Shown here: positions 1 to 64,000 of the stretch, one piece after another
Layout: the number at the start of each line of letters is the position of its first letter
Position numbering within the stretch: the first letter of the stretch is position 1
From: Gammaproteobacteria bacterium
GTDB taxonomy: Bacteria; Pseudomonadota; Gammaproteobacteria; Ga0077536
Direction: 5' to 3'
NCBI GenBank assembly: GCA_024235015.1
Contig: JACKNG010000001.1
Location: 450,905-514,904, forward strand
DNA: 64,000 bases
Program-made: the position numbers and the translations under genes
The notes under the pieces: model-generated
What the model saw: the letters and a program-made list of their open reading frames with translations, nothing else
What the model was told of the DNA's origin: nothing
Database searches by the model: none

Positions 1-341
1 ACCAGTACCGGCACCACGAATCCGCCCGCCGCGCCGATCGCCGGCAACACGATCTGGCTGGGCTCGGCGAGGTCGCCCTCGAGCACCTCGCGCTTCAACT
101 CGAGACCGATGAGGAAGAAGAACACCGCCATCAGGCCGTCGTTGATCCACAGCAGCAGCGGCTTGTCGACGCCCTTCCCGTCGACCAGTACCGCGAAGTG
201 GGTTTCCAGCAGGTGTTCGTAGTAAGGCGCCAGCGGCGTGTTGCTGATGACGAGCGCGGCCAGTGCTGCCAGCATCAGCGCGATGCCGGGCGCGGACTCG
301 TGGCCGAACAGCCTGCGCAACGCCGAGGTGAGGGTGTCCAT
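1..341 (-). CDS. nhaA: Na+/H+ antiporter NhaA, N-terminal part (runs off window start)
   Basis: Manual translation from ATG at 341: MDTLTSALRRLFGHESAPGIALMLAA...LLLWINDGLMAVFFFLIGLELKREVLEG, containing the NhaA WINDGLMAxFF and GLExKRE motifs. Not in the ORF track because it is truncated. Confidence 0.93.
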   Translation of the reverse strand, partial: MDTLTSALRRLFGHESAPGIALMLAALAALVISNTPLAPYYEHLLETHFAVLVDGKGVDKPLLLWINDGLMAVFFFLIGLELKREVLEGDLAEPSQIVLPAIGAAGGFVVPVL

Positions 342-393
342 GGCCGTCGAGCCTGAACGTTCGGACCGTCGCCGACAAGTCCCGGGCCGCGCC

Positions 394-420
394 TGTCACG
401 CGCCGCGGGCGCTGCGCGTC
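394..420 (+). promoter_or_regulatory. ECF41-type promoter, TGTCACG-N16-CGTC
   Basis: TGTCACG at 394-400, 16-nt spacer, CGTC at 417-420, 29 nt before the sigma start codon. Matches the published ECF41 consensus TGTCACA-N16-CGTC with one mismatch. Confidence 0.72.
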
Positions 421-449
421 TTCACCCCGTGTAGCCCGGGATCCCGATC

Positions 450-1358
450 ATGACAGCCACTACCGACGTCTTCGAAGCCCAGCGCGCCTTCCTCTTCGGC
501 ATCGCCTACCGCATGCTCGGCAGCGTCAGCGACGCCGAGGACGTGGTGCAGGACGCCTGGCTGCGCTGGCAGGGCGACAGGCCGGCCGATCTCGCCCAGC
601 CACGCGCCTGGCTCGCGCGCGTCGTCACCCACCTCAGCATCGACCTGCTGCGCCGCCGCCGGCGCGAGCGGGTGGACTACACCGGCCCCTGGCTGCCCGA
701 GCCGCTGCTCGAGCCCGCCGCCGACGACGGCGCCGATGCCGCCGACCACGCGGCGCTGGCCGAGACCTTGTCGATTGGCCTGCTCGCCCTGCTCGAGGCA
801 CTCCCGCCGACCGAGCGCGCCACGTTCGTGCTGCGCGAGGCCTTCGGCATGGACTACGAAGCCATCGGCGCGATCCTCGAGGCGCAACCGACGACCTGCC
901 GCCAGTGGTTTCGTCGTGGACGCGCGCGCCTCGCGGCGCGCGATCACGACGCCGCCGCGGGCCGCGCCGGGCGTGCCCTGCTCGACCGCTTCCTCGCCGC
1001 CCTGGCCAGCGGGGATGCCACGCGGGTTGCCGCGCTGCTCGGCGAAGACGTCGAACTGGTCAGCGACGGTGGCGGCAAGGCCGCGGCGGCCAGCCGTCCG
1101 CTGCATGGCCGCCGCGCGGTGTCGCGCTTCCTCGCCGGCCTCGCCGCGCGTGCCGACGCCGCGGTGCGGGTGGCACCGGCGCGGCTCAACGGCGCCTGGG
1201 GTTGCCTGGTCTACCGCGGCGCCATGCTCGAAACGGCGGTTGTCCTGAGCGGCGCTGCCGACGCCGTGCGCGGCATCTACCTGGTGCGCAATCCCGACAA
1301 GCTCGCCCGCCTGCACGCCGCCGCCCGCTCAGCGGCGCAGTCCACCCAACACCCATAG
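450..1358 (+). CDS. ECF41/SigJ-family RNA polymerase sigma-70 factor with C-terminal SnoaL-like extension
   Basis: AYRMLGSVSDAEDVVQDAW region 2, WLPEP linker motif and C-terminal RNPDKL motif are ECF41 hallmarks. Confidence 0.93.
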   Translation: MTATTDVFEAQRAFLFGIAYRMLGSVSDAEDVVQDAWLRWQGDRPADLAQPRAWLARVVTHLSIDLLRRRRRERVDYTGPWLPEPLLEPAADDGADAADHAALAETLSIGLLALLEALPPTERATFVLREAFGMDYEAIGAILEAQPTTCRQWFRRGRARLAARDHDAAAGRAGRALLDRFLAALASGDATRVAALLGEDVELVSDGGGKAAAASRPLHGRRAVSRFLAGLAARADAAVRVAPARLNGAWGCLVYRGAMLETAVVLSGAADAVRGIYLVRNPDKLARLHAAARSAAQSTQHP

Positions 1359-1712
1359 CCCCCACAGCAGGCCGCCGGCGAGCACGCTGGTACCGGCCAG
1401 GCGCAAGGGCGACGGCGGCCCGGCGCCCGCCTCGAGAACGAAGGCGAGCCCGACGAGCAGGAAGCCGAGGGCGCAGGTCTGCAACGGCAGGCGCAGGCCG
1501 GCCAGCGCACGGGCCACGCACAGGCCGGCCACGGTCGCGCCGCCGAGCAGCGCCCAGCCGGTGGCAAAGATCGCGAGCGGCAGGCGTACGGGACCCCACA
1601 CGCCGATCGCGACCAGGCCAACCAGGGCGACCGCGGCCGCGGCGAGGGCTACAGCACCGACCAGGCGTTCGACGCGCCCGGGCGGCTGCCAGCCTGGGCG
1701 GGGCGTTGCCAC
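1329..1712 (-). CDS. Small hypothetical membrane protein (about 4 hydrophobic segments)
   Basis: Hydrophobic C-terminal part of track ORF 1329..2087. GTG at 1712 with GAGGT RBS upstream, immediately after the srkA stop. Confidence 0.6.
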   Translation of the reverse strand: MATPRPGWQPPGRVERLVGAVALAAAAVALVGLVAIGVWGPVRLPLAIFATGWALLGGATVAGLCVARALAGLRLPLQTCALGFLLVGLAFVLEAGAGPPSPLRLAGTSVLAGGLLWGLWVLGGLRR

Positions 1713-1723
1713 CCGTGCCGACC

Positions 1724-2713
1724 TCAATCGCCGCCCGGCAGGTCGAAGGGTTCGGCCAGCGCACCGAGCTGTTCGCGCAGCTCGAGCACGTGGCGCTCCC
1801 AGTAGGCCTGGGTGTTGAACCAGGGGAAGGCGTGGGGGAAGGCCGGGTCGTCCCAGCGCCGTGCCAGCCACGCCGCGTAGTGCAGCATGCGCAGGGTGCG
1901 CAGCGGCTCGACCAGGGCCAGCTCGCGGTAATCGAAATCGGCGAACTCCTGGTAACCGTCGAGCACCGCATCGAGCTGGGCGCGCTGTTCTTCCGGGCTG
2001 CCCGAGAGCAGCATCCACAGGTCCTGCACCGCCGGCGCCATGCGCGCGTCGTCGAAATCGACGAAGTGCGGGGCGTCGTCGCGCCACAGCACGTTGCCGG
2101 CGTGGCAGTCGCCGTGCACGCGGCGCAGGCGCACCTCGGCACGGGCCTCGAACGCGCGTTCGAGATGGGCGAGCAGGTCGCGCGTGATGCTGTCGTAGGC
2201 CGGCACGAGGTCGGCCGGGATCCAGCCGTCCTGCAGGAAGGCGATGCTGGCGTGGGCGAAGTCCGCCACCGTGATGGCGCCACGCGCCTGGAACGGCCGC
2301 CCGCCGCCGACGGTATGCAGGCGGGCCAGGCAGCGGCCCATGGTGCGCAGGTTGTCGGCACGGTCGAGGTCCGGCGCGCGACCGCCGCGGCGCGGGTACA
2401 ACGCGATGTGGAAACCCTCGAAATGGCGCAGCGTGCCGCCGTCGCGCTCGGCCAGCGGCGCCACCACCGGCAGGCCCTGCGCGGCCAGTTCGGCGACGAA
2501 ATCGTGTTCCTCGTGCAACGCCGCCTCGCTCCAGCGCCCCGGACGGTAGAACTTCGCCACCAGCGGCTCGGCATCCTCGATGCCGACCTGGTAGACGCGG
2601 TTCTCGTAGCTGTTCAGGGCCAGCAGGCGGCCGTCACAGCGGACCCCGCCGGCCTCGATCGCGGCGAGGATGAAATCCGGCGTCAGGCGTTCGAAGGGAT
2701 GGGAGTCGGACAC
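1724..2713 (-). CDS. srkA: Stress-response Ser/Thr kinase SrkA/RdoA (YihE)
   Basis: LALNSYENRVYQVG, KFYRPGRWS, HGDCHAGN and DFDD motifs. Start taken at GTG (VSDSHPFERLTP). Confidence 0.93.
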   Translation of the reverse strand: MSDSHPFERLTPDFILAAIEAGGVRCDGRLLALNSYENRVYQVGIEDAEPLVAKFYRPGRWSEAALHEEHDFVAELAAQGLPVVAPLAERDGGTLRHFEGFHIALYPRRGGRAPDLDRADNLRTMGRCLARLHTVGGGRPFQARGAITVADFAHASIAFLQDGWIPADLVPAYDSITRDLLAHLERAFEARAEVRLRRVHGDCHAGNVLWRDDAPHFVDFDDARMAPAVQDLWMLLSGSPEEQRAQLDAVLDGYQEFADFDYRELALVEPLRTLRMLHYAAWLARRWDDPAFPHAFPWFNTQAYWERHVLELREQLGALAEPFDLPGGD

Positions 2714-2860
2714 CTCAGGCAGCTCTCGACGCGTGGCGGGACCGTCCGTGGGCCTTGTTGCGCCTGGCCCGGCCATGCTCATGCCTCGCGAGCAGGCGCT
2801 GTGCGTCGCGCGCGGCGCCTGCCATGCCCCGGGCCTGCTCGCGCACGGTTCGGCGTCCCC

Positions 2861-3712
2861 TCAGTCGCGCAGGCGACGCGCGAGTGCGGCGACCTGGTCG
2901 AGCACCGGCAGGACCTCGTCGCGCGGCGCCGAGGGCAGGCCGAAGATGAGATGCGAGTAGCCGGCCGCGACCTGCTCGCGGACCGTCGCTTCGTCCAGCG
3001 GCGGGTAGAACAGGGCCAGGGTGATGTCCTCGGCCTTGCGCCCGCGTTTCGCGCAGGCTTCGCGCAACTGTTCCACCGAGGCGCCGCCGGCGCGACCGCC
3101 GACCGGGATCCAGCCGTCGGCGTACTCGGCGACGCGGTCGGCGACGTACTTCGAGTTGGCGCCGATCCAGATCGGCGGGCCGCCCGGCTGGACCGGCTTC
3201 GGGTACGACCACATCGGCGCGAAGTCGACGTACTCGCCGTGGAATTCCGGTTCGTCCTCGCTCCAGATGGTCTTCATGGCCAGGATGCGTTCGCGCACGA
3301 CCTTCCAGCGTTGTTCGAACTCGACCCCATGGTTCTCGATCTCGGGCTTGTTCCAGCCTGCGCCGATGCCGAAGATGAAGCGCCCGTTGGACAACCGGTC
3401 GACCGTCGCCACCTCCTTGGCGAGAGTGATGGGATGGCGCTGCGAGACCAGGCAGATCCCGGTGCCGAGACGGATGCGCTCGGTGACCGCGGCGCAGGCG
3501 CCGAGCACGACGAAGGGATCGTAGGTGCGCAGGTAGGGCGGTGGCACCTTGCCGTCGGGAAAGAACGGCGAATGGGTGTCGAGCGGTATGTGGGTGTGCT
3601 CGGGCACGAACAGGGAGTCGAGCCCGCGCGTCTCGACCTCGCGCGCGAGTTCGACCGGCTGCATGGACTGGTCGGTGGCGAAGATCATCACGCCGCAGGC
3701 GGGAGAGGTCAT
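2861..3712 (-). CDS. Luciferase-like (LLM) oxidoreductase, probable F420-dependent Rv2161c-type
   Basis: FVPEHTHIP, DPFVVL, LAKEVATVDRLSNGRFIFGIGAGWN, SYPKPVQ. Start MTSPACGVMIF at 3712. Confidence 0.88.
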   Translation of the reverse strand: MTSPACGVMIFATDQSMQPVELAREVETRGLDSLFVPEHTHIPLDTHSPFFPDGKVPPPYLRTYDPFVVLGACAAVTERIRLGTGICLVSQRHPITLAKEVATVDRLSNGRFIFGIGAGWNKPEIENHGVEFEQRWKVVRERILAMKTIWSEDEPEFHGEYVDFAPMWSYPKPVQPGGPPIWIGANSKYVADRVAEYADGWIPVGGRAGGASVEQLREACAKRGRKAEDITLALFYPPLDEATVREQVAAGYSHLIFGLPSAPRDEVLPVLDQVAALARRLRD

Positions 3713-3752
3713 GACAGGCTCCTGGTGGAATGGGGGCGGCAGCAGGCCGGGC

Positions 3753-3813
3753 AATTGGTGACAGTATACTTTCGGCGCCCCGGTGAGGCGCCGAAAGTAT
3801 ACTGTCACCAATT
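3753..3813. repeat. REP/REPIN-like inverted repeat, family 1 copy 1
   Basis: Perfect 27-bp arms AATTGGTGACAGTATACTTTCGGCGCC / GGCGCCGAAAGTATACTGTCACCAATT around a 7-nt loop, between divergent genes. Confidence 0.92.
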
Positions 3814-3850
3814 CGCTCGTTCCCCCGTCCGACCACGCCCGGAGTCCGCC

Positions 3851-5032
3851 ATGCAACGCAACGTCAATGTCCTCGGTGTCGGCATGACACCGTTCAAAAC
3901 GCCCAAGCACGCCGATCCCTACGACGTCATGGGCATCGCCGCCGGGCGCCTCGCCTTCGACGATGCCGGCATCGGCTACGACTGCGTCGAGCAGGCCTAC
4001 GTCGGCTACGTCTACGGCGATTCCACCGCCGGCCAGCGCGTGGTCTACGAGCTCGGCATGACCGGCATCCCGGTGTTCAACGTCAACAACAACTGTGCGA
4101 CCGGCTCTTCGGCCCTCTACCTCGCGCGCCAGGCGGTCGAGTCCGGCGCGGTCGAATGCGCGCTTGCGCTCGGCTTCGAGCAGATGAGCCCGGGCGCGCT
4201 GGGGGTGGTCTTCCCCGACCGCCCCGCCCCGCTCGGCAGGTTCGTCGAACGCGCCCTGGCCAAGTACGGCGACAGCCAGGTGCCGATGGCACCGCTGCTG
4301 TTCGGCGGCGCCGGGCGCGAGTACATGGAGAAATACGGCACCAAGCCGGAAACCTTCGGCCGTATCACCGTCAAGGCCCGCCAACACGCCGCGCACAACC
4401 CGAACGCCGTGTTCCGCGACCCGCTGAGCCTGGAGGAAGTCATGGCCAGCGCCTCGATCTGCGATCCGGTGACCCGTTTCCAATGCTGCCCACCGACCTG
4501 CGGCGCGGCCGCCGCGGTGCTGTGCTCGGACGACTTCGCCCGCCGTCACGGCCTCAAGCCCCGGGTCCGTATCGCCGCCCAGGCCATGACCACCGACACC
4601 GCCTCGACCTTCGGCGACAGCCTCATGGCGACGGTCGGTTACGACATGTCGAAAGCCGCGGCGCAAAAGGTCTACGAGGCCGCCGGCATCGGTCCCGAGG
4701 ACGTCAAGGTGGTCGAGCTGCACGACTGCTTCTCGACCAACGAGGTGCTCAACTACGAGGCGCTGGGCCTGACCGCCGAAGGCACGGCCGAGCGCATGAT
4801 CGAGGACGGCGACAACACCTACGGCGGCAAGTACGTGGTCAACCCGTCCGGCGGCCTCATCTCCAAGGGCCATCCGCTCGGCGCCACCGGGCTCGCGCAG
4901 TGCGCCGAACTCAACTGGCACCTGCGCGACGAGGCCGGGCCACGCCAGGTCGAGGGCGCCAAGGTCGCGCTGCAGCACAACATCGGCCTCGGCGGCTGCT
5001 GCGTCGTGACGCTCTACGAACGCCTCGGCTGA
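3851..5032 (+). CDS. SCP2-type thiolase (lipid-transfer protein)
   Basis: NVNNNCATGSSA, QCCPPTCGAAA, VELHDCFSTNE, KGHPLGATG and ALQHNIGLGG motifs. GGAG RBS before ATG 3851. Confidence 0.93.
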   Translation: MQRNVNVLGVGMTPFKTPKHADPYDVMGIAAGRLAFDDAGIGYDCVEQAYVGYVYGDSTAGQRVVYELGMTGIPVFNVNNNCATGSSALYLARQAVESGAVECALALGFEQMSPGALGVVFPDRPAPLGRFVERALAKYGDSQVPMAPLLFGGAGREYMEKYGTKPETFGRITVKARQHAAHNPNAVFRDPLSLEEVMASASICDPVTRFQCCPPTCGAAAAVLCSDDFARRHGLKPRVRIAAQAMTTDTASTFGDSLMATVGYDMSKAAAQKVYEAAGIGPEDVKVVELHDCFSTNEVLNYEALGLTAEGTAERMIEDGDNTYGGKYVVNPSGGLISKGHPLGATGLAQCAELNWHLRDEAGPRQVEGAKVALQHNIGLGGCCVVTLYERLG

Positions 5033-5054
5033 AGCCACGCCAGGCAGCCCGCGC

Positions 5055-5930
5055 GTGGCCCATCCCACCCTCACCGTCATCGGCCTCGGCCGCATGGGCA
5101 GCGCGCTGGCCGGCTGCTTCGCCGCCGCCGGCGTGCCGCTGACGGTGTGGAACCGCAGCCCCGCGCGCGCCTTCGCCTTCGACGGCCGCGCCGCCATCGG
5201 CCTGAACGCCGCCGCGGCCTGCGCCGCCAGCGACGTCATCGTGCTGTGCCTGTCTGATTACAGCGCCGGGCTCGAAGTCATGGACGAGGTCGCCGCACAC
5301 ACCGAACTGGCCGGCAAGCTGCTCGTGCAGTTCACCAGCGGCTCGCCCTCGGACGCCCGCACCATGGCGGCCTGGGCGCACATGCACGGGCTGGCCTACC
5401 TCGATGCCGCCATCCTCGCCTATCCCGCCGGCGTCGGCAGCGAGGGCGCGATCGTGTTCTACGCCGGCGACGAAGCGCCGTGGGAGCGCCATGCCGACAC
5501 CCTGCGCCTGCCGGGCGGCCTCACCCGCTACCTCGGCGAGGCGGTCGGTGCCGCCGCCGCGCTCGACTGCGCGGCGCTGGGCTATTACTACGGCGCGACC
5601 CTGGCGATGCTGCACGGCGCCGCGTTGTGCGAATCCGAGAGCCTGCCACTGACCGAGTACTTCTTCATCGCCAAGCGCCTCGCGCCGCTGCTCGCCGGCA
5701 CCGCCGACAATGCGCGCGAGATGATTGCGCGCGAGATCTACGCCGGCAACGAGTGCGCCAACGAGGTGCATACCGCGGCCATGCGCCACGTTCAGCGCAT
5801 GAGCCATGACAACGAGGTCGAGCCGCGCCTGGCCGATACCGTCATGGCGGCGTTCCGCAAGGCGCTGGCAGCAGGCCACGGCGAAGACGAGATCGCGGCC
5901 CTGTTCGAGGTCCTGCGCCGGCCGCGCTGA
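5055..5930 (+). CDS. NAD(P)-dependent oxidoreductase, imine-reductase/beta-hydroxyacid dehydrogenase family
   Basis: IGLGRMG Rossmann motif, VWNRSPAR, YLDAAILAYP, AAAALDCAAL. Confidence 0.82.
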   Translation: MAHPTLTVIGLGRMGSALAGCFAAAGVPLTVWNRSPARAFAFDGRAAIGLNAAAACAASDVIVLCLSDYSAGLEVMDEVAAHTELAGKLLVQFTSGSPSDARTMAAWAHMHGLAYLDAAILAYPAGVGSEGAIVFYAGDEAPWERHADTLRLPGGLTRYLGEAVGAAAALDCAALGYYYGATLAMLHGAALCESESLPLTEYFFIAKRLAPLLAGTADNAREMIAREIYAGNECANEVHTAAMRHVQRMSHDNEVEPRLADTVMAAFRKALAAGHGEDEIAALFEVLRRPR

Positions 5931-5936
5931 CGGCCC

Positions 5937-6269
5937 TCAGCCCGACGCGGCGAAAAAGGTATAGCTGCGCTCGACCCGCGCCACGCGCACGGCGTAGGCG
6001 TCGTACCACTGGGCGCGGCCGCGTTGCTGGGCGGCACGATGCTCGACGTGGCGTTTCCAGCCCAGGATCGCGTCCTCGTCGCGCCAGTAGCTGACGACCA
6101 CCTCGCCGCTCTCGTCGTGGGCCGACTCGACACCGAGGAAACCCGGCATGTCGGCCACCAGTTCGAGCATGCGGCCTATGGTGGTCTCGTAATCGGTCTG
6201 GTCGGCGCTGGCGCGGGCGCTGAAGATGACCGCGTAATACGGCGCTTCCAGGCCTTCAAGGATCTGCAT
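5937..6269 (-). CDS. Antibiotic biosynthesis monooxygenase (ABM) family protein
   Basis: PYYAVIF, PGFLGVES, VSYWRDE, WKRHVEHRAAQQRGR..WY. Start MQILEG at 6269. Confidence 0.87.
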   Translation of the reverse strand: MQILEGLEAPYYAVIFSARASADQTDYETTIGRMLELVADMPGFLGVESAHDESGEVVVSYWRDEDAILGWKRHVEHRAAQQRGRAQWYDAYAVRVARVERSYTFFAASG

Positions 6270-6372
6270 CGACGTCCCCTCCCCGCAAGTGGCAGGCGGC
6301 CAGCATAGCGCCGGCGAGGCGCCAGGGGATCGGCCAACTGCCGGCCACCGTCGCAAGCACCGTGGCACGCGT

Positions 6373-6520
6373 TCGCGGCCCAGGTATCCCGGAGGCGGCG
6401 TTCCGGGCGCCGCGAGAGCACCCGGCGTGGCGTGGTGTCGCCGGGCGCGGATCCGAGCGGTGGCGGCACCGGCGTGCAGGCCGAAAGGCCGGCCGAAAGG
6501 CGTTGCCCACCGCCCCCCGT
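6373..6520 (+). other. Putative structured RNA leader (multi-hairpin with tandem GAAA tetraloops)
   Basis: Stems TCGCGGC/GCCGCGA enclosing CCCGGA/TCCGGG; CCCGGCG/CGCCGGG; GCGGTGG/CCACCGC enclosing GGCC-GAAA-GGCC and GCC-GAAA-GGC. Lies in a 300-nt intergenic region. Confidence 0.3.
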
Positions 6521-6575
6521 GTCCACCGCCGCAGTGCCCACCGGCCTGTTAGACTGCGCGCCGGAGGTATCGCCC

Positions 6576-7373
6576 ATGTCCCAGCCGTTCCGCATCGCCG
6601 TCATCCTGCTCGCCCTCCTCGGCGCGCTGCCCGCGGCCGCCCAGCAGTCCGCCGTGGACGTGTGGGAGACCCTGCTGCGGCCGCACCATTTCCCGGACAC
6701 CGAGATCATCGAGGACAGCACGGTCATCGAGTTGAGCACGCCCTACCGCTCCGAGGATGCCGCCTTCACCCCGCTGCGCATCACGGCCAAGATCCCGCAG
6801 ACGCCGGCGCGCTACATCGAGTCCATCCACCTCTTCGTCGACCACAATCCCGAACCCGAGGTCGGCACCTTCCATTTCACGCCGGCCGCCGGCCGCGCCG
6901 ACCTCGCGCTGCGCATCCGCATCGATCGCTACACTGACGTGCGCGCCATCGCCGTGCTGAACAACGGCGAGCACCACATGGTCAAGAGCTTCGTCAAGGC
7001 GCAGGGCGGCTGCGCCATCCCGGTCGCCATCGACTACAAGCAGGCCATGGCCGGGCTCGGCAAGATCCAGTTGCACACCCTTACCGACAAGGTCGAGGAT
7101 GGCGCCGGCCTGCCGACCCAGCTGCGCATCCGCCACCCCAATTTCACCGGCATGCAGATGGACTACAAGATCTACGCCGTGCGCCCGGCGCACTACGTGA
7201 ACTCGATCCGCGTGCTGCTGAACGGCGAGGCCATCATGACCGCGGAGACCGGCATCTCGATCAGCGAGGACCCGAGCTTCCGCTTCTTCGTCAATCCCGA
7301 CGCCAAGGGCACCCTGACCGCCGAGATCACCGACACCAAGGGCAACAGCTGGGAAGAATCCCTGACCCTCTAG
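6576..7373 (+). CDS. Fused SoxY/SoxZ-like carrier (quinoprotein dehydrogenase-associated type), secreted
   Basis: Signal peptide; SoxY-like half (VDHNPEP..LRIRIDRYTDVRAIA..KAQGGC) fused to SoxZ-like half (IRHPNFTGMQMD..ISISEDPSFRF). GGAGG RBS. Confidence 0.88.
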   Translation: MSQPFRIAVILLALLGALPAAAQQSAVDVWETLLRPHHFPDTEIIEDSTVIELSTPYRSEDAAFTPLRITAKIPQTPARYIESIHLFVDHNPEPEVGTFHFTPAAGRADLALRIRIDRYTDVRAIAVLNNGEHHMVKSFVKAQGGCAIPVAIDYKQAMAGLGKIQLHTLTDKVEDGAGLPTQLRIRHPNFTGMQMDYKIYAVRPAHYVNSIRVLLNGEAIMTAETGISISEDPSFRFFVNPDAKGTLTAEITDTKGNSWEESLTL

Positions 7374-8350
7374 GCGTCGCGGCGCAGCAGCGCGGCGGCA
7401 CCCGCCAGGCAGGCCGCGGCCTCGGCCACGATACGCACGACGAGGTCGGCCGCCGGCGGACAATCGCCGACGAGGTCGGCCGCCTCGCCGACGATGACCG
7501 CGGCGCGCTCGGTATCGGCGGTGGCGACGGCCCTGGCGTAGTCGATACGTGCACTGTCGATGTCCCGTTCGAAGGCGGCCGGGTCGGCCGCGTACTCGCG
7601 CGTGACGGCGTTGGCGAGCGTGCGCAGGGCGTAACCCGGCGGCCAGTCCCAGCCGCGCAGTCGATCGAAGGCGGGGCTGCGCACGCTGTCGTCGCCGCTG
7701 GCCGCCACCGCCACGGCGCGCAGGGCGGGCGCGGCGAGCGATTCGGCACAGGCATAGAAGCGGCTGCCGAGCATGCCGCCGGCGGCGCCGAGCATCAGTG
7801 CCGCGGCCAGGCCGCGACCGTCGGCAATCCCCCCCGCCGCCACCACCGGCAACGGCGCCACGGCGTCGACCACCGCCGGCACCAGCGGCAGGGTGGCGCG
7901 CTGGCCGGCGTGCCCGCCGGCCTCGCTGCCCTGGGCGACGACGACGTCGGCACCGGCGTCGCGTGCTGCGCGCGCCTGCGCCACGCTCTGCACCTGCACG
8001 ACAAGGCGGGCGCCGGCGGCCCGGATCGCGGGGGCGAACGGCGCCGCCTCGCCAAACGACAGCAGCACGGCGCGCACCCCGTGCGCGAGGGCGAGATCGA
8101 GCACCGTCGGCCGCGCGGCGAGACGCCAGCCGATGAAACCGATGCCGACCGGTACGTCACCGGCGGCGGCGAGTTCGGCGCCGATCCATTCCGGGTCGCA
8201 ATAGCCGCCACCGATGAAGCCGAGCCCGCCGGCGCGGCTGACCGCCGTGGCGAGACGGCCGCCGGCGACGCCGGCCATGGGTGCCGACAGCAGCGGATGG
8301 ACGATGCCGAGGGTGGCGGCGAGCGGGCTGTGCAGGAGGCTGGAGGACAT
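7370..8350 (-). CDS. Nitronate monooxygenase family flavin oxidoreductase
   Basis: APMAGV, VAQGSEAGGH, VVAAGGIADGRGLAAALMLGA, LGSRF. Confidence 0.88.
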   Translation of the reverse strand: MSSSLLHSPLAATLGIVHPLLSAPMAGVAGGRLATAVSRAGGLGFIGGGYCDPEWIGAELAAAGDVPVGIGFIGWRLAARPTVLDLALAHGVRAVLLSFGEAAPFAPAIRAAGARLVVQVQSVAQARAARDAGADVVVAQGSEAGGHAGQRATLPLVPAVVDAVAPLPVVAAGGIADGRGLAAALMLGAAGGMLGSRFYACAESLAAPALRAVAVAASGDDSVRSPAFDRLRGWDWPPGYALRTLANAVTREYAADPAAFERDIDSARIDYARAVATADTERAAVIVGEAADLVGDCPPAADLVVRIVAEAAACLAGAAALLRRDA

Positions 8351-8439
8351 CCGCGGATTGTCCCTCCACGCCCGGCAACGGGGAAGTCGCGCCCCGACCT
8401 GGGCTACACTCGCCGCCCGCCCGTCAGCACCCAACGCCC

Positions 8440-9645
8440 ATGTTCGACCGCAACTTCATCGTTCTCGAAATCGCCAACATCCTCGCCGGTCCGGTCACCA
8501 CCATGGCCTTCGCCGAGCTCGGTGCGCGGGTGATCAAACTCGAGAATCCGCATACCCGCGGCGACGCCACGCGCGGCTGGAAGCTCGCCGGCGAAGCCGA
8601 CGACAGCGACATCTCCGGCTACTTTTCCTGTGCCAACTGGGGCAAGGAATCGCTCGCCTGCGACTTCACCTGCGCCGCCGGGCGTGACATCGCCCATGCC
8701 CTGGCCGCGCGCGCCGACATCGTCGTGGTGAGCTTCAAGCCGGGCGACGAGGCCCGCCTCGGGCTCGATTACGCGACCCTGTCGGCACTCAACCCGCGCC
8801 TGATCTACGGCCAGATCAGCGCCTATGGCGGCGACGACCCGCGCCCGGGCTTCGATGCCATCCTGCAGGCCGAGGCCGGTTTCACCTACCTCAACGGCGA
8901 ACCCGACGGTCCGCCGACCAAGATGCCGGTGGCCCTCATCGACCTGCTGCTCGCCCACCAACTCAAGGAAGGCCTGCTCCTGGCCCTGCTCAAGCGCGAG
9001 CGCAGCGGCCGGGGATCGCTGGTGACGACCTCGCTGATCGAGGCCGGGGTCGCCTCGCTGGCCAACCAGGCGACCAATTACCTGGTCGGCGGCGTGGTTC
9101 CCCAGCGCATGGGCTCGGAGCATCCCAACATCGTGCCTTACGGTTCCATCCTGGCCTGCGCCGATGGCCGCGAAGTGGTCATCGCGGCGGCGACCGAACG
9201 CCAGTACCGCGAACTGGTCTGTGCCCTCGGCCTGCCCGAGCTGGCCGACGACCCGGCCTACGCCACCGGCCAGCTGCGCGTGCGCAACCGCGACCGGCTG
9301 CTCGCGCGGATCCGCGACCAGGCTGCCACCCTCGCCTCGGCCGACCTCGCCGCCCGCCTGATCGCGGCCAAGGTGCCGTTCGGGTTCGTCAACGACATGG
9401 CCGCGGTGTTCGAACAAGCAGGCGCGCGCCGCCTGCTGCTCGAGGCCGCACAGGACGGGCGCCCGCTGCGTGGCGTGCGCACCCTGGCCTTCGGCGGCGA
9501 CGCCGTCTCCACCGTCACGCCCACCCCGCCCCCCCATTTCGACCAGCACGCGGAGACCATACTCGGCGGTCTCCTCGGCCTCGACCGGGACGCCATCGCG
9601 GCGCGACGCGCGGCCGGTGCATTCGGCCCGGCGCCCGCCCGCTGA
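8440..9645 (+). CDS. CaiB/BaiF family III CoA-transferase
   Basis: LAGP..ELGARVIKLE..GD..R, NWGKES, GFDAILQAEAG, VALIDL (catalytic Asp). Confidence 0.9.
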   Translation: MFDRNFIVLEIANILAGPVTTMAFAELGARVIKLENPHTRGDATRGWKLAGEADDSDISGYFSCANWGKESLACDFTCAAGRDIAHALAARADIVVVSFKPGDEARLGLDYATLSALNPRLIYGQISAYGGDDPRPGFDAILQAEAGFTYLNGEPDGPPTKMPVALIDLLLAHQLKEGLLLALLKRERSGRGSLVTTSLIEAGVASLANQATNYLVGGVVPQRMGSEHPNIVPYGSILACADGREVVIAAATERQYRELVCALGLPELADDPAYATGQLRVRNRDRLLARIRDQAATLASADLAARLIAAKVPFGFVNDMAAVFEQAGARRLLLEAAQDGRPLRGVRTLAFGGDAVSTVTPTPPPHFDQHAETILGGLLGLDRDAIAARRAAGAFGPAPAR

Positions 9646-9768
9646 TCCGGCCGCACCGGGGCAGCCTATAATCCCTCGCAGTTCAAGTTGTCATGCCGCC
9701 AGGCCGCCATAGGGGACAGCCGTGCCCCGCGCGCGGCCGTTACCAGCCACACGGAGCGATCGCCGCGC

Positions 9769-12700
9769 ATGACAGTGCAGGATCTCGCAGCGGTTCAATT
9801 CGACAGGGAGCGGCCCGAGCGGTCTGGGCACATGGACGACGAAGTTTACGCCGCAGACGATCTGCTCGCCGCCGGATTCGATGCAGTCACCGATGCCGTG
9901 CTACTGCTCGACGGGCACGGCCGCGTGCAGCGCCTGAACCGCGCCGCCAGCGCGCTGCTCGGCATCTCGAGCGCGCAGGCTGCGTCGTGCCCGTGGTCGG
10001 ACATCGTCACCTTCGACCCGGCGCTGAGCGAAGCGCCGCCGAGTGCCGACGAGGCCGGCAACCCGCGTCCCGGCGAGTATGCGGTCGCGCTCAGCGGCGC
10101 CGTCAGCGAACCCGGGTTGCGGGTCACGCTGCTGGTCTGGCCGTTGGACGCGCCGGCCCGCGGCAGCATCATGGGGCTGCGCCCGCAGCGCGATCTCAGC
10201 CGGCTCGAGGCCGACCTCGCGCACAGCCGTCACCTGCTGCGCCTGGCCTGTATCCGCGGGCAGGTCGGGTTGTGGGAATGGGACGTCACCACCGACCTGG
10301 TGCGCGAATCCGGTTACTGGGTCGGCCGCACCCTGCATACGGCCGCCGGCCACGAGAACCCGAGCACCGCGCTCGTTCCCTACCTTCACCCCCACGATCG
10401 GCGCCAGGCGCGGGACGCCCTGGTCGCCTATCTCAAAGGCGACACCGAGTTCTTCGAGTGCGAGATGCGCCTGCGTGCGCTCGACGGCAACTACCTGCAC
10501 TTCCTGGTCCGTGGCCAGGCCCTCGGCCGCGATCTCGACGGCCGCGTGCTGAGCATGGCCGGCACCAACGTCGATTTATCGGCCTACCGCGAACAGGAAG
10601 CCCTGCTCGAGTTCGCCCTGGAAAGCAGCCAGCAGGGCATCTGGGACTGGGATCTCGACCGCCACCGCATCACCGAGCACAACTACTGGCGTCCGGACAT
10701 GGCGCGCTACCGCGTACCCTCGGTGCTGTCGCAAGCGCGCTTCATGGACCTGCTGCCGGCCGACGATCGCGAACGCCTGCGCGAATGCGCCATCACCTAC
10801 CTGCGCGGTGGCACGACCTCGATGGAATGCGAGGTGCGCATCGCGCGCCAGGACGGCACCTGGGGCGAGCTGTTGCTGCGCGGTCGCGCGCTCGAACGCG
10901 ACGACGACGGCCGCGTGCACCGGATCATCGGCACCTATACCGAGATCGGCGCACTCAAGGCCCAGGAGCGCCGCCTGCAACTGGCCCTGGAAAACGGCCG
11001 CCAGGGACTGTTCGAATGGTGGCCGGAGAACGACCGGCTCGATTTCTCGCGCGAGTGGTACGCCATGTTCGGCTACCCGCCCGGGGCGATCGCCTCGCTG
11101 CGGGTCGACCTCCAGCGCATCCTGCACCACGACGACGTCGCCAGTGGTTTCGCCGCCCTGGTGCCGATGCTGCGCGGCGAGCGCGACACTTTCGAGGTCG
11201 AACACCGCCTGCGCCATGCCGACGGTCACTACCTCACGGTGCTCTCACGCGGACGCGTGATCGAACGCGACGCCGCCGGCCGCGCCGTCCGGGTCATCGG
11301 CACCCATGTCGACGTCAGCGCGCTGAAGGCGACCGAAACCCGCCTGCTGGAATCGCGCAAGCTGCTCGAAACGGTCATCGATGCCTTCCCCCAGCGGGTG
11401 TTCTGGAAGAGCCTGGACGATCACTACCTGGGCGCCAACCGCCGCTTCGCCCGCGATGCCGGCTTCGACTCGCCCGAGCGGCTCATCGGCAAGGCGGTCG
11501 CCGACGTGCCCTGGCCGATCGCCTTCGACGAGATCGCCGCCGACGATCGCCGCCTGCTGGACAGCGGCGAGTCCCACATCACCGTGCGCCGCCCCTTCCG
11601 CACCGTCGCCGGTGAAGAGTTCTGGGCCGAGACGACCAAGGTGCCCATCCTCGATGCCGGCGGCGAGACCATCGGCATCCTCGCCTACTACGACGACGTC
11701 ACCGAGGAGCAGGCGCGCGAGGTGCAGCTGCGCACCGTCGCCGAGGCCCTGACCGGGCACGATCGCGCTCGCCTGCTCGACAACCTGGCCCGGGCCGCGG
11801 CGGAACTCGCCGGTGCCGACTTCGCCTTCATCGGGCGCTGCCAGGACAATCGCGCCAAGCTCGACATCATCGCGCGCTTTCCGGCCGACGGTGTCCAACT
11901 CGAATCGGACTATGGCATCGCCGGGACCCCTTGCGCGCGCAGCCTGGAAGACGGCTTCTACTTTCTCCGCGACGGCGCCCGCGAGCGCTTTCCGGACGCC
12001 GGCGTGCTGCACGAACTCGACATCGCGGGCTACGCCGGGCGCCAGCTGACAGCGGCCGACGGGCACGCGCTCGGCCTGCTCGTGCTGCTCTTCAAGCAGG
12101 CCAACGCCGACGCCGGCCGCGTGCGCCGGGTCATCGACGTGCTCGAAGCACGCATCACCAGCGAACTCGAACGCGAACTCTCGCTGGCCGAGCTGGCCGC
12201 CAGTGAACAGCGCCTCAACGCGGCCATCGAGGCCGGTGGCCAGGGGGTATGGGAATGGACGCCGCGCAGCGATGCGCTGAACGTCATCGGGCCGTTCTTC
12301 CGCGACCGCGACGTTCGCACCGGGCACGACATCGAAGCCCTGCATCATCCCGACGACCTGCCGCAGATGCGCCGCGTACTGCGCGAGTTTCTCACCGGAC
12401 GCACGACGTTCTACGAGTACGAAGCGCGCCTACGCGTGTCCGCCGACAGCTATTGCTGGATGCTGGTGCGCGCGCGTGCCGCCGAACGCGATGCGGCGCA
12501 ACGCGTGACCCGGCTGATCGGCACGGTCACCGACATCTCCGCCCTGAAGACGGCACAGGCGACGTCGGAACAGGCCCAGCAGTTCCTCGGCCTCGTCATC
12601 GATACCGTGCCGCAGGCGATCTTCTGGCAGGACCTCGAGTTCCGCTACGGCGGCTGCAACCAGCGTTTCGCCGATCTCGCCGGCGTGGCCGATCCGCAGG

Positions 12701-14268
12701 ACCTGGTCGGCCGCACCGATGACGACCTGTGGTGGGCCGAACACGCCCGCCAGTTCCACGAAGCCGACCGCCGCCTGCTCGACGGCGAAGTCCGCCAGCA
12801 ACGCTTCGAGAACGAGATCCGGCGCCCGGGGCGCGAACCCGGCTGGTACGAGACGACCAAGGTCGCCATGCGCGATGCCGACGGTCACATCATCGGCATC
12901 CTCGGCGCCATCCACGACATCACCACGCGCAAACGTGCCGAGGACGCCGCCCGCCACCTGGCGCGTTTCGATCCCCTGACCAACCTGCCCAACCGACGCT
13001 ATTTCGCCGAACGGCTCGAGACCAGCCTGGCCGCGGCGGCGCGCCACCTGCGCATGGGCGCGCTGTTGTTCATCGACCTCGACCAGTTCAAGCAGATCAA
13101 CGACACCCTCGGCCACTCGGTCGGTGATTCGTTGCTGCAGGCCGTCGCCGAGCGCCTGCGCAACGTCACCCGCCAGGAAGACACGGTGGCACGCCTGGGC
13201 GGCGACGAGTTCGTCGTCTTGTTACCGGAAGTAGCGGCCGACCTCGAGGCCTGTGCGCGCCAGGCGCAGACCGTGGCCGAGAAGATCCACAGCTCGCTCG
13301 GCCAGCCGTTCCAGTTCGATCACCACCAGTTCCACATCACGCCGACCATCGGTATCTCGCTGTTTCCCGAGGGCAACAAGAGCGTCGACGACGTGCTCAA
13401 GGAAGCCGACACCGCCATGTACAACGGCAAGGCGGCCGGGCGGAACGTCACCCGCTTCTTCCGCCGCGAGATGGAAGAGGCGGCGCAGGCGCGCCTGCGC
13501 ATCGAGGGCGACCTGCGCCGTGCGATCGTGCGGCGCGAGTTCGAACTCGCCTTCCAGCCGCAGGTCGACCGCGTCGGCGAAGTCACCGGCGCCGAGGTCC
13601 TGCTGCGCTGGCGACATCCCGAGCGCGGCATGATCCCGCCCGGCGAGTTCATCCCCATCGCCGAGGAACGCGGCCTCATCGTCGACATCGGGCGCTGGGT
13701 ACTCGATGCCGCCTTCGACAGCTTCCGGCGCTGGACCGACGACGGCAGCATCGACCTCGACGAACTGGCCATCAACGTCAGTTCGCGACAGTTCCGCTCG
13801 GACGATTTCGTCGCCGACGTCGAACGCCTGCTGGTGTTGCACCGCATCCCGCCGCACCGCATCGTGTTCGAGATCACCGAGAGCACGGTGGTCGAGGACG
13901 TCGAGGCCACCATCGAGATCATGGAGCGCCTGCGCCGGGTCGGCATCCGTTTCGCCATCGACGACTTCGGTATCGGCTATTCCTCGCTGTCCTACCTCAA
14001 GCGCCTGCCCATCGACCAGCTCAAGATCGACCGCTCCTTCATTGCCGACATCGGCCGCGACAACAACGACGAGGTGATCTGCCAGACCATCGTCGCCATG
14101 AGCCAGCACCTGCGGTTGCAGACCATCGCCGAGGGGGTCGAGACGCGCGAGCAGTACAATTTCCTGTCGCGCCTGCGTTGCAACGGTTACCAGGGTTACC
14201 TGTTCCTGCGCCCGTCGTCGGAGCAGGAATTCCTCGACTACTGCCGACACACGCAGGCGATGGCCTGA
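9769..14268 (+). CDS. Multi-PAS/PAC and GAF diguanylate cyclase/phosphodiesterase (GGDEF-EAL)
   Basis: Repeated GxW(E/D)W PAS_3-type units, two FWK/FWQ PAS_4-type units, central GAF-like region, RLGGDEF, AEVLLRW, DDFGIGYSSLSYLK. Confidence 0.93.
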   Translation: MTVQDLAAVQFDRERPERSGHMDDEVYAADDLLAAGFDAVTDAVLLLDGHGRVQRLNRAASALLGISSAQAASCPWSDIVTFDPALSEAPPSADEAGNPRPGEYAVALSGAVSEPGLRVTLLVWPLDAPARGSIMGLRPQRDLSRLEADLAHSRHLLRLACIRGQVGLWEWDVTTDLVRESGYWVGRTLHTAAGHENPSTALVPYLHPHDRRQARDALVAYLKGDTEFFECEMRLRALDGNYLHFLVRGQALGRDLDGRVLSMAGTNVDLSAYREQEALLEFALESSQQGIWDWDLDRHRITEHNYWRPDMARYRVPSVLSQARFMDLLPADDRERLRECAITYLRGGTTSMECEVRIARQDGTWGELLLRGRALERDDDGRVHRIIGTYTEIGALKAQERRLQLALENGRQGLFEWWPENDRLDFSREWYAMFGYPPGAIASLRVDLQRILHHDDVASGFAALVPMLRGERDTFEVEHRLRHADGHYLTVLSRGRVIERDAAGRAVRVIGTHVDVSALKATETRLLESRKLLETVIDAFPQRVFWKSLDDHYLGANRRFARDAGFDSPERLIGKAVADVPWPIAFDEIAADDRRLLDSGESHITVRRPFRTVAGEEFWAETTKVPILDAGGETIGILAYYDDVTEEQAREVQLRTVAEALTGHDRARLLDNLARAAAELAGADFAFIGRCQDNRAKLDIIARFPADGVQLESDYGIAGTPCARSLEDGFYFLRDGARERFPDAGVLHELDIAGYAGRQLTAADGHALGLLVLLFKQANADAGRVRRVIDVLEARITSELERELSLAELAASEQRLNAAIEAGGQGVWEWTPRSDALNVIGPFFRDRDVRTGHDIEALHHPDDLPQMRRVLREFLTGRTTFYEYEARLRVSADSYCWMLVRARAAERDAAQRVTRLIGTVTDISALKTAQATSEQAQQFLGLVIDTVPQAIFWQDLEFRYGGCNQRFADLAGVADPQDLVGRTDDDLWWAEHARQFHEADRRLLDGEVRQQRFENEIRRPGREPGWYETTKVAMRDADGHIIGILGAIHDITTRKRAEDAARHLARFDPLTNLPNRRYFAERLETSLAAAARHLRMGALLFIDLDQFKQINDTLGHSVGDSLLQAVAERLRNVTRQEDTVARLGGDEFVVLLPEVAADLEACARQAQTVAEKIHSSLGQPFQFDHHQFHITPTIGISLFPEGNKSVDDVLKEADTAMYNGKAAGRNVTRFFRREMEEAAQARLRIEGDLRRAIVRREFELAFQPQVDRVGEVTGAEVLLRWRHPERGMIPPGEFIPIAEERGLIVDIGRWVLDAAFDSFRRWTDDGSIDLDELAINVSSRQFRSDDFVADVERLLVLHRIPPHRIVFEITESTVVEDVEATIEIMERLRRVGIRFAIDDFGIGYSSLSYLKRLPIDQLKIDRSFIADIGRDNNDEVICQTIVAMSQHLRLQTIAEGVETREQYNFLSRLRCNGYQGYLFLRPSSEQEFLDYCRHTQAMA

Positions 14269-14425
14269 GGCCGGGTCACGCCGGCACGCCTCGAACCGGC
14301 CCGCCCACGCACGGCGTCGTCGCCACCCCGGAGGCTCCCCGCCATCACCGCGGCGGTCGCCGCCTGCCGCGCAGGCCCCGAAATCGGCCACAATGACGGC
14401 CCCAATCGTCGTCGCCGAGGTTGTC

Positions 14426-15412
14426 ATGACCGACCTGCTCGATCGCCTTCGTAATGCCGTCCCGGTATGGAGCGCCGGCATGGGCGGCGGCCTCGCCGGC
14501 CCGCAACTGGCCGCCGCGGTGAGCGAGGCCGGCGGCTTCGGCGTCCTCGGCGTCGGCGGTGGCCTGCCGCGCGCCGCGGTACTCGAACTCGTCAGTGCGA
14601 CCCGCGCCCTGACCAGCCGCGCCTTCGGCGCCAATGTCATCCTGCCGATGTCGGACGGCGAAGACATCGCGGCCTGCTTCGACGCCCGCGTCGACGTGCT
14701 CGTGCTGTTCTGGGGCGACCCCCAGCCCTACGTCGCCGACGCCCACCGTCGCGGCATGTTCGTCGTCGCCCAGTGCGGCGGCCCCGAGGATGCCGTGGCG
14801 GCGGCCGATGCCGGGGTCGACGCGGTGATGGTCCAGGGCACCGAGGCCGGTGGGCACGTCAAGGCGCTCGCGCCCCTCGCCGAGACGGTGCCGGCGGCCG
14901 TGCGCGCCCTCGGTCGCCGCGTGCCGGTCATCGCCGCCGGCGGCCTGGCCACCGGCGCCGACGTCGCCACGGCGCTCGGCTACGGCGCCCGCGCGGCATC
15001 GCTCGGCACCCGCTTCCTGGCCAGCACCGAGGCTGCCGCGGTCGACGCCTACAAGGCCCGCGTGGTCGCTGCCCGCGCCGCCGACACCGTGTTCACCGAC
15101 TTGTTCGACATCGGCTGGCCGCGGGCCAATCACCGCGTGCTGCGCAACACCACCTACACCGCCTGGGAGGCAGCCGGTCGCCCCGCCCCGGGGGCGCGCC
15201 CGGGCGAGGGCGAGGAAATCGGTACAATCCCCGCCGGCGCCGAGCGCGTGCCCCTGCCGCGCTACGCCGTCATGCCGCCGATGAGCGGATTCGAGGGTGA
15301 CCTCGAGGCCGCCGCCCTGTACGCCGGCGAATCGGTCGAGCGCATCGACGCCGTGGTGCCAGCGGCCGAGCTCGTCACGCGCCTGCTGGACGAACTGCGG
15401 GCGGCGTCGTGA
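14426..15412 (+). CDS. Nitronate monooxygenase family flavin oxidoreductase
   Basis: VQGTEAGGH, VIAAGGLATG, LGTRFLASTEA. GAGG RBS before ATG 14426. Confidence 0.88.
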   Translation: MTDLLDRLRNAVPVWSAGMGGGLAGPQLAAAVSEAGGFGVLGVGGGLPRAAVLELVSATRALTSRAFGANVILPMSDGEDIAACFDARVDVLVLFWGDPQPYVADAHRRGMFVVAQCGGPEDAVAAADAGVDAVMVQGTEAGGHVKALAPLAETVPAAVRALGRRVPVIAAGGLATGADVATALGYGARAASLGTRFLASTEAAAVDAYKARVVAARAADTVFTDLFDIGWPRANHRVLRNTTYTAWEAAGRPAPGARPGEGEEIGTIPAGAERVPLPRYAVMPPMSGFEGDLEAAALYAGESVERIDAVVPAAELVTRLLDELRAAS

Positions 15413-15558
15413 CCCGCCGCGGCGCCGGGCCTGCGCGCCTGCGGGGCCGGATATAGTTCACGATGGCGCCCGGCGCGCGAGCACCGGCAAGCGCACGCAC
15501 GAACTGCGCGGACCTGCGCCGTCCGCCTGACAAGGATCACGAGAAGACCGGAAACATC

Positions 15559-17115
15559 ATGCGAGTCACCCAACCCCTGCAGCGCAACCTGCAACAGATC
15601 CCCCACGACATCGCCACCATCGACGGCGAGCGCCGCCGCACCTGGGCCGAGTTCGTCGACCGCGTGGCGCGCCTTGCCGGCGGCCTGCGCGGCCTCGGCG
15701 TCGCGCCGGGCGACCGGGTCGCCGTCATCGGCCTCAACTCGGATCGACACATGGAGGTGTTCTTCGCCGTGCCGTGGGCCGGCGCCGTGATCGTGCCCAC
15801 CAACTACCGCTGGTCGGCGCCGGAGATCGCGTTCTCGCTCAACGACTCGGGCACCCGCGTGTTGTTCATCGATCACACCTTCTGGCCGCTGGTCGCCGAG
15901 CTGCGCGCCCTGGTCGACCATCCGTTGACGGTGATCTGCATCGACGCCGCATTGGAAGGTCACGACGCGGTACACGACGACCTCGTCGCCGCGCACGCGC
16001 CGCTCGAGGAACACGTCAACGAATCGACGTCACTGTCCGGCATCTTCTACACCGGCGGCACCACCGGGCGTTCCAAGGGCGTCATGCTGACCCACGGCAA
16101 CCACGTCGCCAACACCCTGCAGTTCGCCGCCATGATCAGCTTCGGCGCCGACATCTGCTACCTGCACGCGGCGCCGATGTTCCACATTGCCGACGCCCTG
16201 TACATCTACCTGGTCACCCACCTCGGCGGCCGCCACGTGTTCATCCCGCGCTTCGAACCGGCTGCCTGCGCCGCGGCCATGCAGGAACACGGCGTCACCG
16301 ACACCATCCTCGTGCCGACCATGATCCAGATGCTGCTGGAACAGAAGGGCTTCGCCGATTTCGACCTCTCGCGGCTCGAACGCCTCTACTACGGCGCCTC
16401 GCCGATGCCCGAAGCGGTGGCCGTCGACCTCATCGGCAAATTGCCGCACGTCGCCGCCTACCAGCTCTACGGCCAGACCGAGTCGGCACCGCTGCTGACC
16501 GCCCTCGACTCGCGTTTTCACGTCACCGAGGGCCCGCTCGCCGGCCGCCTGCGTTCGGCCGGGCGCGCCGTGCCGGCAGTCGAGATCCGCATCGTCGACG
16601 AAAACGACGTCGAGGTGCCGCGTGGCCAGGTCGGCGAGATCGTGGTGCGCGGCCCGAACATCATGAAAGGTTACTGGGGCCGCGACGATCTCACCGCCGA
16701 GGCCCTGCGCGGTGGCTGGCTGCACACCGGCGACGCCGCCTACATGGACGAGGGCGGCTTCATCTTCATCAGCGATCGGCTGAAGGACATGATCATCTCG
16801 GGCGGTGAGAACGTCTATTCGACCGAAGTCGAGAACGCGCTCTACCAGCATCCCGACGTCGCCCAGGTCGCCGTCATCGGCGTGCCGGACGAGAAATGGG
16901 GCGAACGGGTGCATGCGGTGGTCGTGCCGCGCGAAGGTGCAAATCCCGATCCCAAGGATCTCATGGCCTTCTGCCGCAGCCTCATCGCCGACTACAAGTG
17001 CCCGCGCTCGGTGAGCTTCCGCGACGAGCCGCTGCCGCTCTCGGGTGCCGGCAAGGTGCTCAAGACGGAACTGCGCAAGCCGTTCTGGAGCGGCCGCGAC
17101 CGCCAGGTCAACTGA
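15559..17115 (+). CDS. Long-chain fatty-acid--CoA ligase (AMP-binding)
   Basis: YTGGTTGRSKG, YGQTE, WLHTGD, RLKDMIISGGENVY, SGAGKVLK. Confidence 0.93.
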   Translation: MRVTQPLQRNLQQIPHDIATIDGERRRTWAEFVDRVARLAGGLRGLGVAPGDRVAVIGLNSDRHMEVFFAVPWAGAVIVPTNYRWSAPEIAFSLNDSGTRVLFIDHTFWPLVAELRALVDHPLTVICIDAALEGHDAVHDDLVAAHAPLEEHVNESTSLSGIFYTGGTTGRSKGVMLTHGNHVANTLQFAAMISFGADICYLHAAPMFHIADALYIYLVTHLGGRHVFIPRFEPAACAAAMQEHGVTDTILVPTMIQMLLEQKGFADFDLSRLERLYYGASPMPEAVAVDLIGKLPHVAAYQLYGQTESAPLLTALDSRFHVTEGPLAGRLRSAGRAVPAVEIRIVDENDVEVPRGQVGEIVVRGPNIMKGYWGRDDLTAEALRGGWLHTGDAAYMDEGGFIFISDRLKDMIISGGENVYSTEVENALYQHPDVAQVAVIGVPDEKWGERVHAVVVPREGANPDPKDLMAFCRSLIADYKCPRSVSFRDEPLPLSGAGKVLKTELRKPFWSGRDRQVN

Positions 17116-17139
17116 GCCGGCACGGCCCGCGCACATCAT

Positions 17140-17189
17140 GGTGACAGTATACTTTTCGGCCGTGCGCGGCCGAAAAATATACTGTCACC
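17140..17189. repeat. REP/REPIN-like inverted repeat, family 1 copy 2
   Basis: 23-bp arms GGTGACAGTATACTTTTCGGCCG / CGGCCGAAAAATATACTGTCACC (1 mismatch), 4-nt loop, between convergent genes. Confidence 0.9.
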
Positions 17190-17198
17190 CTATCCCGC

Positions 17199-18245
17199 TC
17201 AGCCGAACAGCTCGCGCAGCAACGCCTCGGTTTCGGCCCAGCCCATGCAGGCATCGGTGATCGACACGCCGTAGCGCAAGGCCTCGCGCACAAGCGGCTG
17301 GTTGCCGGCTTCGAGGTGGCTCTCCAGCATCAGCCCGACGATGCCCTGGCGCCCCGCGACGCGCTGCGCCATCACCGCGCGGGCGACGAGCGGCTGGCGC
17401 GCGGGGTTCTTGGCCGAATTGCCGTGACTGCAGTCGACCATCACCGCCGTGGGCAGGCCGGCCGCGCCGAGTTCGGCCACGGCGGCCTCGACCTGGGCGG
17501 CTTCGTAGTTGGGCTCGCGCCCGCCGCGCAGGATGAGGTGGACATCGGCGTTACCGCGCGTGCGCACGACCGCCGTGCGCCCCTGGCCGTCGATGCCGAG
17601 AAAATGATGCGCGGTGCGTGCCGCCTGCATCGCCTGCACGGCGATGGTCACGCTGCCATCGGTACCGTTCTTGAACCCGCACGGCGCCGACAGGCCGCTG
17701 GCCATCTCGCGGTGGGTCTGCGACTCGGTGGTGCGGGCGCCGATCGCGTACCAGCTGATGAGGTCACCGAGGTACTGCGGCACGATGGGATCGAGTGCCT
17801 CGGTCGCGGCCGGCATGCCGGCCTCGGCCAGTTCGACGAGGAAACTGCGCGCCAGGGTCAGGCCCGACTCGATGTCGAAGCTGTCGTCGAGCCGCGGGTC
17901 GTTGATCAGCCCCTTCCAGCCGGTGGTCGTGCGCGGCTTCTCGAAATAGACGCGCATGACGATGAACACGCGTTCGGCGAGTGCGGCGGCGAGTTCGCGC
18001 AGGCGGGCGAGGTACTCGCGGCCGGCCGCGAGGTCGTGGATCGAGCACGGCCCGACCACCACCAGGGCGCGCGGATCGCGCCCGGCCAGGATGTTGGCGA
18101 CGGCGGCACGCGAACGCGCGACGAATATCCCGGCCTCGGCCGCGAGCGGCAGGCGCCGGTGAAGATCGGCCGGCGACGGCAGCGGGGTCAGCGAGACGAC
18201 GTTCTGGTTTTCGAGCTGGCAGGCATCGTTGAGGGCTGTGGACAT
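17199..18245 (-). CDS. 3-deoxy-7-phosphoheptulonate (DAHP) synthase, class I
   Basis: VVGPCSIHD, MRVYFEKPRTTTGWKGLINDP, IGARTTESQTHREMASGLS, DCSHGNS, YGVSITDAC. Confidence 0.95.
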   Translation of the reverse strand: MSTALNDACQLENQNVVSLTPLPSPADLHRRLPLAAEAGIFVARSRAAVANILAGRDPRALVVVGPCSIHDLAAGREYLARLRELAAALAERVFIVMRVYFEKPRTTTGWKGLINDPRLDDSFDIESGLTLARSFLVELAEAGMPAATEALDPIVPQYLGDLISWYAIGARTTESQTHREMASGLSAPCGFKNGTDGSVTIAVQAMQAARTAHHFLGIDGQGRTAVVRTRGNADVHLILRGGREPNYEAAQVEAAVAELGAAGLPTAVMVDCSHGNSAKNPARQPLVARAVMAQRVAGRQGIVGLMLESHLEAGNQPLVREALRYGVSITDACMGWAETEALLRELFG

Positions 18246-18341
18246 GGTCATTTCCGGAGCGACGACCCGGGCGGGTCCTGTGGCAACATGGGCGGCGATC
18301 ATAACCCGCGCCCCCCGCGCGCGCCGCACCAGGGAGTCCGC

Positions 18342-19178
18342 ATGCAGCTCGCCATGAACATCCGCAACTGGGGCGCCCAGGCGACGCCGGCCAAGCTGCG
18401 CGCCTGCGCCGAGGCAGCCGACCGCTCCGGCCTGGACGCCATCTGGTTCAACGACCACATCGGCCTGCCGCCGGTGATCGGCGACAACGCCTACGGCATC
18501 CCGGACGAGATGGGTGCCATCCTCGACCCGCTGGGCTTCGCCCACTGGCTCGCCGCGGTGACCACCCGTATCCGTTTCGGTACCGCGGTGCTGGTCCTGC
18601 CCTACCGCCCGCCGCTGGTCACCGCCAAGCTCGTCCAGACCGTGCAGGCCCTGTCCGGCGGCCGCTTCCTGCTCGGCGTCGGACCGGGCTACCTGGCCGA
18701 GGAATTCACCGCGCTCGGCGTGGCGCGCAACCGCCGCGGCGCGCTCACCGACGAGGTGCTCGAGGTGCTGCACGCCGCCGCGCGCGACGGCGTGGTCGAA
18801 CGTCACGGCCAGCTGCTGCGGCTCGAACCGCGCCCGCCGCTGCCCCCGATCTACGTCGGCGGCGGGGCGGCGGCGGCGATCCCACGCGCGCTGGCCCGCG
18901 GCGACGGCTGGATGCCGGTCGGCCTCGCCCCCGCGGCCCTGGCGGCGCCGATTGCCGACCTCGCCGCGCGGACACGCGACGCCGGCCGCGAACCGCTCGC
19001 GGTGGTTGCGATGAAGACGCTGCCGCTGGAAGATCCCGCCGCCGCCGCAGCCCTGGCCCGCGCCTACCGCGATGTCGGCGTGACCCAGCTCGTCCACACC
19101 CAGGGCTACGACAGCCCGGCCCACTATGCCGAGGTGGTGGAGCAGGTCGACCGTGAGCTGCGCAGCGCCATCGCCTGA
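18342..19178 (+). CDS. Luciferase-like (LLM) flavin/F420-dependent oxidoreductase
   Basis: IWFNDHI, LDP..LAAVTTRIRFGTAVLVLPYRPP, GRFLLGVGPGY..EF. Confidence 0.85.
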   Translation: MQLAMNIRNWGAQATPAKLRACAEAADRSGLDAIWFNDHIGLPPVIGDNAYGIPDEMGAILDPLGFAHWLAAVTTRIRFGTAVLVLPYRPPLVTAKLVQTVQALSGGRFLLGVGPGYLAEEFTALGVARNRRGALTDEVLEVLHAAARDGVVERHGQLLRLEPRPPLPPIYVGGGAAAAIPRALARGDGWMPVGLAPAALAAPIADLAARTRDAGREPLAVVAMKTLPLEDPAAAAALARAYRDVGVTQLVHTQGYDSPAHYAEVVEQVDRELRSAIA

Positions 19179-19199
19179 ACCGAGTCCGAGAACATCCGC

Positions 19200-20045
19200 A
19201 TGAGCCATCACTACGACCACATCATCGTCGCGCCCTTGACCCCGGCCATCGGCGCCGTCGTCGACGGCGTCGACCTCGCGCGCCCGCTGGCCCCCGCCGT
19301 GTTGGACGAAATCCAGCATGCCTTCCACGAACGCCTGGTGCTGTTCTTCCGCGACCAGTCGCTGGCCCCGGAGCAACTGGTACGCTTCGCACGCAATTTC
19401 GGCGACATCGGCTACTACCCCTTCGTCGAGGGCATGGCCGGGCATCCCGAGGTCGTCGAGGTGGTCAAGAAAGAGGACGAGACCATCAACTTCGGGGGGC
19501 TGTGGCACACCGACACCGCCTACCTCGAACGTCCGCCGGCCGGCTCGGTCCTCTATGCCGTGACCGTGCCGCCCTACGGCGGCGATACCCTGTTCGCCAA
19601 CATGTACCTGGCCTACGACAGCCTCTCCGACGGCATGAAACGATTGCTGGAGGGCCTGCGCGGCGTCAACAGCGCGGAGAAGCCCGATGCCGCCGTCACC
19701 CGCGTCCACCGCATGGCCGACAAGCCGCGCGACGCCAGCGCCATCGTCACCACCGCCGCCCATCCGCTGGTGCGCACCCATCCCGTCACCGGGCGCAAGG
19801 CGCTGTACTGCTCGGATGCCCACACCACCCACATCGAGGGCATGAGCGTCGCGGAATCGCGCCCGCTGCTGCAATACCTCTACCGGGTGCAGCAGCGCGA
19901 GGAATTCGGCTGCCGGCTGCACTGGACGCCGGGCACGGTCGCGCTGTGGGACAACCGCTGCGCCCAGCACAACGCGCTGAACGACTACCACGGCCACTTG
20001 CGCGTGATGCATCGCGTCACGCTGGCCGGCGAGGTACCTTGCTAG
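19200..20045 (+). CDS. TauD/TfdA Fe(II)/2-oxoglutarate dioxygenase
   Basis: WHTDT (HxD), GGDTLFANMY, HPLVRTHP, WDNRCAQH. Confidence 0.92.
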   Translation: MSHHYDHIIVAPLTPAIGAVVDGVDLARPLAPAVLDEIQHAFHERLVLFFRDQSLAPEQLVRFARNFGDIGYYPFVEGMAGHPEVVEVVKKEDETINFGGLWHTDTAYLERPPAGSVLYAVTVPPYGGDTLFANMYLAYDSLSDGMKRLLEGLRGVNSAEKPDAAVTRVHRMADKPRDASAIVTTAAHPLVRTHPVTGRKALYCSDAHTTHIEGMSVAESRPLLQYLYRVQQREEFGCRLHWTPGTVALWDNRCAQHNALNDYHGHLRVMHRVTLAGEVPC

Positions 20046-20117
20046 GGTCCGTATTGCATCAATCGCAGCCTCCGACGCCGAGCCGCGCCGGGGCCCATCC
20101 CAGGGGAGAGCAACATC

Positions 20118-20798
20118 ATGAGCGAACGTTTTTTCACCGACGCGGAACTGCGCGAGATGGAGCGGCGCACGGTCGACCGCCTGACCGACGCCATCGAGGC
20201 CGGCGACAGCGACAAGGCCAAGAAGCTCGCCCGCCGCATGTACAACGAGTTCCTGTCCATGCACGACCTCTACCGCAACTGGATCACCGCGACCTTGAGC
20301 GAAGTCGGCCGGCGTTACGGTGACGAGGCGCTCGACGACGTCATGGTCGAGGGCGTGCGCGCCTGGTGGCAGCCGATCACGCGCGCCATGCCGCAGGACC
20401 CGGAGTCACTGCCGGCGCGCATCAAGATGTTCGCCGCTGGCCTGCACGGCCACCTGCAGCCGCTCGAGATCAGCGAGGACGACGACAAGATCGAGATCAA
20501 GATGTGCCCCTGTGGCAGCGGCGGGCGCCTGATCCAGGAAGGCAAGTACGAGGGCGACGAGGCCTTCCTCACCATCGAGAAAGGCCAGCGTATGACCTAC
20601 GGCCGCCCCGACTACCCGGTCTACTGCGCCCACGAGTACGCCATGGAACGGGTCGACATCGAGGAGAACGGCACACCGTTCGTCGTCGTCGAGCCGGCCG
20701 CCAGGCTCGGACGCGATCACTGCAAGATGGTCGTCTACAAGGATCCGGCCAAGATCCCGGCCGAGTACTACGAGCGCATCGGCCTGAAGAAGCCCTAG
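20118..20798 (+). CDS. Hypothetical protein with Cys/His motifs (V4R/ATC-hydrolase-like fold suspected)
   Basis: Strong GC3 codon bias and GGAGAG RBS; motifs MCPCGSGG, YCAHE, DHC. Confidence 0.75.
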   Translation: MSERFFTDAELREMERRTVDRLTDAIEAGDSDKAKKLARRMYNEFLSMHDLYRNWITATLSEVGRRYGDEALDDVMVEGVRAWWQPITRAMPQDPESLPARIKMFAAGLHGHLQPLEISEDDDKIEIKMCPCGSGGRLIQEGKYEGDEAFLTIEKGQRMTYGRPDYPVYCAHEYAMERVDIEENGTPFVVVEPAARLGRDHCKMVVYKDPAKIPAEYYERIGLKKP

Positions 20799-20847
20799 GC
20801 CACCGCCGTGCCGTCGCGCGGCGCGCCAGCGGCGGGCCGCGCGACCT

Positions 20848-21444
20848 TCAGGACGCGTCGAGCGCGGGCAGGCGCTGCTCGACGATGTCGGCAAAGCTCT
20901 GCAGCACGCGCAGGGTCAGGCCCCAGATCACGTGGTCGTCGAAGCGGATACCCGGGAAGCTGGCCCCACCCGGCGGGTATTCGATCTCGGTCACCGTGCT
21001 GTCGTCGAACAGGTGGGAAAGCGGCACCCAGAACACGCTGGCGACCTCGTGCGGCTGGCGCACCGTGGCCTGGGCCCGGGTTGCCCCACCGACGTGGTAG
21101 ACGAACGGCGACAGGGTCAGGCCGCCACGCACGTCCGGCCGCACCGGCAACGGCCCGACACGGTCGGCCGGACCGATGTGCAGGCCGATCTCCTCGAACG
21201 TCTCGCGCTCGGCGACGGCGTGGGCATCGGCATCGTGGATGCCGGCACGCCCACCGGGGAAGGCCACCTGCCCCGTCCAGGGGTCGCCCTTGCGCTCGGC
21301 GCGGCGGATGAAACAGACGTCGAGTTCGCGTGCGCCCGGCGACAGGATCATCGCCACCGAGGCGTGGCTGGGCGCGGGTTTGAAGGCGGCGGGGACGTGC
21401 TCCTGCGCGAGCAGGGCCGCGCGGATTTCTTCGAGGGTCAACAC
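20848..21444 (-). CDS. Nudix hydrolase, CoA pyrophosphatase type
   Basis: QVAFPGG, RETFEEIG, IWGLT motifs. Confidence 0.88.
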   Translation of the reverse strand: MLTLEEIRAALLAQEHVPAAFKPAPSHASVAMILSPGARELDVCFIRRAERKGDPWTGQVAFPGGRAGIHDADAHAVAERETFEEIGLHIGPADRVGPLPVRPDVRGGLTLSPFVYHVGGATRAQATVRQPHEVASVFWVPLSHLFDDSTVTEIEYPPGGASFPGIRFDDHVIWGLTLRVLQSFADIVEQRLPALDAS

Positions 21445-21520
21445 CGGGTAAGGTTCGCGATTCGCTGCCGCGGCGTCAAGCGCCCGCGCCGCGAACCGAG
21501 TCCAGCCACGAGGAGGAGCG

Positions 21521-21934
21521 ATGTCATTCCGCCACCAGATCCGCGTCCGCTACGGTGAGTGCGACCAGCAGGGTGTTGCCTTCAACGCCCACTACATGGC
21601 CTGGATGGACGACGCCACCGAGGTCTGGGTGCGCGGCATCAGCCCGGGCGGCGACTACCACGCCTTCGACTGGGAATGGATGGTGGTCAAGAGCGTGATC
21701 GAATGGCAGTCCTCGGCGCGCACCGCGGACCTGCTCGACATCGACGTCGGCGTGGTGCGCTGGGGGCGCAGCTCCTTCGATTTCGGCTTCGTCGGCTGCG
21801 TCGCCGGCCGCCCCGTGTTCAGCGGCCGCACCGTCGCGGTGAGCGTGAAGCCGGTGACCCTGGCGAAGATGGACACCCCCGCCGCGGTGCGCGAACTGCT
21901 GGGGCCGGCGTTGGACTGGGACGTGCCGGCCTAG
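21521..21934 (+). CDS. Acyl-CoA thioesterase (hotdog fold, 4HBT/YbgC-like)
   Basis: VRYGECDQQGVAFNAHYMAW; strong GAGGAG RBS. Confidence 0.88.
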   Translation: MSFRHQIRVRYGECDQQGVAFNAHYMAWMDDATEVWVRGISPGGDYHAFDWEWMVVKSVIEWQSSARTADLLDIDVGVVRWGRSSFDFGFVGCVAGRPVFSGRTVAVSVKPVTLAKMDTPAAVRELLGPALDWDVPA

Positions 21935-21947
21935 GACGGCGCATGCG

Positions 21948-21979
21948 GCGCGAATGGGCCGCGCGAATGGCGCGAATGG
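21948..21979 (+). repeat. Three direct copies of GCGCGAATGG leading into the family 1 repeat
   Basis: Copies at 21948-21957, 21961-21970 and 21970-21979; the last overlaps the left arm of the inverted repeat. Confidence 0.75.
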
Positions 21980-22049
21980 TGACAGTATACTTTTCGCATG
22001 CGCCGTGCCGTCGGCACGGCGTGAGTCAAAAGTATACTGTCACCATTCG
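21973..22049. repeat. REP/REPIN-like inverted repeat, family 1 copy 3, with nested hairpin
   Basis: Perfect 22-bp arms CGAATGGTGACAGTATACTTTT / AAAAGTATACTGTCACCATTCG enclosing a perfect 10-bp inner palindrome CGCCGTGCCG-t-CGGCACGGCG (22001-22021), between convergent genes. Confidence 0.92.
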
Positions 22050-22125
22050 TGCCAGCATTCGCGCAGCCGACGGCGCAACGCCGCGGACGGGCGTGGCAAC
22101 AGCTCTGCGCCCGTCCGTCAGAGCG

Positions 22126-23679
22126 TCAGACGATTCTCGAGTCGTGCTTGCCCCAGTAGCGGTCGCGCAGCAGGCGCTTGTACAGCTTGCCCGTCGGCAA
22201 CCGCGGCAACTCGTCTTCGAAGTCGATGCTGCGCGGGCACTTGATGTGTGACAGGTTGGCGCGGCAGAAGACGATCAGTTCCTGCTCGAGCGCCGCCCCC
22301 GGGGTTTCGCCCGGCATCACCTGGACCACCGCCTTGACCTCCTCGCCGAGGTCCTCGTTGGGCACGCCGAACACCGCGGCATCGGCCACCTTCGGATGGG
22401 TGATGAGCAGGTTCTCGGTCTCTTGCGGATAGATGTTGACGCCACCCGAAATGATCATGAAGGTCTTGCGATCCGTCAGGTAGAGGTAGCCCTCCTCGTC
22501 GACGTAGCCGACGTCGTTGACCGTGCACAACTCGCCATTGGACGAGCGTGACTCGGCCGTCTTGTCCGGGTTCTTGTAATACTCGAAGGGCGTGCCGCTC
22601 CGGAACCACAGCGTGCCCGGCTCTCCGGTCGGCACCGGCTGCATGTCGTCGTCGAGCACTTGCAGTTCACCGAGCATGATCTTGCCCACCGTGCCGGGGT
22701 GCGCCAGCCACTCCTCGGCGTTGCAGTAGGAGAAGCCGAGGCCCTCGGTGGCGCCGTAATACTCGTGGATGATCGGCCCCCACCAGTCGATCATGGCCTG
22801 CTTGACCTGCACCGGGCAGGGCGCGGCGGCGTGCACCACGTATTCCAGCGAGGACACGTCGTACTTGCTGCGCACCGCTTCCGGCAGCTTGAGCATGCGG
22901 CTGAACATGGTCGGCACGAGCTGGCTGTGGGTGACGCGGTACCTCTCGACCAGGGCGAGGTACTGCTCCGGGTCGAACTTCTCCATGATGATGCTGGTGC
23001 CGCCGACGCGGATGGTCAGGCTGACCGAGGCGTTCGGCGCCGAGTGGTAGAGCGGCGCCGGCGACAGGTAGACCATGTCCTCGCGGAACTGCCACAGATC
23101 GGTGAGGAACTGGTAGAGCAGCAGCGGCTCGCTCGGCGGCTGGTCGGGCAGCGGTCGCAGGATGCCCTTGGGACGCCCGGTCGTGCCCGAGGAGTACAGC
23201 ATCGACGTGCCCAGCCACTCGTCGCTGATGGGGGTGGCCGGGAAACGCGCCGTCGCCGCCTCGAAGTCGACCACCGCGCCCTCCGCGCCGTCGCCGCCGC
23301 CGACGACCAGGACCTGCTTGACCTGCGGGCACTGTTCGACCGCGGCCAGCGCCACCTCGCGCTTGGCCTGCGAGGTGATCAGCAACTGCGAGTCGCTGTC
23401 GTTGATGATGAAGGCGACCTCCTCGGGGGTGAGGTAGGAGTTGATGCAGGTGTAGTACAGGCCTGCCCGCGCCGCCGCCCCGCAGGCCTCGCAGTAGTGC
23501 GCGTTGTTCTCCATGAACACCGCGTAGTGATCGCGTTGACCGAGGCCGTGGCTGCGCAACAGGTGAGCGAGGCGGTTGGTGCGCGCCTCGTATTCGCCCC
23601 AGGTCACCACTTCGCCGGACCCGGCCATGATGAAACAGGCTTGATCGGCCTTGGCGGCCGCATGCTTGCCGGGATACAC
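22126..23679 (-). CDS. Acyl-CoA synthetase (AMP-binding)
   Basis: YSSGTTGRPKG, YYGATEG, DRKTFMIISGGVNIYP, PTGKLYK. Confidence 0.92.
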   Translation of the reverse strand: MYPGKHAAAKADQACFIMAGSGEVVTWGEYEARTNRLAHLLRSHGLGQRDHYAVFMENNAHYCEACGAAARAGLYYTCINSYLTPEEVAFIINDSDSQLLITSQAKREVALAAVEQCPQVKQVLVVGGGDGAEGAVVDFEAATARFPATPISDEWLGTSMLYSSGTTGRPKGILRPLPDQPPSEPLLLYQFLTDLWQFREDMVYLSPAPLYHSAPNASVSLTIRVGGTSIIMEKFDPEQYLALVERYRVTHSQLVPTMFSRMLKLPEAVRSKYDVSSLEYVVHAAAPCPVQVKQAMIDWWGPIIHEYYGATEGLGFSYCNAEEWLAHPGTVGKIMLGELQVLDDDMQPVPTGEPGTLWFRSGTPFEYYKNPDKTAESRSSNGELCTVNDVGYVDEEGYLYLTDRKTFMIISGGVNIYPQETENLLITHPKVADAAVFGVPNEDLGEEVKAVVQVMPGETPGAALEQELIVFCRANLSHIKCPRSIDFEDELPRLPTGKLYKRLLRDRYWGKHDSRIV

Positions 23680-23766
23680 GCGTGGTTCCCCCTCTTTATT
23701 CTTCCTTCGACGTGGTTGAATGCCCGTGGCCCGCCGTCCGCGTCAGCGCGACGCGGGCGCGGCGCT

Positions 23767-24630
23767 TCACACGTCCGAACGCTGCTCGATGTCGGCTAGC
23801 ACCGGTAACAGGTACTTCTTGAACTGGACCGGGTCCTCGGACATCGGGAAATGGCCCATGCCTTCCATCAGGGTATAGCTCGCCCCCGGCACGGCCTCGG
23901 CCAGAGCGCGGCAGGCTTCCGGGTAGGCCGACCAGTCATAGTCGCCGCTCAGCACGTAGAGCATGCATTTCGCGGTATCGATGCCGCCCGCCGCCTCGCG
24001 CAGGTCGTGTTCGAGCGCGTAGTACCAGAGGTCGCCGGAGAACACCGGCGGCGCACCCTGGCTGTAGGTCCACACCGTCTCGCGCACGCGCGCCTCGGGC
24101 GCGTTGGGCGAGCACAGCGAGAGCATCATGGCCGGCTTGGCGTCGTTCGACAGTCGTGGATGGCGCCACCATTGCTGCCACAGCCGGTCGAAGCCGCCGC
24201 TCCACATCGAGGCCTCGAGGCCGATGCAGGCGCGGAAGCTGTCGGCGTGATTGAGGGCCAGGTCGGCAGCGAGGTGGCCGCCCATCGAGCAACCCATGTA
24301 GACGGGGCGATCGAGTCCGAGCGTCTCGACCAGGCGTACCCAGTAGTTCATGAAGAAGGCCTGGGTGAGCTTGTACTCCTCCTCCCAGTAACGCTTGCCG
24401 TCCGGCGGCAGCGACTTGCCGTGATACGGCAGGTCGGCGGCGATGACGCGGAAGCGCGCGGTGATCTCGGGATCCTCGAGCAGGTGACGGTACTGGCGCC
24501 CGTCCGAGCCCGCGGTGTGCTGGCAGACCAGCGGGATGCCCTGCCCCGCTTCCTCGAAGTAGACGCGATACTCGAGGCCATCGAGATCGAGGTAGACGTA
24601 GCGGCCGGTGATGTCGGAATAACGTGCCAT
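23767..24630 (-). CDS. Alpha/beta-fold hydrolase
   Basis: EEAGQGIPLVCQHTAG, GCSMGG nucleophile elbow, GMGHFPM catalytic His. Start MARYSDITG. Confidence 0.87.
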   Translation of the reverse strand: MARYSDITGRYVYLDLDGLEYRVYFEEAGQGIPLVCQHTAGSDGRQYRHLLEDPEITARFRVIAADLPYHGKSLPPDGKRYWEEEYKLTQAFFMNYWVRLVETLGLDRPVYMGCSMGGHLAADLALNHADSFRACIGLEASMWSGGFDRLWQQWWRHPRLSNDAKPAMMLSLCSPNAPEARVRETVWTYSQGAPPVFSGDLWYYALEHDLREAAGGIDTAKCMLYVLSGDYDWSAYPEACRALAEAVPGASYTLMEGMGHFPMSEDPVQFKKYLLPVLADIEQRSDV

Positions 24631-24641
24631 GCCAACCCTCC

Positions 24642-25046
24642 TCATGCAGCCTGCGCGGCTTCGCGCACGCACAGGCCGAACACGGCGTGGATGCGGCGCA
24701 GCGCGTAATAGTAGGCGTAGGCCGCGCCCAGGTCCCCGCTCAACTCGAAACCGTGATGCAGGGTGGCGGCGAAGATGTCGTGGTAGAACGGCTTGGGATT
24801 CGCCTCCAGCAGCATCGGCCGCCAGGTCTCGAGCGCACCACCGACGTGGATGTCGTAGGGGTCGTAGCCCTGGCTGCCCGGGACGAAGCCGGTGACCCGG
24901 CCGTTCTCGATGTGCATGAAGTAGTCGTCGTCGCCGACGCGGTAGCGGATGTCGCAATTCCAGTAACGCGCCGTCAACGTGAACTCGGCATCGGCGTTCA
25001 ACCGTTCACGGATGGCGTCGACCGGCAGTCGCAGCGGGTCGCTCAT
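24642..25046 (-). CDS. Small hypothetical protein, SCP2-like fold suspected
   Basis: MSDPLRLPVDAIRERLNADAEF..; GGGGAGGA RBS; alpha-beta-beta-beta pattern; 11 nt upstream of the hydrolase. Confidence 0.7.
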   Translation of the reverse strand: MSDPLRLPVDAIRERLNADAEFTLTARYWNCDIRYRVGDDDYFMHIENGRVTGFVPGSQGYDPYDIHVGGALETWRPMLLEANPKPFYHDIFAATLHHGFELSGDLGAAYAYYYALRRIHAVFGLCVREAAQAA

Positions 25047-25102
25047 GTCTTCCTCCCCAGTGCTAGAGCGGCCCGGGCGCAGAGGTGCCGGGCCGCGGGC
25101 CG

Positions 25103-25750
25103 TCAGCCCTTCTGTTCCATGAAGGCCTGCAGCGCGGCCTGTTGATCGGCCATGACCTTGGCCCCTGCCGGGCGCGCATTGGTCTGCTCCAGTGCGGCCT
25201 TCAAACCCGGCACCGCTTCGACGATGTCCCAGCCGTAGACCGCCTGGCACACCGGCGCGGCGTAGATGAAGCTGTGCGCGGCGACGATGTCGGCGAGCGA
25301 GAACGCACCGCAGATGAAGGGCTTGAAGCTGCCCAGGGCCTGCAGCGCGGCGAGGCCGTTCTCGATGACCGGCTTGGCCTCGGCGACCGCGGTTTCATTG
25401 CGCTTCTCACCGAAGAAGATCTCGGCGTAGTGACGGCGCGCGGGCAGCTCGATGTAGAGTTCGACGATCTTGGCCACCTCGCGCACGCGGGCGGCGGCGA
25501 AGGCATCGCCGGGCACGAGCGCCGGGGTCGGCTTGAGGGCCTCGATGTAGTCGAGGATGACGTTGGTCTCGGCGAGGAAGCCCTGCTCGGTCTCGAAGCA
25601 CGGCACTTTGCCCATCGGGCTCTTGGCCTTGTAATCGGCCTCCTGGCTGGGCATGGCCTGCACTTCCTCGAACTCGAGACCCTTCTCGAGCAGGGCGAAC
25701 TTGACCATGTTGTAGTAATTGCTGACGGCGAAACCATGCAGCTTGATCAT
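25103..25750 (-). CDS. Glutathione S-transferase family protein
   Basis: SNYYNMVK, SPMGKVP, LAETNVILDYIE, FSLADI. Confidence 0.92.
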   Translation of the reverse strand: MIKLHGFAVSNYYNMVKFALLEKGLEFEEVQAMPSQEADYKAKSPMGKVPCFETEQGFLAETNVILDYIEALKPTPALVPGDAFAAARVREVAKIVELYIELPARRHYAEIFFGEKRNETAVAEAKPVIENGLAALQALGSFKPFICGAFSLADIVAAHSFIYAAPVCQAVYGWDIVEAVPGLKAALEQTNARPAGAKVMADQQAALQAFMEQKG

Positions 25751-25870
25751 GACGGGATCTCCTCCTCAGTTGTCGTACGGTGCGCCCGCACCGGCCCTGC
25801 CACGGTCGCGGCAGCAGCACGCGACGGCGGCGCGCGAACGCTCACCCGGCGGTGCCGCGGGGCGTCGCGT

Positions 25871-26731
25871 TCAGATGGCGCCGATGCTGCGCCCGATCGC
25901 CGCGTAGCGGTCGAGCCAGCGTAGCACAGTGTCGCGATCCTCGGTCGGGCAGCGCGGGATCGCGCGCTCGATGCAGCCGAGGTCGGCGAAGCGCCTGAGA
26001 TCGTCAGCCGAGGTCTCGAAGATGTCGAACATCGAGACCGGCACCTCGGCCGGATCGCGGCCGACCGCGCGCAGCCGCGCGTGCAGGTCGTCGAGGTCGG
26101 CGCGCAGGTCGCGATGGAAGCCGCCGACGGGGATCCAGCCGTCGCCGAACTCGGCCACCCGCTGGCGCCCCCAGCGCGAGGCGAAGGTGCCCAGGATGAC
26201 CGGGGGATGCGGCTTCTGCACCGGTTTCGGATACGACCACACGCGGTCGAAGTTCACCCATTCGCCGTGGAAACTCGCCTCGTCCTGCGTCCACAGCGCC
26301 TTCATGGCCTTGACGCGTTCTTCGAGGACCTGCCAGCGCTTGTCGTAGGGGGTGCCGTGATTCTCCATCTCCTCGCGGTTCCAACCGGCGCCGACGCCGA
26401 ACAGGAAACGTCCATCGGACAGCCGGTCGACCGTGGCCACGGTCTTGGCCAGGGCCAGCGGTTCGTGCTCGACCACCAGGCAGATACCGGTGCCGAGCTT
26501 GATGGTCTTGGTCACCACGGCCGCCGCGGCGCAGCTCGCGAAGGGGTCGGACATGTGCACGTACTCGCGCGGCAGCGGCCCATTGCCCGGCCACGGCGTC
26601 TCGCGGCTGGCCGGGATGTGGGTGTGTTCCGGGAACCACACCGACTCGAAGCCGCGTTCCTCGGCAGCGACCGCGAGTTCGTCGGCGCGGATCGAATACT
26701 CGGTGTTGAAACTCATCACGCCCAGCTTCAC
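25871..26731 (-). CDS. Luciferase-like (LLM) oxidoreductase, probable F420-dependent Rv2161c-type
   Basis: WFPEHTHIPASR, DPF, LAKTVATVDRLSDGRFLFGVGAGWN, SYPKPVQ. GTG start with GAGGAG RBS. Confidence 0.88.
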   Translation of the reverse strand: MKLGVMSFNTEYSIRADELAVAAEERGFESVWFPEHTHIPASRETPWPGNGPLPREYVHMSDPFASCAAAAVVTKTIKLGTGICLVVEHEPLALAKTVATVDRLSDGRFLFGVGAGWNREEMENHGTPYDKRWQVLEERVKAMKALWTQDEASFHGEWVNFDRVWSYPKPVQKPHPPVILGTFASRWGRQRVAEFGDGWIPVGGFHRDLRADLDDLHARLRAVGRDPAEVPVSMFDIFETSADDLRRFADLGCIERAIPRCPTEDRDTVLRWLDRYAAIGRSIGAI

Positions 26732-26884
26732 GTCGTCCTCCTCTCCTGCGAATCGACGCGCCATTGTGTGCCATCACCGGCGTCGGCGACAGCACCGGCA
26801 CCCGCACCATGACCGGCAAACGCGACGTGCGGAACCTACACTTGAGCGGAAAGGTCCACTTCAGTCCGCACCGAGGAGATCGCC

Positions 26885-27478
26885 ATGCCCACTTACACGC
26901 TCTCGCTGACCCCGCTCGACCTCGCCCCCGGCACGCCCATCCGCCAACCGCCGCGGCGCCCCCTGGAGACGGTTACCGCGGATTCACCCGCCATCGTGGT
27001 GATGACCGACCTCAGGCAGACCCGTCCGGTTACCGTCGCCCCACAGACCACGGTGGGCACGGCGCTGTCGATCATGATCCACGCCAACGTGCGCCTGCTG
27101 CTGGTGCTCGACGCCGAGCACGCCATCTGCGGCCTGGTCGCGGCACGCGACCTCGGCGGCGAACGGCCGCTGCGTGTCGCGACCGAAGCACGCATCCCCT
27201 ACGACCAGGTCACCGTGGGCCACGTCATGACCGGGGTGGACGAAATGCGCCCGCTCGGCCTCGCCCAGGTCCGCACGGCCAGCGTGCGTGACGTGGTGCG
27301 CCACCTGGCGACGAGCAAGCGCCAGCACGCGCTGGTCCTGGAAGGCAGCGAGGAGATCGGCTACGTCGCGCGCGGCATCCTTTCGGCGACCCAGATCGGG
27401 CGCCAGCTGGGGCAGGAAGTCGCCGTCGACGACGGCTCGGTGAACAGCTTCGCGGAACTCGAACGGCTCATCGCCTGA
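26885..27478 (+). CDS. CBS domain-containing protein
   Basis: SPAIVVMTDL, VRLLLV, VGHVMT, RGILSATQIGRQLG. GAGGAG RBS. Confidence 0.8.
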   Translation: MPTYTLSLTPLDLAPGTPIRQPPRRPLETVTADSPAIVVMTDLRQTRPVTVAPQTTVGTALSIMIHANVRLLLVLDAEHAICGLVAARDLGGERPLRVATEARIPYDQVTVGHVMTGVDEMRPLGLAQVRTASVRDVVRHLATSKRQHALVLEGSEEIGYVARGILSATQIGRQLGQEVAVDDGSVNSFAELERLIA

Positions 27479-27479
27479 G

Positions 27480-27499
27480 CGCCGCCGCGCGCGGCGGCG
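27480..27499. terminator. Perfect 20-bp GC palindrome between convergent genes (possible terminator)
   Basis: CGCCGCCGCG|CGCGGCGGCG immediately after the CBS gene stop. No U-tract. Confidence 0.35.
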
Positions 27500-27511
27500 T
27501 CGCCGCGTCGC

Positions 27512-28723
27512 TCAGCTGGCGTCCTCGCCCAGGCCGCGCACGCGGGTCACGCGGAACTGGTCGAGCACCTCTTGGGTGTGCTCGCCGAGCGCCGGCCCGG
27601 CATGGCGCACCCGGCCGGGCGCAGCCGAGAACTTGACCGGCACCCCGGCGACGGCGGCGCGGCGATCGAGCCCGGGCAGGTCGATGGTCGGCAGCATGTC
27701 GCGCGCGGTGGCATGCGGATCGGCGACGATGTCGGTGATGTCGTTGACCGGGCCGCAGGGCACCCGCCCGCCGAGCCGCTCGGACAGTTCGTGCTTGGTC
27801 ATGGTCGACGTCCAGTCCTCGATGATCGCGCGCAGCTCGACCTGGTTGCGTGCGCGGTCCTCGTTGGTGACGAAGCGCGGGTCGGCCGCGAGGGCCGGCT
27901 GCTGCATGACCTCGAGCAGGGCGTGCCACTGGCTGTCGGTGGGGCAGCCCAGCGCCATCCAGCCGTCCGCGGCGCGGTAGACCGAGAACGGGCTGACCAG
28001 CGGGTGGTCGTTGCCTTCCGGTTTCGACACCGCGCCGCCGAAGGAATAGCGGTACACGTTGCGCTCGCACACCGCGATCATGGCGTCGACCATGCCGACG
28101 TCGACGAACTGGCCGTGGCCGGTCTGCTCGGCGTGGCGCACCGCCGCGACCACGCCGAAGGCGGCCATGACGCCGGGAATGATGTCACCGACCCCGGGCC
28201 CTGCCTTCATCGGCGTCCCCGGCGGCCCGGTCATGGCCATGAAGCCGGACATGGCCTGGGCGACGATGTCGAAGGCCGGCCAGTCGCCGTAGGGACTGAC
28301 CCCGGACCGCGCATCGCCGAAACCGCGGATGCAGGCGTAGACCAGGCGCGGGTTGCGCGCGTGCAGCGCCTCGTAGCCGAGTCCGAGGCGCTCCATCACC
28401 CCGGCGCGGTAGTTCTCCACCACCACGTCGGCCTGCTCGACCAGGGACAGGAAGGCATCGCGATCGTCGGCGTTCTTGAGGTCGAGCACCATCGAGCGCT
28501 TGTTGCGGTTGATGCTGTGGAAATAACCGCCCTGGGTACGTGCGCCGTCCTCGGCCAGGTAGGGCCCCATGGCGCGCGACATGTCGCCGCCGGGCGGCTC
28601 GATCTTGATCACGTCGGCGCCGTGATCGGCGAGGATCATGGTGCAGTAGGGTCCGGCCAGCATCTGCGTGAGATCGAGGACGACGATGCCCTCGAGCACG
28701 CCGTTGGTGTCGAGCGCGCTCAT
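27512..28723 (-). CDS. CaiB/BaiF family III CoA-transferase
   Basis: VLDLTQMLAGPYCTMILADHGADVIKIE, NRNKRS, FDIVAQAMSG, GVGDI. Start overlaps the upstream stop (ATGA). Confidence 0.92.
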   Translation of the reverse strand: MSALDTNGVLEGIVVLDLTQMLAGPYCTMILADHGADVIKIEPPGGDMSRAMGPYLAEDGARTQGGYFHSINRNKRSMVLDLKNADDRDAFLSLVEQADVVVENYRAGVMERLGLGYEALHARNPRLVYACIRGFGDARSGVSPYGDWPAFDIVAQAMSGFMAMTGPPGTPMKAGPGVGDIIPGVMAAFGVVAAVRHAEQTGHGQFVDVGMVDAMIAVCERNVYRYSFGGAVSKPEGNDHPLVSPFSVYRAADGWMALGCPTDSQWHALLEVMQQPALAADPRFVTNEDRARNQVELRAIIEDWTSTMTKHELSERLGGRVPCGPVNDITDIVADPHATARDMLPTIDLPGLDRRAAVAGVPVKFSAAPGRVRHAGPALGEHTQEVLDQFRVTRVRGLGEDAS

Positions 28724-29892
28724 CGGCCGGCCTTGCCGAGCAGGTTGTCGGAGATGATGCGCAGCTGGATTTCCGAAGTGCCTTCGAAGATCTTGGTCAG
28801 GCGCGCGTCGCGCCAGTAGCGCTCCACCGCGTGCAACTTGGTATACCCGGCACCGCCGAGGATCTGCAGGGCATCGGAGGTCACACGTTCGCTCATTTCC
28901 GAGGCGAAGTACTTCACCATCGAGGCTTCCTTGTCGCAGCGCTGTCCGCCGTCGATGCGGTCGCACACGTAGTAGAGCAGCTGGCGCGCGGCCTCGATGT
29001 CGGTCGCCATGCGCGCGAGCTTGAAGCGCAGATCCTGGAACTCGGCGATCGGCCGGCTGAACTGCATGCGCTGCTGGGCATAGGCCATGGCGTCTTCGAG
29101 GGCGCCCTGGGCGAGCCCGATGGAGCGCGCCGCGGTGTGCGCGCGGGCCTCGTCCAGGCCCTTGGCCAGGGCGTAGAAGGCCGTGCCCGGTTCGCCGATG
29201 AGGGCTTCGGCCGGCAGGCGCAGGCCATCGAAACCGAGCTCCCAGGTCTTCCAGCCGAAGTAACCGATCTTGGGGATCGGCGCGCCGTGGCAGTTGGGGG
29301 GCAACTCGCCGCGCGGCTTGTCGATCATGAAGGCGCTGATGCCGAGGTGGCGGCGCTTGGGATCGGGCGGCGGCGCGGTACGTGCGAACACCACCAGGTA
29401 GTCGGCGCCGTCGGCGAAGGTGCACCAGTACTTGGCCCCGGTCAGCACCCAGGCGTCGCCGTCGCGTTCGGCGCGGCAGGAGATCGAGGCGAGGTCGGAG
29501 CCGGTATCGGGTTCGGACAGCGACATCGCGCCGAGGTACTCGCCGCGCACCACGCGCGGCAGCTTCTCCGCTTTCTGTGCGTCGGACAGGAGATCGATGG
29601 TCAGCGTGCCGTTGCCGCGCGCGATGATGCTGGCCACGCTCATCCAGCCGCGCGCGAGCTGCTCGGCGACCAGGCAGTACTCGAAACAGCCGAGCCCGCT
29701 GCCGCCGTATTCCTCGGGAATGCGGATGCCGAAGTAGCCCATCTCGGCCAGCTTGTCGCGCAGCTCGAGCGGGATCTCGCCCTCGACGGGGTCGAGGCGA
29801 TTCGCGACCGGCAGCACCTCGTTGAGGGTGAACTCGCGCGCGGTGTCGCGAATCATCCGGCGCTCGGCGCTGAGCAGGCCGTCGGCGCTCAT
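28720..29892 (-). CDS. Acyl-CoA dehydrogenase
   Basis: LSEPDTGSDL, LTGAKYW, AARSIGLAQGALE, RDARLTKIFEGTSEIQ (catalytic Glu). Confidence 0.93.
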   Translation of the reverse strand: MSADGLLSAERRMIRDTAREFTLNEVLPVANRLDPVEGEIPLELRDKLAEMGYFGIRIPEEYGGSGLGCFEYCLVAEQLARGWMSVASIIARGNGTLTIDLLSDAQKAEKLPRVVRGEYLGAMSLSEPDTGSDLASISCRAERDGDAWVLTGAKYWCTFADGADYLVVFARTAPPPDPKRRHLGISAFMIDKPRGELPPNCHGAPIPKIGYFGWKTWELGFDGLRLPAEALIGEPGTAFYALAKGLDEARAHTAARSIGLAQGALEDAMAYAQQRMQFSRPIAEFQDLRFKLARMATDIEAARQLLYYVCDRIDGGQRCDKEASMVKYFASEMSERVTSDALQILGGAGYTKLHAVERYWRDARLTKIFEGTSEIQLRIISDNLLGKAGR

Positions 29893-29950
29893 GGGCTGCG
29901 CAGTCCTCCGCGTGATGCGCGGCCGCAGCCGTCTCCAACCGCGGCGGTCA

Positions 29951-31171
29951 TCAGAAATCGCCCGACTGCAGCACGCCGTCCGTTTCGAGCCGGGCAATCT
30001 CCTCGGCATCCTTGCCGAGCACGTCGGCGAGCACCGCGCCGTTGTGCTGGCCGAGCGTCGGCGCGACGTAGTCGGCGTCGTAGGGGTAGTCCGATGTGCG
30101 GATGGGCATGCCCGGCACCTTGAACTCGCCGGCGACCGGGTCGTTGATGGTGCGTACCGTGCCGCGAGCGACCAGGTGGGGATGTTCGACGGTCTCCGCC
30201 ACCGACAGCACCGGCGCGCACGGCACACCGTGTTCCTCGAGCTTCGCCACGGCGGTGCCGACGTCGGCGAAGCCCTTCAACCAGCCTTCGATCAGCGCCA
30301 CCACCTCGTCCTGGCGGGCGAGGCGCTCGGCATCGGTCGCCCAGCCGACGGCCTGCACCAGGTCCTCGCGGCCCATCGCCGCACAGAGGTCCGCCCAGTG
30401 GTGCAGGAAGGCCATGATCATGACGTCGCCGCCAGTGCCGGCGAACACCCCGGCCGGTGACACGTAGCTCAGGTGACGGCCGCAGCGCGTCGGCTTGGTC
30501 GCGCCGCCGGTCGCGCTGTAGGTGTGCACGTTGACTTCGTGGTAGTGGTAGTAGCAGTCGAGCAGCGCGATATCGAGATGCTGGCCGCGCCCGGTGCGAC
30601 CGCGGTGCAACAGCGCGGCGGCGACGGCGAAGGCGCCGTGCACCCCGGTCGAGACGTCGCCGATGCCGAGCAGCGGAATGTAGGGCGGCTGGTCGGCCTC
30701 GCCGATCATCGAGGTCACCCCGGCGTAGGCCTGGGCGATGAAGTCGTAACCGGGCTTGCCGGACAAGGGCCCTTTCTGCCCCAGCGCCGAGATCGAGCAC
30801 AGGATGATGTCCGGCCTGAGCGCCTGCAGCGCTTCGTAGCCGAGCCCCATGCCGGCCATCACGCCGGGGCGGAAGTTCTCCACCACCACGTCGCAGTGCG
30901 GCACCAGCTCGCGGATCAGCGCCATGCCCGCGGGCTTGCGCAGGTCCACGCACAGGCTCTTCTTGTTCAGGTTCTGCTGCACGTAGTAGAGGCTGCGATC
31001 GTTCAGCAACTTCGACACGGCGCGGGTGAGGTCCCCGGACGGCGCCGCCTCGACCTTGATCACCTCGGCGCCCATCTCGGCGAACATGCGCGTGCACGAG
31101 GGGCCGGCCAGGGCGCGGGTGAAATCGAGGATACGGTAGCCGCTGAGGAGATGTTCGTTGGGTATGCTCAT
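29951..31171 (-). CDS. CaiB/BaiF family III CoA-transferase
   Basis: ILDFTRALAGP, EMGAEVIKVE, NLNKKS, GYDFIAQAYAG, IGDV. Confidence 0.92.
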   Translation of the reverse strand: MSIPNEHLLSGYRILDFTRALAGPSCTRMFAEMGAEVIKVEAAPSGDLTRAVSKLLNDRSLYYVQQNLNKKSLCVDLRKPAGMALIRELVPHCDVVVENFRPGVMAGMGLGYEALQALRPDIILCSISALGQKGPLSGKPGYDFIAQAYAGVTSMIGEADQPPYIPLLGIGDVSTGVHGAFAVAAALLHRGRTGRGQHLDIALLDCYYHYHEVNVHTYSATGGATKPTRCGRHLSYVSPAGVFAGTGGDVMIMAFLHHWADLCAAMGREDLVQAVGWATDAERLARQDEVVALIEGWLKGFADVGTAVAKLEEHGVPCAPVLSVAETVEHPHLVARGTVRTINDPVAGEFKVPGMPIRTSDYPYDADYVAPTLGQHNGAVLADVLGKDAEEIARLETDGVLQSGDF

Positions 31172-31285
31172 GGTCGCCGGAGTATATGTCACCGCCCGGC
31201 CGCCACGGCAAGCCCGGCGCGCCGACACCCCGGGCGGGAGCCCGCCGGCCGCACCCGAAACCGGCGCCGCGGGCGCTGCCCGCGC

Positions 31286-33367
31286 TCAGAAGCGCCAGCT
31301 CAGCGTGCCGCGCACGGCGCGCGGCTCGACCGGGTGGGCATGGACGCCCTCGACGCCGTCGCGCGGCGCCGCACCGCACGCGGCCGCCGGATCGCCGGGG
31401 ATGCACGAGGCGAACCAGTAGCTGATGTCTGGATCACCGCTGTCGAACAGGTTGAACACCTCCAGCGCCAGTTCGACGCCGCGCGCCACGCGGTAGCCGG
31501 CGCGCAGGTTGACCACCGTGGTGTCGCGGGCCTCGACGCTGCCATCCTCGACCAGCGGCGTGTCGCCGAAATGGCGCAGGCGCAGGCTGCCGAAGAATCC
31601 CTGGGGGAAATCCAGTGCGACGCCGGCGGTGATCACCCGGCCGACGGCGTTGGGGATCGCGTCGTCGACGACGCCGGTGAACTCGGCATGGGTGAAGGCG
31701 AGGTCGAGGTCGAAGGTGAGCCAGTCGCGCGGCCGGTAGAAGTTGGTCCATTCGACGCCATAGCGCCGCGACGCACCGCTGGCCTCGGTGGTGCCGGCAT
31801 CGCCGACGAAGAGGAGTTCGGAATCGACCTCTAGGTACCAGCCGGCGACGGTGGTGGTGAGCCCGGGCAGCGCGGTGGTGCGCCAGCCGGCCTCGCCACC
31901 CCAGGCGCTGACCAGCGGGTCGACCGGGGTGCTCGGCGTGCCGCTGGCCGGGTCGATGCGGGTCAGCACCCCGCGCGCGTCGTTGCTGTGGAAGCCGCGC
32001 CCGTAGTTGAGGTAGAGCTCGTGGCCGGCGTGCGGAGTGAAAACCAGCGTCGCCTTGGGACTGAGCTGGGTGTCGGCGGCCGCGCCGCTGTTGGCGGCGA
32101 GGTCGGCGGCGACATCGAACCAGTAGCGATCCGCACGCAGCGCCGCCTCGGCGCGCAGCCAGGGTGCGAGTTCCACCCGCGTCGCAAGGTAGAGCCCGAG
32201 GCTGGTCTCGTCGACACTGTCGCTGCGCACGAAGGCGTGCACACGCCGCGCGGTACTGCGCGCCAGCGCGACGTCGAGGATGCCGTCGTGACGCACCTGC
32301 GTCCCGACGCGGGTCTCGGCGGCGTGGCCGAACAGTTCGTGCGCCTGCGTGAACTCGCTGTTCATGCCGGCCAGCCAGCGGCGGTCGAACTGCGCGATCT
32401 GGTCGCCCCGCACGGGGTCGTCGAGGAAATAGGTGAAGTTCGAGTAGAGCTCGAAATCGGAATACACCGCGTAGGCGTTCGCCTGCCAGCGTCGATCCGG
32501 CGCCGGTGCGCCGCGCCAGGCGAGGTTGACGCTGTAGCGTTCGCTCTCGCCGCCGAGCGTGGGGTCGATGCTGCCGAGGCGGTCGATGCGGCCGTCGCGC
32601 ACCGCGCGCAGCGGGACCTGGTCGGTCGAATCCCAGCGCGCCTCGTAGACCGTCAGGCTGGCGTCGAAGCCCTCCTCCAGCGTGCCGCTGGTGTAACGCA
32701 GCAGGCCGTTGAGCTTGCGCGCGTTCTCGTCGACCTCCCAGGGGCCGTCGTAGTACTGGGCCTCGACCGCGCCGAGAAGCTCACCGGCGGCAACGGCAGT
32801 GCTGGCGGCCGTCACCCCACGGTAGTAGCCGAATTCGCCCGCCTGTACGCGCAGCAAGCCGTCATGCAGGTGACGCTTGAGCGCGTAGCGCGCATAACCG
32901 GCGGCAGCGAAGTCGCCGACACTGGCCTCGTAGGGACCCTTGCCGTACTCGATGTAATCGACCAGCTCGGGGATGATCGGATTGAGGTCGAGATAACCCT
33001 GGCCGTGGCCGTGGGTGCGCAGGTTGAGCGGTACGCCGTCGAGGCTGGCCGAGAAGTCGGTGCCATGGTCGAGGTTGAAGCCGCGCAGGAAGTACTGGTT
33101 GGCCTTGCCTGTACCGGAATGCTGGGTGACGGCAGCGCCGGGCACCACTTCGAGCAGCTCGCCGGAACGCAGGATGGGCCGCGCCGCGAGGTCTGCGGCG
33201 CCGACCAGGCCGCTGGAGGCGCTCTGCTCGATGCCGATGAGGTCGGTGGCGCGGCCGCGGACGACGATTTCCTCGGAGACTTCCTCGTGTGCACCGGCCT
33301 GCGGGGCGATACTCGCCAGGGCGAACAGCAGGTACCGGCACGCGGCACTCACATGGCTCGGGTTCAC
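31286..33367 (-). CDS. TonB-dependent outer-membrane receptor
   Basis: Signal peptide, EEIVVRG TonB box, plug GKANQYFLRGFNLDHGTDF, C-terminal LSWRF. GGAGG RBS before GTG 33367. Confidence 0.92.
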   Translation of the reverse strand: MNPSHVSAACRYLLFALASIAPQAGAHEEVSEEIVVRGRATDLIGIEQSASSGLVGAADLAARPILRSGELLEVVPGAAVTQHSGTGKANQYFLRGFNLDHGTDFSASLDGVPLNLRTHGHGQGYLDLNPIIPELVDYIEYGKGPYEASVGDFAAAGYARYALKRHLHDGLLRVQAGEFGYYRGVTAASTAVAAGELLGAVEAQYYDGPWEVDENARKLNGLLRYTSGTLEEGFDASLTVYEARWDSTDQVPLRAVRDGRIDRLGSIDPTLGGESERYSVNLAWRGAPAPDRRWQANAYAVYSDFELYSNFTYFLDDPVRGDQIAQFDRRWLAGMNSEFTQAHELFGHAAETRVGTQVRHDGILDVALARSTARRVHAFVRSDSVDETSLGLYLATRVELAPWLRAEAALRADRYWFDVAADLAANSGAAADTQLSPKATLVFTPHAGHELYLNYGRGFHSNDARGVLTRIDPASGTPSTPVDPLVSAWGGEAGWRTTALPGLTTTVAGWYLEVDSELLFVGDAGTTEASGASRRYGVEWTNFYRPRDWLTFDLDLAFTHAEFTGVVDDAIPNAVGRVITAGVALDFPQGFFGSLRLRHFGDTPLVEDGSVEARDTTVVNLRAGYRVARGVELALEVFNLFDSGDPDISYWFASCIPGDPAAACGAAPRDGVEGVHAHPVEPRAVRGTLSWRF

Positions 33368-33469
33368 GCAGTTCCTTTCCTCCGCCGGGGTCGTGTCGAC
33401 TGCCCGCAAGGCTAGCAGCTTGCACCTCCCCGCACCTTGGGAAACCTTCCTATCTTCGTCCGGCGGCGG

Positions 33470-34318
33470 TCAACCCGCGGCGGCCGCCTCGGCGGCGGCG
33501 ACCGTCTGCCAGATCAGCGTGTTGATGGTCATCGGCCCGACCCCGCCCGGCACCGGCGTGTAGGCGCTGGCGCGCTCCACGATGGCATCCAGTTCGACGT
33601 CGCCGACCCCGCCCGGGTGGTAGCCGGCGTCGACCACCACCGCGCCGTCCTTGATCCACTCGCCGCGGATGAACGCCGGCTTGCCGACTGCGCCGACCAC
33701 GATGTCGGCCTGGCGGACCAGGGTGGGCAGGTCGCGCGTCTTCGAGTGACAGACCACGACGGTGGCGTCGGCATTGAGCAGCATCGCCGCCATCGGCTTG
33801 CCGAGGATGGGGCTGCGCCCGACCACCACCGCGAGCCGCCCGGCGAGCGGGATCTCGTAGTGTGCGAGCAGGCGCATGATGCCGGCCGGGGTGGCCGAAC
33901 CCCAGGCCGGTTCGTCCATCGCCATGCGGCCGTAGCCGGCCGTGGTCACGCCGTCGACATCCTTGGCCAGCGCGATGCGATCGAAGCACGCGCGCTCGTC
34001 GATCTGCGCGGGCACCGGGTGCTGCAGGAGGATGCCGTGGACGTCGGGGTTGGCATTGAGCTCGTCGATGCAGGCGAGGAGTTCTTCGGTGGTGGTCGTT
34101 GCCGGCATTTCGATCGCGCGCGAGTCCATACCGACCCGGCGGCAGGCGTTACCCTTCATGCGCACGTAGGTGGCCGACGCCGGGTCGTCACCGACCAGGA
34201 TGGTGGCGAGGATCGGCACGCGGCCACCGTTGCGCGCCGCGAGCGCGGCGACGCGCGTCGCCAGTTCGCCCTCCGCCGCCGCCGCCAGCGCCTTGCCATC
34301 CAGCACGCGTGCCGTCAT
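33470..34318 (-). CDS. folD: Bifunctional methylenetetrahydrofolate dehydrogenase/cyclohydrolase
   Basis: [40 protein letters not shown]. Confidence 0.96.
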
Positions 34319-34348
34319 GTCGTCGTCCTCGGCTATTCAGGGAGCGCG

Positions 34349-34400
34349 ATTATAGGCCGGGCCGGCGGGCCGGCCCGCCGCGGGTGTTTTGCGCCATAAT
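34349..34400. promoter_or_regulatory. Divergent -10-like elements flanking an 18-bp palindrome (folD/amidase)
   Basis: TATAAT on the minus strand at 34349-34354, CATAAT on the plus strand at 34395-34400, palindrome CGGCGGGCCGGCCCGCCG at 34363-34380. Confidence 0.4.
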
Positions 34401-34408
34401 CCGGGCCC

Positions 34409-35914
34409 ATGCTCGATTTCACCGACTACCTCGCCGAGGACGGACTCGGCCTCGCGGCCCGCGTCGCCGCGGGCGACGTCAGCGCCGCCGAACTGCTCGA
34501 GACGGCGATCGCCGCGTGCGAGGCGGTCAACCCGGCCATCAACGCCGTCATCGAGCCGATGTTCGAGCAGGCCCGGGCGCGCGTCGCGCAGGCGAGCCCG
34601 GCCGGCCCCTTCGGCGGCGTGCCCTTTCTCATGAAGGATCTCGGCTCGGCGGTGGCCGGTGCGCGGCTGCAGAACGGCTCGCGTTTCTTCCGCGACTTCG
34701 TGCCCGATTACGACGCCGAGATGGTCGTGCGCCTGCACGCCGCGGGCCTGGTCACCTTCGGCAAGACCTCGACCCCCGAACTCGGTCTCGTCGGCACCAC
34801 CGAGCCGCGCCTGTTCGGCCCGACGCGCAATCCCTGGAACCTCGAACGCACGGCGGGCGGTTCCAGCGGCGGATCCGGCGCGGCCGTCGCCGCCGGCATC
34901 GTGCCGCTGGCCAGTGCCGGCGATGGCGGCGGTTCGATCCGCATCCCGGCGGCCTGCAACGGCCTGGTCGGGCTCAAGCCCTCGCGCGGGCGTAATCCGT
35001 CCGGCCCCGAGGGCGGCGAGGGCTGGTACGGCCAGGTCCAGCTCGGGGTCGTCTCGCGCAGCGTGCGCGACACCGCTGCCGCGCTCGACGCCACCGCCGG
35101 CGGCGACCCCGGCATGCCCTACTGCGCGCCGCCGCCGCCGCTGCGCTTCAGCGACGAGATCCAGCGTGAGCCCGGCCGCCTGCGCGTGGCCGTGTGCCGC
35201 GCCGCGCTGTGCTGCGAGGCGCCCATCGACGCCGAGTGCCTGGCTGGCCTCGACGCCACCGCGCAACTGCTGGAGCAGCTCGGTCACCATGTCGAGGAAG
35301 CCGTGCCGCCGCTCGATCGCCTCGCGCTCGGCTGTAACTTCCTCATGCGCGTGCTGGCCTGTACCGGCGCCGAGATCGCCGATGCCGAGCGCCTGCTCGG
35401 CCGCCGCTCGCGCTACGGCGAGTTCGAACCCACCACGCGCGCCTTCGCCAACCTCGCACGTGCCTTCAATGCCGTCGACCTGACGCTGGCCAACCGCGCC
35501 ATCGAGCGCGAGATGCGCACGCTCGGCCGCTTCATGGAAGGCTACGACGTGCTGCTGACACCGACCCTGGCCACGCCGCCCGCGCCGCTCGGCGTGTTCG
35601 ATCCGCACGGCGTCGACGCGGTGATGACCGCGATTGCGAGCCGCGTGTCGCTCGGTCCGCTGCCCAAGTGGGGGGGTGTGCTCGAACAACTCGTCGCCAA
35701 CAATTTCACCTTCGTCGTCTCGACCATGCTGGCCAACATGAGCGGCGAGCCGTCGATCTCGCTACCCCTGCACTGTAGCGCCGACGGCCTGCCGGTGGGC
35801 ATGATGTTCACCGCGCGCATCTACCAGGAGGCGACCCTGCTACGCCTCGCCGCCCAGCTCGAACGCGCGCGCCCGTGGGCCGCGCAGCGCCCGCCCCACG
35901 GCCTCGCCGCCTGA
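34409..35914 (+). CDS. Amidase signature family protein
   Basis: [23 protein letters not shown] (Ser-cisSer-Lys triad motifs). Confidence 0.93.
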
Positions 35915-35931
35915 TCACCCGGAGAAACACC

Positions 35932-36768
35932 ATGCCCGACATCCGCTATGCCGAAGCCGTGACCCTGAGCCCGCGCCTCAGGCGCGTGACGGCGCGCAAC
36001 CCCGGGCGCATGACCGGTCCCGGCACCAACACCTACATCGTCGGCACCGAGCAACTCGCCGTGGTCGACCCTGGCCCGCTGGTCGAGGAGCACGTCGAGG
36101 CACTGCTCCGCATCTGCGGCGAGCGCCTGCGCTGGGTGCTCGTCACCCACACCCACCGCGACCATTCCCCCGCCGCCCACGTGCTCGCCGAACGGACCGG
36201 CGCCGAGCTCATCGGCAACGTCATCCCCAACGACGGCTACCAGGACGACACTTTCGGCGACGCCCGCGCGCTGGCCCAGGACGACACCCTGGTCACGCCC
36301 GAGTTCACCCTGCGCGCCCTGCTCACCCCGGGGCACGTCGCCAACCACGTGTGCTACCTGCTCGAGGACGACCGCATCCTCATGACCGGCGACCACATGA
36401 TGGCCGGCTCGACGGTGGTCATCGTGCCGCCGGCCGGCGACATGAAACACTACATCGAGTCACTCGAACGCATGCTGGACTACGCCGTCGACTGGGTCGC
36501 CCCGGGGCACGGCGACCTGATCGGCGAGCCGGCGACGGAAATCCGCCGCCTCATCGAGCATCGCCTGGCCCGCGAACGCAAGGTGGTCGAGGCCCTGCGC
36601 CGCAGCGGTCCGGCCAGCGTCGAGGCGCTGACGCCGCCGGTCTACGACGACGTCGACCCGGCCCTGCACGGCTGGGCAGCGCTGTCCCTGCACGCCCACC
36701 TGCTCAAGTTGCAGGCCGAAGGCCGCGCCGGGGTCGAAGGCGAGACCTGGTGCTTGACGGAGGCGTGA
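35932..36768 (+). CDS. Metallo-beta-lactamase-fold hydrolase (LACTB2-like)
   Basis: NPGRMTGPGTNTY, THTHRDH, TPGH, GDH, PGHG, C-terminal winged helix. Confidence 0.9.
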   Translation: MPDIRYAEAVTLSPRLRRVTARNPGRMTGPGTNTYIVGTEQLAVVDPGPLVEEHVEALLRICGERLRWVLVTHTHRDHSPAAHVLAERTGAELIGNVIPNDGYQDDTFGDARALAQDDTLVTPEFTLRALLTPGHVANHVCYLLEDDRILMTGDHMMAGSTVVIVPPAGDMKHYIESLERMLDYAVDWVAPGHGDLIGEPATEIRRLIEHRLARERKVVEALRRSGPASVEALTPPVYDDVDPALHGWAALSLHAHLLKLQAEGRAGVEGETWCLTEA

Positions 36769-36820
36769 GTCGCGCCCGGCGACGCGGCGTCAGCACCGGG
36801 CAACCCGCTGCCCGTCCCGG

Positions 36821-37882
36821 TCAGAACGACAGCGACAGGGAAATCGAGCCGAAGTTGTGACGGTCGCGCCGCTGGCCGTCGAATTCCTTGGTACGGAACA
36901 CCTGTGCGTAGGACAGCTTGGCCGCGCGCCACACCACGCTGCCGCCGATGATGAAGTCGCCGACGGCGATCTTCTTGTCGACGTCGTGGCTGTCGGCGAA
37001 GGTGTTGCCGTCGAGGAAGATGTCGCGTCCGACCAGGCGCCCGCCGAAGGCGGCGAAACCGTAGACGCCGAGTTCGCGCGCACGCACGCCGTGCGCGCTC
37101 GATACCGCCGGTGCGTTGCTGTCGCCGCCCGGGCGGATCACCGAGGTGCCGAAATCGCGTGGCAGGTTCCAGCCGAAACGCAGTTCGCCGCCGGCGGCGA
37201 GGTAGTCGTAGACGTTGCCCAGCGCGAGGCCGGCGTGGGCGATGACGTCGCCGCTCAAGCCGGCGCCGAAATCGCGCGCGGCGAGCCGCCACTTCCGTTC
37301 GAAATACAGCACCCCACCCGGCTCGTTGTCGAGCTGGTTGTCCCAGCCGCGCGGCAGCGGCAGGTCACGGATGTCGTGGACCAGCTTCTGCGCATCCTCG
37401 GCCAGCGAGGCCGGGCCGATCATGCCGAGCTGGATCTCGAGGGTATCGGCGATGTCGGCGTTCTTGCTGACCAGGGTGAGTGCACCGTAGAGCCAGCCGG
37501 CATAGGGCCGGTCGTCGCGGATCAGCGCGGTGGCCTGGGTGTCGTCCGGGGTGTACATCATCTGGCCGAGGGCGAAGCCGACGTTGAACTCACGGCCCTG
37601 GTCGGGGAAGTAGATCTCCTCCAGCGCGTTGATGCGCGAGACGGCTCCGAGCAGCCAGGCCGGCACGCCCGGGGCGTCGGCCAGCGCGCCGAGATCGGGC
37701 GAGAGGTAGGACAGCTTCATGCCGTTGGTGTACTGCGCGTCGGTATCGCCGAAGAGGTCGTTCTCGAACGTGAACGTGACGACGTGCGGCCCCGGGTCGA
37801 AATCCGCCGGCGCCTCCGCGGCCGCCGCGGCGCAGGCAAGTAGCGCCGCCCACGCGGCGAGGGATGTCAGGCGGCGGAGCAT
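36821..37882 (-). CDS. Lipid A deacylase LpxR-family outer-membrane protein
   Basis: ENDLF..D..YTNG, GQMMYTP, DRPYAGWL, GWDNQL, DIFLDGN, terminal LSLSF. Confidence 0.88.
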   Translation of the reverse strand: MLRRLTSLAAWAALLACAAAAAEAPADFDPGPHVVTFTFENDLFGDTDAQYTNGMKLSYLSPDLGALADAPGVPAWLLGAVSRINALEEIYFPDQGREFNVGFALGQMMYTPDDTQATALIRDDRPYAGWLYGALTLVSKNADIADTLEIQLGMIGPASLAEDAQKLVHDIRDLPLPRGWDNQLDNEPGGVLYFERKWRLAARDFGAGLSGDVIAHAGLALGNVYDYLAAGGELRFGWNLPRDFGTSVIRPGGDSNAPAVSSAHGVRARELGVYGFAAFGGRLVGRDIFLDGNTFADSHDVDKKIAVGDFIIGGSVVWRAAKLSYAQVFRTKEFDGQRRDRHNFGSISLSLSF

Positions 37883-37969
37883 TGTGCGACCATCCATAGC
37901 AAATTCGGCCGCGCACTATACCAGTCGTGCCGCGCGTCAAACGGGTTTGCGTCTCAACGGGGAGCTTGT

Positions 37970-38839
37970 ATGAGCTGGATGACCATCGGCGATGTCGGCA
38001 TCGCGCGCGTGCTCGAATCGAACGGACCGTTCATGAGCATCTACGATTTCTTTCCCGACGCCACCGCGGAAGCGCTGGCGCCGCACCGCCACTGGCTGGA
38101 CGGCAGCGCGCTGGATCCCGCCAACGACATGATGCTGATGCCGATCCAGAGCTACGTCGTGCGCACACCGCGCTCGACGGTGCTGATCGACAGCTGCGTG
38201 GGCAACCACAAGTCGGTCGGCTGGTTCCCGGCCTGGGACAAGATGGATGGCCACACCTGGCAGGCCAACCTCGCCGCGCTCGACCTGCGCCCGGAAGACA
38301 TCGACGTCGTGCTGTGCACCCACCTGCACGTCGATCACAGTGGTTGGAACACGCGCCGCGTCGACGGCCGCTGGGTGCCCAACTTTCCCAATGCGCGCTA
38401 CGTCTTCTCGCGCCGCGAATGCGCCAACGCCGAGCGCATGTGGCAGAAGTACCAGGACCCCGTGTGGGTCGAGAACGTCGAGCCAGTGATCAGCGCCGGG
38501 CAGGCCGTGCTGGTCGACGACGACCACGAGATCGACGAGTACGTCCACCTCGAACCGACCCCCGGCCACACCCCGGGGCATTGCGCCGTACACGTCGCCC
38601 ATCGCGGGCAGGACGCGGTCGTCACCGGTGACCTCATCCACAGCCCGATCCAGTGCCACTATCCGCACTGGAACTTCAAGTTCGATTTCGACAAGGCACA
38701 GGCGGCGGCCACTCGCCAGGCCTTCCTGGAACGCTACACCGATTGCGCGACACGGGTGCTGACCGCCCACTTCCCGCTGCCCTCGACCGGCCACGTCCGC
38801 CGTGACGGCGCGGCCTTCCATTTCCATTACGACGCGTGA
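37970..38839 (+). CDS. Metallo-beta-lactamase-fold hydrolase (lactonase-like)
   Basis: THLHVDHSGWN, PNFPNARY, TPGHTPGH, GDLIH, AHFP. Confidence 0.9.
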   Translation: MSWMTIGDVGIARVLESNGPFMSIYDFFPDATAEALAPHRHWLDGSALDPANDMMLMPIQSYVVRTPRSTVLIDSCVGNHKSVGWFPAWDKMDGHTWQANLAALDLRPEDIDVVLCTHLHVDHSGWNTRRVDGRWVPNFPNARYVFSRRECANAERMWQKYQDPVWVENVEPVISAGQAVLVDDDHEIDEYVHLEPTPGHTPGHCAVHVAHRGQDAVVTGDLIHSPIQCHYPHWNFKFDFDKAQAAATRQAFLERYTDCATRVLTAHFPLPSTGHVRRDGAAFHFHYDA

Positions 38840-38872
38840 AGCCATGCCGGCCGCCGCGTCCCGGCGACCGGC

Positions 38873-39994
38873 TCAGGGATCGACCGGGTTGCCGTGTACG
38901 CGTTGCAGCCAGTCGACCAGCTCGGCCGCACCGAGGTGGGGCTGGAGGTCGAGCATGACCGCGGCCACGCCGCTGGCATGGGCCGCGGCGAAGGACGGTC
39001 CGGAGACGAAGTCGTAGCGCCCGTCGGGCACCGTCGTGAGCAGCTGCAGGCCGGGCACCGCGAGCCGCGCCCCGGCCACCGGGTTGGCCGGCGGATCGCT
39101 TTGCTCGACGGCGATGACCCCGGGGATCGAGGTCGGAAAGGCCTGGCCCGGTTCCTCGCCCACCGCGCCGATGACCACCGCGCCGAGCTCAATGGCGCGG
39201 CTGACCAGCCGTTCCAGCAGGGGATCCTCGGGCCCGGCCAGGCTGAGGTTGATGATGCGTGCGCGGACGTCGATGGCGTAGTCCAGCGCGCGCGCCAGGG
39301 TGTCGGTGCTGCATAGGCCGATCGCGTAGTGCGGCTCCCAGCAGGCGCGCAGGGCGAACAGCTCGGCGTCGGCCGCGAGACCGTGAATGCCGATGCCGTT
39401 CCCGGGGCGTGCCACGATCAGCCCGGCCACCGCGGTACCGTGGAACTCGGCCGGGATGGTGGCCGGGTCGCCGCCGGCGAAGTTGATGGCCTCGGTGATC
39501 TGGCCGGCCAGGTCCGGATGGGCCATGTCGATGCCGGTGTCGATCACCGCCACCCGTACCCCGCGCCCGCTGGCGTGGCGAACCAGGGTCTCGACCGCAC
39601 GCCGCTCGGTACGCATCTGCAGGTCGTAATAGGGGTCCTTGACCGGCATGCGCGGCACCCGGCCGGCCACGCGGTGGTGGCGCATGACCTGGGCGGCCTC
39701 GACCCGCGGATCGACCGCCAGGGCTGCGGCCATCGCCTGTGGATCGGCACCCGGCGCCACGGCGAACTCGACCACGTCGAGTTCGAGCGCCGCCAGGGCG
39801 TGGCGGTCGAGCATGCGCAGGTCGTGATCGCGCGCCAGCGCCGCGACCAGCGCCGGCGTCGCCTGCGCCACGGTGACGAGTAGCGCGGCATCGCGCGCGG
39901 CAGGCGCGGCGGCGGCCGGCCGACCCAGGAATCCGAGCAGTGCCGCCAGCAGCCACGGCAGCGCGACCGCGGCGACGCCGCGGCGCTGCTTCAC
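38873..39994 (-). CDS. S8 family serine peptidase (subtilase), secreted
   Basis: Signal peptide, prodomain, VAVIDTG (Asp), FHGTAVAG (His), INLSL, SGPSFAAAH (Ser). GTG start overlaps the upstream TGA. Confidence 0.9.
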   Translation of the reverse strand: MKQRRGVAAVALPWLLAALLGFLGRPAAAAPAARDAALLVTVAQATPALVAALARDHDLRMLDRHALAALELDVVEFAVAPGADPQAMAAALAVDPRVEAAQVMRHHRVAGRVPRMPVKDPYYDLQMRTERRAVETLVRHASGRGVRVAVIDTGIDMAHPDLAGQITEAINFAGGDPATIPAEFHGTAVAGLIVARPGNGIGIHGLAADAELFALRACWEPHYAIGLCSTDTLARALDYAIDVRARIINLSLAGPEDPLLERLVSRAIELGAVVIGAVGEEPGQAFPTSIPGVIAVEQSDPPANPVAGARLAVPGLQLLTTVPDGRYDFVSGPSFAAAHASGVAAVMLDLQPHLGAAELVDWLQRVHGNPVDP

Positions 39995-40677
39995 CGGCGC
40001 CGGTCCGGACGCGCTCCGATCACGCTCACCGGTTCGACGAACAGGGTGTGCGCGTCGGCGCGCAGCGCCGCGACCACCTCGTCGAGGCGGCCGGGACCCA
40101 GCGGCACGCGCACCGTCATGACGCCGATGGCCGACGGTCCGTCGACCAGTTCGGCGCCGTGCCGCGCGAGCCAGGCCGCCCGCGTCGCGCCGTCGACCTC
40201 GTCGCGCAACACCACGCGCAGCTCGGGATAGCCGATCTGGCCGGCCGGCTGGGTGGAACGCCCGAGGGTCTTGAACGGCTGGTCGAACGGCGCCATGCCG
40301 CGTTGCCCGCTCAGCACGATGGCGCCGGCGACGACGGCCGTGCCGATCAGCAGGGCCGCCCCGGCGACGAGGGGCACCGGTTCGCACACCGTGCGCAAGG
40401 CCGCCCACAGGCGCGCAACCCCGCGGCGGCGCGGTTGCAGGCGCGCTGACAGCTTGGCGTAGGCCAGGCCGCAGGCATAGTCACCCGCCGGCTGCGCCAG
40501 CGCGCGGGCCAGCACGTCGAGGCGGCGCAGCTCGCGGGTGCACACCAGGCAGGCGCTGACATGGGCGCGAACGCATTCGCGCTCGGCCTCGTCGAGGCTG
40601 CCGTTGGCGTACCACGGCAACACCGCCCAGGCGGCCTCGTGGTCGTAACCGGCCTGCCGCCGTTCAGGAGCGTGCAT
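39991..40677 (-). CDS. Zinc-finger (zf-HC2) anti-sigma factor with TM helix and periplasmic domain
   Basis: LPWYANGSL..AHVSACLVC (HxxxCxxC), TM segment PLVAGAALLIGTAVVAGAIVL. Confidence 0.88.
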   Translation of the reverse strand: MHAPERRQAGYDHEAAWAVLPWYANGSLDEAERECVRAHVSACLVCTRELRRLDVLARALAQPAGDYACGLAYAKLSARLQPRRRGVARLWAALRTVCEPVPLVAGAALLIGTAVVAGAIVLSGQRGMAPFDQPFKTLGRSTQPAGQIGYPELRVVLRDEVDGATRAAWLARHGAELVDGPSAIGVMTVRVPLGPGRLDEVVAALRADAHTLFVEPVSVIGARPDRRR

Positions 40678-41287
40678 GACGTTTCTCCTCGTCGAGCGCC
40701 TTGTCCAGTACCGGGCGCAAGCGCTCCCGGGCGTAGAACATGCGCGTCTTCACCGTGTTGACCGGACAGTCGACGATCTCGGCGATCTCGCCGTAGCTGT
40801 AGCCGTAGAAGAACGACAGCTGCACGATCGAGCGCTGGGCGAGCGGCAGGCGGGCGACGGCCACACGCAGGCGCTCGAGCAACGCGGCATCGCTGACCTG
40901 GTCGGCCGGGTCGCGGGGATCGGCGGCCTCGACCTCGACCTGCAACTCGCGCGCGGCCCGGCGTTTGCTCGCCTTCAGGCGCTTGAGCGCCTTCTTGTAG
41001 GCGATGCCGAAGATCCAGGTCGACACCTTGGACCGCCCGGCGAATTCGTCGGCCTTGCGCCAGACCACGAGCATGGTGTCGTTGATGGTCTCCTCGGCGT
41101 CGCTGGGCGAACCGAGGATGCGCAGGACGAAATCGAACAGGCGCGGGTAGAACTCGCGGTAGAGCCGCTCGAATGCCGCCGGTTCGCGCTGCAGGCGGCG
41201 CAGCGCGGCGAGGTCGCGGGCATCGTCGGCGCCGCGATCGATTGCCTCGCCTGCCGTCACCCCGGTCTGCGGTGTGCTGTCGTCCAT
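40664..41287 (-). CDS. ECF RNA polymerase sigma-70 factor
   Basis: FERLYREFYPRL, DAEETINDT, SKVSTWIFGIA, SYGEIAEIVDCPVNTVKTRMFYAR. Confidence 0.93.
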   Translation of the reverse strand: MDDSTPQTGVTAGEAIDRGADDARDLAALRRLQREPAAFERLYREFYPRLFDFVLRILGSPSDAEETINDTMLVVWRKADEFAGRSKVSTWIFGIAYKKALKRLKASKRRAARELQVEVEAADPRDPADQVSDAALLERLRVAVARLPLAQRSIVQLSFFYGYSYGEIAEIVDCPVNTVKTRMFYARERLRPVLDKALDEEKRHARS

Positions 41288-41375
41288 CGTCTCCCCTGCC
41301 GGCCGTCGCCTGTCGGTCAGGCTTAGTCCCCGCCGACCCCGTGCCGGTTCAGATAGCGCACCGTCACCGCGCGCA

Positions 41376-44189
41376 TCAGCGCAGGCGCCCGGGCTGGTTG
41401 GCGAGGAAGGCCTTGGTCATGTCGACGTAGTAGCCCACCAGGCGCTGGAGATCGGTCGGCGGACCGAGCCCGTTGCGGTTCAGGGTCCATGCGGTCGGCG
41501 AGGCCAGCGCCTGCGACAGGCTGGCACGCAGCAGGTCGCCGTCGTAGACGTTGACCGAACCGGCCCAGGAATACTGGCCGGTGGCGGTGTTCTCGTTGAC
41601 GGTGAGCCGGTAGACGACGAGGCGCAGGTTGTTCCACGTCCAGCCGGCGTCGTGCACCTGGTCACGCTTGACGATGGTGTAACCGGCAGCCTCGAACAGC
41701 GGCGCGACGGCGGCGTAGACGTCGTCGATGGTGAGGTCGTGGACCTTGAACTTGGGATCGAAGCCCCAGTAGTCGAGGACCACGCGCGGCACCGCGTTCT
41801 CCGCCGCCTCTCTCGCGCGCTGCTCGGCCGCCGCCGCCAGGCGCTCTTCCTCCGCCTTGCGCCGGGCCTGTTCCAGCAGCCGCGTGGCCTCGGCCTCCTG
41901 CGCGGCGCGGCGGCGCTGCTCTTCCGCCTGGCGCGCCTGCTCGGCCTGTGCGCGCATGGCCGCCTGGCGCGCCTCGGCCTCGGCCGCCAGCCGCGCCGTC
42001 TCGGCCTCGCGCCGACGCGTCTCGGTCGCGCTGATGTCGGCAGCCAGCAGCCGCGCCGGTTCCGACTGCGGCAACACGCTCAGCGCCCGGCTGGCGAACT
42101 GGCGCGCCTCGTCGAACTCGTCGCGGCCGAGGGCCTGGCGCGCCATGTCGAGATAGCGGTCGTGGATGCGGCGCATACCGTCACGCGCAGCCACGTTGCC
42201 CGGGTCGAGCCGGCTCACTTCCTGCAGGCGCTCGACCGCGTTGTTGCCGGCCGGCGACGTGAGGCGGTTGGCGGCGATGTCGGCGTCGGCCTGCTCGAGC
42301 AGGGTCGCGATGCTGGCATTGCGCTCGGTTTCGCTGCGCTCCTCGCGCAGGGCGTCGCCGAGCGCGACCACCGCCTTGGCGCCGGCGTCGATGAGGCTGG
42401 CATGGCCATGCCACTCGGCTGCCTCGGCGCGCTCGCCCGCGGCCAGCGCCGCCTGGCCCCGCTCGGCCATGGCGACGGCCAGCGCGGCCAGGCCGGCGGC
42501 GGCGGCGGCATTGTCCGGTTCCAGGATCTGCACCGCACGGTAGCGCGCCAGTGCGTTGTCGGTGCCGGCCCCGACCAGGCGCCCGGCGGCGACGTCGGCG
42601 GCGGCGGCATCGAGGTAGGCCTGGATGCGTTCGGCCTGGCGCGCGCGCTCGGCCTGGCGCGCCGTCGCCGCCGCCACCCGCTCGCGCAGCGCGACCAGGT
42701 CGACGGCATCCTTGGGGATCTGCCCGAGCAGGGCCGAGAGCGCGGCGAAACGCGCGTCGTCGCCGGCTGCGATGGCCTCGTCGAGCGCACTGCCGAGGCG
42801 TTCGCCGACGATACGCAGGCCGTGTGCGGCGTCCTCGTCGCCGGGGCTGTCGGCCCAGGCGCGGGCGTAGAAGGCCAGCGCGCTGCGCCCCTCGGGTTCG
42901 AAGACCTGGCCGACCGAGAGGGCACGGTCGCCCTGCGCGACCAGGCGCTCGGCACGCCCGAACTGCAACAGGTGGGTCGGCAGCAGGCCGGCATACCAGG
43001 CATAACCCCCGCCCCCCGCCACGAGCCCGAGCAGCAGCGCCAGTACCCACGGCCAGCGTCGCCGCGGCGCCGCGTCGGCTGGCGTCGCCGAACGCGGCGC
43101 GCTGCGTGACTCGGACACCCCGCCGCGACGCGAGCGCGTACCGCTCGCCGGTGCCGACGGGCGGCGGATGTCGGGATTGAGTACCGCGCCGTCCGCGATC
43201 ACCTGGGTGGGGTCGACCAGGCCGCTGTAGCGGGTCGCGCCGTCGTCGGCATACACGGTGACGAGCGCGCTTTCGGTCGGCTCGGTCGTGGGACTGGCGA
43301 AGTGGAAGGATTCGCGCCACTCCGCCACGCTCTGCGGGCGCTTCTTCTCGTTGAATTCCAGCGCGTGATCGACGGCGACGAGGAAATCGCGCGAATACTT
43401 GCCGGCACCCAGTTCGGAGGCGGAGATGAACACGTCGCGCTCGGCCTTGAGGATGGCCTCGCTGCGATCGATGGCGGCCATCGGCTGCAGACCGCTGATG
43501 CAGCGGTAGAGCGTGGCGCCGAGCCCGTAGATGTCGGTCCACGGCCCCTGGCGATCGCTCTTCGAGTAGTACTGCTCGAACGGCGCATAGCCCGGCGAGA
43601 CCACGCTGGTCAGGGTGCGTGTCTCTTCGCCCAGCGCCTGGCGCGCCGAGCCGAAGTCGAGCAGCACCGGTTGCCCGCTGTGGTTGATGTAGATGTTGGC
43701 CGGCTTGATGTCGCGATGGATGAAGCCCTGGGCGTGCATCGCCTCGAGCCCGTCGAGCAGGGGCAGGACCAGGGCCACCAGTTCCTGCTGCGGCAGGGTG
43801 CCGCGGCGGTCCAGCACCCCCTGCAGGCTGAGACCGTCCTGGTATTCCATCACCATGTAGGCGGTGTTGTTGGCTTCGAACACCGACATCACCCGCACGA
43901 TGGCCGGATGCTTGAAGCGCGCCAGGGTGCGCGCCTCGGTCAGGAAGCGCTCCAGCCCCCAGCGGTAGCGCTTGTCGTGGGCGCGCGAAGCCGGGTAGAC
44001 GGAGTGGTCGCCGTCGCGCACGGCGAGCTCCATCGGCAGGTATTCCTTGATCGCGACCGGCTGGTCGAGGTTGGTGTCGAAGGCCAGGTAGGTGATGCCG
44101 AAGCCACCCTGGCCGAGCACCTTGTCGATGCGGTACCAGTGCAGGACGTGCCCCGGCTTGAGCGCATTACGCAGCTTGTCCTCGCTCAC
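41376..44189 (-). CDS. Hanks-type Ser/Thr protein kinase with TM helix and periplasmic TPR-like repeats
   Basis: LGQGGFGITY, VAIKEY, HRDIKPANI, LDFG, PGYAPFE, DIYGLG; TM WPWVLALLLGLVAG; three NA..Y..V...P.N..A..GL-type repeats. Confidence 0.92.
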   Translation of the reverse strand: MSEDKLRNALKPGHVLHWYRIDKVLGQGGFGITYLAFDTNLDQPVAIKEYLPMELAVRDGDHSVYPASRAHDKRYRWGLERFLTEARTLARFKHPAIVRVMSVFEANNTAYMVMEYQDGLSLQGVLDRRGTLPQQELVALVLPLLDGLEAMHAQGFIHRDIKPANIYINHSGQPVLLDFGSARQALGEETRTLTSVVSPGYAPFEQYYSKSDRQGPWTDIYGLGATLYRCISGLQPMAAIDRSEAILKAERDVFISASELGAGKYSRDFLVAVDHALEFNEKKRPQSVAEWRESFHFASPTTEPTESALVTVYADDGATRYSGLVDPTQVIADGAVLNPDIRRPSAPASGTRSRRGGVSESRSAPRSATPADAAPRRRWPWVLALLLGLVAGGGGYAWYAGLLPTHLLQFGRAERLVAQGDRALSVGQVFEPEGRSALAFYARAWADSPGDEDAAHGLRIVGERLGSALDEAIAAGDDARFAALSALLGQIPKDAVDLVALRERVAAATARQAERARQAERIQAYLDAAAADVAAGRLVGAGTDNALARYRAVQILEPDNAAAAAGLAALAVAMAERGQAALAAGERAEAAEWHGHASLIDAGAKAVVALGDALREERSETERNASIATLLEQADADIAANRLTSPAGNNAVERLQEVSRLDPGNVAARDGMRRIHDRYLDMARQALGRDEFDEARQFASRALSVLPQSEPARLLAADISATETRRREAETARLAAEAEARQAAMRAQAEQARQAEEQRRRAAQEAEATRLLEQARRKAEEERLAAAAEQRAREAAENAVPRVVLDYWGFDPKFKVHDLTIDDVYAAVAPLFEAAGYTIVKRDQVHDAGWTWNNLRLVVYRLTVNENTATGQYSWAGSVNVYDGDLLRASLSQALASPTAWTLNRNGLGPPTDLQRLVGYYVDMTKAFLANQPGRLR

Positions 44190-44226
44190 GCAGCCTCCAG
44201 CGCCCGTCCCGGTCGTCGTCCCGGCA

Positions 44227-44619
44227 TCAGTCCTGCGTCTCGTAGCGCGGCTGCTTGGCCTTCACGTAGGTCTGCTTGAGCCGGATCAGCGGCCCGTCGA
44301 AGTGCAGCAGGTCGAGGCCGCGCAGGACGGTGGTGACACCGTCCTTGGTGGTGCGCAGATCCCAGCTGCTCATGACCTTGCCGCTCTCGGCGTCGACGAA
44401 GGTGTCGTCCTCGACGAACTCCATCGTGCCGAAGCGGCCTTCGAACTGCGGCTCGAACGCGGCGCGCACGGCCGCCTTGCCCTCGTTGGGCCGGCCGTTG
44501 AGCTCGTCGTACACGGCATCCTCGCTGAAGAAGGCCATGACGGCATCGAGATCGTTGCGGTTGAACGCGTCGAGAAATTCGCGCGTGCGTGCGTAGAGTT
44601 CCTGGCGGCGATCGGCCAT
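44227..44619 (-). CDS. SnoaL-like/NTF2-family protein
   Basis: FLDAFNRNDLDAVMAFFSEDAVY, RGLDLLHF. Confidence 0.85.
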   Translation of the reverse strand: MADRRQELYARTREFLDAFNRNDLDAVMAFFSEDAVYDELNGRPNEGKAAVRAAFEPQFEGRFGTMEFVEDDTFVDAESGKVMSSWDLRTTKDGVTTVLRGLDLLHFDGPLIRLKQTYVKAKQPRYETQD

Positions 44620-44744
44620 GGCGGCTGCCCTCCCCTGCGGTGGACGCGGACGTGGGGCCGGATTCTAGCAGGCTCCCCCCGCCGCCGAGCCCCCCGGGGC
44701 GCCGCCGGGAGGGGTAATCGTTCACGCCGCGGTCGCGGCCGCGT

Positions 44745-45665
44745 TCAGCCGGCCAGGCCGCGGAAACGCAGGTAGTCGGCCGCGGTCTCCGCCGGGCGTT
44801 CGATCATGGGCACGTGACCCATGCGTGGCATCAGGATGCGTTCGGCCTTGGGCAGCAGGCCGGCGACGACGTCGAGACCCGACGGGTGCAACACGCGGTC
44901 GTCGTCGCCCCACGCGACCAGGGTCCGCGTGGCAAGGCCGTCGATACGCCCTTCCAGCGGCACCGGGTCACCGAAGATGTCGGCGAAGATCTTGTGATTG
45001 AAGGCCGCCTCGCGGCGTGCGCGCGCGAGGAGTGGCCGCTTGAACTGCGCCGGCAGGTAGGGCTGACGGGTGAAGCACAGCGCGGCGAGGCGCTCGAACT
45101 GCGCCATGGTGTCGGTCACCAGCGGGTTGTCGCCGCGCTCGATGAGGGCCAGGGTCTCGCTGGTCTCGGCGCCCATGGCGCCGGCCGGGGCGAGCAGCCA
45201 CAGGCTCGCCACGCGCTCCGGATGGCGGGCGGCGAACATCGCCGCGAGGTAACCGCCCATCGAGTTGCCGCCGAGATGAAAGCGGTCGAGGCCGAGGGCA
45301 TCGGCGAAGGCGGCGATACGTTCGAGCTGGGCATCGAGCCCGTAACTCGCCTCCGGGCGCCGCGTGCTGTCGCCGAAACCCGGCAGGTCGGGGGCATAGA
45401 CGTGGCAGTGGCGGGTGAGATGCGGTGCGATCGGCACCCAGTTGTCCTTGTTGGCGCCGAAGCCGTGCAACAGCAGCAGTGGCTCGCCGCGGCCCCCCTC
45501 CAGGTAGGGCACGCGGTGACCGTCGACGCTGACCGCGTCGACGCGCAGGCGCCCGGCGCGCCGCGCCAGGGCCAGCGCGCCGGCCAGCACCACGCCGGGC
45601 ACGAGGTAGTAGAGCGCGACGGCCGCAAGGACCAGCGCGAGCAGGACGTAGAGGATGACGTTCAT
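44745..45665 (-). CDS. Alpha/beta hydrolase (lipase/esterase) with N-terminal membrane anchor
   Basis: LLLHGF, PDLPGFGDS, GNSMGG, GHVPM. Start overlaps the upstream stop. Confidence 0.9.
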   Translation of the reverse strand: MNVILYVLLALVLAAVALYYLVPGVVLAGALALARRAGRLRVDAVSVDGHRVPYLEGGRGEPLLLLHGFGANKDNWVPIAPHLTRHCHVYAPDLPGFGDSTRRPEASYGLDAQLERIAAFADALGLDRFHLGGNSMGGYLAAMFAARHPERVASLWLLAPAGAMGAETSETLALIERGDNPLVTDTMAQFERLAALCFTRQPYLPAQFKRPLLARARREAAFNHKIFADIFGDPVPLEGRIDGLATRTLVAWGDDDRVLHPSGLDVVAGLLPKAERILMPRMGHVPMIERPAETAADYLRFRGLAG

Positions 45666-47389
45666 GCGCCGTCGACGACCGGCAGGATCAACCGCGAGGC
45701 GCGGCCGGCCTCGCGGAACACCCGCTGCAGGGCCGGTTCGAAGCGCGTCGCGGTATGGGCCAGCTCGCCGGTGTTGGGATTGCGGTCGTAGCGCGGGAAA
45801 TCGCTGGACGTCACCAGCACCGCCAGCCGGTGACCGGCGCGGAACACCGCCGCCGTCGCCCACAGGTCGAGGGTGTAGGTGGTCACCGCGCCCGGTTCCA
45901 ACAGGCACCGTTGGCGCCCGTCGCGCAGGCTCGCGCGCACCACGCCGTCGCACAGGTTGACGATGCGACCGTCGGGATGGACGTCGCACAGCTTGACCAT
46001 CCAGTCGGTGTCCGGCCCCGAGGTCGCAGCGACCAGCTCGAAGCTGACCGCCCCGGCGATCTCGAGATCGCGTGCGAGCGGCGCCGAGGTGTAGACCAGC
46101 ACGTCGCGCCGAGCGGCGACCTCGCGCTGGTCGACCGGGCCGGCCGGGTATTGCGGTGGCAGCAGGGTGTTGCCGCCGCGCGTCGGGCACGGCTCGGCCG
46201 GGTCGTAGACGTAGCTGTCGGCGCCCGCCCCCGTCGCCGGCGCCTGCGGCGCGAGGCAACCGCCCGCGTGCAGGTACCACGACGTCGGCCGGTTGGGCGG
46301 CGGCCAGTCACTCGCCTCGCGCCAGCGATTCGGGCCCTGCACGAAGTAGCGCACCGGCGCCTCGTCCTCGCAGCCGTTGGCGGCCTCGTTCAGCCAGCGA
46401 TCGAACCAGCGCAGCTGCAGCTTGGTCAGGTCTTCCTTGAGGTCGAGGAACAGGCCGTTGGCGCGGAAGCCGAAATCGACCTCGCCGACGACGTTGCCGA
46501 ACATGCCGTGCGACCACGGGCCGATGACCAGGCGGCTGTGGCGCCGCGCCTGCTCGCTGCCGGCGTTGGCGCGCATGCCGGCGAAATGCTCGAGGTCGCC
46601 CATCAGCAGCAGGTCGTGCCAGCCGGCGATACTGAGGCTGGGCACCGTGACCTCGGCGTGGCGATCGGAGAACAACACCGAGCCGGTCCAGTCGTCCGGT
46701 GCCGGGTGACGCAGGAATTCGTAGAAGAACGGCACGAAATCATCGGCCTCGGGGTGCGCCGGCGCGAAGCGCTCGAGCGGCAGGGCAGCGAGGATGTCGC
46801 CGAAGGCGTCGATGTCGTCGATGAGCTGGACCAGGGGCGGGCCGAAGCTGGCCGGCTCGGGCCGCGCCCGGATCAGCGCGGCAGGCCCGATCGCGCGCAG
46901 CGCCCACATCGCCAGCGTGCCGAGGTTGAGTGCGCCGCCGCGCCAGAAATGGTTGCGCCAGAAATCGTTGGGCGCCGTGGTCGGCGAGATCGCGCCGAGC
47001 GCGGGGTGCCGGGACAGCGCCGCCAGCCACGAGGTACCGCCCATGTAGGACAGCCCGTAGCAGCCGACGCGCCCGCTCGACCAGGCTTGCGCCGCGCACC
47101 AGGCGATGCTGTCGTGACCGTCGTCGCGCTCGTGCACGTAGGGAAAGAACACCCCGCCCTCCGAGGCCCAGCGCGACCGTACGTCCTGGATGACGACGGC
47201 GAAGCCGGCTGCCGCCGCGCGCACCGGGTCCAGGGTCATGGCCGTGATCGGCCACAGTTCCTTGTTGTAGGGCGTGCGCTGCAACAGCACCGGGTGGCGG
47301 CCGCCGTCGTTGGGACGGTAGACGTCGGCACGCAGGCGCACGCCGTCGCGCAGGGGAATGTCGACGTTCTTCTCGACGATGACGGTCAT
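45662..47389 (-). CDS. CocE/NonD family hydrolase
   Basis: RDGVRLRAD, RTPYNK, QDVRSRWASEG, GLSYMG, GWHD, IGPWSH, SSDFPRYDRNPNTG. Confidence 0.92.
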   Translation of the reverse strand: MTVIVEKNVDIPLRDGVRLRADVYRPNDGGRHPVLLQRTPYNKELWPITAMTLDPVRAAAAGFAVVIQDVRSRWASEGGVFFPYVHERDDGHDSIAWCAAQAWSSGRVGCYGLSYMGGTSWLAALSRHPALGAISPTTAPNDFWRNHFWRGGALNLGTLAMWALRAIGPAALIRARPEPASFGPPLVQLIDDIDAFGDILAALPLERFAPAHPEADDFVPFFYEFLRHPAPDDWTGSVLFSDRHAEVTVPSLSIAGWHDLLLMGDLEHFAGMRANAGSEQARRHSRLVIGPWSHGMFGNVVGEVDFGFRANGLFLDLKEDLTKLQLRWFDRWLNEAANGCEDEAPVRYFVQGPNRWREASDWPPPNRPTSWYLHAGGCLAPQAPATGAGADSYVYDPAEPCPTRGGNTLLPPQYPAGPVDQREVAARRDVLVYTSAPLARDLEIAGAVSFELVAATSGPDTDWMVKLCDVHPDGRIVNLCDGVVRASLRDGRQRCLLEPGAVTTYTLDLWATAAVFRAGHRLAVLVTSSDFPRYDRNPNTGELAHTATRFEPALQRVFREAGRASRLILPVVDGA

Positions 47390-47414
47390 GTGAGGTCCTG
47401 TGTCGGGGGGTGGA

Positions 47415-47801
47415 TCAGGGCTGGTCGCTGGCCTCGTCGGCCGACGCCCGGCGGTCACGCGGCGCGCGCGGGCCACCGGGCGCGAGCAGTTGTTCGATCA
47501 TCGAGCGGTGCAGGTCGACCAGGGCCAGCCAGTTGTGCAGGAACAGCGTGCCGGCCTGGGTCAGTTCGTACATGCGGCGGGCCGGCCCGGACTGGCTGGT
47601 GTCCCACATCGAGCACACCAGGCCCATGTGTTCGAGTTGGCGCAACGCCCGGTACACCGAGCCCTTGTTGTACTCGCCGAGACCGGCCTCGTTGAGCCGC
47701 TGCACGAGTTCGTAGCCGTAGGCCGACCAGCCCTTGAGCATGGCCAGCAGGTGGGCGTTCAGCATGTCGCCGGTCGGGTTGACCGAATGCTCGTCTTTCA
47801 T
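47415..47801 (-). CDS. phaQ: PadR-family repressor, PhaQ-like (PHB-responsive)
   Basis: YGYELVQRL, GSVYRALRQLE, WDTSQSGPARRMYELTQAG closely resemble Bacillus PhaQ as recalled; divergent from a PHA operon. Confidence 0.82.
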   Translation of the reverse strand: MKDEHSVNPTGDMLNAHLLAMLKGWSAYGYELVQRLNEAGLGEYNKGSVYRALRQLEHMGLVCSMWDTSQSGPARRMYELTQAGTLFLHNWLALVDLHRSMIEQLLAPGGPRAPRDRRASADEASDQP

Positions 47802-47846
47802 CGCTCCGTTCCTTTCCGGCGCGTGGCCGGCAAATCGCTGCAGCTA

Positions 47847-47887
47847 CCTATATGCATCTTGCACCTAGGTGTCAAATGTCTTATATT
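47847..47887. promoter_or_regulatory. Overlapping divergent sigma70 promoters with a central palindrome (candidate PhaQ operator)
   Basis: Plus strand TTGCAC (47859-47864)-N17-TATATT (47882-47887). Minus strand TTGACA (47875-47870)-N17-TATAGG (47852-47847). Palindrome TTGCACCTAGGTGtCAA spans both -35 boxes. Confidence 0.8.
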
Positions 47888-47965
47888 TTGCATCGCAGCA
47901 TTTCGACACCCCGTGAATCCGTCGTGCTGCACAGGAAAACCCGTACAACCCAGGAGGTTGCAGAC

Positions 47966-48403
47966 ATGGCCACGACGAAGAAGACCGAGACGACGGTCGA
48001 AATCCCCGCCCAGTTCACCGAATCCGCCAATGCCTACGCCGAGCGCATGCTCAGCGCCCACGAGCGCCTGGCTAACGCCATGGCGACCGCCCGCGCGCGC
48101 AACGCCCGCGTCGCCGACAAGTTCTTCGAGGCCCTGGTCGCCGGCCAGCGTGACGCCCTCGAGCTCAGCCGCGCCATGATCGCGGAGCCGACTGCCTATG
48201 CCAAGAACATGGAAGCCGTCGTGCACTCCATGACCACCGCGCAGGAGCGTGCGCTCGAAGTCGCCAAGACCGTCTATCGCGAACAGTCGGAAGCCACCGG
48301 CGAGATGCGCGAAGCGGCCGGCAAGGCCTTCGAATCGGCCAAGACCTGGATGCCCTCCTTCGACAAGATGAAGGACCTGTGGAGCCCGGTCGCCGCCAAG
48401 TAA
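47966..48403 (+). CDS. Phasin-like alanine-rich helical protein
   Basis: 145 aa, Ala/Glu-rich and predicted all-helical; CAGGAGG RBS; first gene of the PHA operon. Confidence 0.65.
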   Translation: MATTKKTETTVEIPAQFTESANAYAERMLSAHERLANAMATARARNARVADKFFEALVAGQRDALELSRAMIAEPTAYAKNMEAVVHSMTTAQERALEVAKTVYREQSEATGEMREAAGKAFESAKTWMPSFDKMKDLWSPVAAK

Positions 48404-48441
48404 GGTCCCGACCTGCACCTTCACCTGCTCGAGGGACGTCG

Positions 48442-49257
48442 ATGATCCATACCGAAAACGAGCCCATCGATACCGACGAAGACGTCAGTCATCTCGGCTT
48501 TCTCGGCTATGACGACGCCATCGAGCACGTCCTCACGCCCCTGTGGCGCGAGGCCGTATGGGGCTTCGAGTGGGCCCAGCTGCGCCTGAGCCCGGTGTTC
48601 TACGGTATCGGCGTGCCGCACGGTCGCGGCGAGCCGGTACTGGTGATCCCGGGTTTCATGGCCGGCGACCTGCTCATGCTGGAAATGCATCGCTGGCTCA
48701 AGCGCATCGGCTACCGCTCGTCGCTGTCGCGTATTCCGTGGAACAACGACTGCCCGGATCTCACCGGGCGCAAGCTGCTCCACCGCGTACGGCGGCTCTA
48801 CGAGCGCACCGGCAAGCGGGTCAACCTGGTCGGCCACAGCCTCGGCGGCATGCTCGCCAGGAGCATCGTCCAGGAGGTCCCCGAGTACGTCGACCGCGTG
48901 GTCACGCTCGGTTCGCCGTTCCGCTCGCTGGTCAAGGCCCATCCGGCCGTGGTCGGCATCTGGGACAAGCTCAAGCTGGCCCAGGGCGGGCTCATCGGCC
49001 GCAATCTGCATGCGTCCTGCGGCACCGGGCACTGCACCTGCACCTTCGTTCGCAACATGAGCCTGCCGAAGGCGGTCGACGTGCCGCAGTACGCGATCTA
49101 CTCGCGCAACGACGGCGTCGCCGACTGGTCGAGTTGCATCGAGGACGATCCGAGCATGAACCGCGAGGTGTCCTGCACCCATATCGGCATGGCGGTCCAT
49201 GCCGGCGTGTACCGCGAACTGGCGGGCTGCCTGGCGGCCGGCCGCACCGGCGCCTGA
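48442..49257 (+). CDS. Alpha/beta esterase/lipase (GHSLGG)
   Basis: VLVIPGF, LVGHSLGG, VTLGSP, YSRNDGV, CTHIGM (Ser-Asp-His). Confidence 0.85.
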   Translation: MIHTENEPIDTDEDVSHLGFLGYDDAIEHVLTPLWREAVWGFEWAQLRLSPVFYGIGVPHGRGEPVLVIPGFMAGDLLMLEMHRWLKRIGYRSSLSRIPWNNDCPDLTGRKLLHRVRRLYERTGKRVNLVGHSLGGMLARSIVQEVPEYVDRVVTLGSPFRSLVKAHPAVVGIWDKLKLAQGGLIGRNLHASCGTGHCTCTFVRNMSLPKAVDVPQYAIYSRNDGVADWSSCIEDDPSMNREVSCTHIGMAVHAGVYRELAGCLAAGRTGA

Positions 49258-49306
49258 CGCCGGCCTGCAAGAAAAACGAACACCGTACTGATCGGAGGGA
49301 ATCACG

Positions 49307-49696
49307 ATGAGCGATGGAGACGGCCTGGACCCGATGCGCCTGTGGCGCGAATGGTTCGTGAAATCCGAGAAAGCCTGGAGCGATGCCCTGACCGACCTGA
49401 TGGGCGACGAACGCTTCTCCAACGGCATGGGACGCTACGTGCACGAAGCGCTGCACACCCATCGCATGTTCAGCGAGGCCATGGCGCAGTACCTGGCGAA
49501 CCTGAACATTCCGTCGCGGGCGGACATCCTCGACATGAGCGACCGCATGGCGCACATCGAGGACACCCTCAACCAGATCCAGGTCGAGCTGCGCGGCCAG
49601 CGCTCGCAGCTGACCAAGCTGGCGGCCAGCGCACCGGGTGCCGAGGAGCGCAAGCGCCCGGCGCGCACGCGCAAACCCGAAACCAATGACAGCTGA
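49307..49696 (+). CDS. Short PHA synthase partner subunit (PhaR class IV / short PhaE-like)
   Basis: DPMRLWREWFVKSEKAWS..DERFSNGMG..YLANLNIPSRADI..IED followed by coiled coil; directly upstream of and overlapping phaC. Confidence 0.78.
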   Translation: MSDGDGLDPMRLWREWFVKSEKAWSDALTDLMGDERFSNGMGRYVHEALHTHRMFSEAMAQYLANLNIPSRADILDMSDRMAHIEDTLNQIQVELRGQRSQLTKLAASAPGAEERKRPARTRKPETNDS

Positions 49697-50843
49697 TGAC
49701 AGCCGCTCGTTCGCGAGCGCGGGACTGATCGAGAACGCCGCCATGGAACCTGTGACCGCCGAACACCCTGCCGCGGGCGACGACGACAACTTCGACGCCC
49801 ACGTCGAACGCGTCGTCCAGCGCGCCATCCTGCGCAACATACCGGGCCTGAACCTGCCCCAGTCGCAGTCCGAGCTCGACGTCGGCCAGACGCCGAAGGA
49901 ACTCGTCTACAGCAACGAGACGGCGCGGCTGTACCACTACACGCCGATGCTCGACGAGATCTACCGCGTGCCGGTGCTGATCGTGATGTCGCCGGTCGCC
50001 AAGGGCTACATCCTCGACCTCGCCCACGGCCAGAGCCTGATCGAATACCTGCTCATGCAGGGCCACGACGTCTACATGCTCGACTGGGCCGCGCCGCACC
50101 GTGAGCAGAGCCGCCTCGGCCTCGACGAGTACGTGCTCGACCTCGTCGGCGGTTGCGTCGAAGCGGTTGCCCACGACAGTGGCGAGGACGACATCACCCT
50201 TATCGGCTACTGCATGGGCGGCATGCTGTCGCTGATGTACACCGCGCTCAACGTCGGCGGCCCGGTCAGGAACCTGGCCTGCTTCACCACCCCGGTGAAT
50301 GGCGACGGCATGGCCTTGTTCAAGAAGTGGATGACCTCGAAGTCGTTCGACATCGATCGCCTGGTCGACCAGATCGGTAACATCCCGGGCGACATGATCA
50401 ACGGTTCGATCCAGGCTCTGCGGCCGCTGCAGCGCTCGGCCAACCAGATGCGTCTGCTCAACAACGTGCAGGACGACGCCTTCGTCAAGGCCCACCTGCG
50501 CTTCGATCGCTGGGCGGTCGACCAGCTGCCCTTGCCGGGCGAGCTCGCACGCAAGATGGCCAAGGATTTCATCATCGACAACAAGCTCATCCGCGGTGGC
50601 CTGGAACTGCGCGGCAAGCCGGTCGACTTTGCTAATATCCGCGTGCCCTTCCTGCACGTCGCCGCGCTCTACGATCACATCGTGCCCGCAGAAGCGTCAC
50701 GTGACCTGATCGATCTCGTCGGCAGCGAAGACAAGAAGGAGATCGTCATGAAGGGTGGGCACGTGAGCCTGGTCGCCGGCGGCAATGCCATCTTCCGCCT
50801 GTGGCCCCAGCTCGATGCCTGGCTGGCCGCACGCGACCAGTAG
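49686..50843 (+). CDS. phaC: PHA synthase catalytic subunit, small class III/IV type
   Basis: VGQTPKE, YILDL..GQSL..YL...G.DVY..DW, lipase-box IGYCMGG (Cys), YDHIVP (Asp), GGHVSL (His); about 385 aa. Alternative start at 49743. Confidence 0.92.
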   Translation: MTADDSRSFASAGLIENAAMEPVTAEHPAAGDDDNFDAHVERVVQRAILRNIPGLNLPQSQSELDVGQTPKELVYSNETARLYHYTPMLDEIYRVPVLIVMSPVAKGYILDLAHGQSLIEYLLMQGHDVYMLDWAAPHREQSRLGLDEYVLDLVGGCVEAVAHDSGEDDITLIGYCMGGMLSLMYTALNVGGPVRNLACFTTPVNGDGMALFKKWMTSKSFDIDRLVDQIGNIPGDMINGSIQALRPLQRSANQMRLLNNVQDDAFVKAHLRFDRWAVDQLPLPGELARKMAKDFIIDNKLIRGGLELRGKPVDFANIRVPFLHVAALYDHIVPAEASRDLIDLVGSEDKKEIVMKGGHVSLVAGGNAIFRLWPQLDAWLAARDQ

Positions 50844-50884
50844 CTGCGCTGCTTCAACAAAATCCGATTCGAAAGGAGCTCCGC

Positions 50885-51481
50885 ATGTCGCGCGAGGCAC
50901 TCGAACAGGCGCTGAAGGCCTACCCCCTGCAGGTCAAGCTCAACGGGCGTGGCTACACCATTCGCCCGATGACACTGGACGACGGCGACGCGCTGCGGGC
51001 CTTCGCTTCCGCGCTGCCGGCCCACGACCGCCTCTACATGCGTCGCGACCTGACCTCCGCCGCTGGCATGGAATCGTGGCTGGACGACATCCGCGAAGGC
51101 GTCATCTACTCGCTGATCGCGTTGGACGACGACGGCGTGGCCGGTTTCTCGACCGTGCATCTGAACAAGCTCGAGTGGACGCGCCATGTCGCCGACATCC
51201 GCGTCGCCACCGCCGAGCGCACCCGGCGCAGTGGGCTCGGCCGGGTGCTGGTGCGCGAAGGCTTCAACCTCGCGCTCGCACTCGACGTCGAGAAGCTGCT
51301 GGCGCGCATGACCCCCGATCAGAACGGCGCCCGGGTGCTGTTCGAGGAACTGGGCTTCACCCCCGAGGCCCTGCTCAAGGATTACGTCAAGGATCGCGAC
51401 GGCCACTACCACGACATGCTGTTGAAGGGCTGCTCGGTACGCGAGTTCCTCGCCCGCCGCGAGGCCTACGGGCGCAGCTGA
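50885..51481 (+). CDS. GNAT family N-acetyltransferase
   Basis: TIRPMTLDD, RRSGLGRVL, LFEELGF..EALLKDYVKDRDG..HD. GGAG RBS. Confidence 0.85.
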   Translation: MSREALEQALKAYPLQVKLNGRGYTIRPMTLDDGDALRAFASALPAHDRLYMRRDLTSAAGMESWLDDIREGVIYSLIALDDDGVAGFSTVHLNKLEWTRHVADIRVATAERTRRSGLGRVLVREGFNLALALDVEKLLARMTPDQNGARVLFEELGFTPEALLKDYVKDRDGHYHDMLLKGCSVREFLARREAYGRS

Positions 51482-51616
51482 CCCGCCCGGCGGCCTGCTC
51501 AGAAATTTTCCGGCCACCGCGGAGGGCGCCGCCGTTGAAGCGCGCGGCGCCCGCCCCCATCTGTGTCCCCGGGCGCCACGGCGCCGGTTTCGAACCACGT
51601 TCTGCGCGGGACACAC

Positions 51617-52570
51617 ATGCAGTACAAAGACTACTACCAGGTCCTCGGCGTCGCGCGCGACGCCGACGGCGACGCCATCAAGCGCGCCTACCGCAAGCTC
51701 GCGCGCAAGTACCACCCGGACGTCAGCGAGGAGGCCGACGCCGAGGAACGCTTCAAAGAGGTCCAGGAAGCCTACGAGGTCCTCAAGGACCCGGAAAAGC
51801 GCGAAGCCTACGACCGCCTTGGCGCCAACTGGCGCGCCGGCGAGGATTTCACCCCGCCGCCCGACTGGGAGCCGGAGTTCTCGTTCCACGGCGGCGGCTT
51901 CCGCAACGCGGCCGACTTCAGCGACTTCTTCGCCTCGATCTTCGGTGGCGCACCCGGCGGCGGCGCCCGCGGCGGGCGCGGTGCTCACGGCGGCGGTTTC
52001 CAGATGCGCGGCGAAGACCGCCAGGTGCGGGTGCAGATCCGCCTCGAGGACGCCTACGCCGGGGCCACGCGCAGCTTTTCCTTCGTCAGCCCCGAGATCG
52101 ATCCGCGCGGCGAGGTCCGCCAGCAGCAGCGCAACATCAACGTGACCATCCCCAAGGGCGTCGTCGAGGGCCAGCGCATCCGTCTCGCCGGCCAGGGCGG
52201 CCCCGGCTTCGGCGGCGGCCCGGCCGGTGACCTGTTCCTCGAGGTCGAGTTCGAAGCGCACGCGATCTACCACGTCGACGGTCGCGACATCCATCTCGAC
52301 CTGCCCCTGGCACCCTGGGAGGCGGCGCTCGGCGCCAAGGTCAAAGTGCCCACCCTGGGTGGCCAGGTCGAGCTGAACATCCCGCCCAACACCCAGGCCG
52401 GGCGTAAGCTGCGTCTCGGCGGTCGCGGCCTGCCGGGCAAGGTGCCCGGCGACCAGTACGTGACCATACGCATCGTCACCCCGCCGGCGCACGACGACAG
52501 TCAGCGCGAGTTCTACCGCCGCATGGCCGAGGTCATGCCCTACGATCCGCGCGCCAACCTCAAGGCCTGA
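51617..52570 (+). CDS. cbpA: Curved DNA-binding DnaJ-class chaperone CbpA
   Basis: [15 protein letters not shown]-domain, G/F region, DnaJ C-terminal domain without zinc finger; followed by cbpM. Confidence 0.92.
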
Positions 52571-52573
52571 GCC

Positions 52574-52894
52574 ATGACCGACGATTTCACTCCCGGCGCC
52601 GGCGAACTGCTCGCCGACGATCGTCACCTCACCCTGGCCGAGTTGGTCGACGCCAGCGGCGTACGCGTCGAGCTGATCGTGGAAATGGTCAGCCACGACA
52701 TCCTGCGGCCGCACGGCCGTGGCGCCCCGGACTGGCGCTTCCCCGCGCCGGCGCTGGCGCGCGTCCGTCGCGTGGTGCGCCTGCGCCAGGATCTCGAACT
52801 GAACTGGCCCGGGGTGTGCCTGGCGCTCGAGCTACTCGACGAACTCCACGATCTGCGCCGCCGCCACCGCGCCCTCCTCCGCCGCCTCGGCTGA
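52574..52894 (+). CDS. cbpM: Chaperone modulator CbpM (MerR-like)
   Basis: RLRQDLELNWPGVCLALELLDE; 3 nt after cbpA. Confidence 0.9.
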   Translation: MTDDFTPGAGELLADDRHLTLAELVDASGVRVELIVEMVSHDILRPHGRGAPDWRFPAPALARVRRVVRLRQDLELNWPGVCLALELLDELHDLRRRHRALLRRLG

Positions 52895-53965
52895 ACGCGC
52901 CCCGGCACCGCCGTCGGCCACGATACGCAGCGATTCGCCGAATCCGAGTACGCGGAACGCGTCCGCCGGCACCCCGGCGGCGTCCAGTGCCCGCGCGAGC
53001 TCGGCATAGGGCTCGTCGATGGTCTCGAAGGTGAGCTGGAAGGTGCCGTGGTGGATGGCGATGCTCTGGCGACAGCCGAGGTCGAGATGCGCCTGCACCG
53101 CGCCCTGCGGATCGAGGTGCACCGGCAGCATGAAGTCGCGCGGGCGATAGGCCGCGATCGGCAACAGGCAGAGGTCGAAACCGCCGAAGCGCGTCCGCGC
53201 GGCGGCGAAATGCGGCCCGTAGCCCGTATCCCCGGCAAAGTACACCCGGCCCTGCGGCGCACGCAGCACGAACCCACCCCACAAGGTCTTCATCTGGTCG
53301 CCGAGCCCGCGCCCCGAGCGGTGGCGCACCTCGACGAAGCTCGCCTCGAGCGGGCCGAGCGCGGCCGTCTGCCACCAATCGAGCACACGGTAGGGCGTGA
53401 TCCCGCGCGCCTCGAACAGGGACTCGTTGCCGAGGCCGGCCAGTACCAACGGCGGCCCGTCGCGGCCGTGGGCGGCCAAGGCCTGCAGGCTGTCGAGGTC
53501 GAGATGGTCGTAGTGATCGTGGCTGACCAGTACGAGGTCGATCGGCGGCAACTCGGCCAGCGCCAGTCCGGGTGCACGAACCCGTGTCGGGCCGAGAAAG
53601 GAGAAGGGACTGGCGCGCTCGCTCCAGATGGGGTCGGTCAGCACATTCACTTCGCCCAGGGACAGCAACACCGTCGAATGGTTGACGAAGGTGACGACGA
53701 TGCCGTCCGCGCCGGGAGCCGGTCGCGGCGGGTAGTCGCCGTTGGCGACCGCTTGCGGCCAGGCCTCGCGCCGGAACGGGAAGGTGGCCAGGAAGCCCAC
53801 GATGTCACCGAGCGACTTGTCGGCCGGCAGGCGGTTGTGGAAGCGTACGCCGTCGAAGTGCGCGCTCGGCGCGCCGTCGTGGCGCGGCTGCAGGGCGCAG
53901 CCGTGCATGACCACGGCGACGGCCAGGCCGGCGGCCAGCAGCTGCCACAGGCGGCGTCTCGTCAT
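52832..53965 (-). CDS. Metallo-beta-lactamase-fold hydrolase (NAPE-PLD/RomA-like), probably exported
   Basis: LTDPIWSERASP, SHDHYDHLD, LWGGF, FAGDTGY, IHHGTF. Confidence 0.88.
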   Translation of the reverse strand: MTRRRLWQLLAAGLAVAVVMHGCALQPRHDGAPSAHFDGVRFHNRLPADKSLGDIVGFLATFPFRREAWPQAVANGDYPPRPAPGADGIVVTFVNHSTVLLSLGEVNVLTDPIWSERASPFSFLGPTRVRAPGLALAELPPIDLVLVSHDHYDHLDLDSLQALAAHGRDGPPLVLAGLGNESLFEARGITPYRVLDWWQTAALGPLEASFVEVRHRSGRGLGDQMKTLWGGFVLRAPQGRVYFAGDTGYGPHFAAARTRFGGFDLCLLPIAAYRPRDFMLPVHLDPQGAVQAHLDLGCRQSIAIHHGTFQLTFETIDEPYAELARALDAAGVPADAFRVLGFGESLRIVADGGAGARSAEAAEEGAVAAAQIVEFVE

Positions 53966-54063
53966 CTTGCGTCGTCCTCCGGGGGGCCGCGGCGGCGCAG
54001 GATGCGCGGCGCCAGCCTGCCGCTATACTAGCCCGCCTTGTCGCAGTTCACGGGGAGGTGAAC

Positions 54064-54807
54064 ATGGCCCGCAAACGCAGCCCGGCGCTCAGCGCGCGCA
54101 GCTACAGCATGCCGGAATTGTCCGAACTCTACGGCGAGCCGCCGTTCCACTACCGCGAGGTGACCCAGCTGCTGGTCGCCTTCGAAACCGACCCCAAGGT
54201 GCTGCGAGCGCTGGTCCCGGCGCCGCTGGTCCCGAACAAGGAAGCGACGATGTTCGTCTCCATCGCCGACTTCCTGTGCTCGGGTTTCGGCCGCTACTAC
54301 GAGATGCACCTGTTCACCCACGCCACCTACAAGCGCCGGCTGGTCAACTTCAGCCTCTACCTGGTGCTCGATAACGACGTCGCCATCTGCGGCGGGCGCG
54401 AAATCTGGGGCTTCCCCAAGAAGCTCGGCCGGCTCGAGATGGACATGACCGACGACGTCGTGCGCGGCACGGTGGAACGCGGCGGCATCCAGCTCGTCGA
54501 CATGGCCGTGCGCATGAAGACCATGGTCGCGCCCGAGGACCTCGGCGGCACCGTCGACTGGGTGGCGCGCAAGTTCATTCCCAGCGTCTCCCTGAAAAGC
54601 CCGCCGGACGTCGACCAGCTCACCCTCACCACGCTGACCAACGTGGTGGTCGACGAGGTCCACGCTGGCCCGGCCACGCTCAGCTTCGGCGCCTCGCCCG
54701 CCGATCGTCTCGCCGACGTGCCCATCGCGCGGGTCACCGGCGGCTGGTTCTTCCAGAGCGAGATGACGCTCGAGGACGGCCAGGTCCTGCACGACTACCT
54801 GGCCTGA
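54064..54807 (+). CDS. Acetoacetate decarboxylase family protein
   Basis: FGRYYE, GGREIWGFPKKL (Schiff-base Lys motif), LHDYL terminus. GGAGG RBS. Confidence 0.9.
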   Translation: MARKRSPALSARSYSMPELSELYGEPPFHYREVTQLLVAFETDPKVLRALVPAPLVPNKEATMFVSIADFLCSGFGRYYEMHLFTHATYKRRLVNFSLYLVLDNDVAICGGREIWGFPKKLGRLEMDMTDDVVRGTVERGGIQLVDMAVRMKTMVAPEDLGGTVDWVARKFIPSVSLKSPPDVDQLTLTTLTNVVVDEVHAGPATLSFGASPADRLADVPIARVTGGWFFQSEMTLEDGQVLHDYLA

Positions 54808-54818
54808 GCCGTTCGGGC

Positions 54819-55658
54819 ATGCGCGAGCGCGAGGCCGACATCGAGCGTCACTACGGCGCCGCCGACATCAGCGCGCGCATCTTGGACGCGCTGGCGCGCG
54901 CCGGGCGCGATCCCGAACGCCTCGAACGGGCCGACCTCGCGCCCTTCGACGAGTTCCACGGCGGCGGCATCGCCTCGACCCGCGACCTCGCGACCTTCGC
55001 CGGCATCACCCCGGGGCTGCGCGTGCTCGACGTCGGCAGCGGCATCGGCGGCCCGGCGCGCACGCTGGCGGCCGAGTTCGGCTGCACCGTGACCGGCGTC
55101 GATCTCACCCGCGAGTTCGTCGCCGCGGCGCAGATGCTGACCGCGCGACTCGGCATGGGCGACGCCTGCCGTTTCGTGCAGGGCAGCGCCACCGCCCTGC
55201 CCTGCGCCGCGGCCAGCTTCGATCTCGCCTGGTCACAGAACATGCTGATGAACGTCGCCGACAAGGCGGCGTTCTTCGCCGAGGTCGCGCGCGTGCTGGT
55301 GCCGGGCGGGCGCTTCGCCTTCGAAGCAGTGCTGGCCGGCGATGGCCGCCCGCTGCACCTGCCGACCTTCTGGGCTTCGCGCCCCGAGTTCAATTTCCTC
55401 GTCACCCTGGACGAACTCCAGGCCCTGCTCGGCGGCGCCGGGCTCGAAGCGGTCGCACTGGAAGACACCACCGCCCAGGTCATCGCTGCCGGCCACAAGC
55501 GGCGCGCCGCGATCGCGGCGCAGGCCGAGGACCCGGCCGCGCTCAGCATCGCCGTCATCGTGCCGCAGGACGTCGGCACCAAGATGCAGAACGCGCTGGC
55601 CAACAACGAACAGGGCCGTACGCGCACCGTGAAAGCGGTCTACCGGCGGCCGGCCTGA
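54819..55658 (+). CDS. Class I SAM-dependent methyltransferase
   Basis: DEFHGGG, VLDVGSGIGGPAR, VTGVDLT, VLVPGGRF. Confidence 0.9.
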   Translation: MREREADIERHYGAADISARILDALARAGRDPERLERADLAPFDEFHGGGIASTRDLATFAGITPGLRVLDVGSGIGGPARTLAAEFGCTVTGVDLTREFVAAAQMLTARLGMGDACRFVQGSATALPCAAASFDLAWSQNMLMNVADKAAFFAEVARVLVPGGRFAFEAVLAGDGRPLHLPTFWASRPEFNFLVTLDELQALLGGAGLEAVALEDTTAQVIAAGHKRRAAIAAQAEDPAALSIAVIVPQDVGTKMQNALANNEQGRTRTVKAVYRRPA

Positions 55659-55723
55659 ATGCAAGGCCCGGCCACGGTCCGGGCACCGACCACCCAACCA
55701 TCGATCAAAGGGGGAGCTTACCC

Positions 55724-56479
55724 ATGGACCTCGGACTCAAAGGCAAGAACGTCGTCGTCACCGGCGGCAGCCGCGGCATCGGCCGCGCCACCGCGCTGGC
55801 CTTCGCCGCCGAAGGCGCCAACGTCGCCATCTGCGCACGCAGCCAGGACGCGCTCGACGCCACCCGCGCGGCAATCGAAGCGGCCGGGGTCAAGGCGCAT
55901 GCCGCGAGCTGTGACGTCGGCGACGCCGCGGCGCTGGCCGCGTTTCTCGATGGCGCCCGGGCGGCACTCGGCTCGGTCGACGTCCTCGTCAACAACCCGT
56001 CCGGCTTCGGCATGACCGACGACGAGGCCGGCTGGAAAGCCGCCGTCGACGTCGACCTCATGGCCACCGTGCGCGCCACCCAACAGGTGGTGCCGTGGAT
56101 GGAAGCGGCCGGCGGCGGCGCCATCGTGCACATCTCGTCTGCCTCCGGCCTCGAGGCCGGCTGGCCCGCGCCCTACGCGGCGATGAAGGCCGCCCTGTTC
56201 AACCACGCCAAGACCATGGCCGCCGAGCTGATGCCCAAGGGCATCCGCGTCAACTGCATCGCGCCCGGTTCGATCTTCTTCGAAGGAGGGGTGTGGGACC
56301 AGGTCCAGCAGAACATGCCCGACTACTACAACGCGACCCTGGCACAGTGCCCGGCCGGGCGCATGGGCACCCCCGAGGAAGTCGCCACCGCGGTGGTCTT
56401 CGTCGCCTCGCCGCGCGCGAGCTGGGTGTCCGGCGTCACGCTGCTGGTCGACGGCGTGCAGCACAAGGGCATCTACTGA
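55724..56479 (+). CDS. Short-chain dehydrogenase/reductase
   Basis: TGGSRGIG, LVNN, YAAMK (YxxxK), NCIAPG. Confidence 0.92.
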   Translation: MDLGLKGKNVVVTGGSRGIGRATALAFAAEGANVAICARSQDALDATRAAIEAAGVKAHAASCDVGDAAALAAFLDGARAALGSVDVLVNNPSGFGMTDDEAGWKAAVDVDLMATVRATQQVVPWMEAAGGGAIVHISSASGLEAGWPAPYAAMKAALFNHAKTMAAELMPKGIRVNCIAPGSIFFEGGVWDQVQQNMPDYYNATLAQCPAGRMGTPEEVATAVVFVASPRASWVSGVTLLVDGVQHKGIY

Positions 56480-56511
56480 TCGCGCCCGGCAAGCACAGGG
56501 AGAACCAAGGC

Positions 56512-57564
56512 ATGTACGACAACCCCTACTACTCGCAGGAACTGCACGGCCCTTACGAGATCTTCGAGGCCGGCGCGTTCGAACTCGAGGACGGCGGCCG
56601 CCTGCCCGACCTCAAGCTCGCCTACGCCGTGCACGGCAAGCCGAACGCGAACAAGGACAACGTCGTCCTCTTCCCGACCTGGTATTCCGGCACCAACAAG
56701 CTGCTCGAGCAGGTCTACATCGGCCCCGGCCGCGCGCTCGACCCGGCGAAGTATTGCATCGTGTGCGTGAACCAGATCGGCAGCGGCCTGTCGAGTTCGC
56801 CGCACAACACGCCGGCGCCGTGGAACATGGCGAAATTCCCGCGCGTGCGCATCAGTGACGACGTCCGTGCCCAGCACAAGCTGCTCACCGAGCACCTCGG
56901 CCTACACGAACTCGCGCTGGTGGTCGGCGGCTCGATGGGCGCGCAGCAGACCTACGAATGGGCGGTGCGCTATCCCGACATGGTCAAGCGCGCCGCGCCC
57001 ATCGCGGGCTATGCCAAGAACACCGACCACGACTTCCTCTACACCGACACCCTCAGCGAGGCCATCACCTCGGACCCGGGCTGGAACGGCGGCTGGTACG
57101 CGAGCAATGCCGCGGTTCACCAGGGCCTGCGCCGCCAGGCCAAGCTGTGGTCGGTAATGGGCCTGTGCCCCGAGTTCTTCGCCCAGGAAGGCTGGCGCGC
57201 CCTCGGCTGCACCTCGCTCGAAGACTTCCAGGTCGGTTTCATGGAAGGGCTGTTCACCCAGATGGATCCCAACGACCTGCTGTGCATGGCCTGGAAATGG
57301 CAGCGCGGCGACGTCAGCCGCCTCACCGGCGGTGACCTCAAGGCCGCGCTCAAGCGCATCAAGGCCAAGGTCTTCGTCCTGCCCATCGACACTGACATGT
57401 TCTTCAAGGTGCCCGACTGCAAGAAGGAGCAGAAACTCATCAAGGGCTCGGAGCTGCGTGTCATCAAGAGCGTGGCCGGTCATTTCGGCCTGTTCGGCCT
57501 GGAGCCCGAGTACCACGCCCAGGTCGACCAGCACCTCAACGACCTGCTCGCCATCGACGTCTGA
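56512..57564 (+). CDS. Homoserine-acetyltransferase-like esterase, MekB-like
   Basis: PTWYSGT, RALDPAKY, GGSMGAQQTYEWAVRYPD, KWQRGDVS, GHFGLFG; resembles Pseudomonas veronii MekB as recalled. Confidence 0.85.
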   Translation: MYDNPYYSQELHGPYEIFEAGAFELEDGGRLPDLKLAYAVHGKPNANKDNVVLFPTWYSGTNKLLEQVYIGPGRALDPAKYCIVCVNQIGSGLSSSPHNTPAPWNMAKFPRVRISDDVRAQHKLLTEHLGLHELALVVGGSMGAQQTYEWAVRYPDMVKRAAPIAGYAKNTDHDFLYTDTLSEAITSDPGWNGGWYASNAAVHQGLRRQAKLWSVMGLCPEFFAQEGWRALGCTSLEDFQVGFMEGLFTQMDPNDLLCMAWKWQRGDVSRLTGGDLKAALKRIKAKVFVLPIDTDMFFKVPDCKKEQKLIKGSELRVIKSVAGHFGLFGLEPEYHAQVDQHLNDLLAIDV

Positions 57565-57582
57565 ATTCAACCGGAGAAACCC

Positions 57583-58596
57583 GTGACCACCACCAACCGC
57601 GTCTGGCGCCTGCGCAAGCGCCCCGTCGGCGAACTCACCGACGACGTCCTCTCCCTCGAAGAGGAAGCCATTCCCGAGCCCGGCGAAGGCGAATGCCTGT
57701 TCCGCCTCAACTACCTCTCGCTCGACCCGACCAACCGCATCTGGATGAGCGACATGGACCAGTACATGCCGCCGGTGGAGCTCGGCGCGCCGATGCGCGG
57801 CGTGGTCTGCGGCACGGTGGTGAAGAGCCGCAACCCGGCGATCAAGGAAGGCGACATCGTCTCCGGCCTCGGCGAATGGGCGGACTACCAGATCGGCCGC
57901 GCCGGGTTCGTCAACCCGCTCGGCGACACCGGCGGCGTGCCGGTCGTCGACGCCTTCGGCACCTTCGCCGTGGTCGGGCCGACCGCCTACTTCGGCCTCG
58001 TCGACCTCGGCGAGCCCAAGGCCGGCGAGACCGTGGTGGTCTCGGCAGCGGCTGGCGCGGTCGGTTCCATCGTCGGCCAGATCGCCAAGATCAAGGGCTG
58101 CCGCGCCGTCGGCCTCGCCGGCTCGGACGACAAGTGCCGTTGGATCACCGAGGAGCTCGGCTTCGACGCCGCCATCAACTACAAGACCGAGGACGTGCCG
58201 GCCGCACTGAAGCGCGCCTGCCCGGACGGCATCGACATCTACTTCGACAACGTCGGCGGCGACATCCTCGACGCCTGTCTCAAGCAGATGAACTTCAAGG
58301 GCCGCGTCCCGACCTGCGGACTGATCTCGCAGTACAACGCGACCGGCGCGGTACCGGGGCCGAAGAACTACGACATGATCCTCATGCAGCGGCTCAAGGT
58401 GCAGGGTTTCATCGTGCTCGACTACGCCGATCGCTATCCCGAGGCCATCGGCGCGCTGGCCGGCTGGATGGCCGAGGGCAAGCTGAAGGTACGCCAGGAC
58501 GTGGTCGACGGCCTGGAGAACGCCTTGCAGACCCTGAAGAAGCTCTACACCGGGGCCAACACCGGCAAGCTCATGATTCGCGTCGAGGACGTCTGA
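57583..58596 (+). CDS. NADP-dependent alkenal/one double-bond reductase (PTGR/CurA-like MDR)
   Basis: YLSLDP, TAYFGL, VSAAAGAVGSIVGQIAKIKG, YFDNVGG, CGLISQYN, NTGKL. Confidence 0.92.
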   Translation: MTTTNRVWRLRKRPVGELTDDVLSLEEEAIPEPGEGECLFRLNYLSLDPTNRIWMSDMDQYMPPVELGAPMRGVVCGTVVKSRNPAIKEGDIVSGLGEWADYQIGRAGFVNPLGDTGGVPVVDAFGTFAVVGPTAYFGLVDLGEPKAGETVVVSAAAGAVGSIVGQIAKIKGCRAVGLAGSDDKCRWITEELGFDAAINYKTEDVPAALKRACPDGIDIYFDNVGGDILDACLKQMNFKGRVPTCGLISQYNATGAVPGPKNYDMILMQRLKVQGFIVLDYADRYPEAIGALAGWMAEGKLKVRQDVVDGLENALQTLKKLYTGANTGKLMIRVEDV

Positions 58597-58622
58597 AGGC
58601 GTCCAACCGAGGGGAGAACACC

Positions 58623-60479
58623 ATGCTGAAAACCACTCACCGCGCGCTCCTGCTGGGCGCGCTGGGCGCCCTGCTGCTGCACTTGCAGGGCGTCGCCGCC
58701 GACGATCGCGCCATCGGCGCGGAAGCCTTCGACCGCGCCTGCTCGGGTTGCCACGGCGACCCGCCGGTGCCGCGCGCGCTGACCCGCGCCCAGCTCGCCG
58801 CGCTGCCGCCGGAGAAGATCTTCCAGGCCCAGTTGTCGGGGCTGATGGCGCTGCAGGCCGCGGCGCTGACCGAGATCGAGAAGAAGGCCGTGGCCATCTA
58901 CCTGTCCGACACCGAGTGGGGCACGGTGAAGATGGAGAAAGCGGCCGAGAAGCTCGCCATGTGCACCGGGTCGAGCGCGGTCACGGCGGCGGACTTCGAA
59001 CGGCCCAAGTGGATCGGCTGGGGCCTGGACCTCGACAACAGCCGCTTCCAGCCGGGTGACCAGGCCGGGCTGACCGCCGCCGACCTCGCCAATCTCGAGC
59101 TCAAGTGGGTACACGGCTACGCCGGCGCCACCACCGTCACCACCCAGCCGGCCGTGGTCGGCGACCACATTTTCATCGGCTCGCCCAACGGCGCCATCTA
59201 CAACCTCGATCGCAAGACCGGCTGCGCCTACTGGAAGTACGACACCGCGGCCGAGGTGCGCGCCGCCATCGTCGTCGCCCCGCGTGCCGACGGTACCATC
59301 GGGCTCTACGCCGGCGACCGCAAGGCCAACTTCTACGCGCTCGACGCCAACAGCGGCAAGCTGTTGTGGCAGGACCGCGTCGAACCGCACCCGTGGTCGA
59401 TGATCACCTCCTCGCCCGTGCTCTACGAGGGCAAGCTCTACTTCGGCACGGCCTCGTTCGAGGAACTCGCCGGCGGCTCGAAGAAGTACGAGTGCTGCAC
59501 CTTCCGCGGCAGCGTGCTGGCCTACGACGCCGAGAGCGGCAAGAAGCTGTGGCAGAGCTACGTCATTCCCGGCGAACCGCAGAAGACCAAGGTGACCACC
59601 GAGGGCGTGCAGTTGTGGGGACCGTCAGGCGCGGCGGTGTGGTCGAGCCCGACGCTCGATCCGGCCCACAACACGCTCTACGTGACGACGGGGGACTCCT
59701 ACTCCGCGCCGGCCGCCGACACCTCCGACGCCATCGTCGCCATGGACATGACCACCGGCGCCATCAAGTGGTTCAAACAGATGACGGCGGACGATGCGTT
59801 CACCGCGGCCTGCGTCGCGCCCAACGCCGACCCGGTGTCCAAGGAGGGCTGCGGGCCGGACGTCGACTTCGGCGCCTCGGCCATCCTGCGCACCCTGCCG
59901 AACGGCAAGCGCCTGCTGCTGGCCGGTCAGAAGTCGGGCGTCATGCACGCCGTCGACCCGGACGCGGACGGCGCCATCGTGTGGCAGAAGCGGCTCTCGC
60001 CGGGTGGCGTGCTGGGCGGCATCGAGTGGGGCTTCGCCGCCGATGACACCCACCTCTACGTGCCCATCTCGGACGTGTGGGAGACCAAGCACGCGCCGGG
60101 CGCGGCGGGCGGCATCTATGCGCTGAACTTCGCCGACGGCAGCGAGCTGTGGAACACCCCGGCGGCCAAGCCCGACTGCAACGACATCCCCGGCTGCAAT
60201 GCCGGCCAGCCGGCAGCGGCCACGCTCATCCCGGGCGTGGTGTTCTCGGGCTCCATGGACGGCCACATGCGCGCCTACGACCCGGCCAGCGGCAAGGTCA
60301 TCTGGGATGTCGACACCAAGGGCGAACACGCCACCGTCAACGGCGTCCCTGCCCACGGCGGCTCGATCAAGGGCGCCGGCGTGACCGTGGTGAACGGCTG
60401 GGTCTACTTCGGCTCCGGCTACGGTCTCTTCGGCATGCCCGGCAACATGTTCATGGCGTTCGGGCCGAAAGGGGACTAG
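58623..60479 (+). CDS. PQQ-dependent quinohemoprotein dehydrogenase, polyvinyl-alcohol dehydrogenase family
   Basis: Signal peptide, CSGCH heme c motif, PQQ beta-propeller repeats, ECCTFRGS, SGAAVWSSP, DVDFG, GGIEWG, SGYG. Confidence 0.88.
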   Translation: MLKTTHRALLLGALGALLLHLQGVAADDRAIGAEAFDRACSGCHGDPPVPRALTRAQLAALPPEKIFQAQLSGLMALQAAALTEIEKKAVAIYLSDTEWGTVKMEKAAEKLAMCTGSSAVTAADFERPKWIGWGLDLDNSRFQPGDQAGLTAADLANLELKWVHGYAGATTVTTQPAVVGDHIFIGSPNGAIYNLDRKTGCAYWKYDTAAEVRAAIVVAPRADGTIGLYAGDRKANFYALDANSGKLLWQDRVEPHPWSMITSSPVLYEGKLYFGTASFEELAGGSKKYECCTFRGSVLAYDAESGKKLWQSYVIPGEPQKTKVTTEGVQLWGPSGAAVWSSPTLDPAHNTLYVTTGDSYSAPAADTSDAIVAMDMTTGAIKWFKQMTADDAFTAACVAPNADPVSKEGCGPDVDFGASAILRTLPNGKRLLLAGQKSGVMHAVDPDADGAIVWQKRLSPGGVLGGIEWGFAADDTHLYVPISDVWETKHAPGAAGGIYALNFADGSELWNTPAAKPDCNDIPGCNAGQPAAATLIPGVVFSGSMDGHMRAYDPASGKVIWDVDTKGEHATVNGVPAHGGSIKGAGVTVVNGWVYFGSGYGLFGMPGNMFMAFGPKGD

Positions 60480-60627
60480 TCCCCGCATCCAGCGCCGGTC
60501 CGTCGCGGTCCGCCCCGGGCCGCGGCGGCCGGTCGCCTCCCCTGACGGGCGACGGGCCGGGCGCAGTTCGGCACAGCGGGGCGACGGTACGCTGCATCGC
60601 GGCCGGCAACTCATTACCATCGCGTCC

Positions 60628-61932
60628 ATGGATACGCTCACCCCCGCCCCCGCTGCTTCACTCAGCGCATTCCCCCCGGCCGAGTACGCCGCACGCCGCG
60701 CCCGCGCTCGCGACGCCATGCGCCGCGAAGGCCTCGACGCCATCCTGGTCTCGACGCCGGAGAACATCTACTACCTCACCGGCCTCGACCACATGGGCTA
60801 CTTCGCCTACCAGATGCTGGTACTGGCGCTGGACGGCGAACCGGTGCTCATCACCCGCGCCATGGAGCGCGTGACCATCGAGCTGCAGGTACCCGATCTC
60901 GTGCACGTCGGCTACAGCGACGGCAGCCACGCCGCCGCGACCGGTGACCCCGGCGAGATCGAAGGCGACATCGGTGGCAACCTGTTCGTCGAGCCGCTGC
61001 TCGACGAGCGTTCGCGTCCCGGGGTCATCGACCTCGACGCCGACTTCTCGCCCCCCGTCAAAGTGACCTGCGGCGCGGTCGCCGACCTCGGGCTCGCCGC
61101 AGGCCGCCTGGGCCTCGAGATGGGCGGCAGCTTCCTGTCCTACCGCGTTGCCAACGGCATTCAACGCGGCTTACCGCAGGCGCGCTGGCACGATGCCACC
61201 GGCCTGGTCGACCAGCTGCGCCAGGTCCAGTCGCCGGCCGAGCTCGCCTACACCCGGCGCGCGGCGGTGATCTCCGACGCCATGCTGCAGGCGGCCATCG
61301 CCGCCGCCGGCGAACGCATCCACCACGGCGAGATCATGGCCGCGATCTACGACGCCATGTTCCGCCGCGGCGGCACCTACCCGGGCTTCGTGCCCCTGGT
61401 GCGCTCATCGGCCAACCTGCTCGAGGAGCACGGCACCTGGGGCGACATCAGCCTGGCCGCGGGCGACCTGCTGTTCCTCGAGATGTCGGGCTGCGCGCGG
61501 CGCTACCACGCGCCGATGGGGCGGGTGGTCCACATCGGTGACGTGCCGGCCAGCGCCGGCCGCGCGCTCGAAGTCTGTGCAGAAGCCCAGACGGCCGCCT
61601 TCGACGCCCTGCGGCCCGGCGTCCTGGCGGGCGATGTCTACGCTGCCTGGCAGGGCGTCCTCGACGGCCGCGGGCTGGCCAGCTACCGCCGGCATCACTG
61701 CGGCTACGCGGTCGGCATCGGCTACCCGCCGAGCTGGTCGGGCGGCGGCGTGCCGGTCGGTCTGCGCGCCGATTCGACGATGCCGATCCGCGCCGGCATG
61801 GTCTTCCACCTGATGTCCTGGCTGCTGCGCTCGGAGCACGGTGATTCGTTTCTCTCCGACACCGTGGTCGTCACCGCCGACGGTGCCGAGATGCTCACCA
61901 CCACCACGCGCGAACTGCTGCGGCGGATCTGA
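60628..61932 (+). CDS. M24/creatinase-fold hydrolase, ectoine hydrolase DoeA-like
   Basis: PENIYYLTG, VKS-like VQSPAELAY, EMSGCARRYHAP, GIGYPPSW, GMVFHL. Confidence 0.82.
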   Translation: MDTLTPAPAASLSAFPPAEYAARRARARDAMRREGLDAILVSTPENIYYLTGLDHMGYFAYQMLVLALDGEPVLITRAMERVTIELQVPDLVHVGYSDGSHAAATGDPGEIEGDIGGNLFVEPLLDERSRPGVIDLDADFSPPVKVTCGAVADLGLAAGRLGLEMGGSFLSYRVANGIQRGLPQARWHDATGLVDQLRQVQSPAELAYTRRAAVISDAMLQAAIAAAGERIHHGEIMAAIYDAMFRRGGTYPGFVPLVRSSANLLEEHGTWGDISLAAGDLLFLEMSGCARRYHAPMGRVVHIGDVPASAGRALEVCAEAQTAAFDALRPGVLAGDVYAAWQGVLDGRGLASYRRHHCGYAVGIGYPPSWSGGGVPVGLRADSTMPIRAGMVFHLMSWLLRSEHGDSFLSDTVVVTADGAEMLTTTTRELLRRI

Positions 61933-61984
61933 ATCGGCCGTGGACGGACTGCACCCTGCGGCCAGCGCTCGAGCATTTACCCCT

Positions 61985-61999
61985 CGGTGGCAGACACCA
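61985..61999. repeat. Degenerate family 2 palindrome
   Basis: CGGTGGCAGACACCA, 2 mismatches to CGGTGTCnGACACCG, downstream of the SDR gene. Confidence 0.5.
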
Positions 62000-62059
62000 C
62001 GGCGCGCGCCACAGGCCGCTTCCGGTACGGCTGGCTCGTGGCGCGCCCCACCACGGCCG

Positions 62060-62842
62060 TCAGATCATCGTCCGCCCACCATCCACGGCCCACGACTGGC
62101 CGTTGACGTAGCTCGCCTCGTCGCAGGCGAGGTAGACGACCAGGCTGGCCACTTCCTCGGGCCGGATGAAGCGCTTGAGCGGCACCGAGTTGACGAAGTT
62201 CCGCGTCGTCGTTTCGACATCCAGTCCGGCCACCCGCGCATGCTCGGTGATGAAACTGGTCGCCATGTCGGTATCGACCACCCATGGGCACACCGCGTTG
62301 ACGCGCACGCCCTGGGCGGCGAGTTCCAGCGCGAGGCAGCGGGTGAGACCGATGACGGCGTGCTTGGAGACGTTGTAGGCCGCCTGGTTGGGGGTGCCCC
62401 ACTTGCCGGCGGTCGAGGCCAGGTTGACGATGCTGCCGGCGCCGCGCGCGACCATGCCGGGCAGCACGAGCTGGGTGACGTGCAGCACGCCGATGAAATT
62501 GACCTCGAAGAGATCGCGGAAGTCCTGCGCGTCGTAATCGAGAAAGGCCGCCGCGCGATGGATACCGGCGTTGTTGACCAGCACGTCGATACCCCCGGCC
62601 GCCTCGGCCTGTTCGACCATCGCCGCCATCGCCGCGCGATCGGTGACGTCGCCGGCATGGACCGCCACGGCGACCCCGAAACGTCGCCGCAGGTCTGCGG
62701 CGACCGCCTCGAGGCGCGTCGCGTCGCGCGCATTCAACACCAGGCCCGCACCTTCCGCTGCGCAGGCCTCCGCCACCGCCAGGCCGATGCCGCGGCTGCC
62801 GCCGGTGATGAGCGCGGTGCGCCCGGCCAGTCGTCCACTCAT
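62060..62842 (-). CDS. Short-chain dehydrogenase/reductase
   Basis: TGGSRGIG, LVNNAG, YNVSK (YxxxK), NAVCPW..DT. Confidence 0.93.
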   Translation of the reverse strand: MSGRLAGRTALITGGSRGIGLAVAEACAAEGAGLVLNARDATRLEAVAADLRRRFGVAVAVHAGDVTDRAAMAAMVEQAEAAGGIDVLVNNAGIHRAAAFLDYDAQDFRDLFEVNFIGVLHVTQLVLPGMVARGAGSIVNLASTAGKWGTPNQAAYNVSKHAVIGLTRCLALELAAQGVRVNAVCPWVVDTDMATSFITEHARVAGLDVETTTRNFVNSVPLKRFIRPEEVASLVVYLACDEASYVNGQSWAVDGGRTMI

Positions 62843-62871
62843 GTCCCGTCTCCTTCACTGTGTCTCGCTGC

Positions 62872-63065
62872 CGTGTCGGACACCGGTCGACAGCCGGGAC
62901 TCGGGAACCTCGTCCCGGTGTCTGACATCGCACAGCAACGCGTTGAATCCTCGGCACGGACCCGATCGGTGTCGGACACCGTCGTGGTCGATCCGCCGCC
63001 ACCCTATCACCCTGCCGCGAACCCCGTCGCGGTGTCTGACACCGCGTGGCGGCGCGTTGAATTCC
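62872..63065. repeat. Array of four 15-bp palindromes CGGTGTC(G/T)GACACCG (family 2, BIME-like)
   Basis: Copies at 62872-62885, 62916-62930, 62967-62981 and 63030-63044, with alternating G/T centres. GCGTTGAAT(T)CC follows copies 2 and 4. Confidence 0.85.
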
Positions 63066-63135
63066 GGTCAGGCCACCGGCCGTCGTCGGCCACGCTCGGA
63101 GCGGGCCGGCCCTCGCGCCCGGGTCCGGCCGCCGC

Positions 63136-64000
63136 TCACGCCTCCGCCACCGAGCGAAAGCGGAAGCTCTCCCGGTAGCGCGACGGCGTCATACCCACGT
63201 AGCGCTTGAACAGGGTGCGGAAGAACGCCGCATCCGCGTAGCCGACCCTCGCCGCAACCTGGTCGATGGGGGTGTTGTCGTGCTCGAGCAGGCGCCGCGC
63301 GGCATTCAGGCGCAGCTTCTGCAGGTAGACCTTGGGGGGATCGCCGAAAGCCTCCTGGAAGCGCCGGTAGAAGGTGCGCCAGGACATGCCGAAGTCGGCC
63401 GCCAGGCGTTCGAAATGGATCGGCTGGTGGAAGTGGCCGAGGATCCAGCTCTCCACTGCGGCCATGGAACCAGCCTCGATGCCGGCGCGTTGCAGCATCG
63501 GCGGCGGCACGTTCTGGCGCACCCGCGGCAGGTCGGCGAGAAACCATTGCGCGCAGGCCAGCAGGGTGTCGCGCCCGCACAGGCGGTCGACGAGGTAGAG
63601 AGTGAGGTCGATGGTCGCGCTCGCCCCGCAGCAGGAGTAGATGCCGTGGTCCTCGACCACCATGCGCTCGGCCGTCCAGTCGACGCGCGGGAAGCGCTGG
63701 CGGACCTCGTCGATCAGGCTCCAGTGCATGGCCACGGTGCGGCCGTCGAGCAGGCCGCCGTGGGCGAGCAGGGCCTGGCTCGGGCAGACCGTCGCCACCG
63801 GCACGCCACGCGCCATCTCGGCCGCGAGCCAGCCGAGGATGCCGGCATTGGCCTCGATCACCTCGTCGACGTTGCACGGCATGCCGGCGAGAAAGATGAA
63901 ATCGGCCGCCCGGGCATCGGCGATCGAGGCCACCGGGGTGATGGTGACGCAGCCGTCGCAGGTCACCGCCGCACCGTCACGCGTGATCACCGAGACCTCG
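63136..64000 (-). CDS. GlxA-family AraC transcriptional regulator (N-terminus beyond window end)
   Basis: DJ-1-like domain then dual HTH: SWRTFYRRFQEAFG, LRLNAARRLLE, VGYADAAFFRTLFKRYVGMTPSRYRESF. Confidence 0.92.
   Translation of the reverse strand, partial: EVSVITRDGAAVTCDGCVTITPVASIADARAADFIFLAGMPCNVDEVIEANAGILGWLAAEMARGVPVATVCPSQALLAHGGLLDGRTVAMHWSLIDEVRQRFPRVDWTAERMVVEDHGIYSCCGASATIDLTLYLVDRLCGRDTLLACAQWFLADLPRVRQNVPPPMLQRAGIEAGSMAAVESWILGHFHQPIHFERLAADFGMSWRTFYRRFQEAFGDPPKVYLQKLRLNAARRLLEHDNTPIDQVAARVGYADAAFFRTLFKRYVGMTPSRYRESFRFRSVAEA

What the first reader, a model, noticed from the sequence alone, without database searches (positions are those of the whole stretch)
47847..47887. Two sigma70 promoters interlocked on one palindrome: a bidirectional switch
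Seen: plus-strand TTGCAC-N17-TATATT (towards the phasin) and minus-strand TTGACA-N17-TATAGG (towards phaQ). Their -35 hexamers are the two ends of TTG-CACCTAGGTG-tCAA, inside the most AT-rich patch in the region. Known: PadR dimers bind palindromes overlapping promoters. Inference: a single PhaQ dimer site represses both operons, and RNA polymerase occupancy is mutually exclusive. TGCATC half-sites flank it at 47853 and 47889.
Basis: partly seen in the sequence, partly recalled or inferred. Interest (0 to 1): 0.7.

Follow-up and report, generated by a model that had tools for sequence, protein, structure and literature searches.

The report
PhaQ-type operator inside divergent promoters
The palindrome is real, but it is only one flank of a deeply conserved binding site for a PhaQ-like repressor lying across two back-to-back promoters of a bioplastic (PHA) storage locus: an ordinary kind of genetic switch, seen here in a bacterial group where it had not been described.

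Summary
With an E. coli-derived sigma70 matrix, the two proposed promoters are the only sites in 64 kb scoring at least 9 bits. The 10-bp palindrome alone is not beyond chance (14% of shuffles).

Comparison with 66 related loci and 26 Bacillaceae phaQ loci moves the centre of the site. The conserved element is a 19-bp core, TAnnTGCAnnnTGCAnnTA (47849-47867, axis 47858), inside a 35-bp symmetric block (47841-47875). The same core, with a mirrored C-to-T/G-to-A change, lies on the promoter of annotated phaQ genes in Priestia and Bacillus.

In the window the core contains the phasin-side -35 and covers the spacer and most of the -10 of the padR promoter.

Metatranscriptome contigs leave 47824-47902 uncovered, while DNA contigs span it. 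That fits divergent starts near 47840 and 47894.

A second conserved palindrome, TGCAnYGCA (47889-47897), sits on the predicted phasin start and resembles an AniA/PhaR box. What binds it is unknown.

Verdict: a real PhaQ-type repressor-operator switch. This is a new member of a known kind. Binding, stoichiometry and PHA response are untested.

The parts
47849..47867 (.). Operator core TATATGCATCTTGCACCTA (TA-nn-TGCA-nnn-TGCA-nn-TA), symmetry axis at 47858
   Evidence: The positions T9 A10 T13 G14 C15 G21 A23 T26 A27 are invariant or nearly so in 51 unique operators from 63 of 67 loci. The same core pattern occurs once upstream of phaQ in 26 of 26 Bacillaceae loci, with 0.02 expected. It is unique in the window.
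47841..47875 (.). 35-bp two-fold symmetric block around the core. On the padR-sense strand it reads TTGACA CCTAGG TGCA AGA TGCA TATAGG TAGCTG.
   Evidence: The matrix built from relatives scores 40.7 bits here, and the next best site in 64 kb scores -2.9. The padR-side outer arm is degenerate in the window's clade.
47859..47875 (.).
   Evidence: The local form CA-nnTAnn-TG is kept in relatives, but the perfect 10-mer is found only in the 5 closest operators.
47859..47864 (+). -35 of the phasin-side promoter (TTGCAC). It is also the phasin-proximal operator half-site.
   Evidence: The best leftward promoter starts here in 17 of 17 loci of class I plus the unclassed group, always with a 17-bp spacer.
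47882..47887 (+). -10 of the phasin-side promoter (TATATT)
   Evidence: At this fixed position close relatives read TATATT, TATCTT, TACAGT, TAGATT, TAATAT, TATAAT, TATGCT or TAGCAT. A2 and T6 are always kept.
47870..47875 (-). -35 of the padR promoter (TTGACA)
   Evidence: A perfect hexamer, present in all 11 class I and 19 of 20 class III loci (TTGCCA in the other).
47847..47852 (-). -10 of the padR promoter (TATAGG). Its first four bases lie inside the operator core.
   Evidence: It reads TATAGR or TATAGC 17 bp from TTGACA in 10 of 11 class I loci. The sixth base is T in only 2 of 51 unique operators and in no class I locus, so this is a weak promoter or a compromise with the operator.
47889..47897 (.). 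Second conserved palindrome TGCATCGCA (YGCRNYGCR). The extended match is 47883-47903. It straddles the predicted phasin transcription start near 47893-47895.
   Evidence: It is present at a fixed distance on the phasin side in 32 of 60 loci and on the padR side in 9 of 60, against about 1% in shuffles. 47883-47903 is the only match in 64 kb to the S. meliloti AniA/PhaR 21-mer consensus (PMC12542648).
47415..47801 (-). PadR-family, PhaQ-like regulator gene (128 aa)
   Evidence: Pfam PadR 65.5 bits. TIGR02719 repress_PhaQ 86.9 bits, below the cut-off of 139. 41% identity to annotated P. megaterium PhaQ, BLASTP E 1e-27.
47966..48403 (+). Putative phasin (145 aa, two long helices), first gene of the plus-strand PHA genes
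   Evidence: No Pfam or NCBIfam hit, and homologues are named 'hypothetical'. AlphaFold2 model: helices 15-73 and 78-128, pLDDT 77. Synteny is conserved. RNA contigs cover it in six runs.
48442..50843 (+). Downstream genes: alpha/beta hydrolase 48442-49257, PhaR-like synthase subunit 49307-49696, class III/IV-type PhaC about 49686-50843
   Evidence: The order is conserved in most relatives.
45662..47389 (-). S15 (CocE/NonD-type) hydrolase gene, 25 bp downstream of padR and probably co-transcribed with it
   Evidence: It lies next to padR in about half of the relatives.

Best explanation
The intergenic region 47802-47965 is a bidirectional control region of a PHA (polyhydroxyalkanoate) locus. 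A PhaQ-like PadR-family repressor, encoded at 47415-47801 on the minus strand, binds as at least one dimer to a 19-bp palindrome, TAnnTGCAnnnTGCAnnTA (47849-47867, axis 47858).

That site contains the -35 hexamer of the plus-strand promoter (TTGCAC-N17-TATATT, start near 47894), which reads into the putative phasin, a hydrolase, phaR and phaC. It also fills the spacer and covers four of the six -10 bases of the minus-strand promoter (TTGACA-N17-TATAGG, start near 47840), which reads into padR and a hydrolase gene. One bound repressor therefore shuts both promoters, autoregulation included.

By analogy with Bacillus megaterium PhaQ, the repressor is probably titrated away by nascent PHA granules, which switches on phasin synthesis.

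Shown here: the sequences, their conservation, the homology of regulator and operator core to bona fide phaQ loci, and an untranscribed gap between two transcribed sides.

Inferred: the binding itself, the number of dimers, repression rather than activation, the response to PHA, and competition between the two polymerases.
For: 1. The coordinates were verified, and these are the only two sigma70-like sites of at least 9 bits in 64 kb.
2. 63 of 67 loci encoding a homologue of the regulator carry the operator. The core positions are invariant across 51 unique sequences, although the proteins are only 52-88% identical. Among close relatives only 47847-47902 is alignable.
3. A strict operator pattern was scanned over one genome for each of 185,579 species and gave 63 stretches. 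44 lie in these padR/PHA loci, one per complete genome, against about 17 expected by chance (my estimate).
4. The regulator's best match among 72,556 plasmid records is annotated P. megaterium phaQ. All 26 Bacillaceae phaQ loci have exactly one TANNTGYANNNTRCANNTA, 35-128 bp upstream of phaQ and centred on the -10 of a TTGACA-N17-TAAATT promoter. The difference from the gammaproteobacterial core is mirrored in both halves (TGCA/TGCA against TGTA/TACA). B. megaterium PhaQ is reported to bind its own promoter and PHB (PMC9049629).
5. The half-site centres are about 11 bp apart. This is the scale of solved or defined PadR-family sites: B. subtilis PadR 6-N6-6 (PMC5728393) and AphA ATATGCA-N6-TGCATAT (PMC3440409).
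6. Promoter positions are kept in relatives, and the phasin -10 varies only at tolerated positions.
7. RNA contigs of six metatranscriptome runs stop at 47823 on the padR side and begin at 47903-47912 on the phasin side, whereas DNA contigs of four runs cross the gap unbroken.
8. The residues Y30, Y50 and R75/R76 and the whole recognition helix are invariant or nearly so in 32 homologues, matching the PadR signature of Tyr, Tyr and a basic residue.
Against: - There are no binding, footprint or transcription-start data for this organism.
- The consensus promoter scan rejects both promoters. TTGCAC matches only 3 of 6. TATAGG lacks the usually essential last T, and in relatives that base is almost never T (2 of 51 unique operators).
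- The regulator scores below NCBI's PhaQ cut-off (86.9 against 139).
- The 'phasin' has no family assignment.
- RNA contigs carry no strand or 5'-end information, and their ends only bracket the starts.
- Bases outside the 19-bp core (A6, T30, G31 in operator numbering) are conserved even where they serve no -35. One dimer does not obviously explain this.
- The operator co-occurs with the PHA genes as tightly as with padR, so a different regulator cannot be formally excluded.
- The primary paper on the B. megaterium PhaQ footprint was not available.
Confidence: 0.7

Rival explanations
1. One reading: one PhaQ dimer binds the 17-bp palindrome TTG-CACCTAGGTG-tCAA, centred at 47866/67, and TGCATC elements are accessory half-sites.
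For: The palindrome is perfect over 10 bp and unique in the window. With a matrix of operator halves it is the best-scoring 17-mer in 64 kb, at 27 bits. CA-nnTAnn-TG is kept in relatives and, on one side, in Bacillaceae.
Against: The outer arm TTGACA is lost in the 23 class II loci, while the central TGCA-N3-TGCA and both TA steps stay invariant. Bacillaceae phaQ promoters share the central palindrome, not this one. The conserved CA and TG are only 8 bp apart, which is a poor fit for a winged-helix dimer. A 10-bp palindrome occurs by chance in 14% of shuffles.
Confidence: 0.12
2. Two dimers bind side by side. One sits on TTGACA-N6-TGCA (47860-47875) and one on TGCA-N6-TAGCTG (47841-47856). This gives a 35-bp operator, with the second and weaker site filled cooperatively.
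For: The 35-bp block is two-fold symmetric with four TGCA-like elements. The two best matches to the half-operator matrix in 64 kb are these adjacent sites, at 27 and 17 bits. TG(A)CA-N6-TGCA resembles the AphA box TGCA-N6-TGCA. A6, T30 and G31 are kept without any promoter role. The B. subtilis padC promoter also has two PadR operators.
Against: The outer arms are conserved only where a promoter uses them as a -35. Bacillaceae lack a conserved outer half on one side. In the window the outer arm of the second site is degenerate (TAGCTG).
Confidence: 0.3
3. No repressor site at all: the block is conserved only because it is two overlapping promoters.
For: The arms are -35 hexamers and the N6 boxes can act as -10 elements. 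Some chance hits of the pattern in unrelated genomes look like plain TTGACA-N17-TATAAT promoters.
Against: The most invariant bases (TGC at operator positions 13-15 and GCA at 21-23) lie in the spacer of the padR promoter and partly upstream of the phasin -35, where sigma70 reads no bases. The same core sits at a different promoter position in Bacillaceae. The symmetry and the mirrored base change point to a dimeric protein.
Confidence: 0.05
4. The operator, or at least the second palindrome at 47889-47897, is bound by a different PHA regulator, for example an AniA/PhaR-type protein encoded elsewhere. The phasin promoter would then be under dual control.
For: 47883-47903 is the only match in 64 kb to the S. 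meliloti PhaR consensus WNWDDNYGCRNYGCRNHHWNW, with 0.16 expected (PMC12542648). The motif is conserved at fixed positions in 32 of 60 loci. It is absent from Pseudohongiella and Porticoccaceae loci that keep the main operator, as expected for a lineage-specific second factor.
Against: No AniA signature peptide was found in the window or in any fetched locus, and the rest of the genome could not be searched. The degenerate 9-mer core is common in GC-rich DNA, with 109 matches in the window. TGCA is also the half-site of the main operator, so the PhaQ-like protein itself may bind here.
Confidence: 0.25

Closest known systems
PhaQ of Bacillus (Priestia) megaterium and its phaQ-phaP promoter
   Same: The regulators are homologous (41% identity; best NCBIfam model). 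Both lie in a PHA locus with a phaR-phaC type synthase and a small granule-protein gene. They share the operator core TAnnTGyAnnnTrCAnnTA overlapping the regulator's own promoter. Autoregulation is therefore expected, as reported for PhaQ (PMC9049629).
   Different: In Bacillaceae phaQ and phaP are co-transcribed from one promoter, and the operator is centred on its -10. Here the regulator and the putative phasin are divergent, and the operator lies across two promoters. The half-sites read TGCA rather than TGTA/TACA. The protein scores below the PhaQ equivalog cut-off. The host is an uncultured activated-sludge gammaproteobacterium. PHB binding is not tested.
PadR-family operators: B. subtilis PadR (CNTGNA-N6-TNCANG) and Vibrio AphA (ATATGCA-N6-TGCATAT)
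   Same: All are short palindromes read by a winged-helix dimer, overlapping core promoter elements, and acting by repression through occlusion. The signature Tyr/Tyr/basic residues are conserved. TGCA half-sites occur as in AphA.
   Different: The inner TGCA elements are separated by 3 bases, not 6. Invariant TA steps flank them. The effector is presumably a polymer surface, not a small phenolic acid.
PhaR/AniA/PhbF-type PHB-responsive repressors of alpha- and beta-proteobacteria
   Same: The logic is the same: a granule-titrated autorepressor that controls phasin promoters. The second palindrome here fits the PhaR box YGCRNYGCR, which in S. meliloti also lies near the -35 or between the -10 and the start.
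   Different: The protein fold is unrelated, and no such gene was seen in the sequence available.
Classical divergent repressor/operator regions such as Tn10 tetR-tetA and E. coli bioA-bioBFCD (from general knowledge, not tested here)
   Same: The repressor gene and its target operon are transcribed divergently from overlapping promoters, and both are shut by a palindromic operator.
   Different: The protein families and inducers differ. In class III relatives the 35-bp palindrome itself supplies the -35 and -10 of both promoters. That overlap is tighter than in tet.

Membership tests
PadR family (Pfam PF03551) | Winged-helix PadR domain above the curated score | tested here: met
   65.5 bits against a cut-off of 27, residues 18-88. 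41 PDB PadR-family chains match, the best being 2esh, E 5.5e-11.
PadR family (Pfam PF03551) | Conserved DNA-binding Tyr, Tyr and basic residue (Tyr20, Tyr42, Lys67 of B. subtilis PadR) | tested here: met
   Y30, Y50 and R76 are invariant and R75 nearly invariant in 32 homologues. The feature is defined in PMC5728393. The residue mapping uses the motifs GY[DE], [IV]Y and [KR][KR]MYxLT and is my inference.
PhaQ (NCBIfam TIGR02719, PHB-responsive repressor) | Score at or above the equivalog cut-off | tested here: not met
   86.9 bits against 139.35. It is still by far the best NCBIfam model, the next scoring 40 bits.
PhaQ (NCBIfam TIGR02719, PHB-responsive repressor) | Encoded next to PHA synthase (phaR/phaC) and granule-protein genes | tested here: met
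   The synteny holds in nearly all of the 66 relatives and parallels the P. megaterium locus.
PhaQ (NCBIfam TIGR02719, PHB-responsive repressor) | Own promoter carries the PhaQ-type operator | tested here: met
   The core TANNTGYANNNTRCANNTA is present in 26 of 26 Bacillaceae phaQ promoters and in the window at 47849-47867. That this core is the footprinted site in B. megaterium is inferred, because the primary paper is not held.
PhaQ (NCBIfam TIGR02719, PHB-responsive repressor) | Binds PHB granules and is released from DNA by them | not testable with these tools
   This needs purified protein and artificial granules.
PhaQ (NCBIfam TIGR02719, PHB-responsive repressor) | phaQ co-transcribed with phaP, as in B. 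megaterium | tested here: not met
   The genes are divergent here, and RNA coverage has a gap between them.
Sigma70-type promoter | -35 and -10 hexamers 16-18 bp apart that match the consensus | tested here: inconclusive
They are nevertheless the two best weighted-matrix sites in 64 kb and are positionally conserved.
Sigma70-type promoter | Transcription starts about 7 bp downstream of the -10 | tested here: inconclusive
   RNA contigs begin 8-18 nt inside the predicted phasin-side start and end 17 nt inside the predicted padR-side start, and nothing covers 47824-47902. There are no 5'-end data.
AniA/PhaR box | Match to WNWDDNYGCRNYGCRNHHWNW in a phasin promoter | tested here: met
   There is a single match in 64 kb, at 47883-47903.
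AniA/PhaR box | A PhaR/AniA protein encoded in the genome | tested here: inconclusive
   No NRR[LFM]Y signature was found in the six-frame translation of the window or, with the longer KYPNRRLYD-type signature, of 150 loci. The rest of the genome is not available.
Phasin | Membership of a phasin family (Pfam or NCBIfam) | tested here: not met
   No hit even at E 10. Foldseek finds nothing specific. Only the context, small size, helical model and RNA coverage support the label.

The most novel reading that the evidence does not exclude
In this gene family the repressor site and the bidirectional promoter are one and the same palindrome. In class III relatives each outer arm is a -35 and each TA-centred hexamer is the -10 of the opposite promoter, so the repressor reads the very bases that sigma70 reads. 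The window's clade has since moved the phasin -10 outward. In addition, the phasin promoter carries an AniA/PhaR-type box on its start site, so two unrelated PHA-granule-sensing repressors would converge on one promoter.
Probability: 0.2. Interest if true: 0.6.

Novelty: new member of a known kind. Interest (0 to 1): 0.4.

Why it matters
PhaQ has been studied only in Bacillus. These data show a homologous regulator and a homologous operator core in many uncultured Gammaproteobacteria from activated sludge, groundwater and sea water (Pseudohongiella, Porticoccaceae and unnamed lineages). Such organisms matter for PHA storage in wastewater treatment.

The comparison yields a testable operator consensus, TAnnTG(C/T)AnnnT(G/A)CAnnTA, and a mirrored base change that could be paired with recognition-helix differences. 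It also gives a compact natural bidirectional promoter-operator of about 60 bp that could serve as a PHA-responsive part.

As a mechanism it is a textbook autoregulated repressor at divergent promoters, so the surprise for a specialist is modest.

Tried and rejected
- My first model, had two PadR dimers on two CA-N6-TG dyads. I downgraded it after the Bacillaceae comparison. The shared element is the central palindrome, and the outer arms track promoter use.
- Rfam search of 47700-48100: no match.
- RNA fold of the predicted phasin 5' UTR: no better than shuffles, z 0.53.
- Foldseek of the putative phasin model: only generic helical hairpins, E of 1 or more.
- Search for a PhaR/AniA signature peptide in the window and in all loci: none.
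- The bare YGCRNYGCR core is uninformative in this GC-rich window: 109 matches against 154 expected.
- Seven genome-wide pattern hits in Rhodobacteraceae lie between an MFS transporter gene and a MarR-like gene. They are an unrelated site.
- The Lee et al. 2004 PhaQ paper (PMC400616) and the C. glutamicum VanR paper (PMC4325110) are not held. The footprinted B. megaterium site could therefore not be compared directly.
- DNA run X1 gave no laid contig because the run was only partly read. Runs X2-X4 and X6 were used instead.

Full report
**1. The observation**

- Plus strand: TTGCAC 47859-64, 17 bases, TATATT 47882-87.
- Minus strand: TTGACA 47875-70, 17 bases, TATAGG 47852-47.
- CACCTAGGTG lies at 47862-71.
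- TGCATC occurs at 47853 and 47889.
- GC is 0.40 at 47850-99 against about 0.65 around it.

The tool's consensus promoter scan calls neither promoter. TTGCAC matches 3 of 6, and TATAGG lacks the last T. A 10-bp perfect palindrome turns up in 14% of shuffles of the intergenic region. With a weighted E. coli sigma70 matrix, however, these are the only two sites in the whole 64-kb window, on either strand, scoring at least 9 bits.

**2. The genes**

On the minus strand, 47415-47801 encodes a 128-aa PadR-family protein (Pfam 65.5 bits). Its best NCBIfam model is PhaQ, TIGR02719, at 86.9 bits, below the cut-off of 139.

On the plus strand lie four genes:
- a 145-aa ORF, 47966-48403;
- an alpha/beta hydrolase;
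- a PhaR-like synthase subunit;
- a class III/IV-type PhaC.

The 145-aa ORF has no family hit, and its homologues are called hypothetical. Its AlphaFold2 model is a long helical hairpin with no informative structural neighbour. 'Phasin' therefore rests on context.

The window comes from an activated-sludge organism. Its relatives are uncultured Gammaproteobacteria, including Pseudohongiella and Porticoccaceae.

**3. Comparative footprint**

I collected 66 distinct related loci. The synteny S15 hydrolase <- padR | phasin-like -> hydrolase -> phaR -> phaC is widely kept.

63 of 67 loci, the window included, carry a 35-bp two-fold symmetric block upstream of padR. On the padR-sense strand it reads TTGACA nnTAkA TGCA nnn TGCA ynTArr TGTCAA. 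In 51 unique sequences T9, A10, T13, G14, G21, A23, T26 and A27 are invariant, and C15, C22 and T30 nearly so.

In the window the block is 47841-47875, with its axis at 47858. The matrix built from relatives scores 40.7 bits there and at most -2.9 elsewhere in 64 kb. Among the closest relatives only 47847-47902 aligns, and both flanks are unalignable.

A strict pattern was scanned over one genome for each of 185,579 species and gave 63 stretches.
- 44 lie in these padR/PHA loci, one per complete genome.
- 7 are one unrelated MarR/MFS locus in Rhodobacteraceae.
- The remainder is about the number expected by chance, and some look like plain promoters.

**4. Link to bona fide PhaQ**

Among 72,556 plasmid records the best protein match is the annotated phaQ of Priestia megaterium (41% identity). 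That record shows phaC <- phbB <- phaR | phaQ -> phaP.

In it and in 25 further Bacillaceae phaQ loci, the pattern TANNTGYANNNTRCANNTA occurs exactly once per locus. It always lies 35-128 bp upstream of phaQ, with 0.02 matches expected. The Bacillaceae consensus is CA yATAGG TGTA AAT TACA CATAkA. It is centred on the -10 of a TTGACA-N17-TAAATT promoter.

The 19-bp core is therefore shared across phyla. The one systematic difference is mirrored in both halves: TGCA/TGCA against TGTA/TACA. That is what a dimer's palindromic site should show. B. megaterium PhaQ is reported to bind its own promoter and PHB granules (review PMC9049629). The primary paper was not available.

The window's core is 47849-47867, TATATGCATCTTGCACCTA.

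**5. Promoters**

I scanned 70 bp on each side of the operator in every locus with the same unbiased matrix.

In the window's clade (class I, 11 loci):
- the best padR-direction promoter is TTGACA (operator positions 1-6), 17 bp, then TATAGR or TATAGC, in 10 of 11;
- the best phasin-direction promoter is TTGCAy (positions 17-12 on the bottom strand), 17 bp, then TAnnnT, in 17 of 17 once the six unclassed relatives are added;
- that -10 varies only at tolerated positions (TATATT, TATCTT, TACAGT, TAGATT and others).

In the other clades the phasin promoter instead uses the padR-side arm as its -35 and the opposite TA hexamer as its -10 (40 of 43). Where both arms are present, the 35-bp palindrome is itself two fully overlapping divergent promoters.

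The outer arms are kept only where a promoter uses them. I therefore read them mainly as -35 hexamers, not as operator half-sites.

**6. RNA**

Contigs from six metatranscriptome runs cover padR up to 47823. On the phasin side they begin at 47903, 47910, 47911, 47912, 47939 and 47952. None covers 47824-47902. DNA contigs of four runs cross that stretch unbroken and identical.

This fits starts near 47840 (minus strand) and 47894 (plus strand) and rules out read-through across the operator. It does not map 5' ends.

**7. How it most likely works**

A PhaQ-like dimer on 47849-47867 covers the phasin -35 (47859-64). It also covers the spacer and four of the six -10 bases (47847-52) of the padR promoter, and so shuts both.

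The half-site centres are about 11 bp apart. That is the scale of B. subtilis PadR (6-N6-6) and AphA (ATATGCA-N6-TGCATAT). The PadR signature residues and the recognition helix are invariant in the family.

Release by PHA granules is inferred from B. megaterium PhaQ.

Whether a second dimer uses the outer arms is open. A6, T30 and G31 stay conserved without any promoter role, and the two best matches to the half-operator matrix in the window are adjacent. On the other hand the conserved CA and TG are only 8 bp apart, and Bacillaceae lack one outer half.

Mutual exclusion of the two polymerases is plausible, since the starts are about 54 bp apart and the -35 hexamers 5 bp apart. It is untested.

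**8. A second element**

TGCATCGCA (47889-97) lies on the predicted phasin start. The form YGCRNYGCR is found at fixed distances on the phasin side in 32 of 60 loci and on the padR side in 9 of 60, against about 1% in shuffles. It is absent from Pseudohongiella and Porticoccaceae loci.

47883-47903 is the only match in 64 kb to the S. meliloti AniA/PhaR 21-mer consensus, with 0.16 expected. No AniA-like peptide signature is present in the sequence I could reach. The binder is unknown: either a second regulator or the PhaQ-like protein itself.

**9. Verdict**

This is a new member of a known kind, a PhaQ-type autorepressor and operator. Its features of note are a divergent, overlapping-promoter layout and a possible extra box. 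Interest is moderate.

Noticed in passing
window 44227-47801 (minus strand): padR is followed, after 25 bp, by an S15/CocE-NonD-type hydrolase gene, then an alpha/beta hydrolase gene (overlapping) and a SnoaL-like gene. They probably form one operon from the padR promoter. The S15 gene lies next to padR in about half of the relatives. This suggests that further PHA-related hydrolases are under the same switch.
   Followed up: partly
window 47883-47903: ATATTTTGCATCGCAGCATTT is the only match in 64 kb to the S. meliloti AniA/PhaR binding consensus, and it sits on the predicted phasin transcription start. The core is conserved in 32 of 60 related loci. No AniA-like gene was found in the available sequence.
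   Followed up: partly
whole window: With an E. coli-derived sigma70 matrix only two sites in 64 kb reach 9 bits, and both are at this locus. Either most promoters of this GC-rich organism match the E. coli consensus poorly, or this pair is unusually strong.
   Followed up: no
L028, L031, L036, L042, L020, L046, L063 (phasin 5' UTRs; alignment): Relatives carry a GC-rich hairpin of differing sequence between the second palindrome and the ribosome-binding site of the phasin-like gene, for example GCGACCCAAAGGTCGC and GCGGCCGAGATGCCGC. The window's own 5' UTR does not fold better than shuffles.
   Followed up: partly
L097 and L119 (Porticoccaceae contigs; same contigs as L060 and L049): In these loci padR lies downstream of phaR-phaC, not at the divergent junction. 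The operator nevertheless stays between the hydrolase gene and phaR, so it tracks the PHA promoters rather than the regulator gene.
   Followed up: partly
L090, L110, L112, L134, L137, L144, L146 (Rhodobacteraceae): A conserved TTACATG...TTGACATGTAATTGCAAGTTGCACATA element between an MFS transporter gene and a MarR-like gene matched the operator search pattern. It appears to be an unrelated divergent-promoter operator.
   Followed up: partly
window 47966-48403 and homologues P0089-P0107: The putative phasin belongs to a family with no Pfam or NCBIfam model. Its homologues are annotated as hypothetical (one as 'lipoate synthase', evidently an error). It may be an undescribed phasin family of PhaRC-type gammaproteobacterial PHA loci.
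   Followed up: partly
L108 (JAYUQF010000306.1, 3950 bp): This contig carries a class I-type operator (TTGACAGCTAGATGCAAGTTGCATATAGATG), but tblastn found none of the padR, phasin, hydrolase, phaR or phaC homologues on it. This is unexplained.
   Followed up: no

What the first reader, a model, noticed from the sequence alone, without database searches (positions are those of the whole stretch)
54064..60479. Six-gene cluster suggesting ester, secondary alcohol and ketone catabolism
Seen: acetoacetate-decarboxylase-family enzyme (Schiff-base Lys kept), SAM methyltransferase, SDR, MekB-like esterase, NADPH enone reductase and a periplasmic PQQ/heme c dehydrogenase of the PVA-dehydrogenase type, all on the plus strand with gaps of 11-65 nt. 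Known: PVA-DH oxidises secondary alcohols and 1,3-diols, MekB hydrolyses acetate esters, ADC decarboxylates beta-keto acids, and PTGR-type enzymes reduce enones. Inference: a coherent but undescribed route for acetylated polyols or polyketide-like compounds (deacetylate, oxidise, reduce enone, decarboxylate). It could also be a loose assembly.
Basis: partly seen in the sequence, partly recalled or inferred. Interest (0 to 1): 0.58.

Follow-up and report, generated by a model that had tools for sequence, protein, structure and literature searches.

The report
Lineage-specific ester/keto-acid/alcohol enzyme operon
Six closely packed enzyme genes in an uncultured gammaproteobacterium probably form one operon for breaking down small esters, keto acids, ketones or alcohols, but it is one trimmed version of a variable gene neighbourhood in its bacterial family, and nothing ties it to polyvinyl alcohol or acetylated polyols.

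Summary
Six intact + strand genes lie at 54064-60479 with gaps of 11, 65, 32, 18 and 26 nt. They encode an acetoacetate-decarboxylase-family protein (ADC), a class I SAM methyltransferase (MT), an SDR, a MekB-type esterase (EST), a CurA/PTGR-type ene-reductase (ER) and an N-terminal haem c PQQ dehydrogenase. An invariant -10-like element sits just upstream of the first gene.

- The full set occurs only in the host's own genus, and even there single genes (SDR or ER) are missing in two of five sister genomes.
- Other genera of this uncultured gammaproteobacterial family keep sub-modules: ADC-MT, and SDR-EST-ene-reductase/nitroreductase. They often place acyl-CoA synthetase, thiolase and acyl-CoA dehydrogenase genes before the PQQ gene.
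- In several genera the genes are scattered.
- The PQQ protein is 36% identical to the genuine PVA dehydrogenase of Sphingopyxis 113P3. The genome has no homologue of oxidised-PVA hydrolase.
- The ADC scores below NCBI's acetoacetate decarboxylase cut-off and lacks Glu61.

Best reading: a lineage-specific catabolic operon whose core mirrors the common pair of 3-hydroxybutyrate dehydrogenase and acetoacetate decarboxylase, acting on another beta-hydroxy or beta-keto acid released from an ester. The substrate is unknown. Interest is modest.

The parts
54022..54032 (+). Conserved -10-like element GCTATACTAGC, about 30 nt before the ADC start. It is the probable promoter of the operon.
   Evidence: Invariant in six genomes from two genera, although the surrounding intergenic DNA has diverged. 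It has only one other copy in the 4.66 Mb genome. No comparable AT-rich hexamer lies in the internal gaps.
54064..54807 (+). ADC-family protein (247 aa), a divergent clade of acetoacetate decarboxylase relatives.
   Evidence: PF06314 at 161.6 bits. NF002614 at 121 bits, below the 150 cut-off. 91 bits to PDB 3c8w and 82 bits to 3bgt. Lys119, Lys120 and Glu80 are invariant. Val replaces Glu61, and the Arg29 column is variable.
54819..55658 (+). Class I SAM-dependent methyltransferase (279 aa); substrate unknown.
   Evidence: Methyltransf_11 and Methyltransf_25 hits. No NCBIfam model over its cut-off. Best PDB matches are 57-67 bits and heterogeneous. Orthologues at 60% identity or more lie next to the ADC gene in 16 genomes.
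55724..56479 (+). Classical SDR (251 aa), probably NADP(H)-dependent.
   Evidence: adh_short and adh_short_C2. TGGSRGIG, YAAMK and an Arg-Ser after strand 2. No NCBIfam model over its cut-off. No PDB hit at E<=1e-40.
56512..57564 (+). MekB/Hle-type (MetX-like) alpha/beta-hydrolase esterase (350 aa).
   Evidence: NF005757 at 485 bits, above the 332 cut-off. 454 bits to PDB 5e4y and 437 bits to 5d6o over the full length. The Ser (GGSMG), Asp and His positions align.
57583..58596 (+). NADPH-dependent ene-reductase of the PTGR/CurA type (337 aa).
   Evidence: ADH_N_2 plus ADH_zinc_N. NF058644 at 376 bits, below the 440 cut-off. 352 bits to PDB 4b7c, and hits to plant and animal double-bond reductases.
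58623..60479 (+). Periplasmic quinohaemoprotein dehydrogenase (618 aa): signal peptide, N-terminal haem c (CSGCH at 40), PQQ beta-propeller.
   Evidence: Relatives at 47-76% identity are named 'polyvinyl alcohol dehydrogenase (cytochrome)' by JGI. It is 35.5% identical over 94% of its length to the PVADH next to genuine OPH in Sphingopyxis 113P3. The genome has pqqC and pqqE.
60492..60531 (+). G+C-rich hairpin after the PQQ stop codon; possible end of the transcript.
   Evidence: A 13-19 bp stem in the fold. There is no U-run, and the z-score against shuffles is not significant, so the evidence is weak.
52832..53965 (-). Divergent metallo-beta-lactamase-fold hydrolase gene. It is a conserved neighbour, not shown to be part of the unit.
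   Evidence: Lactamase_B_2 at 139 bits. It lies next to the ADC gene in genera g1, g8 and g14.
51563..52894 (+). CbpA-like DnaJ and CbpM-like MerR_2 pair, a conserved synteny anchor upstream.
   Evidence: Pfam hits. It lies upstream of the ADC gene in genera g1, g10, g18 and g8. This shows that regional synteny is inherited regardless of function.

Best explanation
The six genes are one transcription unit in this genus. It is a trimmed, lineage-specific version of a variable catabolic locus found across an uncultured gammaproteobacterial family.

The most likely chemistry handles small oxygenated aliphatic compounds:
- The MekB-type esterase frees an acid and an alcohol from a short-chain ester (inferred).
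- The SDR oxidises a beta-hydroxy acid to a beta-keto acid, or interconverts a ketone and a secondary alcohol (inferred).
- The ADC-family enzyme decarboxylates the beta-keto acid to a ketone through its Schiff-base lysine. This is inferred by analogy with the widespread pair of 3-hydroxybutyrate dehydrogenase and acetoacetate decarboxylase.
- The PTGR/CurA-type reductase saturates alpha,beta-unsaturated carbonyl intermediates (inferred).
- The periplasmic quinohaemoprotein oxidises the alcohol substrate or product and passes electrons to the respiratory chain (inferred).
- The methyltransferase has no assignable role.

Shown here: gene identities, intact catalytic motifs, tight linkage, a conserved promoter-like element, modular conservation, and PQQ biosynthesis genes. 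Not shown: co-transcription, every substrate, and the order of steps.
For: Linkage:
- Six genes on one strand with 11-65 nt gaps and ribosome-binding sites.
- An invariant -10-like element upstream of the ADC gene in six genomes.

Conservation:
- The order is kept in all five sister genomes, with single losses.
- ADC-MT, SDR-EST and EST-reductase adjacencies recur in genera g5, g8, g10, g14, g18, g4 and g7.
- In genus g7, ADC-SDR-ene-reductase-thiolase-acyl-CoA synthetase-PQQ-CoA-transferase lie on one strand.

Analogy: canonical ADC lies beside canonical 3-hydroxybutyrate dehydrogenase in 28 of 71 distant loci.

Enzymes:
- Lys-Lys and Glu76 are kept in the ADC.
- The esterase scores 454 bits to PDB 5e4y.
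- MekB hydrolyses methyl and acetate esters (PMC2975365).
- pqqC and pqqE are present.
- The genome is rich in ketone and alcohol enzymes: about 20 FMO/BVMO-like genes and 13 PQQ-propeller matches.
Against: - No substrate is indicated by any specific family model. MT, SDR, ER and ADC all score below the curated cut-offs.
- SDR, ER or MT are each missing in close relatives, so the steps are not all obligatory.
- Flanking genes of unrelated function (CbpA/CbpM, the MBL-fold hydrolase) are conserved about as well as the cluster. The synteny may therefore reflect shared descent rather than selection for linkage.
- No recurrence was found outside this family. The ADC clade is confined to it, and the four esterase homologues elsewhere in the class have none of the partners.
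- The cluster has no transporter and no dedicated regulator.
- The methyltransferase is unexplained.
Confidence: 0.45

Rival explanations
1. One reading: the operon degrades acetylated polyols, PVA or vinyl-acetate oligomers, or 1,3-diols. The steps would be deacetylation (esterase), oxidation (PVA-dehydrogenase-type enzyme), enone reduction and decarboxylation.
For: - The PQQ protein has the PVADH architecture, and it is the reciprocal best match of the Sphingopyxis 113P3 PVADH in this genome.
- JGI names its relatives PVA dehydrogenase.
- MekB-type esterases hydrolyse acetate esters.
- In Sphingopyxis the pva locus is followed by an adenylate-forming enzyme and an SDR. Acyl-CoA synthetase and SDR genes also surround the PQQ gene in this family.
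Against: - Identity to genuine PVADH is only 35.5%.
- No homologue of oxidised-PVA hydrolase in the genome at E<=1e-3. The genome is 91% complete.
- The PQQ gene is uncoupled from the esterase in most genera.
- The esterase is cytoplasmic, whereas polymers are attacked outside the cell.
- The Sphingopyxis synthetase and SDR are only 26-31% identical to this family's.
Confidence: 0.12
2. A loose assembly. The genes are neighbours by descent, perhaps read from one promoter, but they act independently as general detoxifying or housekeeping enzymes for carbonyls, enones and esters, not as one pathway.
For: - Single genes are dispensable within the genus.
- The esterase sits in many other contexts in the family, next to a thioesterase, a GST or a quinone oxidoreductase.
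- ADC and PQQ orthologues stand alone in several genera.
- A nitroreductase-family gene takes the place of the ene-reductase in other genera, which is typical of electrophile-stress enzyme sets.
- Flanking unrelated genes are equally syntenic.
Against: - Very short gaps and a single conserved promoter-like element.
- ADC-MT, SDR-EST and EST-reductase adjacencies persist across genera whose orthologues are only 57-80% identical.
- In the streamlined g7 genomes the related genes are still kept as one same-strand run.
Confidence: 0.28
3. A methyl-ester 'mask and unmask' pathway, biosynthetic or signalling. The methyltransferase O-methylates a carboxylate, the reductases and the ADC-family enzyme modify the masked intermediate, and the esterase removes the methyl group. 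The logic would be that of BioC/BioH, or of 3-hydroxy fatty acid methyl ester signals.
For: - MT and a methyl-ester-cleaving esterase type occur in one operon.
- The MT has weak matches to the carboxyl O-methyltransferases BioC and Mtf2.
- The tight ADC-MT pairing (11-26 nt) recurs in 16 genomes.
Against: - The MT matches N-, C- and O-methyltransferases equally weakly.
- MT is absent from otherwise similar clusters: G022, G071 and genera g7 and g4.
- There is no carrier protein, synthase or exporter.
- This is pure analogy.
Confidence: 0.08

Closest known systems
Pairs of 3-hydroxybutyrate dehydrogenase (TIGR01963) and acetoacetate decarboxylase (NF002614) in Proteobacteria
   Same: An SDR and an ADC-fold Schiff-base enzyme lie in one transcription unit. 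Lys115, Lys116 and Glu76 are kept. In genus g7, G022 and G071 the two genes are directly adjacent.
   Different: - Neither protein reaches the curated cut-off: ADC 121 vs 150 bits, and the SDR has no BDH-level score.
- Glu61 is replaced by Val, and the Arg29 column is not conserved.
- The ADC is about 34% identical to canonical ones.
- A canonical BDH lies elsewhere in the genome.
- Here MT separates the two genes.
mekAB methyl-ketone operon of Pseudomonas veronii MEK700 (Baeyer-Villiger monooxygenase MekA plus esterase MekB)
   Same: The esterase belongs to the same MetX-like subfamily: PRK07581 over its cut-off, 454 bits to PDB 5e4y, and the catalytic triad kept. That 5e4y is MekB and 5d6o is the Corynebacterium enzyme rests on my memory of Toelzer et al. 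2016; the database calls both 'homoserine O-acetyltransferase'.
   Different: There is no monooxygenase gene in or next to the cluster. The genome's roughly 20 FMO/BVMO-like genes are all elsewhere. No MekR-type regulator is adjacent.
pva operon of Sphingopyxis sp. 113P3 (oph, pvaA, cytC)
   Same: A quinohaemoprotein with an N-terminal haem c domain and a PQQ propeller, exported. An adenylate-forming enzyme and an SDR lie nearby in both systems.
   Different: - 35.5% identity.
- No OPH homologue.
- No separate cytochrome c gene beside it.
- The partner genes are different families or only generically similar.
CurA (YncB) and PTGR-type NADPH ene-reductases, for example P. aeruginosa PA1648 (PDB 4b7c)
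   Same: Same two-domain architecture and cofactor motif; 352 bits to 4b7c.
   Different: It scores below the CurA equivalog cut-off (376 vs 440 bits). The substrate is unknown.

Membership tests
Acetoacetate decarboxylase (EC 4.1.1.4; NCBIfam NF002614) | Score over the curated family cut-off (150 bits) | tested here: not met
   121 bits. Canonical members from other Proteobacteria score 333-358 bits.
Acetoacetate decarboxylase (EC 4.1.1.4; NCBIfam NF002614) | Schiff-base Lys115 with neighbouring Lys116, and Glu76 (C. acetobutylicum numbering, from my memory of Ho et al. 2009) | tested here: met
   FPKK at 119-120 and Glu80 are invariant across the clade and align with the canonical enzymes.
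Acetoacetate decarboxylase (EC 4.1.1.4; NCBIfam NF002614) | Glu61 and Arg29 of the active site | tested here: not met
   The Glu61 column holds Val, Leu or Ala. The Arg29 column is variable (V/I/S/A). An invariant Tyr-Arg lies two residues earlier and might substitute, but that cannot be settled from sequence alone.
ADC superfamily (Pfam PF06314) | Full-length match over the gathering score | tested here: met
   161.6 bits vs 29.8, covering profile positions 17-238 of 238.
MekB/Hle esterase subfamily of MetX-like hydrolases (NCBIfam PRK07581) | Score over the cut-off, with the Ser-Asp-His triad | tested here: met
   485 bits vs 332. GGSMG, and the Asp and His positions align with PDB 5e4y.
mekAB-type methyl-ketone operon | Baeyer-Villiger monooxygenase gene adjacent to the esterase | tested here: not met
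   None of the 20 FMO-like matches lies in window 54064-60479. The nearest is about 8 kb before the start of the window.
PVA dehydrogenase (cytochrome), EC 1.1.2.6 | Exported protein with an N-terminal haem c (CXXCH) and a PQQ beta-propeller | tested here: met
   Signal peptide, CSGCH at residue 40, propeller over residues 120-618. The Sphingopyxis PVADH has the same Pfam pattern.
PVA dehydrogenase (cytochrome), EC 1.1.2.6 | Close relationship to a characterised PVADH | tested here: inconclusive
   35.5% identity over 94% of the length, E 1e-112, and a reciprocal best hit in this genome. The family has many paralogues, 5-32 PQQ-propeller matches per genome.
pva operon | Oxidised-PVA hydrolase partner | tested here: not met
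   The Sphingopyxis OPH (632 bits to PDB 3wla) has no tblastn hit in the genome at E<=1e-3. The genome is 91% complete.
CurA (NCBIfam NF058644) | Score over the equivalog cut-off (440 bits) | tested here: not met
   375.7 bits. Membership of the wider PTGR/MDR family is met.
Operon (single transcription unit) | Same strand, short gaps, one promoter, no internal terminator | tested here: met
   Gaps of 11-65 nt. A conserved -10-like element lies only upstream of the ADC gene. No + strand terminator-like site lies between genes.
Operon (single transcription unit) | A single mRNA spanning all six genes | not testable with these tools
   This needs RT-PCR or RNA-seq.

The most novel reading that the evidence does not exclude
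The ADC-family clade confined to this uncultured family, with its tightly coupled methyltransferase, could be a new two-enzyme module. The Schiff-base enzyme and the SAM enzyme would act on the same beta-keto or alpha-keto acid. One possibility is C- or O-methylation coupled to decarboxylation or to aldol-dehydration. The esterase, SDR and ene-reductase would then finish an undescribed route to, or from, a methylated ketone or methyl ester.
Probability: 0.1. Interest if true: 0.6.

Novelty: new variant of a known kind. Interest (0 to 1): 0.3.

Why it matters
If the best reading holds, the locus marks an uncharacterised branch of short-chain ester, keto-acid and ketone catabolism. The host belongs to an environmental gammaproteobacterial family that is unusually rich in Baeyer-Villiger-type monooxygenases and quinohaemoprotein dehydrogenases. 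The locus also supplies a new clade of acetoacetate-decarboxylase relatives with an altered active site, which could be a useful decarboxylase or aldolase scaffold. It does not open a long-standing question. The main value of this check is to warn against reading 'PVA dehydrogenase' annotations as evidence of polymer degradation.

Tried and rejected
- **PVA route.** I located the genuine pva locus of Sphingopyxis 113P3. The genome has no OPH homologue, and identity to its PVADH is only 36%.
- **PF10503 as a proxy for OPH.** Discarded, because genuine OPH has no Pfam hit at E<=0.001. The PF10503 blank says nothing about OPH.
- **A canonical ketone-body pair.** Rejected: neither the ADC nor the SDR reaches the curated scores, and a canonical BDH lies elsewhere in the genome.
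- **A mekAB-like operon.** No adjacent monooxygenase.
- **Recurrence outside the family.** The ADC clade is confined to the family. Esterase homologues in four other families of the class lack the partner genes.
- **A regulon defined by the conserved upstream motif.** There are only two genomic copies, about what chance gives (0.6 expected for the 11-mer, my estimate), so no regulon can be claimed.
- **Terminator and attenuator folds.** Not better than shuffled sequence.
- **Literature searches.** Searches on the ADC-like superfamily, MekB and the PDB codes gave nothing on such a cluster.
- **Earlier findings of this scan.** Nothing on this locus or on look-alikes.


Full report
**1. What is there**

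The window has about 70% G+C. It comes from a 4.66 Mb, 13-contig genome, 91% complete, of an uncultured gammaproteobacterium. Identical or near-identical proteins are recorded only from 'MAG: Gammaproteobacteria bacterium' records.

Six + strand genes lie between 54064 and 60479, with gaps of 11, 65, 32, 18 and 26 nt. Each is preceded by a GGAG-type ribosome-binding site. The ATG at 54064 fits the ribosome-binding site better than the GTG at 54058, and it matches the MARKR start of the orthologues.

**2. Gene identities**

- **ADC-family protein (54064-54807).** PF06314 at 162 bits. It scores only 121 bits on NCBI's acetoacetate decarboxylase model, whose cut-off is 150. Its best solved relatives are the Legionella and Chromobacterium enzymes, at 91 and 82 bits.
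- **Methyltransferase (54819-55658).** A generic class I SAM enzyme. It gives weak, mixed matches to N-, O- and C-methyltransferases.
- **SDR (55724-56479).** A classical SDR with TGGSRGIG and YAAMK. It has no specific family and no close solved relative.
- **Esterase (56512-57564).** It scores 485 bits on PRK07581 (cut-off 332). It also gives 454 and 437 bits, over the full length, to PDB 5e4y and 5d6o, with the Ser, Asp and His positions kept. From memory (Toelzer et al. 2016, not verifiable here), these entries are MekB of Pseudomonas veronii and its Corynebacterium homologue. MekB is a broad-specificity esterase that cleaves methyl acetate, methyl propionate and acetate esters (PMC2975365).
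- **Ene-reductase (57583-58596).** A PTGR/CurA-type NADPH enzyme: 352 bits to PDB 4b7c, and 376 bits on the CurA model, below its 440 cut-off.
- **PQQ dehydrogenase (58623-60479).** It has a signal peptide, CSGCH at residue 40, vicinal cysteines at 291 and a PQQ propeller. The genome carries pqqC and pqqE.

**3. Is it one unit?**

- No terminator-like site lies between the genes on the + strand.
- The 95-nt region between the divergent MBL-fold hydrolase gene and the ADC gene holds an 11-nt element, GCTATACTAGC (54022-54032). It contains a TATACT -10-like hexamer. It is invariant in six genomes of two genera, although the surrounding DNA is not alignable.
- The internal gaps contain nothing comparable.
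- A G+C-rich hairpin follows the PQQ stop codon, but it is no better than shuffled sequence.

I take co-transcription from one promoter as probable. It is not shown.

**4. Conservation**

I anchored searches on the PQQ, ADC, esterase and methyltransferase proteins in 81 genomes of the family. I then fetched the flanks of the matches.

*Within the genus (g1):*
- G002 and G004 have all six genes in the same order.
- G003 has them split over two contig ends.
- G001 lacks the SDR.
- G005 lacks the ene-reductase.

*Other genera:*
- g10 has ADC-MT-EST-PQQ.
- g5 and g8 have ADC-MT-SDR-EST. A nitroreductase-family gene follows, then an acyl-CoA synthetase (with an acyl-CoA dehydrogenase in one genome) on the other strand, and only then PQQ.
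- g18 shows several variants, including ADC-SDR-EST-ER-PQQ without MT. Another variant is ADC-MT-EST-nitroreductase, with synthetase, thiolase and dehydrogenase genes before PQQ.
- The small g7 genomes carry ADC-SDR-ene-reductase-thiolase-synthetase-PQQ-CoA-transferase on one strand.
- g4 has SDR-EST-ene-reductase-nitroreductase-synthetase with no ADC, MT or PQQ orthologue.
- In g16, g3, g9, g13, g11 and g6 the ADC gene stands among unrelated genes. The esterase there lies elsewhere, next to thioesterase, GST or quinone-oxidoreductase genes. The PQQ orthologue also stands alone.

The window's genome has no orthologue of the nitroreductase, synthetase or dehydrogenase genes.

The picture is a variable locus built from three modules: A is ADC-MT, B is SDR-EST-reductase, and C is PQQ with CoA-dependent genes. 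The six-gene operon is one genus-specific, reduced arrangement of them.

Two cautions apply:
- The functionally unrelated CbpA/CbpM pair and the MBL-fold gene upstream are conserved about as well as the cluster. Much of the synteny may therefore be plain inheritance among kin.
- Outside the family I found no recurrence. ADC homologues drop from at least 44% to at most 38% identity outside it. Only 4 of 299 other genomes sampled in the class have the esterase, and none has a partner gene beside it.

**5. What the ADC-family protein is**

In other Proteobacteria, canonical ADC scores 333-358 bits on NF002614. It lies within 300 nt, on the same strand, of a canonical 3-hydroxybutyrate dehydrogenase (368-374 bits on TIGR01963) in 28 of 71 loci.

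The clade studied here is about 34% identical to those enzymes.
- It keeps the Schiff-base Lys and its neighbour, and Glu76.
- It has Val, Leu or Ala where Glu61 stands.
- It has a variable residue in the Arg29 column.
- An invariant Tyr-Arg lies two residues earlier.

MAFFT and profile-profile alignments agree on these points. Residue numbers and roles are from my memory of Ho et al. 2009.

The genome has no ADC over the cut-off, and it has one canonical BDH on another contig.

I read the ADC/SDR pair as a diverged analogue of the BDH/ADC pair, acting on a different beta-hydroxy or beta-keto acid. A non-decarboxylase Schiff-base activity, as in other ADC-superfamily members, is not excluded.

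**6. The PVA question**

- JGI labels 47-76% identical relatives 'polyvinyl alcohol dehydrogenase (cytochrome)'.
- I found the genuine pva locus on the Sphingopyxis sp. 113P3 record NZ_CP009453.1. The gene before the PQQ gene scores 632 bits to the solved oxidised-PVA hydrolase 3wla. A cytochrome c gene follows two genes after the PQQ gene.
- The window's protein is 35.5% identical to that PVADH over 94% of its length, with the same domain pattern. The two are reciprocal best hits.
- The hydrolase has no homologue in the genome.
- The family carries 5-32 PQQ-propeller matches per genome.

'PVADH-type architecture' is therefore right, but 'PVA or acetylated-polyol pathway' is unsupported.

**7. 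Most likely working**

This is inferred, not shown. A short-chain ester is hydrolysed in the cytoplasm by the MekB-type esterase. A beta-hydroxy acid, or a secondary alcohol, is oxidised by the SDR. The beta-keto acid is decarboxylated by the ADC-family enzyme. Unsaturated carbonyl intermediates are saturated by the ene-reductase. The periplasmic quinohaemoprotein oxidises an alcohol substrate or product.

The methyltransferase is unexplained. Its pairing with the ADC gene at 11-26 nt in 16 genomes is the most intriguing detail.

The genome's roughly 20 FMO/BVMO-like genes fit an organism that makes many esters from ketones, but none lies in the cluster.

Loss of single genes in close relatives argues against a rigid linear pathway. 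It fits a set of loosely cooperating, broad-specificity enzymes.

**8. Verdict**

The cluster is real and probably an operon. It is lineage-specific and modular. Its substrate is unknown. It is a new variant among ordinary catabolic operons, of modest interest.

Noticed in passing
window 54019-54036, and own genome C7:313990-314007: A 16-nt string, CGCTATACTAGCCCGC, occurs upstream of the ADC gene. It occurs once more in the genome, about 45 nt before a small secreted-protein gene (MSKSLVVALLL...). With two copies it could be a shared promoter or operator, or it could be chance.
   Followed up: partly
own genome, e.g. C1:65342-68964; C2, C3, C4, C6 and C7: About 20 FMO/Baeyer-Villiger-type monooxygenase matches in a 4.66 Mb genome. 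One pair flanks a 41% paralogue of the cluster's ene-reductase at C1:66132-67151. This suggests heavy investment in ketone-to-ester chemistry.
   Followed up: partly
own genome C4:535761-538071: A second ADC-family paralogue (170 bits on PF06314) lies directly after an acyl-CoA-synthetase-like gene. This echoes the ADC/synthetase linkage seen in relatives.
   Followed up: no
L113 (G019:C3:2740000-2759900), 6858-7919 and 13776-14891: A tandem duplication, about 7 kb apart, of the ADC gene, each copy with a roughly 117-residue fragment of the methyltransferase. The full-length MT of that genome sits beside SDR, nitroreductase, synthetase and PQQ on another contig (L021).
   Followed up: no
L169 (NZ_CP009453.1:146065-150915): The genuine oph-pvaA locus of Sphingopyxis sp. 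113P3 lies on the 243 kb record held as a plasmid. The genome announcement (PMC4611681) states that the pva sequence was found on the chromosome. RefSeq also calls the OPH gene 'hypothetical protein', and an MFS transporter gene separates pvaA from cytC.
   Followed up: partly
L040-L110 (distant ADC loci): Canonical acetoacetate decarboxylase genes sit beside canonical 3-hydroxybutyrate dehydrogenase genes in 28 of 71 loci across Alpha-, Beta- and Gammaproteobacteria. Many loci also carry a second, tandem ADC paralogue.
   Followed up: partly
window 49307-50843 and 62060-62842: A class III-type PhaC (309 bits on TIGR01836, below its cut-off) with a weak phasin-like ORF lies about 3 kb upstream. 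A second SDR, resembling 3-hydroxybutyrate dehydrogenase (220 bits, below its cut-off), lies downstream on the minus strand. So the cluster lies in a region with polyhydroxyalkanoate-related genes.
   Followed up: partly
window 57583-58596 vs L020, L017, L029, L030: The ene-reductase is 85-88% identical between genomes and genera whose neighbouring ADC, SDR, esterase and PQQ proteins are only 57-84% identical. It either evolves unusually slowly or has been exchanged.
   Followed up: no
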